In this document: positions 1 to 32,000 of the stretch, piece by piece | Numbering within the stretch: position 1 is the stretch's first letter | Layout: each line of letters begins with the position of its first letter | Source of the DNA: Candidatus Electrothrix yaqonensis | Lineage (GTDB): Bacteria; Desulfobacterota; Desulfobulbia; Desulfobulbales; Desulfobulbaceae | Assembly (NCBI GenBank): GCA_047651235.1 | Contig: CP178758.1 | Span: forward strand, 3,570,001 to 3,602,000 | Length of the DNA stretch: 32,000 nt | Direction of reading: 5' to 3' | Program-made: the position numbers and the translations under genes | Notes under the pieces: model-generated | Seen by the model: only the letters and a program-made list of their open reading frames with translations | What the model was told of the DNA's origin: nothing | Database searches by the model: none

Positions 1-1036
1 TGTAATGCCAAACCTACGAGCTATCATAGAGGATGGCGAGATCAATCTGAGGCCAGATGTGTATATACGTGACTACATCGGTGATGATGGTGATGCGCAT
101 AGTAGCAGTATTTCGGCTAGCCCTGATGTCATACTCGTTCCTGCAACGGTTGGTGATCCCAATGCAGCCTTTGGTCACGGTAGCGGCACAGAGAACGACA
201 ATACTCTGGGCCATGAGGCTACAGGTGGACAGGATAATTATATCTATGTCCGATGCCTTAACCGTGGTGGTGGAGACGGCACTAACACGACAGCTCGTAT
301 ATTCTGGTCACCGCCTTCAACACTGGTTACTCCCGATCTGTGGACACCAGTCGGCAACGTAACATTGTCAAATGTACCGATTGGGGAAATCCTTACCGTG
401 AGTGACGCCCTAACATGGCCAAACGCTGATATCCCAGCGCCCGGACACTATTGCTTTGTTGCGATCCTTGATCAGGCTCAGGACCCAGGTCCTACACCTG
501 TCGATTTCCTCGATTGGGACAATTTCCGATCATTTATCCGGGAAAACAATAATGTGACATGGCGTAACTTTAATGTGGTACCTAGCTCACCACCACCAGG
601 CAATAAAATGATACGTCAGCCATTCCTGATGGCCGGTGCTTTCGACAAAGCACGCAAAATGCGTCTAGAAGTCACAATGCGTCTGCCCAAAGATGCTAAG
701 GTGCAATTGAGAATACCTGAACACCTTGCTGAATGTATCCAACGCATACGCTCACCATTTACGAAGCAGGAGCGCAAAAAACGCACTGTTCTTGTGCCCC
801 TCAATCCACATGGGCGTACGAGATTTTGCGATGTCATTTTACCTGCAAAAGGAAGGTATGAGTTGGAGCTTCTGGTGAGCATTCCTAAAGAAGCAAGAAA
901 CCACTCCTACCTTGGTTGGGCCGCTCAGTTTGAGGAAGAGCAAGAGCTTGGTCGCGTTACCTGGCAATTTGCTTCAGAAGATGTGTTTGAAAAACGTGAT
1001 GCCCACCTTAAACGGTTTATGAAACGTAAATGCTGA
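1..1036 (+). CDS. Hypothetical protein, probably 5'-truncated by the window edge
   Basis: ORF 5..1036 stays open back to nt 2. The stretch DVYIRDYIGDDGD..SPDVILV..NYIYVRCLNRG resembles, from memory, the beta-rich extension that follows some subtilase domains. That is unverified, and no catalytic motif is visible. An attC-like site follows immediately. Confidence 0.55.
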   Translation, partial: VMPNLRAIIEDGEINLRPDVYIRDYIGDDGDAHSSSISASPDVILVPATVGDPNAAFGHGSGTENDNTLGHEATGGQDNYIYVRCLNRGGGDGTNTTARIFWSPPSTLVTPDLWTPVGNVTLSNVPIGEILTVSDALTWPNADIPAPGHYCFVAILDQAQDPGPTPVDFLDWDNFRSFIRENNNVTWRNFNVVPSSPPPGNKMIRQPFLMAGAFDKARKMRLEVTMRLPKDAKVQLRIPEHLAECIQRIRSPFTKQERKKRTVLVPLNPHGRTRFCDVILPAKGRYELELLVSIPKEARNHSYLGWAAQFEEEQELGRVTWQFASEDVFEKRDAHLKRFMKRKC

Positions 1037-1037
1037 A

Positions 1038-1126
1038 AAGCTAACAAGGCAAATGCACTCGGACGCCAAAAAGCGCCGCTCCTTCGTCGCTCTGCTTTTT
1101 GGCGTCGGTGATTTGCGGCGTTCCAA
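1038..1126 (+). other. attC-like recombination site
   Basis: It starts 2 nt after the TGA at 1034-1036, with ends AAGCTAAC (to 1045) and GTTCCAA (1120-1126). The arms GCAAATGCACTCGGACGCCAAAAAGC and GCTTTTTGGCGTCGGTGATTTGC pair, leaving three unpaired bases on the 5' arm. Confidence 0.65.
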
Positions 1127-1157
1127 AGGCGCGCCCCTTCGGGCCACGCCTTTGGAA
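1121..1157 (+). repeat. GC-rich 37-bp hairpin repeat, copy 1 of 3
   Basis: TTCCAAAGGCG-cgccccttcgggcca-CGCCTTTGGAA. The same sequence lies at 9273-9309, and an inverted copy lies at 12651-12685. All three directly abut the GTT end of an attC-like site. Confidence 0.8.
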
Positions 1158-1299
1158 TGCCGAGTTGACCGTACCGGCCCAACATTTGATTCCTGCGGCG
1201 CTGCGCGCCTTCGGAACCAAACGTTGGACTCGAAATTTTCCCGCAATAATCAACCGCAAGCGGCCATTATACCAGGAAAATTCCGGTCAACTCGGCATT
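1156..1299 (+). mobile_element. 144-bp MITE-like element with perfect 16-bp terminal inverted repeats, copy A
   Basis: AATGCCGAGTTGACCG ... CGGTCAACTCGGCATT. It is identical to copy C (18601-18744) and differs from copy B (9308-9451) by one base. Two internal hairpins are present (CCAACATTTGATTCC..GGAACCAAACGTTGG and ATAAT-caa-CCGCaaGCGG-cc-ATTAT). There is no coding capacity; the track ORFs across it are repeat artefacts. Confidence 0.75.
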
Positions 1300-1368
1300 G
1301 GGCGACGTGAAAAAGCACAGCATAGGAAGCTAAAGCTATCCACCTTAAAGTTATGGCAATATTAAAAT

Positions 1369-2439
1369 ATGAGAACTGCAATGCTGGAAAATCCCAAAGT
1401 ACTTGATTTTGAGTCAGTACAAAATAGAAATAAAATTGAACCATTAGCATCTCATCGGGTTGTCCAATTCATACGAGACGGCGCCACAATTTGTTTAGGT
1501 GATTCATTGAAAATGTATAAACATTGGCTACCACCTACAGTCATTATTTCTGATGGTCCATACGGTCTTGGTTCATATGAAGGAGACCCACATACACCTG
1601 AAAACCTTGCAGATTTTTACGCTGCTCACCTATCCGAATGGAGCAAATACTCCAAACCGAATACTACTTTATGGTTTTGGAACTCCGAACTTGGTTGGGC
1701 AAATGTGCATAATTCAATCCAACAAAACGGTTGGGAATTTCGAAATTGTCACATCTGGAATAAGGGTATTGGCCATATAGCCGGGAACGCAAATACTAAA
1801 ACTTTAAGAAAATTTCCGGTTATTACAGAAGTATGCGTACAGTATGTAAGGAAAGTTGAATTCTCTGTTAATGATCAATTTCTATCCATTAAGGATTGGC
1901 TTCGCCATGAGTGGCAAAGAACAGGTTTGCCTTTTTGTAAAACAAATGAAGCTTGTGGAGTGAAAAATGCTGCTACGAGGAAATATTTTACAAAATGTCA
2001 TTTATGGTATTTTCCTCCACCCCAGGCTTTTGAAATGATACAAAAATACGCAAATAAAAATGGAATCCCAGAAGGAAGGCCATATTTTTCAGTTGATGGT
2101 AAAAAGCCACTTACAAAAAAACAATGGGAGAATATGAGAGCAAAATTCTATTGTAAAGCTGGTATTACGAATGTTTGGTCAGAGCCTGCGGTAAGAGGAG
2201 GGGAAAGGCTTAAAAATAAAAGTAAATGTTTGCATATGAATCAAAAACCATTGAAATTATTGGAATTGATTATTGAATCTTCATCTGATAAAAATGATGT
2301 GATTTGGGAGCCTTTCGGCGGTCTCTGTTCAGCGACAATAGCTGCCCATAAATTAAGTCGTCGTGCATTCGCAGCAGAGATTAATAGTGATTACTTTGAT
2401 ATTTCTACTAAACGGTTGGACAATTATGACATCTTCTGA
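1369..2439 (+). CDS. DNA methyltransferase, N6-adenine/N4-cytosine type, beta-class motif order
   Basis: A motif IV-like VIISDGPYG lies N-terminal. C-terminal are NQKPLKLLELII and VIWEPFGGLCSATIAA (the SAM-binding FxGxG region). The gene overlaps the next one by 14 nt. Confidence 0.8.
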   Translation: MRTAMLENPKVLDFESVQNRNKIEPLASHRVVQFIRDGATICLGDSLKMYKHWLPPTVIISDGPYGLGSYEGDPHTPENLADFYAAHLSEWSKYSKPNTTLWFWNSELGWANVHNSIQQNGWEFRNCHIWNKGIGHIAGNANTKTLRKFPVITEVCVQYVRKVEFSVNDQFLSIKDWLRHEWQRTGLPFCKTNEACGVKNAATRKYFTKCHLWYFPPPQAFEMIQKYANKNGIPEGRPYFSVDGKKPLTKKQWENMRAKFYCKAGITNVWSEPAVRGGERLKNKSKCLHMNQKPLKLLELIIESSSDKNDVIWEPFGGLCSATIAAHKLSRRAFAAEINSDYFDISTKRLDNYDIF

Positions 2440-3346
2440 ACCAATAAGAGAAGTTCCTGCAACAGATTGGGATCATTATAAATTATTTAAAAGAGTTAAA
2501 GAGGCGATTTATAGTCTTCCTTTATATTTTCGAACCGAGACCAATATAGAAGGCATTTCTGCCACGGATATTTTTACATTGAACAGTGCTCTCGGTGCGA
2601 CAATTGAATCTCAGGTAGTTCAAACATTGAATAATATGAGGGCTCTTTGGGACCCGGATGAAGAATATGTAATGTACTCTTTCGTTCGTCAGTCTCAAAC
2701 GTTTCCTGACGTACTTTTAAAGAAAATTGGGGACTCATCTGATGTCGCTGAAATAATACTTGGTATAGAATTGAAAGGTTGGTATCTGCTAGCAAAAGAA
2801 GCAGAACCAAGTTTCCGTTTTCAAGTAACTCCTTCTGCTTGTGCGGTGCATGATTTAATAGTTGTTGTTCCATGGGCTTTAAATAACGTCATTTCTGGCT
2901 CTCCCAAAGTTTTCGTACCATACGTGGAATTTTCACGATATGCAGCTGCATATCGCAACTATCATTGGCAGTACCTACGACAAGCTAAATCAAACACAAA
3001 CATAAATATTCCCACAGATATTACACCCTATCCCAAAAAAAGTGATCCCATATCTGACAAACCTGTTTCTGACGGAGGCGGTAATTTTGGACGCTTTGCT
3101 CGAACCGGTCTGATGGATTCTTATTTACATAAGGCAAAAGAGGAACATATATGTGGCATTTCAGCTGAACATTGGTTAACATTTTTTAAAGTTTTCCAAG
3201 ATCAGAAAAGTATAACTGAGGTTCGTGATCAAATCAAAAAAATCAAAGCAAAAGTCCTTGCAAAAGTAGAAGGGGATGAAAATACTACCTTAATTAATAT
3301 TCAAGAAATATTACTATATATTGATAAAATAGTTGATGAACTTTGA
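2426..3346 (+). CDS. Putative type II restriction endonuclease (PD-(D/E)xK-like)
   Basis: The ATG at 2426 overlaps the methyltransferase stop (ATGACATCTTCTGA). The motif FPDVLL...ILGIELKGW fits PD...ExK. The track's GTG start at 2363 would lie inside the methyltransferase. Confidence 0.6.
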   Translation: MTSSEPIREVPATDWDHYKLFKRVKEAIYSLPLYFRTETNIEGISATDIFTLNSALGATIESQVVQTLNNMRALWDPDEEYVMYSFVRQSQTFPDVLLKKIGDSSDVAEIILGIELKGWYLLAKEAEPSFRFQVTPSACAVHDLIVVVPWALNNVISGSPKVFVPYVEFSRYAAAYRNYHWQYLRQAKSNTNINIPTDITPYPKKSDPISDKPVSDGGGNFGRFARTGLMDSYLHKAKEEHICGISAEHWLTFFKVFQDQKSITEVRDQIKKIKAKVLAKVEGDENTTLINIQEILLYIDKIVDEL

Positions 3347-3408
3347 TGCTCCACTTCGTTCCGCATTTTGAAAACCGGTTAGCTTGTCGTTGTGTTTAAG
3401 GATAATGT

Positions 3409-4656
3409 ATGTTCGATCAGTCTTTTACATATAAAACAATCTCATCGTTAATAACAAAGTCTGATTTTGCTAAAAATCCTGACTTAATAGATAAAAATTA
3501 TAAGTCTCAGATTGTAAACAGTTGCATTGAAAAATCATTAATTGGCTTTACAAGTAGTATTGATGTTGCAGTAAACCAGTTTAAAGGAAAACCAGTTTAC
3601 AAAGTTAAGTTGTTACAGGATGAGTTGTTATTAAGAAAAGCTTCAGAAAATATTAAAAGAATAACAAGTGTAAAACAACAGGATCGAGATAGTATAGTTA
3701 ATAATTTAATATGTTTTTTACGTGAAGGTGTCTCTTACAATATTTATAAATTGGATATCAAGTCATTTTACGAGTCAATAGATACTGTAGAGATGTTAAA
3801 AAATATGAAAAATGATATAACAATTTCTAAACCTACTATTCGCGTAATTGAAACTATATTAAAAAATATTGATGGTTCTGGTTTGAAGGGATTGCCAAGA
3901 GGATTACAGTTAAGTGCGACATTATCAGAGTTAATAATGCGGAAATTTGATAATTACTGCCAAAAACATAATGATATATTTTTTTTCTCTCGCTATGTTG
4001 ACGACATAATAATAATTACAAGTGCATTAGAGGAAGAGTCAGAATTTATAAACAACTTAGAAACTAAGATTTATAGGGGGTTAAAATTCAATTCAAAAAA
4101 AACTGATATTATTAATATTCCAGTTGTTAATAAAAATGACGCTGAAAAAGAATTTGAAAAATTTAAATATCTTGGCTATGAATTTACAATAAAAAATCCT
4201 TCCAAAAAAAATATTAGAGAAAAATACAGGGACGTATTTATTGACATATCTTCAAAAAAAGTTAAAAAAATTAAAACAAGAATAATTCGCGCTTTTCTTT
4301 CTTTTTGCGAAAACAAAGATTATGATTTACTTAAAGACAGAATTAAATTGATCACAGGAAATTATAGCATAATTGATAGGAAATCTGGAGTTAAGAGAAA
4401 AGCCGGAATCTTCTATAGTTATAATCATGTTTCAATCGAAACCTCTTCATCTATTAAAGATTTAGATATATTTCTGAAAAAAGCCCTATTGTCAAGAAAC
4501 AATAAAATCTCAAATGAAGTTAACAATATTTTATCATTAAGTGAAAGACGTAGACTTTTAAAAATTTCATTTAGTAATGGATTTAAAAGGAAAGTATTCT
4601 TTCATTTTCCCCAACAACGATTAGCTAAAATAATGCAATGTTGGGCCTATGAATAA
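3409..4656 (+). CDS. Reverse transcriptase, stand-alone UG/Abi-type (UG3-like by layout)
   Basis: RT motifs KLDIKSFYESI, GLPRGLQLSATLSELIM, FSRYVDDIIIIT, GLKFNSKKT and FKYLGYEF. An AAGGA ribosome-binding site lies 6 nt upstream of the ATG. No retron VTG motif and no group II maturase or X domain is seen. Confidence 0.85.
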   Translation: MFDQSFTYKTISSLITKSDFAKNPDLIDKNYKSQIVNSCIEKSLIGFTSSIDVAVNQFKGKPVYKVKLLQDELLLRKASENIKRITSVKQQDRDSIVNNLICFLREGVSYNIYKLDIKSFYESIDTVEMLKNMKNDITISKPTIRVIETILKNIDGSGLKGLPRGLQLSATLSELIMRKFDNYCQKHNDIFFFSRYVDDIIIITSALEEESEFINNLETKIYRGLKFNSKKTDIINIPVVNKNDAEKEFEKFKYLGYEFTIKNPSKKNIREKYRDVFIDISSKKVKKIKTRIIRAFLSFCENKDYDLLKDRIKLITGNYSIIDRKSGVKRKAGIFYSYNHVSIETSSSIKDLDIFLKKALLSRNNKISNEVNNILSLSERRRLLKISFSNGFKRKVFFHFPQQRLAKIMQCWAYE

Positions 4657-6625
4657 ACAAAATAAAGTAAATAAAAAAGATTACTATAGAATTTTATTGT
4701 CAGAAACTATTCCATCTGAGGTTCCATTTATTTTTTCAAACGATGGATTTTACAAAAATTGTATATTATATGAAAAAAGTAACTATCACCCGATTGAGCT
4801 TTTTCAGATCATTGTTATCAGTGAGCAAGAAGATAAAAGCACTATACCTCTAACTTACAAAATTAGAAAAGACGCCTTTTCATTGAGATCTTTATCACTT
4901 ATGCATCCTTATTCTCAATGGAAATATATTGATTTTTACAGTAATTACAGTGGCATTATTTGTTTTCATTGTTCCAGAAGTAAAGCATCCCTCCGTTCAC
5001 CACAAAAAATTGGCAGCTCTTTTTATGTAAAAAATGAAAATGAAAATATAAAAAAATATAAAATAGATTCAATTGATACTGAAGATGAAGATAAAACAAT
5101 AAAGCATCCTTCATCCTATTTTGCTTATCGGGGTGTTAACAGATTGCACAAGTTTTTTGATTCTAGTAAATACTTGAAGCTTGAAAAAAAGTACTCTTCA
5201 ATGTGGATGATTGATATTGCAAAGTGTTTTGATAGTATTTATACACACACTGTTTCATGGGCAGTAAAATAAAAATATTTTGCTAAAAACAGTATTAATA
5301 TCAAGTCGTCATTTGGACAAAAATTTGATACATTAATGCAACGAAGCAATGATAACGAAACAAATGGTATTATAATAGGTCCAGAAACAAGTAGAATATT
5401 TGCAGAAATTATATTTCAAGATGTAGATATAAAGACAATAGCTGCCTTAGAGAGTAAGCACAACATTCAATTTGATAAAGAATATACTTTTCGGAGATAT
5501 GTTGATGATACATTTATTTTTTCAGTAGACGAAAAGACTACCGTTTTAGTTGTTGAAGAATTAATAGATCAGTTATCCAAATACAATCTTCATATAAACG
5601 AAAATAAAATCGAAAAGCATAGTAGACCTTTTTATACTAAGCAATCAAGAATAATTCGGGCGATTAACTCAGAAATCAACATATTTTTTAAAAAGTTCAC
5701 AAAAAAAGAAATAATTGATAATATAAAATTGATTTTCCCAGAACCAGTATACAGAGTCAACAATCTCATAAACAGTTTTATCAACACAATTAAATCTATC
5801 TGTTCAGAAGCCGGGGGTGATTATAGTTTAGTTTCGGGATATATAATTTCGTCCTTATCTAATAGAATTATCAGGTTGATTGATATTGATCCTGCTCAGA
5901 TAAAAGATAAAAAAGAATATGGTATAAAATATACAAATGCATTTATTACTATATTAGAAACGATATATTTTTTTTATAGTGTTAAACCATCGGTTAATTC
6001 ATCGTATTCTCTTGGCAAATCTGTGGTTGTAAGCTATCGATTTTTTGAAAAGGAGTTTCCTGAGTATATGCCTACAATAAAGCAGAAAATATTTGAATTA
6101 ACAATTGATTTATTAAAACAAAATCAATTTTCAATAAAAACTCATAGAAAAAATCTGGTTCCTCTTGAAAAAATAAATATTATCCTTGCAATAAGCGAAA
6201 TGGGTGAGGATTATCTTTTATCAAATGAATTCATGAAAAAACTATTTAGTTTTAATAGCTTTTCCTTAAATTATTTTGAATTGATGTCTTGCTTATTCTA
6301 TATTAAAGATAATCAAGAATACAACGAGTTAAAAGAAAATATCGAATCAAATATTGAACAGAAGTTAAACGACTTGTCTGATATTGGAAGAAAGTCAGAG
6401 GTCGTTTATATATTTCTCGATAGTTTATCATGTCCATATTTTGATTTTGATTTTAAAGAGAACCTGCTAACCAGATTTTACAGTGAAAACAATAAAAGTA
6501 TACCTGACTTAAATGAGTTAAGAAATATTATAAATTTTATGGAAGATAATGAATGGTTCATTACTTGGAAAAATATTGATCTACTAAACATGTTAGAAAA
6601 AAAAGAATTAAAGACCACTTATTAA
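4649..6625 (+). pseudogene. Second reverse transcriptase (UG8/AbiA-like) interrupted by one in-frame TAA at 5270-5272
   Basis: ORFs 4649..5272 and 5336..6625 share a frame (687 nt apart), and the 21 codons between them have no stop. The upstream piece ends in RT motif 2 (MIDIAKCFDSIYTHTVSWAVK). After the stop the frame reads KYFAKNS..FGQKFDTLMQRSNDNETNGIIIGPETSRIFAEII, then FRRYVDDTFIFS and NLHINENK, followed by a roughly 330-aa helical tail. The start overlaps the RT1 stop (ATGAATAA). Confidence 0.75.
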
Positions 6626-6636
6626 GTATTTCATTT

Positions 6637-6811
6637 TGGGATAAGAGCTCAATATTTGCTCTACACTTTAGATTTTGTATAATTTTAGCAAGACTTAAAA
6701 TGTCATACTCTTTTCTGATAGTTATTTAAACGACGGTTTGGATAACACAAGAAACGAGAGCGGTTTTCCGCACACACATTATGCAATGAGGGCTCTTATC
6801 CCATTTTTTTT
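6637..6811 (+). ncRNA. Candidate structured ncRNA downstream of the RT pair
   Basis: A 12-bp closing stem (TGGGATAAGAGC at 6637-6648, GCTCTTATCCCA at 6792-6803) encloses about 143 nt containing small hairpins, for example GCGG-tttt-CCGC. A run of T8 (6804-6811) follows directly. There is no ORF, and the region sits between the RT2 stop and the next attC-like site. Confidence 0.45.
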
Positions 6812-6833
6812 AAAGCAATCACTATGAAACAAA

Positions 6834-6900
6834 ACACAACATTTGGTTGCAGGGGATTGCATCCGCTGCGCTCCTGCAACCCCTGAACCATGCGTTATGT
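6834..6900 (+). other. attC-like recombination site
   Basis: ACACAAC ... GTTATGT, where the reverse complement of the 3' end matches the 5' end at 6 of 7 positions. The arms TGGTTGCAGGGGATTGCA and TGCAACCCCTGAACCA pair with two bulged bases (G and A). The loop TCCGCTGCGCTCC is identical to the loop of the 7640-7711 site. Confidence 0.75.
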
Positions 6901-6915
6901 GTAAGAGAGAACAAT

Positions 6916-7605
6916 GTGATAAAGAAAATTTGGAAAGATCCAGTATTTAGCAAGCTTATAGCTGCTGCTTTGATTTGGGTATTAGGAATCTTATATCTTG
7001 AGCTGTCTCCTAAATTCCAAAACATTAATTGGTTGACAAAGATTAGTCTGCTTTTGATTCCAACATGTTTTCTTTTGTTATGGGGTGGTATATCGAGATT
7101 AATAAGAAAAATTAAAAAATCAAAAGTTCTTGTTTACCTAAGCACTGGTGGAACTTGTAGAGATCCAATTGCTAAGGTAATTACAGAACAACTTCTTAAT
7201 GAAAAAGGGCTTAACCTTAAATTAGAAATTAAAGCTATGGCAGTGAGTGACAGTTCTGATTTGAAAGTTTCATATGGAGCTAAATATGCCATCAAGTCAG
7301 TATATGGTAAAGATTTACTGTCTAATCATAAGTGTAGACAAATCACAAAGGATATATTTGAAAACGCAGATTTGATTATAGTAATGTCGCAAGATGTTCT
7401 CAAAATGCTTGAGTTGAAATTTCCTCAAAGAAACGAGAGAGTTTATTTATTCAAAGAGTTTTTTGGGCTTAGTGGAGACGTTACAAATCCATGGCCGGAT
7501 GGACAGGATGAAGAAACTTTGAAAAGGTATCTTAATTGCGTAAATGAAATAAAGAGTGTTTTGGTATCTTATTTCGATAAATTGGTTAATGCATTAGCAG
7601 TTTAG
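6916..7605 (+). CDS. Membrane-anchored LMW protein-tyrosine-phosphatase/ArsC-fold protein lacking canonical catalytic residues
   Basis: Two N-terminal hydrophobic helices are followed by VLVYLSTGGTCRDP, which aligns with VCxGNxCRSP, and by DLIIVMSQD and DVTNPW, which align with DLILTM and DPY. I propose the GTG start at 6916, preceded by AGAGAG, because the track's TTG start at 6847 lies inside the attC-like site. Confidence 0.65.
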   Translation: MIKKIWKDPVFSKLIAAALIWVLGILYLELSPKFQNINWLTKISLLLIPTCFLLLWGGISRLIRKIKKSKVLVYLSTGGTCRDPIAKVITEQLLNEKGLNLKLEIKAMAVSDSSDLKVSYGAKYAIKSVYGKDLLSNHKCRQITKDIFENADLIIVMSQDVLKMLELKFPQRNERVYLFKEFFGLSGDVTNPWPDGQDEETLKRYLNCVNEIKSVLVSYFDKLVNALAV

Positions 7606-7639
7606 TATTGATTCGAATACTGCTGAATAAAAAAAGAAC

Positions 7640-7711
7640 ACATAACAAATCACTGCACTGGATTTTTATTCCGCTGCGCTCCATAAAAACCAGTGAGTTC
7701 AGTCGTTATAC
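7640..7711 (+). other. attC-like recombination site
   Basis: ACATAAC ... GTTATAC. The arms CACTGGATTTTTAT and ATAAAAACCAGTG pair with one bulged A. The loop is TCCGCTGCGCTCC. Confidence 0.75.
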
Positions 7712-7729
7712 ATAAAAATTAAATAAAAA

Positions 7730-8275
7730 ATGAGTATTGGAACATTTATTTCATCAGCAATAGATAATTTAAACAAAAATAGATATGATGTCGCTTTAGC
7801 TCTTGTTTGCTCTGCTGTAGACGCGACAGCCTCAACGCAATATCCCGAAATCAAAGAAAATAATAAAAGATATAAAAAATTTTTGAAAAATAATATGCGT
7901 ATTATTACAACATATGGATTTCCGGGAATAACAGCCAGTGGAATCTCTATAAAATGTCATAATATCCCAGATATAAAAGCAGATTCCGAAGGACATACAG
8001 ACATTGAAAACATACTTTATCATATCATTCGGTGTTCTTTAATACATCAATGCGAAATCGATCAACGGATAGATTTCGTTCCTTATACTCACATAGGTGA
8101 TTTTGAAGATAAATTTAGGATTCCTGATAGTCTTGTGTTCGGCCTGCTTTTGTCAGTTGTTTTAGCAGAATGCAATAAACAAGAAAAACTCGATAAAGAT
8201 TACGTCTTAAATTTAAATGAAAAGTCTTTGAGTATAAATAAAATTTGGGGTAATTTTAAAAATTTTAATATATAA
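7730..8275 (+). CDS. Hypothetical protein (single-gene cassette)
   Basis: A 181-aa ORF bounded by attC-like sites on both sides, with no motif I recognise. Confidence 0.6.
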   Translation: MSIGTFISSAIDNLNKNRYDVALALVCSAVDATASTQYPEIKENNKRYKKFLKNNMRIITTYGFPGITASGISIKCHNIPDIKADSEGHTDIENILYHIIRCSLIHQCEIDQRIDFVPYTHIGDFEDKFRIPDSLVFGLLLSVVLAECNKQEKLDKDYVLNLNEKSLSINKIWGNFKNFNI

Positions 8276-8277
8276 AT

Positions 8278-8356
8278 GTATAACCAGTCATTTCACCTGA
8301 CCGTTACCCGCGCCGAAAACGGCGCGTGCACCGGCAGGTGAATTCCGATGTTAGCA
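8278..8356 (+). other. attC-like recombination site
   Basis: GTATAAC starts 3 nt after the TAA stop, and the site ends in GTTAGCA. The arms TTCACCTGACCG and CCGGCAGGTGAA pair imperfectly. The apical hairpin is GCGCCG-aaaa-CGGCGC. Confidence 0.7.
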
Positions 8357-8381
8357 TTCATAAAAAAAAGGAAACCGTCAA

Positions 8382-9143
8382 ATGGCAGGTTTTGTTTTAG
8401 TATGGGGTACTAGAATTAAAGAAGAACCTATTGGTTCAGTAGCGATTGATTGCCCGGCCTGTGGTGAAAGAGTTATTGCAGATACTTTTAGAGTCCTTAA
8501 AGCATCACATCTATATTTCATCAGAGGCAAATACAAAGAAGTCCAAAAGTATGTTAAGTGCCGTTTGTGCGCGGTCCCTTCCGAATTGCCTGAAAGGGCT
8601 ATACCAAAATCATCACCAAGTTCTAATATCATAACGCCATCAGCTAATTTTATAAAAGAGTCAAATCCAGAACTAATAAATACATCAACACCATCTTCTG
8701 ACGAAGATTTAAATATAACCGATGGAATTTCAAGACATGTGTTGTCATTATTTCAAGGGATATTTCAGGAGATAAATAAGCAAAAGTCATCAAGCAAAGC
8801 AGCCGGGAATGCAGAAGGTTTAATATTAATCGTATTGATGGCAGGGCTCATACTCTCTATGCTTTTATACGAAAAATTTAATAACCCTCAAATATTTTTA
8901 ACCACACTTTGGAGTTTAACGATCATTTTGGTGATCTTCTTTTATAAATTTCAATTTATCCTTATGTTCAAAGCTGCACACAATTATTTAAATCTTCATA
9001 TTCAACGATATCTCGAATTTAAAAAAATGACATTCCAAGATCTATTAGAGATGTCAACAGGGCTTAGAGGAGAATTTAAAATAGTAGCGAAATATTTATC
9101 TTGGGCAAAAACTAAGATTGAGCTTGTGAGGTACTCAGACTGA
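8382..9143 (+). CDS. Hypothetical zinc-ribbon plus transmembrane protein (single-gene cassette)
   Basis: An AAGGAAA ribosome-binding site lies 8 nt upstream. The N-terminal CPACG...CRLC is a four-Cys ribbon, and the C-terminal half has at least two hydrophobic helices (GLILIVLMAGLILSMLL, TLWSLTIILVIFFY). Confidence 0.65.
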   Translation: MAGFVLVWGTRIKEEPIGSVAIDCPACGERVIADTFRVLKASHLYFIRGKYKEVQKYVKCRLCAVPSELPERAIPKSSPSSNIITPSANFIKESNPELINTSTPSSDEDLNITDGISRHVLSLFQGIFQEINKQKSSSKAAGNAEGLILIVLMAGLILSMLLYEKFNNPQIFLTTLWSLTIILVIFFYKFQFILMFKAAHNYLNLHIQRYLEFKKMTFQDLLEMSTGLRGEFKIVAKYLSWAKTKIELVRYSD

Positions 9144-9152
9144 GAGCTAAAA

Positions 9153-9278
9153 TGCTAACCCAGCGCTCCACTGGACCGCAAGGGGCGGCTTTTCCAAAGT
9201 CTGTAGCGACTTTTAAAAATGGTGCTTTCTGCTGCCTTCTCTGGAAACCCTTGCGGCCCGTGAGCTTCACCGTTCCAA
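9153..9278 (+). other. attC-like recombination site (long form)
   Basis: TGCTAAC ... GTTCCAA, the same end sequences as the 1038-1126 site. The arms GCTCCACTGGACCGCAAGGG and CCCTTGCGGCCCGTGAGC pair with bulges. Confidence 0.65.
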
Positions 9279-9309
9279 AGGCGCGCCCCTTCGGGCCACG
9301 CCTTTGGAA
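9273..9309 (+). repeat. GC-rich 37-bp hairpin repeat, copy 2 of 3
   Basis: Identical to 1121-1157. The 180 bp at 9272-9451 equal 1120-1299 except for one T-to-C change. Confidence 0.8.
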
Positions 9310-9451
9310 TGCCGAGTTGACCGTACCGGCCCAACATTTGATTCCTGCGGCGCTGCGCGCCTTCGGAACCAAACGTTGGACTCGAAATTTTCCCGCAATA
9401 ACCAACCGCAAGCGGCCATTATACCAGGAAAATTCCGGTCAACTCGGCATT
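9308..9451 (+). mobile_element. 144-bp MITE-like element, copy B
   Basis: It has the same 16-bp terminal inverted repeats as copy A. The single difference from copies A and C is aataaCcaacc versus aataaTcaacc, within hairpin 2. Confidence 0.75.
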
Positions 9452-9490
9452 AGCCTCTTGAAAACAACTTTAATTTAAAATGGGTAAAAA

Positions 9491-12400
9491 ATGATTTCTA
9501 TCAATAGGATGAAAAAATTGTCAGTTATTATTTTGCTTGCAGAGCTGTCAAGTTTATTTGCCATACAGTCGCTGGCGCATGCAGAAGTCTTCCGAGCGAA
9601 GTTTAAAGCAGGCTCAGAGTATTTGGTTATAGAGATACTTGATGATGACTTAGCTCATTTTGAACTCTCAGCTATAGGAGATGGCCCGTCAACTGATGAG
9701 TCGCTTTATACTTCTCCAATGGTGCTGAAAACTGACTACAAAGGTGCCGCAAATGTATCTCATAATGACAACGTTATAGAAACCAGTGAGATGCGTCTTG
9801 AGATTGACAAGAGCAATCTGTGTGTCAAACTGATTGATAAAACAAAGGGAAATGCTCGTCTGACAACTGTTTGTCCGGTCGATCTGACTCAAGGGTTGAA
9901 AGGAATAAATATCGAACCGGGTCAAATACAGAATATATACGGTCTCGGCCAGAAATTTAAGCAGTTAGGTTCATCAGACGGCGACTGGATTAAGTTGGGA
10001 GTACGCGAGGGGAAGGATAATTGGGGGAACGGGTTCGAGGGTTTCCAGAATGCGGCGGTAGGTAATGTACAAATCCCGGTGTATTATGCTGTCGGCCCGG
10101 ACAATATCAACTATGCTCTCTTTATGGATAATGTCTACTGGCAAAGGTGGGATTTTGAAAAGAACTGGTGGGAAGCACGTATGTATGGAGACCAGTTGCG
10201 TTTTTACTTTATGACCGGCCAAGACTTACCTGATCTGAGATCGGACTTTATGGAACTGACAGGGAAACCGCCAGTTCCTTCTCGGCAATCCTTCGGTATG
10301 TGGGTATCTGAATTCGGCTATGACAATTGGGAACAGATTGATATTCTAAAAAAAGGCTTGAGAGAAGACAGATTTCCTTTAGACGGTTTTGTCCTTGATT
10401 TAAACTGGTTCGGCGGCATAAGTCCGAAGACCAACATGGGACGTCTCAATTGGGATCAGAATCAGGATGAATTGGTGCAAAACAATGCGTACTCTTTTCC
10501 CAACCCAAGTGAAAAAATTAAAGAATACGCTGAAGACAATATTCGAATCGCGGCAATTGAAGAATCCTATTTAGCCAAGACAGAGCCTCCTCTCAATACC
10601 TTCAAGGATATCCCTCAGGATTTCATGAGTTATCTGCGAAGTGACAACAAATGTGATCCGGCCAATCAGGTACCGGCCGAGACAGAAGGTTTTTGGGGTA
10701 AAGGACGAATGTTCGACTGGTCGGACCCGGTACTCGGTAAATGGATTCACAATAACCGTCGTTTTCCTGAGCTAGCAAAAAGAGGAATCAATACTCATTG
10801 GACTGATCTGGGCGAACCCGAGACCTTTAATCCTTCCGCCTGTTATGAAGGAGTGGAGACAACTGCTGCTGGCAAAAAAAGCGGACATGCAGATATTCAT
10901 AATATATATAATCTGCTTTGGAATAAATCTATTTGGGACGGTTACGTTGACAAGCAGGGCCAGGAGGATGAACTGGGTATAACCAATCCACGGCCTTTAA
11001 TTCTGACCCGTTCAGGGGCTGCCGGAACGCAGCGATACGGTGCAGCTATGTGGTCCGGGGATATTGCCTCTAACTTGGACTCCCTTGCTACACATTCAAA
11101 CGCTCAAATGCATATGTCTTTTTCCGGTATTGACTATTACGGTGCAGATATCGGAGGCTTTCGCCGAGAAGTACTGCCGGGTAACAGCAAAAACGAGCCC
11201 TTTGATATAAGCTATCAGGATGAAATGTATACCCAGTGGTTTGCCAACGGAAGCTGGTTCGATATCCCGGTCCGTCCTCATACTGATAATGAGTTTGGGA
11301 CAAACCGTGATAGCTGTAAAGACGATTTCGGTCACAGAAAATCGCCCTGTTATGAAACAGCTCCTAATCTTGTCGGCGATACTGTTAGCAATTTAGCCAA
11401 TATCCGCCAGCGTTACGAGCTGATCCCCTACTATTACTCCCTTGCTTACCGGGCTTACTTGCAAGGTGAACCTGTCATCCCGCCTCCAGTGCTCTATTAC
11501 CAAAATGACGAGAAATTAAGAGAGGCTGGCCACGAAAAGATGATCGGCAGAGATATTCTGGTCGGAATCGTCGCCAAGCATGGTGAGTATGATCGCAATG
11601 TATATCTGCCCACGGGCAAATGGGTGAACTACCACTCGAATGAATGGGTTGACAGCTCAGGAGAAGAAATAAAGGATGTGCCTGTTTATCGACAAGGAAT
11701 TTTTCGGCTTCCAACCTTTGTACATGCCGGAGCTATACTTCCCCAGATGTTTGTTGATAAAAATACTCAAGATGCCTTTGGACATCAATTTAAAGGAACC
11801 TCAGAACATGACGAACTGATTGTTCGCGTTTACGCAGATGAGACTCCATCGACGTTCACACTGTACGAGGATGATGGATTAACTCTAAATTATACGCAAA
11901 CCGGACGACCATTCTATCATTACAGAACAACTGTTCTTGAGCAACAACAGAATAAGAATAATGACACGGTAAAAGTGACTATCGGTCCGGCTGTTAACAG
12001 AAAGGGTGACAAGGAAGTGGCAGAATCGTTTACCGGAGCTGTTGATAGTCGAGCAAACATTGTCAAGTTGATCGTTAATAATGCAGAGGCAACAGCGGTC
12101 AGTCTTAACGGCACACCATTGACTGAGTATGAGTTTCAAAAAGATTTCGATGAAGCTGAAAGCGGCTGGCACAACACCGGTGATAATCTTATCCTGGCGA
12201 AATCTATAAAAATGGACGTCAAGAATATCACAAAAGTTTTTTCTTTTCAGCTGGAAGATGTCCCGGCAAAAACGTCAGTTAACTTTGTTTGCGATAACGG
12301 CTTTACAACTCCGGGTGAGAGTATCTATGTTGCAGGCAGTATTGCTGCCTTAGGTAATTGGGATCCTGGCATGGCGGTTAAGCTCGAACCGACCATTTAT

Positions 12401-12619
12401 GACGAATACATCACTCGAACAGATAAAAGTCTTCCCGGCCCTACGAAACCAATCTGGACAGCTGTAATCAGCAATCTATCGCCGAATACAGGCTTTGAAT
12501 GGAAATGCATACGGCGACAGGAAAACGACCCGAATCAAGTTGAGTGGCAATCCGGCGAAAACAACGAGAAAACCACTGTTGCTCATGGCTATTCCGGAAA
12601 GAGTTACGGTACGTTTTGA
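9491..12619 (+). CDS. Secreted glycoside hydrolase family 31 enzyme with C-terminal CBM20 starch-binding module
   Basis: A signal-peptide-like N-terminus (MKKLSVIILLAELSSLFAIQSLAHA). GH31-type HWTDLGEPE and MWSGDIASNLDSL. The CBM20-like tail reads GESIYVAGSIAALGNWDP...FEWKCIRRQ...VEWQSGENN. The start may instead be the ATG at 9509. Confidence 0.8.
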   Translation: MISINRMKKLSVIILLAELSSLFAIQSLAHAEVFRAKFKAGSEYLVIEILDDDLAHFELSAIGDGPSTDESLYTSPMVLKTDYKGAANVSHNDNVIETSEMRLEIDKSNLCVKLIDKTKGNARLTTVCPVDLTQGLKGINIEPGQIQNIYGLGQKFKQLGSSDGDWIKLGVREGKDNWGNGFEGFQNAAVGNVQIPVYYAVGPDNINYALFMDNVYWQRWDFEKNWWEARMYGDQLRFYFMTGQDLPDLRSDFMELTGKPPVPSRQSFGMWVSEFGYDNWEQIDILKKGLREDRFPLDGFVLDLNWFGGISPKTNMGRLNWDQNQDELVQNNAYSFPNPSEKIKEYAEDNIRIAAIEESYLAKTEPPLNTFKDIPQDFMSYLRSDNKCDPANQVPAETEGFWGKGRMFDWSDPVLGKWIHNNRRFPELAKRGINTHWTDLGEPETFNPSACYEGVETTAAGKKSGHADIHNIYNLLWNKSIWDGYVDKQGQEDELGITNPRPLILTRSGAAGTQRYGAAMWSGDIASNLDSLATHSNAQMHMSFSGIDYYGADIGGFRREVLPGNSKNEPFDISYQDEMYTQWFANGSWFDIPVRPHTDNEFGTNRDSCKDDFGHRKSPCYETAPNLVGDTVSNLANIRQRYELIPYYYSLAYRAYLQGEPVIPPPVLYYQNDEKLREAGHEKMIGRDILVGIVAKHGEYDRNVYLPTGKWVNYHSNEWVDSSGEEIKDVPVYRQGIFRLPTFVHAGAILPQMFVDKNTQDAFGHQFKGTSEHDELIVRVYADETPSTFTLYEDDGLTLNYTQTGRPFYHYRTTVLEQQQNKNNDTVKVTIGPAVNRKGDKEVAESFTGAVDSRANIVKLIVNNAEATAVSLNGTPLTEYEFQKDFDEAESGWHNTGDNLILAKSIKMDVKNITKVFSFQLEDVPAKTSVNFVCDNGFTTPGESIYVAGSIAALGNWDPGMAVKLEPTIYDEYITRTDKSLPGPTKPIWTAVISNLSPNTGFEWKCIRRQENDPNQVEWQSGENNEKTTVAHGYSGKSYGTF

Positions 12620-12644
12620 TCTTTTTCACTCTGCCGGTAAAAAG

Positions 12645-12685
12645 GGGCATTTCAAAGGCGTGGCCCGAAGGGGCGCGCCTTTGAA
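12645..12685 (-). repeat. GC-rich hairpin repeat, copy 3 of 3 (inverted), followed by AATGCC on the minus strand
   Basis: The minus strand reads TTTCAAAGGCGCGCCCCTTCGGGCCACGCCTTTGAAATGCC, against TTCCAAAGGCG...CGCCTTTGGAATGCC at copies 1 and 2. It abuts the GTT end of the minus-strand attC-like site. Confidence 0.75.
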
Positions 12686-12803
12686 ACTAGGCGCTGCACC
12701 CGACCCGCGAGCACGCGCGTTTTTTGAAGTAGATTCATGCTCCCGTTCCGCTTCAGGCCATCGCGGTGATGCCGGGGCGGGGCGGGTGAGCTTGTTGTTA
12801 TCG
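12681..12803 (-). other. attC-like recombination site on the minus strand
   Basis: The minus strand reads CGATAAC ... GTTTCAA. The arms GCTCACCCGCCCCGC and GCGGGTCGGGTGCAGC pair with one bulged G and one mismatch. The TAA stop of the minus ORF lies inside the ..TAAC end. Confidence 0.65.
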
Positions 12804-13118
12804 AGCGCTGCTTTTAGCGAACTTGCGAGCGGAGCGGTTCATATGATCAGCACACAGAACGTTCCATGATAAGAATGCCTTGTCACGATCTGCAAAAGGA
12901 AGATTCATAATGATAAATCTACGTTGGTCAAGGTTAAAGCGTGGAGTAGGCCGATGCCTATACAACTTCTCAACTTCTTCAAAATAAAAAAAACGATTAT
13001 AGAGGGGCCGGTTTTGATTAAGCCCAAAGGGCGTTCGCTTTGCGAAAGCGAGGTATTGGATCAATCTTAGGCCGCAATCAACCCCGTCGTAAGCGATAGG
13101 AATTATAGTGCAGGTCAC
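12798..13118 (-). CDS. Doubtful small ORF upstream of the minus-strand attC-like site
   Basis: A 106-aa ORF whose stop sits in the attC-like end. Its sequence is low-complexity and unrecognisable, and the same DNA folds into + strand hairpins, so it may be non-coding. Confidence 0.25.
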   Translation of the reverse strand: MTCTIIPIAYDGVDCGLRLIQYLAFAKRTPFGLNQNRPLYNRFFYFEEVEKLYRHRPTPRFNLDQRRFIIMNLPFADRDKAFLSWNVLCADHMNRSARKFAKSSAR

Positions 13119-13140
13119 ATGAATTGATTCCTCGCTTTTT
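13093..13140 (+). terminator. Possible intrinsic terminator
   Basis: GCGATAGGAAT (13093-13103) pairs with ATTCCTCGC (13127-13135) with one bulge, followed by TTTTT. The loop is long at 23 nt. Confidence 0.3.
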
Positions 13141-13237
13141 AGTTAACCTGTCGTGATAATGACTTTTTGTGAGAGAATTTCGCCTTAAGTTATTTGACCG
13201 GCACTATAAACCCAGACTACTCAATTAACGGCACGAT

Positions 13238-16200
13238 ATGATACAAAAACTGTCTTTTTCAGCGTCCACCGAATTCTTGAATAACTTCAAACAAGTTGAG
13301 GTTCTTGATCAAAGAAAAAAATTCGAAGCAGTTCAAACTAACAATGGCCATACAATTTTTATTGGAATCGGAACAGATGACCAACTCTATGTGATTTACG
13401 AGCAGTCAGGTAAGAAGCATGGCTGGGTACAGATCCCTGTGACAAACAACTTGATGGGCAACGTCAAAAATTTTGCCGCATCACAAAACACCAAGGACGG
13501 TAATATTGATATAGCTGTGGTTATGACCGATCCATCAGACAACAACATGCTTTACCTGTCACTTGACCACCACTTTGACAATACGGACTGGATCACTCCT
13601 AATCTGAACTGGATAACAATCACAGATGATCGCTCCGAGCCGGAAAATCGAAACTTGGTAATTTCCGACGTGCATCTATCCCAGATGAAATCTGGTAACG
13701 AAACAATCATTGTCGATACGGTGACCACTAACAATCTGATTGAACGATATTGGATCAACAAGAGGGGGGCACCCTACTGGAACAAGCACAATCTGCAATT
13801 CGATCTGAGTGCCGGAACGGCTGATCACAGCCGTGTAGGTCGCAAATCCGGTGAGTTGGTCAACGGTATCTACACCATGGGTCGGGTAGGCCCTGCCCTG
13901 CAGTTTGTCTACACCCCGGTCTATAACGCCTTCAACCCGTCAATCGCGCCAAACCCCACCAATTTCAATTTCAATGCCACCAAGCTGACAGCGACCAATT
14001 CGGACTATGACACCTGCCCTGCCTTGTCAGGCGAGCAGGATGCCACCGACCTGTTTCTGGCAGGTGGCGACACGCTCTATTACCTAGCCGCAAAAGAACA
14101 AAACCAGATGGCGACGCCGGTGGAAATTCTAACAAGTGACCTGCTTTCCGATGTCAGGGATTTCCGCGTTTCCGTTAACTCCGAGAAGGTTGTTATCTGG
14201 GTGCTTAATGGACATGACCAGCTTTTCTATCTGTCCTGTCCGAAAAACGGGATTCATGACAAATCAAACTGGTCCATACCGCTACCTTTGCAAAGCAGCG
14301 TATCGGAAATGTCCCAATACATTTCCAATCAGGGTGGGGGCATTACCGTTTTTGCCAATGTTGGAAACGGCAAGGTTCTCAAGGGAATGCAGGACCCGGC
14401 TTCTTCCCGCTGGGTATTTGCTCAAATCGAACTTCCTGCACTGAAGCATGACACCAAGCCCATCAAGCAACTTTCCTTCACCACCCACATCCGGGTCCAA
14501 GATGAAAATAACAATCCGGCCCCCGCTGCCGATGTCGTTCTGAAGCCCGATGCATGCGTCAATGTTTACATCAACAACGCCTTCTATGCCTTGAGCGGGG
14601 ACTCACTGACGGTTAAGACCGATGCGACCGGTTCAGTCACCATTGTTGAATGGGTCGACACGATGCAAGGCACCAATTTCAACATTCACACAGGAGACCC
14701 GTCACAGGCGAAGGGACTAAATCCCCTGTCGAAGCCACTCGGAAAATTATCGCAGCTGAGTACTGCGGACGGTCTCAGTAACGCGCAGATCACAGCGGGT
14801 GACGGTACCAAATCCGCCCTGCTGAATACTGGGGTCACCGACGATCAAAAAAAGGCCCTAGCAGGCGTGATCAAGGACTTGAACATCGCGCACAATTCCA
14901 TGTCGGAATCCAAGGTAACAGTGGGCGCGAACGCTGGCTTTACCATCAATGCGGTTGCCACCCACAAATCCTCCTCGCCGGTCGATTACATCGAAACTTG
15001 GTGGGGAGATCTTGTGCAGGCCGTTAAGCACTTTGGCGAATATACGATTGAATTGATCAAGGATGCCTCCAAGGAAGCTTGGCACTTCGTGGTTAAAGTC
15101 GCTGGCAAGGTTTACGGCTTTCTGGTGGACACTGTCGAGAAGGTTGCCGGGGCACTTGAATCGATCTGGAACAAAATCGTTGAGGGTTGGGACAAATTCA
15201 TCGAATGGGTGAAGTTCATCTTTGAGTGGAAGGACATGGTCCACACTAAGGATGTGTTCAAACAGACCGTGCTGATCTTCTTCAACAAGATGGCCGAGGA
15301 TATCCAGAAGGCGCGGGTCGCCATGGATACAACGATAGACAATGGGGAAAGGGCGATCATGGCTTGGGCCAATGAAGACCCATCCTCAAGACCAAGCCTT
15401 GCCAGTTTGGACACACCCACCAATCAGTTGGCCAAAGGCAAGAAGGAACCGAAAGGGTCGAATTCCGCGCCAGCACAATTCATCCAGTCGCACTTCAAGA
15501 ATAATGTCAGCCGGTCAACAGCGACATTAGCGCCGCCCACAGTGGGGGTTGATCCAGACTGGTCAGGACTGACTGACATGTCGGACATCGTAAAGCGGGC
15601 TGAAGATGACATCACCGTGCTGCGTGATCACATCAAAAGCCTGTTTGTCCAGGCAGCCACTCAGGTAAATCCGGACATGCAAGCCATCGTGAAAAAAGTG
15701 ATTGCTGACATTACAATCCTTGCAATGGACCTTTTTAAAGGTGCAGCGGACAAGGTGCTTGATTTCCTGACCCTCCTGATCGAGGAAATCGTAGCACTGT
15801 TGGATACGCCACTCTACATCCCGATTCTGTCCGACATTTTGAAAGATGATTTTGGGATGGAACTCCCGTCGCTGTTGGAAATTCTCTGCTACGTTGCCGC
15901 CATTCCGACAACAATTGTCTACAAGATCGTCAATGGTAAAGCCCCGTTCTCGACCAATGATACGCTTTACAAAAACCTGACCAAGGCAAAAAGCTTTGCT
16001 GAGTTGCAGAAGCTTTACAATACCTCGGATGATCTCATCAAACTGGACGAGTCGGCACAGGCGGTGCTGTTTGAAACCACCTATTTTGCATCCGGTGTTT
16101 GCACCATCATTTACGGTTTTCTGGCCGTGATTGACGAGGAGACCGATGGCGGTGCCTCCAGTGCGCTCTCTACCCCCAAGACAATCCTGTCTGTCTTGTC

Positions 16201-16690
16201 CGGGGGCTCTGTGGGCATCGGAAGCCTGTTTGATCTTCCGATTGGCATCAAGAACAAGGAGATGAATACCTTTGCCTCCGTTGTTTCAAAAATCAACATC
16301 CTGCAGATCGCTGCGTTCGCGGTAGCACCGAAAGCGATTGCCAAAATTAAGGGTATAAGTGGTGAAGGTCCACTAAACCAATTGGGCAAGCAGGTGAATT
16401 ACGTCTCTGGTGGAGTGACAGCAATCCTTGCTTTTATCGGGCTTGTTCCCGCAGCCTATCACATTGTCGAGATCATTGCGGATGGGGAAGCACTAACGAA
16501 GGATGGTGTGCTTGGTATCGAAGATGCCACCCAGAACATCACCGGCAAGTTGGCAAAGATCGTGGGTTTTGCCGCTCTGGTGGATGCAGAGGAGGTAAGT
16601 AAGCAAATTCTGATCGCAGTTCAGGGCATTTTGTATGCAGGAACTGGGTTCATCCAAATTGAAGAATCTGCTCTCGAAGCAGTAGCATAA
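13238..16690 (+). CDS. Large hypothetical protein: repeat-rich N-terminus, helical Trp-rich middle, multi-pass hydrophobic C-terminus
   Basis: A 1150-aa ORF. The N-terminal roughly 400 aa show recurring strand-like blocks (QLYVIYEQ..GW, NMLYLSLD, TLYYLAAK, QLFYLSCP), suggesting a beta-propeller. Then come WWGDLVQAV..WDKFIEWVKFIFEWKD and several hydrophobic segments (LLEILCYVAAIPTTIVYKIV, FASGVCTIIYGFLAVI, VSGGVTAILAFIGLVPAAYHIV). No family was recognised. Confidence 0.75.
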   Translation: MIQKLSFSASTEFLNNFKQVEVLDQRKKFEAVQTNNGHTIFIGIGTDDQLYVIYEQSGKKHGWVQIPVTNNLMGNVKNFAASQNTKDGNIDIAVVMTDPSDNNMLYLSLDHHFDNTDWITPNLNWITITDDRSEPENRNLVISDVHLSQMKSGNETIIVDTVTTNNLIERYWINKRGAPYWNKHNLQFDLSAGTADHSRVGRKSGELVNGIYTMGRVGPALQFVYTPVYNAFNPSIAPNPTNFNFNATKLTATNSDYDTCPALSGEQDATDLFLAGGDTLYYLAAKEQNQMATPVEILTSDLLSDVRDFRVSVNSEKVVIWVLNGHDQLFYLSCPKNGIHDKSNWSIPLPLQSSVSEMSQYISNQGGGITVFANVGNGKVLKGMQDPASSRWVFAQIELPALKHDTKPIKQLSFTTHIRVQDENNNPAPAADVVLKPDACVNVYINNAFYALSGDSLTVKTDATGSVTIVEWVDTMQGTNFNIHTGDPSQAKGLNPLSKPLGKLSQLSTADGLSNAQITAGDGTKSALLNTGVTDDQKKALAGVIKDLNIAHNSMSESKVTVGANAGFTINAVATHKSSSPVDYIETWWGDLVQAVKHFGEYTIELIKDASKEAWHFVVKVAGKVYGFLVDTVEKVAGALESIWNKIVEGWDKFIEWVKFIFEWKDMVHTKDVFKQTVLIFFNKMAEDIQKARVAMDTTIDNGERAIMAWANEDPSSRPSLASLDTPTNQLAKGKKEPKGSNSAPAQFIQSHFKNNVSRSTATLAPPTVGVDPDWSGLTDMSDIVKRAEDDITVLRDHIKSLFVQAATQVNPDMQAIVKKVIADITILAMDLFKGAADKVLDFLTLLIEEIVALLDTPLYIPILSDILKDDFGMELPSLLEILCYVAAIPTTIVYKIVNGKAPFSTNDTLYKNLTKAKSFAELQKLYNTSDDLIKLDESAQAVLFETTYFASGVCTIIYGFLAVIDEETDGGASSALSTPKTILSVLSGGSVGIGSLFDLPIGIKNKEMNTFASVVSKINILQIAAFAVAPKAIAKIKGISGEGPLNQLGKQVNYVSGGVTAILAFIGLVPAAYHIVEIIADGEALTKDGVLGIEDATQNITGKLAKIVGFAALVDAEEVSKQILIAVQGILYAGTGFIQIEESALEAVA

Positions 16691-16720
16691 TCTAACTCGT
16701 ATATTTTGAAGGTAAATGAA

Positions 16721-18421
16721 ATGGCTAAGACTAACTATCTCGATTCTGATCTGTCCAATGCGAAATACAAATACGACTTGGTGGTTGGTACAACCGCCGA
16801 TGCCATCAATGCATCAATGAAAATGTGGCTTTACAAAAATGCACCAGATGCCAAAGAGGTATGGTACCAGCAGGAGGACGTCGGTGGCCCGATCACGCCG
16901 ATGACACCAATCGAAGGCGTTGATCCGTTCCAGTATCAGACAGACGAGGAAATCCCAGACTCGTTGACAGACTCCGCTTTCGTATTTGCGATCAAAGCCG
17001 GATTCGGCCTGCCCAAAGGTGTCACGCCGCTGGACGTTCCCGACGTAATTGAGCTGACAAGCCAGCGGCAGCAGGTCAACTACAATATGTTCTTCAACAC
17101 CTTTTCGATCGTGACCCTGGAGTGGGGGCGTCGCGGACGGTATGCATGGAAAAATTACACACAGCCCAATGGGGAACCGTACATCTTCAATTATAAGGTC
17201 GATATGAACATGAACGCGGCCGATCCGACTTCGAAATTTTCGGATCTTCCTGAAAAAACACAGAAACTCCTGCTGAACTACAATGCAAATTCGATGTACA
17301 GCGTCCAGCAACTGTTCCTGGATTTGAACAACGCTGGCTTGCAAAGCGTGCCGACCATCTCTGGAATCCCTTCAAACTCCCCGGTCATTCGGACGCTTGA
17401 GGAGGATTTCATCAACACCTATTGGAAGGACCAGGCCGAGAACAAACACTTTGTTCTGGGGTATGCTGTGCATAACAATAACAGGACTACTGCAGCAAGC
17501 ATACAGCCAACATCACTCAACTTTCAGGTTGTCCCCTATCATGACAAAGACGGTAATGCGACAAACGAGACGAATCTTTATACGCTGAACTATCTTTCCA
17601 TGACCGAGGGCCGTCCGCTCACGGTTGGGGCTGCTTTTCCCTGGAATTGGGTAGACAAGTCCAAGGTTGCCGAATTCCACGGAGCGATGGCTGTTCGCAG
17701 GGATGTATTTGGTCAATTCCTGTCTGAAAAAATTTCTCCCTACCTGTGCCATGTCTGCATCGAACCATATTCATATATCGATATCTATTCTGCCGGTCTC
17801 AAGTCTAAAACAAAGTGGCGTTTGTCTCACGCAACAGACCAGCAGTTCAGCTCGACATCCAGCGGCAGCAAAATCTTGGAATTCAACTATTCGAACAACA
17901 GCAGATCCAGCGACAAGAGCGGCTGGATATCTGGACATTTCAATATGGACTCAACCGCCTCGGGTTCAATCACGGTTTCCGGAAACGAAATCACGATGAA
18001 AATTGACTCCAAAGTGACCATGGATCTCGACAATGGGGATATCTTTGGAGTTGGTGAAGTCAGCGGTCGATGCGGATCCTACAGTTCGACCACAATTTGG
18101 GAGGTAACGGTCGACGGACAAGGGGATGTCAACGTTTTGCCCAAGTCGGGATATCCGCAGATAACTTTTCAAGGATCTAACTATGATATGGGCGCGTTCG
18201 CCAAAATTGACGGTACAGCCGACGTCGGCGAATCGTTGGATAAGATATACAAAAAGATGAGCGACGCAATGGAGAATTTCAATACCCTTGTTCGGGATTA
18301 CCTGAACAGCAGTGGCGGAAAATGGATTTTTCCGGGAGGGCAAACATTCATATTCAAGGATGCTGCCTTCTCAGATGATCAAGATTTTGTAACCCATATT
18401 TCCTATGCTGATCCGTCGTAA
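16721..18421 (+). CDS. Hypothetical protein, partner of the 1150-aa protein
   Basis: An ATG at 16721 is preceded by GAAGGT; the track's TTG start at 16706 is an alternative. It lies about 30 nt after the upstream stop on the same strand. No motif was recognised. Confidence 0.7.
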   Translation: MAKTNYLDSDLSNAKYKYDLVVGTTADAINASMKMWLYKNAPDAKEVWYQQEDVGGPITPMTPIEGVDPFQYQTDEEIPDSLTDSAFVFAIKAGFGLPKGVTPLDVPDVIELTSQRQQVNYNMFFNTFSIVTLEWGRRGRYAWKNYTQPNGEPYIFNYKVDMNMNAADPTSKFSDLPEKTQKLLLNYNANSMYSVQQLFLDLNNAGLQSVPTISGIPSNSPVIRTLEEDFINTYWKDQAENKHFVLGYAVHNNNRTTAASIQPTSLNFQVVPYHDKDGNATNETNLYTLNYLSMTEGRPLTVGAAFPWNWVDKSKVAEFHGAMAVRRDVFGQFLSEKISPYLCHVCIEPYSYIDIYSAGLKSKTKWRLSHATDQQFSSTSSGSKILEFNYSNNSRSSDKSGWISGHFNMDSTASGSITVSGNEITMKIDSKVTMDLDNGDIFGVGEVSGRCGSYSSTTIWEVTVDGQGDVNVLPKSGYPQITFQGSNYDMGAFAKIDGTADVGESLDKIYKKMSDAMENFNTLVRDYLNSSGGKWIFPGGQTFIFKDAAFSDDQDFVTHISYADPS

Positions 18422-18600
18422 GGTATCCGCATGTTAAGTGACTGTATAAAGATAGTTTATCCGATTCGGAATATCTCTGTCCTGTCGGCTTCTGAGGATT
18501 TACCGGCCGGGAGCGGGTATTGCATGAAAACACTACCGTTCCTCTCCTGTCCGGCTCAGTGAACGCACTTTTTATGCGACTGACTGTATCTTAACTTAAT

Positions 18601-18744
18601 AATGCCGAGTTGACCGTACCGGCCCAACATTTGATTCCTGCGGCGCTGCGCGCCTTCGGAACCAAACGTTGGACTCGAAATTTTCCCGCAATAATCAACC
18701 GCAAGCGGCCATTATACCAGGAAAATTCCGGTCAACTCGGCATT
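18601..18744 (+). mobile_element. 144-bp MITE-like element, copy C (without the GC-rich hairpin)
   Basis: Identical to copy A. Its left flank is cttaacttaat rather than the hairpin, which shows the 144-bp unit is separable from the hairpin. Confidence 0.75.
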
Positions 18745-18756
18745 CTGCTTTTGAAA

Positions 18757-19083
18757 ATGAAAAAACGATTAAGCAAAAAAAATCATAAAGAATGGCTTGA
18801 ATATGGTGTTATTGATGCCAGCCAAAATTCATATTGGAGACAAAAACTTTTTGAATCGGAAAAATACGAATCGTTTCAAATTGATAAAGATCATTTGGAA
18901 GGAATTTTGCCTGAAGTTGCAAGGGCTATAAAGAGATACGATCTTTATTACTTAGCTTCAAAAGTATCCGCTGATGAGGCTGAGCCATGGCTAAGTGAAG
19001 GTGGATTAATAATTTTTAAGTTTTGGGCGAAGCATCACCCTTCAGTGAAAATGTTTTCAGGGAACAGCCCTGAAGTAATATAA
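18757..19083 (+). CDS. Hypothetical protein (108 aa)
   Basis: The ATG lies 13 nt after the end of MITE-like copy C. The track ORF start at 18610 is a TTG inside the repeat. The sequence is AT-rich with no recognised motif. Confidence 0.5.
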   Translation: MKKRLSKKNHKEWLEYGVIDASQNSYWRQKLFESEKYESFQIDKDHLEGILPEVARAIKRYDLYYLASKVSADEAEPWLSEGGLIIFKFWAKHHPSVKMFSGNSPEVI

Positions 19084-19115
19084 ATAGCAGAACAAAAGCA
19101 TGGAGAGGGACGATA

Positions 19116-19235
19116 ATGGAATGGGTAAAGAATTTAACAGAAGATGAATGTAAAGCTCTCAGAGACTGGGTAAACATGGGGGCGAACATATTACTCAACA
19201 TCCGCAGGGCTGAAAGTTTTTACATCCGTTCTTGA
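19116..19235 (+). CDS. Possible 39-aa ORF
   Basis: MEWVKNLTEDECKALRDWVNMGANILLNIRRAESFYIRS, with a GGAGAGGG ribosome-binding site 6 nt upstream. It is below the size cut-off of the ORF track. Confidence 0.25.
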   Translation: MEWVKNLTEDECKALRDWVNMGANILLNIRRAESFYIRS

Positions 19236-19329
19236 CAAAGTCTTCGGGACAGGCCGCAAAACGGCTGACGGTTTTAAAGAAAATATGAAATATGAAAATT
19301 TAATTCGACGAGTTTCTGCCGAAGTGGAA

Positions 19330-19598
19330 TTATGCCGCTGTTCCGTCAGGACGGCTTTGAATCCCGTAGTTATTTAATTCCCGTTCCTTATAGATAAATA
19401 CCACCAAGACGTACCGTCCGCTGTCTGTCTGGCCGTAGGCATCATACAGGTCTTCCCCCTGCACATGTCCTTTTGCTCCTCTGCGAATACGGGAAGCGTT
19501 GCAGAAAATCTCTTCAACTTCTTCCGGCGACAGGTGATGTTTCCATGCGAGTTTTTCAATAATCTGATCAAGCCAGACAATATATCTTCAATATACAT
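19330..19598 (-). pseudogene. BrnT/DUF497-like toxin gene, frameshifted
   Basis: The minus-strand ATG at 19598 opens MYIEDI. After a 1-nt frame change the sequence reads VWLDQIIEKLAWKHHLSPEEVEEIF..RRGAKGHVQGEDLYDAYGQTDSGRYVLVVFIYKE. This matches the family pattern I recall (IIWLExIVEKLxxKHxV...GEDxYxAxGQTxxGRYLxVxF). The C-terminus is degraded. Confidence 0.45.
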
Positions 19599-19639
19599 GG
19601 ATACGCTCTCTTTTCAGTTAAAGGTAAAAGGAGAACATG

Positions 19640-19807
19640 TCAAGGAAAAACAAAGGATGGGGCCTCGGTGAGCAACATCATCAGGCGGTCCAAGCCGAAG
19701 GCGATATCGCCGTGCGGGGCGCGCCGTATTCCAGGGCGCAGCAGGTGGCCGAACTTCTCCTCAGCTTCTTCCTCGCCGATACCCATTTCAAACACTCCGA
19801 ACAAATT
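19640..19807 (-). pseudogene. aspS: Remnant of the 3' end of aspartyl-tRNA synthetase gene (aspS)
   Basis: The minus strand reads [50 protein letters not shown]. Shifting the frame by one restores ALEYGAP in the central block, which implies two small deletions. For comparison, the E. coli AspRS C-terminus reads [46 protein letters not shown]. No upstream aspS body is present. Confidence 0.7.
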
Positions 19808-20108
19808 CTACTTTTTGCGCTCCAGTCACCATATTGCGGGCAAATTCTGCGGAAGTAACATCCTTGCCTCCGGATTTTTCCTCCTTGAAATCATTTGTTA
19901 ATTTATTTATATCAACAACCCGTTTTTCCCCATTTCTCCAGTGAATATCGAATTCCTTTCCACCGACCCGGACAAAATAATTGCTGGCCCCGTCATCATT
20001 CACTCTCTGCTTCAACCCGAAATGCAGAGTTTCAGGCGGTTGCTGAACAGATATTTTTTCAAATTCGCCTGCAAATAAACAGAGCATAATTTCGTCTGAG
20101 AATCGCAT
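19788..20108 (-). CDS. Hypothetical protein (106 aa), last gene of the four-gene operon
   Basis: Its start overlaps the upstream stop (TAATG). Its 3' end runs into the aspS remnant, so the C-terminus may not be native. Confidence 0.5.
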
Positions 20109-21811
20109 TATACGTACCGGTTTCTTCTCTTTCCTTTTTTTTTCTCTGCCCTGATCCGTAAATCCGGCCAGATTGCCACCAGCTCGGAACGCAGCAGAAA
20201 GCCGCTCAGAAGACTACCCTGTTTTCTGAGTTCCGCATATTTCTGTGCGCTGCCGGGTGGAGTTGCCCCGCCCACACTCAAGGCACCGTCAAGCAGACAA
20301 TCGATCCAGAAGGAATCAACCTGAAAAAAACGGATGGATTCTTCCGGCAGCATTTCTTCGCGGGGAACAAGGTAATGAAAGGGAACGAATTCCAGATGCT
20401 TCAGGCGGGCAAACCAATCCGCTACGTCCCTGTCCATTGTATCCGCTGCAGATACGGAGCCGGTCTGCAGCGGCAAGTGCTGATATTTTTTCTTTTTCAG
20501 CTGTTTTTTCTGCAGATGATTCTGCACAGCGCCACGTTTCATGCTGAACAGGGCACCGGCCACATCCTGACTTTTCAGGCACAGGAGCTGTCCCAGCTCC
20601 CAGGCTGCAGCGTATGACACGTCAAACATACCGTATTCAGGATCGTATTGCAGAAGGTGATCTCCGGAGATGGCGGAAGATTCTCTGCTCCCGTTGCGAA
20701 GTTCTTTTCTGCCCGGAAGCAAAGGGCCGCGATACCAGGTTGCATTTGTATTGCCGTTCCGAAGGTGATGGGCAAGCGGAGCAAATCCCTGTGTCAGGTA
20801 TTGAGCGGTACGGTTTTTTTCTCCGTCTTTTTCGTCCGGCATGGTGAATGTGCCGCTGTCCAGATCAGTCAGAAATTGTCTGAAGACCGGTGTATTGTCT
20901 ATTGCCTCATGGAGCAGTTTCTTTTCAGTGATTTTATCCAGGGGGAGCTTGTCCTTCGGCAGAAGCGTCGCGATTTTTTCCAGAAAGGCTTTTTTCCCTC
21001 TGAATATTTCATCACCTATCTGCTGCCGTGCATCGGAAAGAATTTTATCAGATGCCTTTTCCGGTATCCGATAAAACTGTTCATCCGCAATTGTCCAGCT
21101 GTGCAGGACAACCAGGCGGACTGCATCATCCTCCCTTGCTCCTTGGTAATCAAATGTTCCCGCTTCGGTAAAACGGTTTTCCACGGACACCAGATATGCT
21201 GTACTCGTCCCTGCTTTTTTGGGAAGACGGTTACTTATAATGACAGCACGTTCAGCGGTATCCCGCTGGCGGACGTGGGTCAGGCAGGTTACTTCCTTTG
21301 CTGTCGGCATGATCTGTTCCAGCAGTGCCCGCCTGACATCAATGATCGTGATTTTGTCATCATCCTGCTGACCGATTTCCAGAGTAATTTTCGGGAAGCT
21401 CACGTTGTTGCTTTCAGCCTGCAGCTGCTGTAATGACATGAGCTGCGGGGTAACCGGCTCATCTTCATGAAACAGGAGCAGGGCCAGCCAGGGAAAATTC
21501 CGCTCCCAAGGCAGAGTGCTGCGCGTCAGGACGATATGGGGCAGGACAGCGGCATAGTTTTTTCTGCTGCCTGAACCTGGATAAACCGCAAAAATATCCT
21601 GCGGCGGCAGAGCAAACCGGTCGCTTGCAACGGCAATTTTTTTTGTTGCTGAAAAAGATACCTTCCCGGAGAGTTCCGGGGATGTCAGGATCTGTTCAAC
21701 GGTAATCTCGTAATTTCCGCTCTGCATCAGCGGTTTTTGAAAGGGGAGGAACCGTATCGTCTCCCGGGTATTCGCTGGTTCTTTTTTCTTCTTTTCTTCC
21801 GTTGTTATCAT
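20108..21811 (-). CDS. Conserved-looking hypothetical protein (567 aa)
   Basis: A long ORF in which the opposite-strand ORFs look like shadows. Notable blocks are AAVLPHIVLTRSTLPWERNFPWLALLLFHEDE, YAAAWELGQLLCLKS and GFLLRSELVAIWPDL. No enzymatic motif was recognised. Confidence 0.75.
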   Translation of the reverse strand: MITTEEKKKKEPANTRETIRFLPFQKPLMQSGNYEITVEQILTSPELSGKVSFSATKKIAVASDRFALPPQDIFAVYPGSGSRKNYAAVLPHIVLTRSTLPWERNFPWLALLLFHEDEPVTPQLMSLQQLQAESNNVSFPKITLEIGQQDDDKITIIDVRRALLEQIMPTAKEVTCLTHVRQRDTAERAVIISNRLPKKAGTSTAYLVSVENRFTEAGTFDYQGAREDDAVRLVVLHSWTIADEQFYRIPEKASDKILSDARQQIGDEIFRGKKAFLEKIATLLPKDKLPLDKITEKKLLHEAIDNTPVFRQFLTDLDSGTFTMPDEKDGEKNRTAQYLTQGFAPLAHHLRNGNTNATWYRGPLLPGRKELRNGSRESSAISGDHLLQYDPEYGMFDVSYAAAWELGQLLCLKSQDVAGALFSMKRGAVQNHLQKKQLKKKKYQHLPLQTGSVSAADTMDRDVADWFARLKHLEFVPFHYLVPREEMLPEESIRFFQVDSFWIDCLLDGALSVGGATPPGSAQKYAELRKQGSLLSGFLLRSELVAIWPDLRIRAEKKKGKRRNRYV

Positions 21812-21829
21812 GAGCTGTCTGTTCAGTTC

Positions 21830-24800
21830 TTAAGCAGCTGCCTGTATCTTTCTCTTTGTTTTCGGCGTTGCTGTATACCACTCCGGTTTGTTGTCAACAT
21901 CCACCTGCAGATCAGGCAGAAAAGATGTAAGGAGCTCCTGCCGTTCGGGTTTCTCTTTCCGGATATCTGCGTCGATCTCCTTCCAAGTTCTGTTTTCTTC
22001 CTGGGGCGACGGAGCAATGAATACCCAACCGAATGCTTCAGCGATGCGGGTGGTGCCTTTATCTGCCAGGAGTTCAGTATTTATGGATACAGATGCGGGC
22101 TGCTCGGAATTACGCCCGGCCTGGTGAGGCCGTATTGCACAGCCGGTCAGGGCGTTTCTGAATTTTTTGCCGTTCAGATCCGGCTGCAGAGAATCGCCCC
22201 ATAAGGCTTCAGGAACATTTTTATGCACTGGGCTGCAGGTGATATTTGTAACAGTTATTTTTTTTCTGCTGCCTTCCGTAATACGCCTGATGCGGATTGT
22301 CTGTTCGCTGCTCCAGACCTCTTTTATCCCCATTGACCCGATGCCGAAACTGCTGTCAGAACCGGCAGAAATATCTTTGCTGCTGCCGTTAATCCGGGTA
22401 CTGGGAATGACCGACTCAGTCAGCAGAGCAAATTCCTGCGGATTAACAACACATATCTCGCTGCCCTGTTCGTCCTTGACCGTTCTGATCAGCCCTCCGG
22501 TGACTGAGATACTGCAGACCTTATCGTCTTCCGGTAGGAAAGAGGTTTTGAAGTCGTCCCAGCTGATGGGTTGCGGGGGCTGCTTCTTCCCTGTACCGAA
22601 ATTGATGGCAACAGAGATAAATACCACCTTGATGCTGGCTTTTCCTGAAAATTCCGGCCCCCAGATGTGCAGGTCCGCTCCGATATCGAACGATTTGGTT
22701 ATCGTGCCGATCCATGTTTTTTTCGTATATGCCCCGCCTATGCTGACCTGCAGCCGGGCATCATAACAGTACGGCTGCCAGGGGATGAGAAAATCCACGG
22801 CAGCGACAAACCAGACCCTGATACTGCCGCTCTGCCACATGGTTTCAAGGCGGCCGCCCACCATCAGGGCATGAGAGCACAGGGCAAAATACACGCTGCC
22901 CTTTATCTGTAACTGTTCAGTGACTTTCCATCTGACCCCTAAAGGATCAACAGTCGGATAATGTGACGGCCTCTGGAAGCGCGGATGATATCCGCCCAAG
23001 GTGAGGATAAAATCACCGGCTCTGTTCCCCTTGAACCAGGTGTAAAAAGCAAAACCGCCGGTGAGGCGGCAGTCTCTGGACAGAATATACGAGTCTTCGG
23101 TCAGTTTGGCCTCTACCGCAAGAAAGCCTTCCTCCGGCAGAAGTTGAGCCCGGATGGCCAGAGTCACCTTGGCAATCGGGGTGACTTTTTTGTTCCCTAA
23201 GGACGGAGGACAGACCAGAGTGGAAAGCCCCAGCATACGTATCTCCAGCCGGTCTCCGAAAGAAACGGTGAGCAGGAGAAAGGAATTGATGATGTTGAAT
23301 GAGGAGAATTCGAGACCGACGGATAAAAAGTACTGTCCTGGAGCAGGCGGGAGGAATGTGTTGGCATTGTTCAGAGTCTCCAGCGGATCTTCATCGTTTC
23401 CGGAGGAATCGTCCATGACAAACCGGACCAGAGGAAAATCAGCCATCTGATCGATTTCCGGCATGATGAAGCGGCGGTTATAGCCGAACCCGGCTGCCAG
23501 TCCGGTAACAAAAAGAAAAGGAGGACCTCCCAGCGGCATATCCAGAAAGGCATAGACAAAGAGCGAAGACGGCGGCCCGGGCTGATACGAACCCATCCCG
23601 GAAACAGCCAGTCCCCCCAGCTTCAGAACGGTCATGCCGCTGTAGCTGACTCTGTTTTCCGCATCAACCTCTCTGAGCAGGGCGCCGCCAATTTCAAAGG
23701 CCGGGGTTTTCATATGCAGCCCCAGCCCGCTCAGAGTGAATTCCGGCGCAAACTTGTTCAGCCGGGAGCCGACTCCCAGCCCGTTGAGAGAGAATGCCAC
23801 CGGCCCCATCGCCAAGGTTGTATCAAGGAGAAGCCAGAGTTTTCCTGCTGTAAACTTTGCCCCGACCCGCCTGAACCGCACCGGCCCGACACTCTTTTGC
23901 ACCTCAAACCATTTTGCACCTTGGTCTGCGCCAGTGGCCGGAGCGGCCTGATCCGGCACAACCTTTTCCGCACCGTCTGCAGCAGGTACAGCAGATGCAG
24001 GAGCCGGGAGCGCAGTTCTGCTGCTTTTTGCCAAGGCCGCTGCACCGCCGAGAGGCAGATCCAAGGGATAGACCTCTGTCCCTAACTGCAGCTCGGCACT
24101 GAAGACCAACCCGCCGGAAACCGACGACTCTCCGGCTTCACTGAGAAATTCAGAAAGTTCTTCCGGGGAAAACTCTTCTGAGGCGACCAGGAACTGCAAG
24201 TTGCTGATACTGAGTTTCTGGTCCGCAGGCAATGCATCACGGACAAGTTCCAGGCCGGACAGATCAATGCTCTCCAGAATCAGGCCGAAAAGAAATTTTG
24301 CCTCTCCGCCTCCTTGGTACAGAAAGAAAATATTTTTGAGATCAACGGCAAGGTCCGGAGGCATATCCTGCGCAAGATCCGTTGAAACTGCACTGACCAG
24401 ATCTCTGATTTTTACGGGCTGTCCGCCCTGCTGACTGCAGGAGGCGCTGAATAGGGTGGATTGCGGATCTTTGCTGAACTGCAGCTTGAAGGCAAGTGTG
24501 TGATCCGGTGCCGGCTGCAGCATAATTTTGCCGCCGAAATCAATCCAGTATCCCCGTTTTTGTTTCGTTACGGCAAGGGTTACCAGAATGTCAGGCTGCC
24601 GGTCGTTAATCGGAAATTTTGCGTGGCAGAAAAAGGTAAAGCTCTTCGCATTTATTTCTGTATCTATTGTAATGCAGACGCCGAGTTTTTCTATCGGCAG
24701 GTCCGAAACCGCTACAGGGGGAGGAACGAGTTCGGAATCGACTTCCTTTGCTGCCCGCCGAACAAGTTCGTCAATATTGAAGGTGATTTTGCGGGACTCG

Positions 24801-24916
24801 GCCAGAATCGTTGTTGTTTTCCCTCCTGTTTCAACTGCTCCAAAAAAGGTGATGCCGAGGAACTCGAACTTTGCGGATAACTGGACCTGGGGGGAAGTAA
24901 ACGGGGGCGAAGGCAT
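21830..24916 (-). CDS. Large hypothetical protein (1028 aa)
   Basis: A long ORF. The C-terminal half carries TLGGYHPRFQRPSHYPTVDPLG and beta-rich blocks that I associate from memory with the domain of unknown function DUF6603; this is unverified. Confidence 0.75.
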   Translation of the reverse strand: MPSPPFTSPQVQLSAKFEFLGITFFGAVETGGKTTTILAESRKITFNIDELVRRAAKEVDSELVPPPVAVSDLPIEKLGVCITIDTEINAKSFTFFCHAKFPINDRQPDILVTLAVTKQKRGYWIDFGGKIMLQPAPDHTLAFKLQFSKDPQSTLFSASCSQQGGQPVKIRDLVSAVSTDLAQDMPPDLAVDLKNIFFLYQGGGEAKFLFGLILESIDLSGLELVRDALPADQKLSISNLQFLVASEEFSPEELSEFLSEAGESSVSGGLVFSAELQLGTEVYPLDLPLGGAAALAKSSRTALPAPASAVPAADGAEKVVPDQAAPATGADQGAKWFEVQKSVGPVRFRRVGAKFTAGKLWLLLDTTLAMGPVAFSLNGLGVGSRLNKFAPEFTLSGLGLHMKTPAFEIGGALLREVDAENRVSYSGMTVLKLGGLAVSGMGSYQPGPPSSLFVYAFLDMPLGGPPFLFVTGLAAGFGYNRRFIMPEIDQMADFPLVRFVMDDSSGNDEDPLETLNNANTFLPPAPGQYFLSVGLEFSSFNIINSFLLLTVSFGDRLEIRMLGLSTLVCPPSLGNKKVTPIAKVTLAIRAQLLPEEGFLAVEAKLTEDSYILSRDCRLTGGFAFYTWFKGNRAGDFILTLGGYHPRFQRPSHYPTVDPLGVRWKVTEQLQIKGSVYFALCSHALMVGGRLETMWQSGSIRVWFVAAVDFLIPWQPYCYDARLQVSIGGAYTKKTWIGTITKSFDIGADLHIWGPEFSGKASIKVVFISVAINFGTGKKQPPQPISWDDFKTSFLPEDDKVCSISVTGGLIRTVKDEQGSEICVVNPQEFALLTESVIPSTRINGSSKDISAGSDSSFGIGSMGIKEVWSSEQTIRIRRITEGSRKKITVTNITCSPVHKNVPEALWGDSLQPDLNGKKFRNALTGCAIRPHQAGRNSEQPASVSINTELLADKGTTRIAEAFGWVFIAPSPQEENRTWKEIDADIRKEKPERQELLTSFLPDLQVDVDNKPEWYTATPKTKRKIQAAA

Positions 24917-25029
24917 TTTTAGATTTTTCGCAAAGTACTTATGATCACAGAAAAAAATTCAAGAACGACGCTGTCGGTATCACAGCTGCTCTCTGGAATT
25001 TCAATCTGCGTTATTAAGGAACAAATTTA

Positions 25030-25503
25030 TTATTCACTGCCGCTATCACTTTCTGTTTCGGCAGTTTTGCCTGAGTTGCCCTTAAACCTATATATTCGCT
25101 TTGTAACTTTGCTCCCTTTTCCTCCAACACCAACACTAACAGAACCTTCGGCTGTTTTTATTCCGGCATTACCTTCCCCGGCACCCTCGTAGTATTCCTC
25201 AATTTCAACTTCATGGGCTGATTGAATTCTTTGTGCTATTGCCATTTCCTGTGCCACACGAGCCTGCATTTCCGCCATTAAAAGTTCTACTTTTTGCCTC
25301 TCAGCTTCATCGTTTAACATATTTATATCATTCGACTCCGAAGCTCTTTTGCTTTCATTTGATGCGCGAATCAAGGCAGCAGCGGATGGACCTATTATTG
25401 GAGTAGCTGCAACAACAGCTTCAAGTGCAACTTCCCAATAATTAATTCCGCTTTTTTCTTTCACAGGAACATCAATCTTCTGAATATCTTTATTATTATC
25501 CAT
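25030..25503 (-). CDS. Hypothetical small protein with one hydrophobic segment, a coiled-coil-like middle and a Gly-rich tail
   Basis: A 157-aa ORF containing WEVALEAVVAATPIIGPSAAALI, AERQKVELLMAEMQARVAQEMAIAQRIQ and GVGGKGSK. It is more AT-rich than its neighbours. Confidence 0.55.
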   Translation of the reverse strand: MDNNKDIQKIDVPVKEKSGINYWEVALEAVVAATPIIGPSAAALIRASNESKRASESNDINMLNDEAERQKVELLMAEMQARVAQEMAIAQRIQSAHEVEIEEYYEGAGEGNAGIKTAEGSVSVGVGGKGSKVTKRIYRFKGNSGKTAETESDSGSE

Positions 25504-25529
25504 ATAAACCCGTTAGCTTGCAGCAGTCG

Positions 25530-26927
25530 TTATATCATGTTTGATTTACGCTCCAGCCGAGCCGCAAAAAAGCCTTCAATCTCTTCTGTGGGCAGCGGAG
25601 CAAAAAAGCCGTCCGCATTTACCAAGAAAGCAGCGCTGTCCGGCAGGAAAGCACGGCAGTCGGTCAGCTCAAAGGCATCGGCGGCCGCGAGAAACTGTTC
25701 AACCACCTGCTGATTTTCCTCCGGCTCAAGCGAACAGGTGGCATAGACCAGCACTCCGCCCGGTTTGACCAAGGCCGCCGCAGTCCGCAGCAGGGCAAGC
25801 TGCTTTTCCTGATAGCCTGTAAAATCTTCCGACAGCCGGTTCCAGCGGATATCAGGATGCCTGCGGATAACCCCGGTGCCGGAACAGGGTGCATCAATCA
25901 GGATGCCGTCAAAAAGGCGATCTTCTATACGATCTTCTGCAGCAGTGAAGGCCTGCAGCTCCTGCTGGATGACAGTAATCTGTTTATCGAGCTGCTGCCG
26001 CTGCAGATTTTCCTGCAGCAACCGGAATCTGCGCTGCTCCGGCTCCACAGCGTACAACGACGCCTCTTCAGGCAGAAGCGCAGCAAGGGCGCAGGTTTTG
26101 CCGCCCAGTCCGGCACAGCCGTCAAGATACCGGCCTTGCGGCTTCAACGGGCCCAGGAGAGAGCAGGCCAGTCGGGCTGCCTGATCCTGTACTTGAAATA
26201 ACCCGTCGGCAAAACCGGACAGGTTGGTTACCGCGCCCCGCTGCCCGTGAACGAGCAGGCTGTCCGGAGCATATCTGCCCGGAGTGGTTGTGATCTCCTG
26301 TTCCGCAAACAGAGCTGCGATCTGTTCCCTGGTCGTCCTGGCCGGGTTGATCTGCAGGCAAAGTTCCGGTTCCAAGCTGTTGACTTGGCAGATCGCCCGC
26401 ATTTTTTCCTCACTGAAATGCTTTTGCCAGCGTTCCGTCAGCCAGGCAGGATGATTGAGCACCGGCGTGTTCTGCGGCCCTGCGCATTCCGGCTCCGGTA
26501 TCTTTTCCCGATTGCGGGCAATATTGCGCAGCGTTCCATTGACAAAACTGCACAGCCAGCCGGGCTGGCGCATTTTTTTCAACGCCTTGACCGTCTCATT
26601 GACTGCTGCCGAATCCGGAATGCGTTCCAGACAGCAGAGCTGCAGCACCCCGATCCGCAGGGCCACCAGGGTCAGCGGCTTCATTTTACCTAGTTTGGTT
26701 TTGGAAAATCGGCTGATAACAATATCAAGATATTCCTGGCCGCGCAACACTCCCATGACCAGCATTACAGCCAGCTGGCGGTCCTCGTTGTTCAGGCAGG
26801 AGTCATGAATAATCCTGTTGATAACCCCCTGCACTGGCTTTCCGCTGCCTGCCCACTGCACCAGGGTCTGCATGGCCAGACTGCGGGAGGAGGGGGATTT
26901 GGGGGATTCTTTTTTCTGCTGCTGCAT
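25530..26927 (-). CDS. rsmB: 16S rRNA (cytosine967-C5)-methyltransferase
   Basis: A NusB-like N-terminus, LDGCAGLGGKTCALAALL (SAM pocket), ILIDAPCSGTGVIRRHPDIRW and LVYATCSLEPEEN, which are the two catalytic-Cys motifs of the RsmB/Sun family. Confidence 0.9.
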   Translation of the reverse strand: MQQQKKESPKSPSSRSLAMQTLVQWAGSGKPVQGVINRIIHDSCLNNEDRQLAVMLVMGVLRGQEYLDIVISRFSKTKLGKMKPLTLVALRIGVLQLCCLERIPDSAAVNETVKALKKMRQPGWLCSFVNGTLRNIARNREKIPEPECAGPQNTPVLNHPAWLTERWQKHFSEEKMRAICQVNSLEPELCLQINPARTTREQIAALFAEQEITTTPGRYAPDSLLVHGQRGAVTNLSGFADGLFQVQDQAARLACSLLGPLKPQGRYLDGCAGLGGKTCALAALLPEEASLYAVEPEQRRFRLLQENLQRQQLDKQITVIQQELQAFTAAEDRIEDRLFDGILIDAPCSGTGVIRRHPDIRWNRLSEDFTGYQEKQLALLRTAAALVKPGGVLVYATCSLEPEENQQVVEQFLAAADAFELTDCRAFLPDSAAFLVNADGFFAPLPTEEIEGFFAARLERKSNMI

Positions 26928-28381
26928 CAGGTCTCCTTGGGCAGGTCTTTACTCGGTTGAACCCCGAACATCTTCAGTGCTTCCGCCCGGTCAATGAGAT
27001 TGCCCTTGCCCGTGCACAGCCGTTTCTCCGCAACCTGCCAGCTCTGCTGCGCCTGATCCAGCCGTTTGCCCACCTCGGTAAATGCCTCGACAAAACCGAC
27101 GAATTTATCATAGAGTTTTCCGGCTTCTTTGGCGATCAGCAGGCCGTTGCGGTTCTGTTCATCCATCCGCCAGAGATGGTGGATGGTGCGGAGCACGGCC
27201 AGCAGGGTGGAGGGGGAAGCAAGGATCACCCGGCGGCGCAGGGATCGGGTGAGCAGATCCGGCTGCCTGCTCACAGCCGCCTGAAACGCTCCTTCCACCG
27301 GAATGAAGAGCAGGACAAAATCCAGGCTGGTCAGGTCAGGCAGGTACTGGTACTCTTTTTTGCTCAAGCCGTTGACATGCTGCTGAATCGAGGCGATGTG
27401 TCTGCGCAGATGCTGTTCCTGCTCTTTTGCATCTTCAGTCCGGCCTGCCTCGACATAGCTGTTCAGGGACATCTTGGCATCAATCACTACTGCCCGGTTT
27501 TCCGGGAGGAAGACAATGACGTCCGGCTGCTTGAGCCGTCCCTGATCGTCACGCAGAGATGCCTGAGCGACAAACTCACTGCCCGGGCGCAGACCGGATT
27601 CCTCCAGCAGCCGTTCCAGCACCATTTCTCCCCACTGGCCCTGGAGTTTGTTGGTGCCCTGCAGAGCCCTAGTCAGGTCCACGGCTTCCCGGCTGATCCG
27701 ATCGTTGAGTTGCTTGAGATGCTCAATTTCCTTGACCAGGGAGAGCCTGTCCCGCGATTCCCGCTCATAGACATCCTCCACCTTGCTGCGGAAGGCATGC
27801 AGCTGTTCCCGGACCGGCAGCAGCAGATTTTCCAGACCTCCGGCGTGCTGCTCCTGCAACACCCGGCCCTGCTCCGCCAGCACTCTGCGGGAGAGATTCT
27901 GAAAATCCTCCTCCATCTGTTCCCTGCTCTTGGTCAGGAACTGCTGCCGTTCACCGGCAATGGCCCTAGTTTCGTGGAGAAAGGCCTCCAGACCGATGTT
28001 ATCCCGTTCCAGCTCCCCCTTCTGTTGGCGGAGGGTATCGCGTTCACTGCGCAGCCGGTCAACTTCCTGGGCAGTTTGCCGGGTAGCCTGTTCTGCCTGC
28101 TCCAGCCGCAGGGAAAGCTGCAGGCTGGTACGCTGGCCCCGGTTGGCGAGCCAGAGCAGCAGAGAGACCATGCCCACTGCACTCAAAAAGAACCCGATGA
28201 GCAGGGATGGAATGTGCAGCTGACCGATCAGATTAGCCAAGGTATCTGCAGGCAAGAATTTCCTCCGCAGGCGCCTCTTTTCCCGCCGCCGGACGGCAAA
28301 AATATGGGAAATATGGTAGAGAGCATGTTTGTTTTTCGTGGATGAAAGAGTTTTCCGTATGTCATACCGCACCTGCGGCAC
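26927..28381 (-). CDS. rmuC: DNA recombination protein RmuC
   Basis: An N-terminal hydrophobic helix and a long coiled coil, then GQWGEMVLERLLEESGL..PDVIVFLPENRAVVIDAKMSL..FVLLFIPVEGAF. The stop overlaps the rsmB start (TGATG). The true start is probably downstream of 28381. Confidence 0.85.
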   Translation of the reverse strand: MPQVRYDIRKTLSSTKNKHALYHISHIFAVRRREKRRLRRKFLPADTLANLIGQLHIPSLLIGFFLSAVGMVSLLLWLANRGQRTSLQLSLRLEQAEQATRQTAQEVDRLRSERDTLRQQKGELERDNIGLEAFLHETRAIAGERQQFLTKSREQMEEDFQNLSRRVLAEQGRVLQEQHAGGLENLLLPVREQLHAFRSKVEDVYERESRDRLSLVKEIEHLKQLNDRISREAVDLTRALQGTNKLQGQWGEMVLERLLEESGLRPGSEFVAQASLRDDQGRLKQPDVIVFLPENRAVVIDAKMSLNSYVEAGRTEDAKEQEQHLRRHIASIQQHVNGLSKKEYQYLPDLTSLDFVLLFIPVEGAFQAAVSRQPDLLTRSLRRRVILASPSTLLAVLRTIHHLWRMDEQNRNGLLIAKEAGKLYDKFVGFVEAFTEVGKRLDQAQQSWQVAEKRLCTGKGNLIDRAEALKMFGVQPSKDLPKET

Positions 28382-28663
28382 GAGGAAAAGGGAAAAATAG
28401 GGTGTGATACAGAACCGGCTGAACCGTATTGGAATTGTGAAAGCCGACGTAGCCGGGAGTCGTGTTGGATGGCAGAAGAGTTATCGTCCTCAGTATCCGT
28501 ACCTGCAGTACACCTCTCTATGCTCCGTCAATGCGCGGTTTGATTTTGGGGTGTGATACCGACATCACTACTTTTCCTTCTGATACCGACAAATTCTTGT
28601 TTACTTCTTCGGCTTTGCATGTTTTATATAACTATGCTGTATAACAATCTGCGTTGACTCATA

Positions 28664-28966
28664 ATGTGGGGAACACAGCGGGGAGAACAAACAGCAAAGA
28701 TATATCGAGGAAGAAATAACAGGAGGTCGGTGGATTCAGCTTTCGGCTTCTCAAGCCAAAAAACAAACAATAACGGAAAATCTAAATTAGGCAGACCGCA
28801 AAAGGAGGCAGCTTTTAAAAAAGCTATCGAGATAACAACAGCACTTGCTTCAAGTGGAGCTATTGAACAAAAACATCAAAGTGCTATGAGTCCAGCGAAA
28901 GTATTGACGGATGTACTTGAAGAAACATACAAAAAAATATTAGAACTTTATGAGCAAATTATATAG
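28664..28966 (+). CDS. Doubtful small ORF
   Basis: A 100-aa AT-rich ORF in the rmuC/kinase intergenic region, with no recognisable motif or ribosome-binding site. Confidence 0.25.
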   Translation: MWGTQRGEQTAKIYRGRNNRRSVDSAFGFSSQKTNNNGKSKLGRPQKEAAFKKAIEITTALASSGAIEQKHQSAMSPAKVLTDVLEETYKKILELYEQII

Positions 28967-29027
28967 CCTTCTCCCTGTTTGCCATTCGTAAAACAAACAG
29001 CCTCGACACCACAGCCCGTGCCTTTTA

Positions 29028-31397
29028 TCACAGCGCTGAAGCAATCGCTCTGTTCAGTTCCCGCAGGGTAAAGGGCTTGGCCACGGCAGCGCGGAACCCG
29101 TATTCTCTGTACTCGGCCATCACCGGATCATTGGAATAGCCGCTGGCCACGATGAGTCTGGCCTTCGGATTAAGCTGAAGAATTTTCCGGGCCGCCTCCT
29201 TTCCCCCCATCCCGCCGGGAACAGTCAGATCCAGGATCACCAGGTCAACCGGCGTTTCCTTTTCCTCCATTTTCCGGTACATGCTGATCGCCTCGGCACC
29301 ATCCTGCGCCAGAAGAGGTTCATGACCCAACGCGCTCAGCTGGGCCTGGGCCAGGGTACGGATCATCGGATCATCATCCATCACCAGCACCCTTGTTGAG
29401 AGAACAGCTTCCTCTGAAACCGGCAGCTCCGTGTCCGTCTCATCGGCAGGAGAAAGTGCGGGAAGGTAAATGGAAAAGACCGTTCCCTGGCCCGGCTCTG
29501 AGTGGACTGTGATATGCCCGTCGTGCTTCTTGACAATTGAATGGCAGATAGCCAGGCCCAGCCCGTTGCCCTTTGCTTTGGTGGTAAAATACGGATCAAA
29601 TATGCTGTCCAGAATATCACGGGGAATACCGGAACCCGTATCCTCAATTGTAATCAGGACATAATTTCCCCCGTACTGTTTCAGCAGCAGACCGGATCCC
29701 AAGTCCTCAACATTGGAGCACTGCACGGTGATCCTGCCGCCGTCGGGCATGGCATCCTTTGCATTCAGAATAATATTCTGAATTACCTGACTGATCTGGC
29801 CGCTGTCCGCATGGATCATCCAGAGGTCCTCGGCAAAAGAATAGGCGCAGGACACCGGCGATCCATGCAGGACAAACTGTGCTGATTCCCGGATCAGCTC
29901 CGGCAGCGACATTTTCTCCCTGACCGGTTCACCACCTTTGGAAAAAGTCAGGAGCTGGCAGGTCAGACCGGTCGCCCGTTCGGTTGCCTTCTGGGCATCA
30001 GAAAGCAGGGAGAGAACCGGATTTCCCCCTTCATCGCCGGAAGAGGCTGAAGAGGTGAGTTCGGCTGCGGCAAGTTCAATATTGCCGAGAATTGCTGAAA
30101 GCAGATTATTGAAATCATGCGCTATGCCTCCGGCAAGAACCCCGACGGACTCCAGTTTCCGTATCTTGGCCTGCTCCTTTTCCATTTCTTTTTCCCAAGT
30201 GATATCCCGGAAGATAATAACAGCACCGATCACTCTGTTTTCCCGATCCCGGATAGGCGCTCCGCTGTCGGCAATATTCAGCTTTCTCCCGTCGCTGTGC
30301 AGCAGAACAGTATTCCCGGTACCGTCAAACCTTCTGCCAGACTGCAGGATCATGGCAACCGGGCTCGGTATTTTCTCACCGCTTTCTTCATCAAAAATCC
30401 TGAGCAGTTCATCAGCTGGCCTGCCGACCGCTTCCGCATTATTCCAGCCTGTCAACTGTTCCGCAGCTCTGTTGATGAAAATGATTTTTCCCTGCACATC
30501 AGTACTGATTACTCCGTCGGCGATGGACTGGAGCATGACCCCGAGCCGTTCCCGTTCTTCTTCAGCCTGCTGCTTTGCCCGCTTCAGGGCAGTAATATTC
30601 CTGCAGATCCCTATAACGCCCATCAGTTTGCCGTCAGGGCAGATGTAGGGAGTTTTCCGGATATCAAAAAACAGTTCACCGTCATCGGGAGTAACAAACA
30701 GCTCCTCTATCCGTGCGGACATACCGGACACGAGAACGTCCTGGTCTCCATACCTGAAAGAACCAGCTATTTCACTTGAAAAAACAGCGGCATCAGTTTT
30801 GCCGACAATCTCCTCTTCCCGCCTGCCGGACAGCGTTTCAAACGCCCGGTTACAGCCGATGTAAGTATTATCCACATCTTTAAAATAAATCGGATCAGGA
30901 ATGGAATTGATCAGGGCCTCAAGCATATTTTTCTGCTGCAGCAGCTCCTCCCTGGTTTCCCTGAGCCTGAGTGCCTTTTTCCGCAGCGTAATATGGGTAT
31001 TGATCCGGGCCAGCACCTCAATCTGCTGAAAAGGCTTGGTGATATAATCGACCCCGCCGGCCTCAAAACCCGCGACCTTATCCTCCACTGTATCAAGCGC
31101 GGTCATAAAGATGACAGGAATATCGGCAAGCCGGTTATCCTGCCGGATCCTCCGGCAGGTTTCCAGCCCGTCCATCTCCGGCATCACCACATCCAGCAGG
31201 ATGAGATCCGGAACAACCTTCTGCAGGATATCCAGAGCCTGTACGCCGTTCTGCGCAACACGAATCCCGAAATCCTGCTCCTGCAGAAACGAAAACAGGA
31301 TTTCCAGATTCACCGCCTGATCATCAACGATCAGAATAATACCTTTTTCTTTTCGCTTCTTCTGACGACTCATATAAATGTATTCTACATTCAACAT
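29028..31397 (-). CDS. Hybrid sensor histidine kinase/response regulator (REC-PAS-PAS-HisKA-HATPase-REC)
   Basis: The N-terminal receiver reads ILIVDDQAVNLE..LILLDVVMPEMDG. Two PAS-like blocks follow. The phospho-acceptor box is HDFNNLLSAILGNIELA and the G2 box is GNGLGLAICHSIVKKHDGHITVHSEPGQGTVFSIYLP. The C-terminal receiver reads VLVMDDDPMIR..LVILDLTVPGGMGG. The start may be the second Met at 31373. Confidence 0.9.
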   Translation of the reverse strand: MLNVEYIYMSRQKKRKEKGIILIVDDQAVNLEILFSFLQEQDFGIRVAQNGVQALDILQKVVPDLILLDVVMPEMDGLETCRRIRQDNRLADIPVIFMTALDTVEDKVAGFEAGGVDYITKPFQQIEVLARINTHITLRKKALRLRETREELLQQKNMLEALINSIPDPIYFKDVDNTYIGCNRAFETLSGRREEEIVGKTDAAVFSSEIAGSFRYGDQDVLVSGMSARIEELFVTPDDGELFFDIRKTPYICPDGKLMGVIGICRNITALKRAKQQAEEERERLGVMLQSIADGVISTDVQGKIIFINRAAEQLTGWNNAEAVGRPADELLRIFDEESGEKIPSPVAMILQSGRRFDGTGNTVLLHSDGRKLNIADSGAPIRDRENRVIGAVIIFRDITWEKEMEKEQAKIRKLESVGVLAGGIAHDFNNLLSAILGNIELAAAELTSSASSGDEGGNPVLSLLSDAQKATERATGLTCQLLTFSKGGEPVREKMSLPELIRESAQFVLHGSPVSCAYSFAEDLWMIHADSGQISQVIQNIILNAKDAMPDGGRITVQCSNVEDLGSGLLLKQYGGNYVLITIEDTGSGIPRDILDSIFDPYFTTKAKGNGLGLAICHSIVKKHDGHITVHSEPGQGTVFSIYLPALSPADETDTELPVSEEAVLSTRVLVMDDDPMIRTLAQAQLSALGHEPLLAQDGAEAISMYRKMEEKETPVDLVILDLTVPGGMGGKEAARKILQLNPKARLIVASGYSNDPVMAEYREYGFRAAVAKPFTLRELNRAIASAL

Positions 31398-31882
31398 TGA
31401 TTGACCGGCCCAACGATCAGGAGCAGCCGCATTGTCCGGCAGCAGGGAAACCGCACTGCCCGGTGTTTTTTTCAGAGCGTCTCTTTACAGCTTTACCAGC
31501 TTTACAGAGAAGACGCAGGAAAAATCTCTGTGGCTGCAGCACGCAAATATCCAACAACTGTATCCTATCAGAATCAGGCATGACAAGTCAAACAGGGATT
31601 TTGCTCTGATATCGAGCTGTTCTTCCTCTGCTGCCGGGCCAGACAGGCATGATGTTCTTCTGAAGTTCGTTGTCATGCAGGCCGTTCTATGGTACTTTTA
31701 CAGTTCTTCTTCCATGTTCAACGGAAGATACATTTCTTCATGTTTCATGAAATTCGCCCGCCCACACCCGGCACAGCAGAACCGACGGAACTGTACATTG
31801 TTTTTTCTTTCTCAACCTGTCGGGCAGAGCAAAAAATATTTACGATAAAGCAAAACAGGAAAGACAGGAGATCGGACAAATT

Positions 31883-32000
31883 ATGCGCTACTCACAGATG
31901 TTGCTCCCCACCACAAAAGAAATACCGGCCGAGGCTGAGGTCATCAGCCATCAGCTCCTGCTGCGGGCCGGTTTTATCCGCAAACTGACCTCCGGGTTGT
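31883..32000 (+). CDS. proS: Prolyl-tRNA synthetase, 5' end (runs off the window)
   Basis: An AGGAG ribosome-binding site lies 12 nt upstream. [39 protein letters not shown] closely parallels the E. coli ProRS N-terminus [39 protein letters not shown]. Confidence 0.85.

Follow-up and report, generated by a model that had tools for sequence, protein, structure and literature searches.

In the first 12,803 nucleotides of the window (the whole 32,000-nt stretch of DNA that was analysed, from Candidatus Electrothrix sp. YB6, a cable bacterium), genes on the + strand alternate with six attC sites, A, C, D, E, F and G, all on that same strand and co-oriented with every cassette open reading frame. 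The gene at 2–1036 (+ strand) is the last of its cassette and is cut by the window start. Its product is homologous to the C-terminal part of proteins in which an S8 peptidase domain is common (225 homologues, the best with 65% identity, many with PF00082), and its stop codon lies 3 nt 5′ of attC A. We considered whether these homologues are recurrent cassette genes, and their contexts do not support this. The next gene pair (1369–3346, + strand) is a type II restriction-modification pair, consisting of an N6/N4 methyltransferase (1369–2439) and a restriction enzyme (2426–3346), with matches to PF01555 in Pfam (E = 1.2e-19) and to MTase_II (3.7e-26) and REase_II (2.2e-7) in PADLOC. It is followed by a DRT3 defence system (3409–6625, + strand), comprising Drt3a (3409–4656; NCBIfam, 2e-119) and Drt3b (4649–6625; NCBIfam, 8.9e-71 and 7.3e-113 on its two halves), an assignment with which PADLOC agrees. 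An in-frame TAA at 5270–5272 interrupts the Drt3b gene, and an independent Logan assembly (L001) has the identical stop.

Downstream of drt3b lies a structured RNA-like region (6637–6812, + strand), which is closed by a 14-bp stem followed by T8 and precedes attC C. Its predicted RNA fold has a free energy of −56.3 kcal/mol (z = −6.97), and it matches no Rfam family. Since the ncRNA of DRT3 systems is encoded 3′ of drt3b (bioRxiv 10.64898/2026.05.04.722794), we regard this region, by analogy, as a candidate DRT3 ncRNA.

Four further genes, all on the + strand, complete the cargo. The first (6916–7605) encodes a membrane-anchored protein resembling low-molecular-weight (LMW) phosphotyrosine phosphatases (Pfam LMWPc, E = 4e-14); no Logan contig carrying the phosphatase cassette was found. 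The second (7730–8275) encodes a 181-aa protein that has a precomputed PF27329 tag and no match in our Pfam, NCBIfam and PADLOC scans, and the third (8382–9143) a 253-aa protein with no family match in the same three scans. The last (9491–12619) encodes a secreted GH31 glycoside hydrolase with a CBM20 starch-binding domain (PF01055, 6.3e-55; PF00686, 4.3e-17). A sequence-only reading of this DNA had described the open reading frames as AT-rich orphans. Neither description applies to all of them: several have family matches, for example the phosphatase, GH31 and DRT3 genes, and the GH31 gene has a GC content of 41–49%.

Six attC sites on one strand

The same reading had reported six imperfect palindromes at or just after stop codons, and all six are present. 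They lie 3–62 nt 3′ of a stop codon, except for C, which follows the structured RNA-like region of ~170 nt. Each starts with xxxxAAC and ends with GTTxxxx, as had been proposed, and the bulged bases are confined to one arm, the 5′ arm on the + strand. AAC and GTT are found in six of six sites; the match to the extended RYYYAAC/GTTRRRY consensus is good in C, D and E and poor in A, F and G. Lengths of 67, 72, 79, 88, 123 and 126 nt are within the range expected of attC sites, which we took as ~57–141 nt.

Two covariance models trained outside the window served as proxies for the attC model of IntegronFinder. R1 was built from 10 plasmid class 1 attC sites only. For R2 we used 96 environmental attCs from outside the window; because its training loci had been collected by way of the loop motif shared by C and D, the model is biased towards those two sites. 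When both strands of the window were searched with R1, the top five matches were E, D, A, C and F, all on the + strand, with E < 0.03 in three of the six sites. In a control search of 129 kb of plasmid DNA, R1 gave every true attC at least 38 bits and returned one spurious match (11.2 bits). R2 matched all six sites on the + strand with 18–50 bits (E from 0.016 to 2e-10) and nothing else in the window at E < 0.05.

Site A (1039–1126; R″ AGCTAAC, R′ GTTCCAA) has non-canonical spacing and three bulges, all on the 5′ arm; it scores 17.3 bits with R1 (E = 0.026) and 38.1 bits with R2 (E = 2.2e-7), and its bottom strand folds with z = −3.74. An attC at another locus (L101) shares 87% identity with it over 83 nt, with three compensatory pair changes. 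Sites C (6834–6900; R″ ACACAAC, R′ GTTATGT) and D (7640–7711; R″ ACATAAC, R′ GTTATAC) have, as previously noted, an identical 13-nt loop, TCCGCTGCGCTCC, at 6861–6873 and 7670–7682, respectively. Both score 13/13 for geometry, with 33.3 bits (R2, E = 3.3e-6) and 11.0 bits (R1) for C and 50.2 bits (R2, E = 2.4e-10) and 30.0 bits (R1) for D. Site E (8278–8356; R″ GTATAAC, R′ GTTAGCA) scores 36.1 bits with R1 (E = 3.7e-7) and 34.3 bits with R2, with a geometry of 12/13 and a fold z of −6.5. Site F (9153–9278; R″ TGCTAAC, R′ GTTCCAA) has a long variable terminal structure; the bases bulged on its bottom strand are the canonical G and T, and it scores 18.4 bits with R2 (E = 0.016), 10.2 bits with R1 and 12/13 for geometry. 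The last site of the array, G (12681–12803; R″ TTGAAAC, R′ GTTATCG), has one bulge plus a 1 × 1 mismatch and scores 22.0 bits with R2 (E = 0.002) on the + strand only, where its geometry is 11/13; its fold alone is non-significant (z about −1).

The architecture of the sites points in the same direction as the model scores. Features of attC sites include extrahelical bases confined to the R″–L″ arm, an unpaired central spacer and an L box (PMC5027507). In C, D, E and F, the spacing is exactly that of class 1 attCs: the + strand 5′ arm is bulged at +9 and +16 after AAC, and the elements follow the canonical order of AAC, 6 nt, 2 bp, bulge, 6 bp, bulged A, stem, 7 nt and GTT; these four sites reach at least 12/13 with a geometry descriptor, against 0.04 expected from shuffled sequence. 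As DNA, A–F fold with z from −2.6 to −6.5, and better on the bottom strand than on the top strand. Taken together, the six sites form 93.8% of the model pairs, against 23–43% in controls in which the sites were slid, and double changes are seen in 6 pairs.

Adjacent sites are also related by a chain rule, whereby the R′ of one site, which the first bases of the following cassette form, is complementary to the R″ of the next. Agreement is 7/7 for C>D, D>E and E>F, and 6/7 for F>G. In control arrays, 27 of 42 junctions agree at 7/7 and another 7 at 6/7, such that 34 of 42 reach at least 6/7. The rule fails for A>C (3/7), a mismatch that we attribute to a relic boundary lying between these sites. 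This relic, X (3341–3395, + strand), is a decayed half-attC that was overlooked when six sites were counted; the six stand, and X is a seventh element. It retains an apical stem-loop (loop TCCACTTCGTTCC) and a D-like 3′ arm, having lost its 5′ arm, and its R′ (GTTGTGT, 3389–3395) lies 14 nt 5′ of the Drt3a ATG and is complementary to the R″ of C at 7/7. The element does not fold (z = +0.96) and is matched by neither R1 nor R2. On those grounds we rejected a complete attC at 3336–3402, and we retained X as a relic half-site on the strength of its R′ and D-like 3′ arm.

Hairpins positioned 3′ of stop codons could, in principle, be transcription terminators or REP-like repeats with no relation to integrons. 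No terminator-like U-tract follows any of the sites, as had been observed before, and the four terminator-like sites found in the window (8.4 expected) include none at an attC hairpin. Neither terminators nor REP-like repeats would account for the AAC/GTT ends, the fixed one-sided bulges, the chain rule, the model scores or the linkage of such sites to IntI elsewhere, and we consider this explanation extremely improbable. An attC cassette array, the core of the sequence-only reading, is, by contrast, strongly supported by several independent lines: two outside-trained covariance models, bulge spacing, the chain rule, covariation and near-identical attCs linked to IntI. We conclude with high confidence that an array of integron gene cassettes on the Candidatus Electrothrix sp. 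YB6 chromosome has its distal (3′) part at positions 1–12803.

Cassette boundaries and a fused double cassette

By analogy with established integron biology, the cassettes would have been inserted, and would be excisable, by IntI-mediated recombination at G|TT of R′. The sites divide the array into a cassette ending at 1120 (attC A with the gene that terminates at 1036), a fused double cassette (1121–6894; the restriction-modification pair plus DRT3), and cassettes for the LMW phosphatase (6895–7705), the 181-aa protein (7706–8350) and the 253-aa protein (8351–9272), and GH31–CBM20 (9273–12797). The leader, measured between the G of R′ and the start codon, is 20–27 nt in the three single-gene cassettes, 14 nt after X and ~220–250 nt where the hairpin and repeat described below intervene. 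Restriction-modification and DRT3 have been fused into one 5.8-kb unit through decay of the intervening attC, of which X is the remnant. Sites C to G are spaced 0.6–3.4 kb apart, and A and C 5.7 kb apart. IntegronFinder clusters attC sites within 4 kb (PMC4889954); the A–C gap exceeds this distance, so its default would divide the array there.

Orientation of the last site

Site G had been read as lying on the opposite strand, that is, as an inverted attC; such a site would indicate either an inversion or the presence of a second array that converges on this one. Some features are consistent with inversion: the neighbouring 42-nt hairpin runs in the opposite direction to its copies located after A and F, the R″ on the − strand (CGATAAC) is the more typical, and the + strand has a slightly more stable predicted fold (−25.1 kcal/mol) than the − strand (−23.7 kcal/mol). 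However, R2 matches the + strand only, the 5′ arm of the + strand has both the sole true bulge and the conserved A(+16), the L′ motif of G (GTGAGCT) is that of F, and R″ TTGAAAC agrees with the R′ of F at 6/7. Moreover, G follows the stop codon of a + strand gene and is co-linear with a + strand attC of Desulfocapsa (L016, 3279–3403). R2, the bulge and the Desulfocapsa alignment all give the + strand, and an inverted G is very unlikely. The inverted element is the 42-nt hairpin, which overlaps the R″ of G, rather than the site itself.

A hairpin and a MITE-like repeat at the crossover points

The 42-nt GC-rich hairpin is present in three copies, two on the + strand (1120–1161, beginning at the G of the R′ of attC A; 9272–9313, following attC F) and one on the − strand (12646–12687) with one compensatory pair change; the inverted pair (I1, I2) is 95% complementary. 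At A and F the hairpin starts exactly at the crossover G|TT, and the inverted copy ends exactly at the R″ of G, its last 7 nt on the + strand (TTGAAAC) being that R″. Rfam gave no match at gathering thresholds; the sole match at E ≤ 1, to sRNA P35, scored 30.8 bits against a gathering score of 70, and we took it as generic hairpin similarity and rejected it.

The first two hairpins are continued by a 144-nt MITE-like repeat with 16-bp perfect terminal inverted repeats (AATGCCGAGTTGACCG), at 1156–1299 and, directly after the second hairpin, at 9308–9451. A third copy (18601–18744) lies outside the array without a hairpin and ends 12 nt 5′ of a 108-aa ORF. All three are on the + strand and differ among themselves by 1 nt. 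The repeat folds with z = −6 on the + strand and −8.5 on the − strand, and nothing in the genome and metagenome collections scanned matched it. Neither the hairpin nor the repeat contains a promoter fitting the sigma-70 consensus. Each repeat includes an AAC…GTT hairpin (1177–1229 and its copies), which we rejected as an attC: it is without bulges or a central spacer, scores 8.8 bits with R1 (E = 4), is unmatched by R2 and fails the chain rule. Separately, exact-protein matches to genes of the window in Logan were to short contigs only, broken at repeats, and the first ORF had no entry. Ends of Logan contigs at 6922 and 7679 hint that the junctions of the phosphatase cassette exist in a second context.

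The hairpin lies at both ends of the GH31 cassette; hence, this cassette would bear a 42-bp R-box extension when circularised. We think it improbable that the hairpin, with or without the 144-nt repeat, is a functional add-on to attC sites. If it were, it could sequester R′ or R″ and so lock large cassettes against excision. Alternatively, the hairpin could be a short element, non-autonomous and directed to attC crossover points, in the manner of the attC-targeting IS1111-attC elements and group IIC-attC introns; one of the loci that we collected (L015) contains an example of such an intron. The hairpin and MITE-like module resembles these elements in position only, abutting the crossover point at A and F. 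It differs from them in its size (144–185 nt), in having no ORF and no intron or IS features that we could see, and in that one MITE-like copy lies away from any attC.

Related arrays and the expected position of the integrase

Further sites of this kind exist elsewhere, so the refutation test set by the sequence-only reading left that reading standing. The loop TCCGCTGCGCTCC also occurs in the attCs of blaVIM-2 and dfrA12, and a scan for attCs by this loop gave at least 120 genome loci, ~16 of which have strong IntI homologues within the stretch examined (≤8 kb). D-type attCs, 89–97% identical to D, were found with unrelated cargo on >120 metagenome contigs, and also on many contigs of metagenome-assembled genomes (MAGs). 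At two loci (L241 and L253), D-type attCs adjoin a full-length integron integrase, and the arrangement is the canonical, divergent one.

Class 1 attCs (blaVIM-2, dfrA12, aadB, aadA2 and others) share the architecture, the spacing and the R′/R″ chain rule with the sites described here. In contrast to class 1 integrons, the array is chromosomal, in a cable bacterium, has no antibiotic-resistance cargo and has no intI1, attI1 or 3′-conserved segment, and the first bottom-strand bulge in C, D and E is C or A rather than the G of class 1 attCs. Chromosomal integrons of Desulfobacterota (the ‘deltaproteobacterial’ IntI clade, which includes L241 and L253) have attCs ~90–97% identical to D, short cassettes and a chromosomal context, with unrelated cargo; an integrase is visible at those loci, whereas the window has none.

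The sequence-only reading had likewise reported no intI, attI or Pc in view. Integron integrases are tyrosine recombinases with an IntI-specific insertion. We found no intI in the 32-kb window by tblastn with IntI1 (E > 5), no integrase domain in Pfam scans of its large ORFs, and no visible attI or Pc. A homology search with the IntI of a related array returned no Electrothrix-labelled match among the best 120. The array extends further upstream, past nt 1, since the window opens inside a cassette and the attCs all point away from the left edge. If laid out as in known integrons, the integrase, attI and Pc would be expected to the left of nt 1, and intI would be encoded on the − strand. Given attCs on the + strand, the − (bottom) strand of the six sites would be expected to fold and then be recombined by the integron integrase; cassettes so distant from Pc would probably rely on their own promoters.

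We weighed two accounts of the missing integrase. There is about an even chance that the array forms the distal end of a complete sedentary chromosomal integron whose intI (intact or decayed), attI and Pc are located to the left of nt 1. Consistent with this, the attCs face away from an edge that falls mid-cassette, the IntI of related D-type arrays sits at exactly the position where it would be expected here, and the array is chromosomal: it neighbours the housekeeping genes rsmB and rmuC, and the RsmB sequence matches the one from Candidatus Electrothrix sp. YB6 at 100% identity. However, the attCs are heterogeneous (C and D alone resemble each other), in contrast to those of classic Vibrio-type sedentary integrons, and the YB6 genome paper does not mention an integron.

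The second account, to which we assign a chance somewhat short of even, is that the array is an attC cluster without integrase (CALIN), which would have arisen by loss of intI, rearrangement or secondary-site insertion and could be mobilised only in trans. The array resembles CALINs as defined in 2016 in having at least two attC sites on one strand and no integrase nearby in the DNA at hand (PMC4889954). CALINs are common in bacterial genomes, 95% of them without a nearby intI pseudogene (PMC4889954), and the array shows signs of decay in the half-site X, the drt3b nonsense codon and the hairpins that would mask R′ or R″ at three sites. No intI lies within the 32 kb. Nevertheless, the CALIN label demands that intI be absent from the whole element, and the window covers only the distal end of an array that runs beyond it, which makes the absence of intI here weakly informative.

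Cargo and wider occurrence

With the identity and orientation of its sites, its cassette boundaries and its cargo established, the array is an ordinary representative of a well-known system, and leaves working knowledge of integrons unchanged. It documents an array of integron cassettes in a cable bacterium, a lineage that no paper found in our literature search ties to integrons; in YB6, 801 of 3,323 genes are reported to be strain-specific (PMC12093952). It is also a new environmental case of defence systems as integron cargo. Integrons with phage-defence cassettes have been described (bioRxiv 10.1101/2024.07.02.601719; PMC12614218), and this array is like them in having type II restriction-modification and DRT3 between attC sites. 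It differs in that two multi-gene systems are welded into a 5.8-kb unit, in which Drt3b has a nonsense codon. The decay of an attC in this array shows how two cassettes can be welded into a larger unit. The attC type with the blaVIM-2/dfrA12 loop is widespread in sediment metagenomes and dispersed over MAGs of many phyla; the dispersal of one attC type over MAGs is a practical caution regarding mis-binned cassette arrays.

Identification of attC sites with covariance models

We conclude that the array in the window is a real integron cassette array of a known kind. The sequence-only reading had correctly recognised it as a cassette array, although it assigned one site to the wrong strand and missed a relic site. 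The GC background is ~50%, with an AT-rich block (25–35% GC) at ~1.5–9.0 kb. Six imperfect palindromes, each with a 5′ end of the form xxxxAAC and a 3′ end of the form GTTxxxx, lie on the + strand: A (1039–1126), C (6834–6900), D (7640–7711), E (8278–8356), F (9153–9278) and G (12681–12803). Two sites had been said to share an identical 13-nt loop; these are C and D, and the loop is TCCGCTGCGCTCC.

The palindromes were scored with proxy attC models trained on sequences outside the window. An IntI1 query matched thousands of plasmids at 100% identity. The first model, R1, was trained on ten different class 1 attC sites taken from annotated arrays, with the textbook pairing (7-bp R box, 6-nt spacer, 2 bp, bulge, 6 bp, then a 7-nt spacer and R′), and was run on both strands with filters off. 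Its best matches in the window were all on the + strand: E (36.1 bits; E-value 3.7e-7), D (30.0), A (17.3), C (11.0) and F (10.2). When R1 was applied to 129 kb of plasmid DNA as a control, every true attC scored at least 38 bits, and there was one spurious match, at 11.2 bits. The 13-nt-loop attC pattern occurs at 120 or more loci in GTDB genomes, versus ~27 expected by chance, spanning Desulfobacterota, Gammaproteobacteria, anammox Planctomycetes, Nitrospirota and others; strong IntI homologues (44–58% identical to IntI1) were present in ~16 of these loci, for which the fetched stretch was at most 8 kb. R1 detected 96 attCs in 50 of the loci (15–53 bits), and these were used to train a second model, R2. 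R2 matched all six sites on the + strand: D (50.2 bits; E-value 2.4e-10), A (38.1; 2.2e-7), E (34.3; 1.9e-6), C (33.3; 3.3e-6), G (22.0; 0.002) and F (18.4; 0.016), and gave no further match in the window below an E-value of 0.05. Because the loci behind R2 had been picked out by the loop motif, the model is biased towards C and D; the other four sites (A, E, F and G) do not have the motif, yet were detected.

Geometry, folding and orientation of the attC sites

In C, D, E and F, unpaired bases fall at exactly +9 and +16 after AAC on the + strand 5′ arm, with A at +16, the same placement as in the aadB, aadA2 and blaVIM-2 attCs. A geometry descriptor scored C and D at 13/13, E and F at 12/13 and G, in + orientation, at 11/13; shuffles gave 0.04 sites at 12 or more. 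Taken over all six sites, the 15 model pairs are formed in 93.8% of cases, versus 23–43% in slid controls, with two-sided changes at six pairs. Three compensatory pair changes separate A from its relative on contig L101, and one, T-A to C-G beside the loop, separates D from its relatives. As single-stranded DNA, A to F fold with z of -2.6 to -6.5 versus shuffles, and the - strand is slightly more stable than the + strand for these sites; G has no significance by folding alone (z about -1). Terminators would be a rival source of such palindromes. None of the terminator-like sites coincides with any of the six, and an Rfam search gave no match reaching its thresholds. The model matches, the geometry and the base complementarity between successive cassettes uphold the original view that the palindromes are attC sites.

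G had been placed on the opposite strand, and this does not hold. R2 matches G on the + strand only, and the + strand 5′ arm of G holds both its one bulge (+9) and the A at position +16. G shares the L′ motif GTGAGCT with F, is tied to F in + orientation by that complementarity, aligns co-linearly with an attC on the + strand in a Desulfocapsa MAG (over one stretch at 24/24 nt), and comes after the stop codon of the GH31 gene, itself on the + strand. The inverted element near G is instead a 42-nt GC-rich hairpin at 12646–12687 (- strand), whose last bases form R″ of G and which has one compensatory pair change. The + strand copies, at 1120–1161 and 9272–9313, start at the G of R′ of A and F, respectively, and adjoin the attC crossover. 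The hairpin has a weak, sub-threshold Rfam match to the Pseudomonas sRNA P35.

Cassette boundaries and a relic attC

In integrons, the next cassette contributes the six bases past the crossover G|TT, and these are complementary to the R″ of that same cassette. Among 42 junctions of control arrays, R′ of one site and R″ of the next agreed at 7/7 positions for 27 and at 6/7 for 7 more. In the window, agreement is 7/7 from C to D (GTTATGT, ACATAAC), D to E (GTTATAC, GTATAAC) and E to F (GTTAGCA, TGCTAAC), and 6/7 from F to G (GTTCCAA, TTGAAAC). From A to C the rule fails (3/7). GTTGTGT, which matches R″ of C at 7/7, lies at 3389–3395, inside the 62-nt gap that separates the restriction gene from drt3a, and 14 nt before the drt3a ATG; by our own estimate, the probability that it falls there by chance is ~0.004. 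Directly upstream are a 3′ arm like that of D-type attCs and a stem capped by the loop TCCACTTCGTTCC. This site, X (3341–3395), has lost its 5′ arm, and the region does not fold any more. We read X as a decayed attC, whose 5′-arm loss would have fused the restriction-modification and DRT3 (Drt3a plus Drt3b) defence cassettes. This relic half-site, which sits between the two sets of genes, escaped the earlier reading.

Integrase and sequence context in culture

As had been stated, no intI is in view: we found no IntI-like sequence anywhere in the 32-kb window. Because the array exits the left edge and the upstream DNA lies outside the data, a complete integron and a CALIN (a cluster of attC sites without integrase) are about equally likely. 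The 4-kb default of IntegronFinder would separate A from the C–G cluster (PMC4889954).

Logan short-read contigs of the YB6 culture end exactly 30 nt from the MITE-like repeat end (1270), the C crossover (6922) and the D GTTA (7679); contig L001 ends at 6922 and L257 starts at 7679. A k=31 assembly graph breaks in this way at sequences with more than one context. The positions of these ends therefore imply that the start of the phosphatase cassette and the end of attC D each have more than one context in the culture, where additional copies of these sites, or other junctions at them, are present; this is an inference and does not demonstrate activity. RsmB encoded in the window matches, at 100% identity, the RsmB of Candidatus Electrothrix sp. 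YB6 on a 3.74-Mb contig. This cable bacterium is kept as a clonal culture, its genome is closed, and the genome paper does not mention integrons (PMC12093952). Our literature search found no paper pairing Electrothrix with an integron.

Cassette-start repeats and cargo

Only two features of the array are unusual, namely the fused defence cassette and a module, made of the hairpin and a MITE-like repeat, with which some cassettes start. The 144-nt MITE-like repeat has 16-bp perfect terminal inverted repeats and three copies in one orientation (1156–1299, 9308–9451 and 18601–18744) with 1 nt difference, and a + strand ORF begins 12–69 nt past the end of each copy. Its fold is a three-way junction of very high stability, and the 197-nt hairpin-plus-repeat stretch reaches -116 kcal/mol on the - strand versus -89 on the + strand. 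No copy of the repeat turned up when GTDB genomes and JGI metagenomes were scanned for its exact pattern.

The cargo comprises a type II methyltransferase and restriction enzyme (1369–3346), Drt3a (3409–4656), Drt3b (4649–6625), a low-molecular-weight phosphatase-like protein (6916–7605), two cassette proteins without assigned function (7730–8275 and 8382–9143) and a secreted GH31-CBM20 enzyme (9491–12619). An in-frame TAA (5270–5272) divides Drt3b into parts of 207 and 429 aa. The same TAA is present in L001, an independent short-read assembly of the same culture that is 100% identical to window positions 1270–6922; it marks either a pseudogene or a recoding site. Downstream of drt3b, a structured region of ~170 nt (6637–6812; z -6.97) is closed by a 14-bp stem followed by T8, and matches no Rfam family. 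A DRT3 ncRNA is encoded downstream of drt3b (bioRxiv 10.64898/2026.05.04.722794), and the structured region is probably this RNA. Integrons that carry defence genes have been documented before (bioRxiv 10.1101/2024.07.02.601719; PMC12614218).

Just past the last attC, two large co-oriented ORFs (1150 and 571 aa; 13238–18421) have no match in Pfam, NCBIfam or PADLOC. The stretch 20108–24916 (- strand), which separates the array region from rsmB, encodes a DUF6603 protein (1028 aa; E-value 2e-142) and, adjoining it, a 567-aa protein without family match. A 74-aa ORF at 19374–19598 (- strand), near which we detected no attC in the window, is 49% identical by tblastx to an ORF (1038–1232) on L104, a 1.7-kb contig with a motif-type attC.

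Relatives of the attC sites elsewhere

Sites with 89–97% identity to D are attCs on contigs whose bins are assigned to Campylobacterota, Caldisericaceae, Pirellulales, Thermotogota, Bacillota, a Bathyarchaeum MAG and others; these contigs have the attC alone in common with the window, and their genes differ. A 28-nt D-type core matched at least 120 metagenome contigs. Near-identical D-type attCs lie on eight short contigs (L081, L083, L086, L091, L101, L109, L114 and L123) binned into MAGs of about eight phyla, one bin being archaeal; L101 carries a D-like and an A-like attC ~530 nt apart. This phylum spread most likely reflects mis-binned fragments of cassette arrays and not the true hosts. 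On L241 and L253, D-type arrays lie beside a full-length integron integrase in divergent layout, and this integrase is a member of a large Desulfobacterota clade that bears the annotation 'integron integrase'.

In a control class 1 integron (L015), a group II intron reverse transcriptase gene (3198–4547) follows a yjjG-like cassette gene; we take this intron to be a textbook attC-targeting element, of use for comparison only. Because no attC was detected between the two genes, the intron probably interrupts the attC of the yjjG-like cassette.

Follow-up and report, generated by a model that had tools for sequence, protein, structure and literature searches.

DRT3 was discovered in 2020, and it occurs in hundreds of species; a single scan confirmed 568 loci. 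How the system works and what it looks like were both resolved in 2026 (PMC13174585; PMC13314766), and two orthologs from E. coli have been characterised. The first, represented by structures 9z6y/9z6z, forms a 6:6:6 Drt3a-Drt3b-ncRNA complex, as far as it is described in PMC13314766 (citing Deng et al., 2026). In the second, EcoDRT3, residues E22, R71 and R241 of Drt3b are the protein-templating (gate and stacking) residues and Y666 is the C-terminal priming tyrosine, while D182, F187 and the YVDD motif (Y276-D279) make the metal and sugar contacts (PMC13174585). The role of an ACACAC template in poly(dT-dG) synthesis was shown by experiment in E. coli, and Wang et al. describe the template-adjacent stem-loop as setting the limit of reverse transcription (PMC13174585). 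RecBCD keeps poly(GT/AC) low in E. coli and phage Gam, by blocking RecBCD, leads to its build-up (PMC13174585; PMC13314766), and it is because of this accumulation that abortive infection follows.

The window analysed here is a stretch of 32,000 nucleotides of DNA. Its host is Candidatus Electrothrix sp. YB6, a cable bacterium of the Desulfobulbales, and the genome is a MAG. We propose, with a probability of about nine in ten, that the window holds a canonical DRT3 operon of the order drt3a-drt3b-ncRNA, situated beside an R-M pair within a low-GC island of horizontal origin, and that drt3b is broken and the system most likely inactive.

The two reverse transcriptases and their family

The first gene, drt3a (3409..4656, plus strand), encodes a UG3, Class 2 RT and is an ATG-initiated ORF of 415 aa with an intact YVDD, which lies in the sequence SRYVDDIIIIT of the translation. 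RT1 aligns with the PADLOC Drt3a model PDLC02175 over residues 1-414 (model positions 1-416 of 417), scores 399.6 bits against the NCBIfam equivalog NF041747 (cut-off 200) while covering positions 1-412 of 412, and matches PDB chain 9z6y_A with E=7e-75 and 35% identity. It is identical to GenBank entry XOF33602.1, which is named "antiviral reverse transcriptase Drt3a." The second gene, drt3b (4649..6625, plus strand), encodes a UG8, Class 1 RT of 658 codons plus the stop, and it has one in-frame TAA, so that RT2 is treated here as a conceptual translation, in which the motifs RRYVDDTFIFS and GIIIGPETSRIFAEI are found. RT2 aligns with the PADLOC Drt3b model PDLC02176 over its full length (residues 2-658), and it scores 658.6 bits against the NCBIfam equivalog NF041748 (cut-off 350). 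Its matches to solved structures are to 9z6y_H (E=4e-147, 41% identity, 495 bits) and to 26cz_A (E about 1e-88, about 300 bits).

The E values of the two PADLOC matches, 3.6e-141 for Drt3a and 2.4e-220 for Drt3b, are far beyond chance. For RT1, the next-best PADLOC family is UG17 with E=1.2e-26, and the PADLOC retron Ec107-like RT model gives only E=2.2e-12; for RT2 the next-best family is Drt6 with E=3.4e-39. The functional residues published for Drt3b are complete in the conceptual product. The residues E22, R71, D182, F187, R241, and Y666 of EcoDRT3b correspond to the conserved residues E24, R80, D189, F194, R249, and Y658 of RT2, and Y276-D279 of the YVDD motif correspond to Y284-V285-D286-D287. 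Among Drt3b homologs E24, R249, R80, and Y658 either show no variation or are conserved to 90% or more, and Y284, D286, and D287 are invariant in an alignment of 26 Drt3b sequences.

The two genes share an 8-nt overlap, ATGAATAA (4649..4656, plus strand), which joins the drt3a stop to the drt3b start and suggests translational coupling. Among the closest relatives the same ATGAATAA is found in loci L003 and L083, and L084 has ATGAATAG. The order of drt3a followed by drt3b on one strand is likewise conserved, as tblastn placed a Drt3a homolog directly upstream of the drt3b gene in all but one of 83 related loci (82), the lone exception being cut by a contig end. This search replaced a cruder criterion for an upstream RT (an ORF of more than 300 aa with Y[VAIL]DD), by which 47 of 76 loci scored.

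These data bear directly on whether the locus might be a pair of RTs with no relation to each other (Abi/UG, retron or group II intron) that were brought together by chance and happen to precede an unrelated terminator hairpin. The one observation that favors such a pairing is that generic RVT_1 domains are matched. Against it, the next-best PADLOC families are worse by more than 100 orders of magnitude, Drt3a and drt3b stay together in 82/83 loci, and the RNA downstream is homologous across loci. We give a chance pairing next to no probability, and it was ruled out on the PADLOC and NCBIfam scores together with the synteny. A retron or group II RT was considered separately and rejected, the NCBIfam group II RT model giving 69.7 and 32.6 bits with a cut-off of 300, as was a Cas1-associated RT, since both proteins match the DRT3 models of PADLOC and NCBIfam.

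Hence the reading of the locus in the initial annotation, as a DRT3-like combination of a UG3 RT, a UG8 RT and a downstream ncRNA, has held in every sequence-level test that could be run. RT1, RT2, the overlap, and the ncRNA were all found in place, the PADLOC models for both Drt3a and Drt3b matched at full length, and the synteny proved to be conserved. What did not survive is the suggestion of a divergent or new variant. Because both proteins exceed the equivalog cut-offs of NCBIfam, as orthologs at that level do, and RT1 already bears the name Drt3a in GenBank, the locus is best classed by these scores as an ordinary member of the already-characterised DRT3 family and not as a new variant.

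The downstream RNA and the proposed mechanism

Downstream of drt3b is the DRT3 ncRNA (6634..6815, plus strand), the ends of which are predicted from the extent of the covariance-model match. It is closed by a predicted 13-bp helix, P1, in which 6638-6650 pair with 6790-6802, so that 165 nt (6638-6802) are enclosed. The minimum free energy is -56.8 kcal/mol, compared with -31.1 +/- 3.9 for shuffled sequences (z = -6.7), and 0 of 200 shuffles folded as well. Within this RNA both the fold and covariation place a GCGG-UUUU-CCGC hairpin at 6760..6771 (plus strand), immediately 5' of an unpaired 5'-ACACAC-3' at 6772..6777 (plus strand), which corresponds to the template and lies within CACACACA, spanning 6771-6778. 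The P1 helix is followed by an A + U8 (T8) tract (6803..6811, plus strand), likely an intrinsic-terminator-like 3' end of both the operon and the ncRNA, and runs of T after P1 are also seen in the closest relatives. A simple terminator scan missed the P1/U8 element because its loop limit was 3-8 nt. A simple promoter scan carries no information in DNA this rich in AT, with 50 matches against 39 +/- 6 expected.

The RNA is clearly conserved across DRT3 loci. The covariance model R1, which was seeded on the Electrothrix RNA itself, gives 171.8 bits at this locus and 22 full-length matches in all (21 of them in other loci), every one of which is located just 3' of drt3b. Over these 22 RNAs 89.3% of cells are paired, compared with 40-45% in slid controls, 49 of 51 pairs change on both sides, and none of 500 shuffles reaches the observed value on any measure, although fitting of the alignment to the model structure biases the pair counts upward. 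The template-adjacent hairpin (helix 7) is 96.3% paired, with compensatory changes in three of its four pairs, and the unpaired CACACAC that follows it is the only stretch of the 22-RNA alignment that is at least 90% conserved. In 76 of 77 other DRT3 loci an ACACAC occurs 103-202 nt past the drt3b stop, for a chance expectation of ~0.08 per 320 nt. Rfam contains no corresponding family, since neither a search of the whole window at gathering thresholds nor one of 900-9600 at E<=1 found an ncRNA or repeat family apart from a chance-level match to P35 (E=0.13), and no group II intron RNA or retron RNA was found in Rfam. The DRT3 ncRNA is still without an Rfam family. From Enterobacterales to Desulfobulbales, the ACACAC template has been conserved together with the hairpin that flanks it and the P1 closing stem.

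By analogy with E. coli a mechanism can be proposed for this operon, to which Electrothrix itself contributes sequence features alone. The operon transcript would terminate in a structured RNA of ~170 nt, to which Drt3a would bind. As the RNA-templated enzyme of the pair, Drt3a is expected to copy the unpaired ACACAC repeatedly and so to generate poly(dT-dG), with the hairpin on its 5' side serving as the stop. Drt3b would require no nucleic-acid template. Synthesis would be primed from the C-terminal tyrosine, Y658, and E24 and R249, together with R80, would act as the dA and dC gates that specify poly(dC-dA). Annealing of the Drt3a and Drt3b products would then give poly(GT/AC) dsDNA. Activity, products and defence at the Electrothrix locus would all be extrapolations from orthologs at 35-41% identity.

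A premature stop codon in drt3b

The drt3b frame is interrupted by an in-frame TAA at codon 208 (5270..5272, plus strand), a feature that concerns function and not family identity, and as a consequence an ORF finder returns two frames, 4649-5272 (207 aa) and 5336-6625 (429 aa). TAA must be a normal stop codon in the Electrothrix genome, as drt3a and drt3b also end in TAA. Among 25 aligned homologs codon 208 encodes S, T, E, N or D and is flanked by a near-invariant K207 and an invariant K209, and the closest homolog, which is 76% identical, has TCT at this position. Apart from the TAA there are no lesions in drt3b, as the frame is nowhere shifted and every invariant residue is retained. Logan contig SRR31704081_73098, with 100% identity to positions 1270-6922 of the window (5,653 nt), has the same TAA, although this contig may derive from the reads that also gave the MAG and so is not truly independent. 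Given the stop at codon 208 and its presence in the Logan contig, drt3b as sequenced is most likely a pseudogene, and one of recent origin, as no other lesion has accumulated. The native product would be the 207-aa N-terminal fragment, possibly accompanied by a 429-aa fragment initiated at M229, and because only fragments of Drt3b can be made, while DRT3 defence needs both RTs, the system is most likely inactive. The initial annotation had noticed the TAA in RT2, but it gave too little weight to the consequence that the gene is a probable pseudogene.

The DRT3 system might nevertheless be intact and active if the TAA had arisen as an error of sequencing or of the consensus, or if it belonged to a minority allele of the enrichment culture. 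The otherwise undamaged state of drt3b would fit with this, as would the location of the stop within an A-rich run (GTAAAATAAAAATAT), the origin of the sequence from a MAG, and the rarity of internal stops in the Drt3b family, one having been found in 76 other drt3b loci. However, the separately built Logan assembly (SRR31704081) agrees on this base, and what changed within the run is a base substitution and not the length of a homopolymer. A search of proteins yielded no intact allele of near identity, nor did JGI metagenomes contain any match to a drt3b stretch across codon 208 in which the stop was masked. We consider an error or minority allele to be unlikely.

Another way in which Drt3b could remain functional is by low-level readthrough of the TAA, or as a two-piece enzyme in which residues 1-207 and a product restarted at M229 reassemble. 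The fragments are otherwise undamaged and score 239 and 378 bits on the NCBIfam Drt3b model, and neither piece would work alone because the catalytic D189 is on the N-terminal piece and the YVDD motif on the C-terminal piece; therefore both would stay under selection. On the other hand, the first in-frame ATG after the stop, at 5336, has no Shine-Dalgarno-like sequence before it, and a restart at this codon drops residues 208-228, so that the 429-aa fragment would be without the invariant residues from K209 to D227 (K209, K213, F222, and D227). Moreover, no other DRT3 locus among 76 is split at the codon 208 point, and termination is efficient where an A follows TAA, which counts against readthrough. 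A functional Drt3b of either kind is thus very improbable, and we retain the view that drt3b is a recent pseudogene.

A lone nonsense codon in an otherwise pristine drt3b also raises the possibility that a constitutively active and potentially autotoxic defence was silenced naturally. In E. coli that lacks RecBCD, DRT3 cannot be maintained. If Ca. Electrothrix were without a RecBCD-type dsDNA exonuclease, constitutive synthesis of poly(GT/AC) would be lethal after horizontal acquisition, and a single knock-out of the template-free enzyme would provide an escape route. That the nonsense codon is a trace of selection against autotoxicity, beyond random decay, is a speculative suggestion that we regard as doubtful, with the odds well against it. 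If true, the locus would represent a natural test of the RecBCD-guard model.

Genomic setting and comparison with known DRT systems

The operon is in a region of low GC content, 27-30% across positions 4001-7000 compared with 45-59% in most of the window. Immediately upstream on the same strand are the genes of a type II R-M pair, as called on the Logan contig, namely an N6/N4 DNA methyltransferase (1369..2439, plus strand; Pfam N6_N4_Mtase, E=1.2e-19; PADLOC MTase_II, E=3.7e-26) and a putative type II REase (2426..3346, plus strand) with a weak match to PADLOC REase_II (E=2.8e-7). The AT-rich locus beside an R-M system that the initial annotation reported is confirmed, and its integron-like cassette is not supported. 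The low-GC island is bracketed by two copies of a structured repeat of ~190 nt (family D1), one on the left at 1099..1299 (plus strand; fold of -90.6 kcal/mol, z = -5.7) and a directly repeated copy on the right at 9251..9451 (plus strand) that is 95% identical to it. Each combines a perfect GC-rich hairpin with an element that has inverted termini of 15 nt. Two further copies, a third at 18544 and a partial one in inverted orientation at 12646, are located among chromosomal genes of normal GC content, and the repeat core has no matches in JGI metagenomes.

Could the R-M and DRT3 genes form an integron gene cassette with attC sites at its ends? An integron needs an IntI tyrosine recombinase and attI, and attC sites are about 57-141 nt in length with R''-L''/L'-R' cores. 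In favor of such a cassette, two direct repeats bracket the low-GC block. However, no integrase was found among the larger ORFs scanned within the window, and the repeats, at ~190 nt, are longer than attC sites and differ from them in architecture. Their copies are 8-9 kb apart and are found among core genes as well, and the block contains seven genes as opposed to one. The integron cassette was rejected on the lack of an integrase in the window and on the length and chromosomal distribution of the repeats, and we assign it a very slim chance indeed. The repeats could mark an insertion hot-spot, or a mobile element of cable bacteria, that has not been described before.

The nearest relative of the Electrothrix operon is the DRT3 of a MAG of Desulfobacterium sp., GCA_030145245.1 (L002/L003), whose Drt3b is 76% and Drt3a 70% identical. 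The two loci share the ATGAATAA overlap, the GCGG...CCGC-ACACACA arrangement and the U-tract, and the Desulfobacterium ncRNA scores 174.5 bits on R1. Unlike the Electrothrix gene, the Desulfobacterium drt3b is intact, with TCT at codon 208, and its operon is flanked by glycine-cleavage/lipoate genes and by LysR regulators, without an R-M pair beside it. A JGI relative, P0003, is 55% identical.

In terms of novelty the finding adds little, as the system is known, its mechanism is solved and RT1 is already labelled Drt3a in GenBank. Its value is modest and lies in three points, namely the record of a cable bacterium with a DRT3 operon, placed beside an R-M pair on a low-GC island, the conservation of the ncRNA elements between distant orders, and the possible natural silencing of an autotoxic defence by one nonsense codon. 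Compared with the 9z6y DRT3 of E. coli, both Electrothrix proteins match the solved chains over their entire length, both RTs have YVDD, Drt3b ends in the C-terminal tyrosine and the ncRNA with its ACACAC template is downstream; the differences are the cable-bacterium host, the very AT-rich locus and the premature TAA in drt3b, and that the Electrothrix system is known from its sequence. Of the two characterised orthologs, EcoDRT3 (Wang et al., 2026, PMC13174585; Drt3b 26cz) is the more distant, with about 300 bits compared to 495 for 9z6y_H. Its gate, stacking and priming residues nevertheless correspond in Electrothrix, and in both systems an unpaired ACACAC sits by a stem-loop in an ncRNA whose gene lies in cis downstream of drt3b. 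Similar to Drt3a, DRT10 (UG17) and DRT9 use a short, confined ncRNA template beside a stem-loop to make tandem-repeat DNA (PMC13174585). However, these are single-RT Class 2 systems with other effectors, whereas DRT3 adds a second, template-free RT for the complementary strand.

Identity and gene order of the two reverse transcriptases

The initial annotation described two coupled reverse transcriptases followed by a stem-closed RNA, an observation that was accurate in every detail, with ORFs, motifs, overlap, low GC content and fold all re-derived. RT1 is the product of the drt3a ORF (3409-4656, forward strand, ATG start, 415 aa by the ORF finder) and RT2 that of drt3b (4649-6625, forward strand), a single-frame translation of 658 codons with one in-frame TAA, which the ORF finder splits into the same-frame ORFs 4649-5272 (207 aa) and 5336-6625 (429 aa). 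The genes overlap by 8 nt (ATGAATAA at 4649-4656), RT1 contains SRYVDDIIIIT, RT2 contains RRYVDDTFIFS together with GIIIGPETSRIFAEI, and the GC content is 27-30% across 4001-7000 compared with 45-59% for most of the window.

The proposal that these enzymes are UG3 and UG8 and form a DRT3 system with the RNA proved correct, as shown by PADLOC, NCBIfam cut-offs, matches to the solved complex, synteny and the RNA itself. Run on both proteins, PADLOC gave full-length top matches to Drt3a for RT1 (E=3.6e-141; runner-up family UG17, E=1.2e-26) and, for the conceptual translation of RT2, to Drt3b (E=2.4e-220; runner-up family Drt6, E=3.4e-39). The NCBIfam equivalogs NF041747 (399.6 bits, cut-off 200) and NF041748 (658.6 bits, cut-off 350) were matched by RT1 and translated RT2, respectively, as were the Drt3a (E=7e-75, 35% identity) and Drt3b (E=4e-147, 41% identity) chains of the DRT3 complex 9z6y/9z6z. 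RT2 also matched the SUMO-fused EcoDRT3b structure 26cz (E about 1e-88), and Pfam reported only the generic RVT_1 domain on either protein. RT1 is an exact sequence match to GenBank XOF33602.1, already named "antiviral reverse transcriptase Drt3a". Several window proteins, RT1 included, are exact matches to XOF33600-XOF33607 of Candidatus Electrothrix sp. YB6, a cable-bacterium MAG.

The locus was compared with 80 DRT3 loci from species-representative genomes and three from metagenome contigs. With the window Drt3a as tblastn query, a Drt3a homolog ends within a few nt of the drt3b start in 82 of the 83, the single locus without one being cut off by a contig end, and the 8-nt overlap is common to the window and its nearest relatives. 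Unrelated RT families or a loss of synteny had been named as evidence against DRT3, and on both points the outcome favored it. Among the closest relatives, the neighbors are IS3-family transposase genes (metagenome locus L083), a MazE/PIN toxin-antitoxin pair (metagenome locus L084), and BrxC/BrxD-like, helicase and DUF3800 genes (JGI metagenome contig P0003), a typical defense-island context.

The RNA downstream of drt3b

According to both E. coli studies, the DRT3 ncRNA is encoded in cis, 3' of drt3b. In the window, a 165-nt region 3' of the drt3b stop is closed by a 13-bp helix pairing 6638-6650 with 6790-6802, and A and U8 come next (6803-6811). The fold energy of this region is -56.8 kcal/mol, compared with -31.1 +/- 3.9 in dinucleotide shuffles (z = -6.7). 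The sequence ACACAC at 6772-6777 is unpaired in both the MFE and centroid folds, directly 3' of a GCGG-UUUU-CCGC hairpin (6760-6771). Of the 77 genome loci that could be tested, 76 have ACACAC 103-202 nt past the drt3b stop, as do all three metagenome loci, the chance expectation being about 0.08 occurrences per 320 nt.

Alignment of the five closest RNAs gave a seven-helix consensus comprising the closing stem P1, a second stem, a 5' hairpin, a three-helix arm and a pre-template hairpin, with compensatory changes in 25 of 51 pairs. The covariance model R1 built from these five sequences has a single match in the window (6634-6815, 171.8 bits) and full-length matches in 21 other loci, including those of Pseudomonas, Ewingella, Undibacterium, Caballeronia, Thiorhodococcus and Marinobacterium, all of them just past the 3' end of drt3b and on its strand. 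In the resulting alignment of 22 RNAs, which is fitted to the model, 89.3% of cells are paired versus 57.5% in shuffles and 40-45% with slid partners, and changes on both sides occur in 49 of 51 pairs. Conservation reaches 90% in no block other than CACACAC, which is unpaired and follows helix 7 directly. Rfam 15 holds no family for the DRT3 ncRNA. Because R1 recovers it in only 22 of about 80 loci (E<=0.01), the RNA diverges fast outside CACACAC, P1 and the pre-template helices.

The premature stop in drt3b

Codon 208 of drt3b is TAA (nt 5270-5272), the only in-frame stop within the 658 codons. It lies between the near-invariant K207 and the invariant K209, at a position where homologs carry S, T, E, N or D and where the closest of them (a Desulfobacterium MAG, 76% identical) has TCT. 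Recoding is not indicated because drt3a and drt3b themselves normally end in TAA, and a restart at the first in-frame ATG 3' of the stop (5336, M229) would leave out the invariant K209, K213, F222 and D227.

In EcoDRT3b, DNA synthesis is primed from Y666 and the dC/dA alternation is enforced without a template by E22 (dA gate), R241 (dC switch) and R71 (stacking), with metal bound by D182, I183 and D278 and sugars contacted by F187, Y276 and V277 (Wang et al., PMC13174585). A phmmer alignment to 26cz (tag offset 108 in its numbering) places these functional residues at E24, R80, D189, F194, R249, Y284-V285-D286 and Y658, the last residue of the window Drt3b. Across 26 aligned Drt3b sequences, with homologs at 40-76% identity, R80, D189, F194, R249, Y284, D286 and D287 are invariant, and conservation is 90% or higher at E24, V285 and Y658. 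The stop codon is the only lesion in drt3b.

If the locus is taken to be DRT3, the likeliest reading of drt3b is a pseudogene of recent origin, with a probability of about 0.7-0.8. The main alternative treats the TAA as an error of the consensus or as a minority allele. A 5,653-nt contig in a Logan assembly of run SRR31704081 matches window 1270-6922 at 100% identity, including the TAA, and its drt3b is likewise split by the gene caller into 207 and 429 aa; no nearer intact allele was found in the protein database or JGI metagenomes. Defense in E. coli needs both RT active sites (PMC13174585), so the nonsense codon should abolish function in the window locus. Of 76 other complete loci only one has an internal drt3b stop; inactivation of the gene may recur now and then but is rare. 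That locus (L080:4001-5983, MAG Rheinheimera texasensis) is interrupted at codon 417.

Genomic setting and comparison with E. coli DRT3

The operon lies inside a low-GC block (about 1369-9143), and the AT-rich setting beside an R-M system was borne out: directly upstream are genes for an N6/N4 methyltransferase (1369-2439) and, probably, a type II endonuclease (2426-3346). Three low-GC genes follow the ncRNA on the forward strand. The first (6847-7605) encodes an LMW-phosphotyrosine-phosphatase-like protein whose N-terminus carries a hydrophobic extension of about 95 aa. The product of the second (7730-8275) has 181 aa and falls in no family, and that of the third (8382-9143) has 253 aa, hydrophobic segments and CxxC...CxxC at its N-terminus, and clusters at 90% identity with a Desulfobacter sp. 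protein. None of the three matches PADLOC, and they may be unrecognized defense genes.

Two 95%-identical copies of a repeat of about 190 nt (1099-1299 and 9251-9451, forward strand) bracket the island. A third copy is at 18544-18744 (forward strand), and the hairpin alone, inverted, is at 12646-12687. The repeat is highly stable when folded (-90.6 kcal/mol, z = -5.7) and is made up of a GC-rich hairpin (GTTCCAAAGGCG...CGCCTTTGGAAT) and then an element with inverted termini of about 15 nt (GCCGAGTTGACCG...CGGTCAACTCGGC). It has no Rfam family and no exact matches in JGI metagenomes; possible identities are a MITE, an sRNA family or an Electrothrix recombination hot-spot. The suggested integron-like cassette was rejected, as no integrase is encoded by the larger window ORFs scanned and the other repeat copies lie amid normal-GC chromosomal genes; the locus is a defense island beside dispersed structured repeats. 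Elsewhere, 13238-18421 (forward strand) and 20108-24916 (reverse strand) encode large proteins of 1150, 571 and 566 aa with no family assignment and a 1027-aa DUF6603 protein (E=2e-142).

The sequence features are those of the window, and the chemistry is carried over from E. coli. By this analogy, an intact system would have Drt3a copy ACACAC of the ncRNA repeatedly into poly(dT-dG), with the 5'-adjacent hairpin limiting read-through, while a Drt3b hexamer, its side chains serving as template, would build up poly(dC-dA) on the C-terminal tyrosine. The strands would anneal to poly(GT/AC) dsDNA, which RecBCD would degrade until blocked by a phage inhibitor such as Gam, and the ensuing build-up would lead to abortive infection. 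In place of the divergent or new variant first suspected, the locus is, on the strength of its proteins, gene order and RNA, a standard and already annotatable DRT3 system of known kind, and only the early stop codon in drt3b sets it apart.
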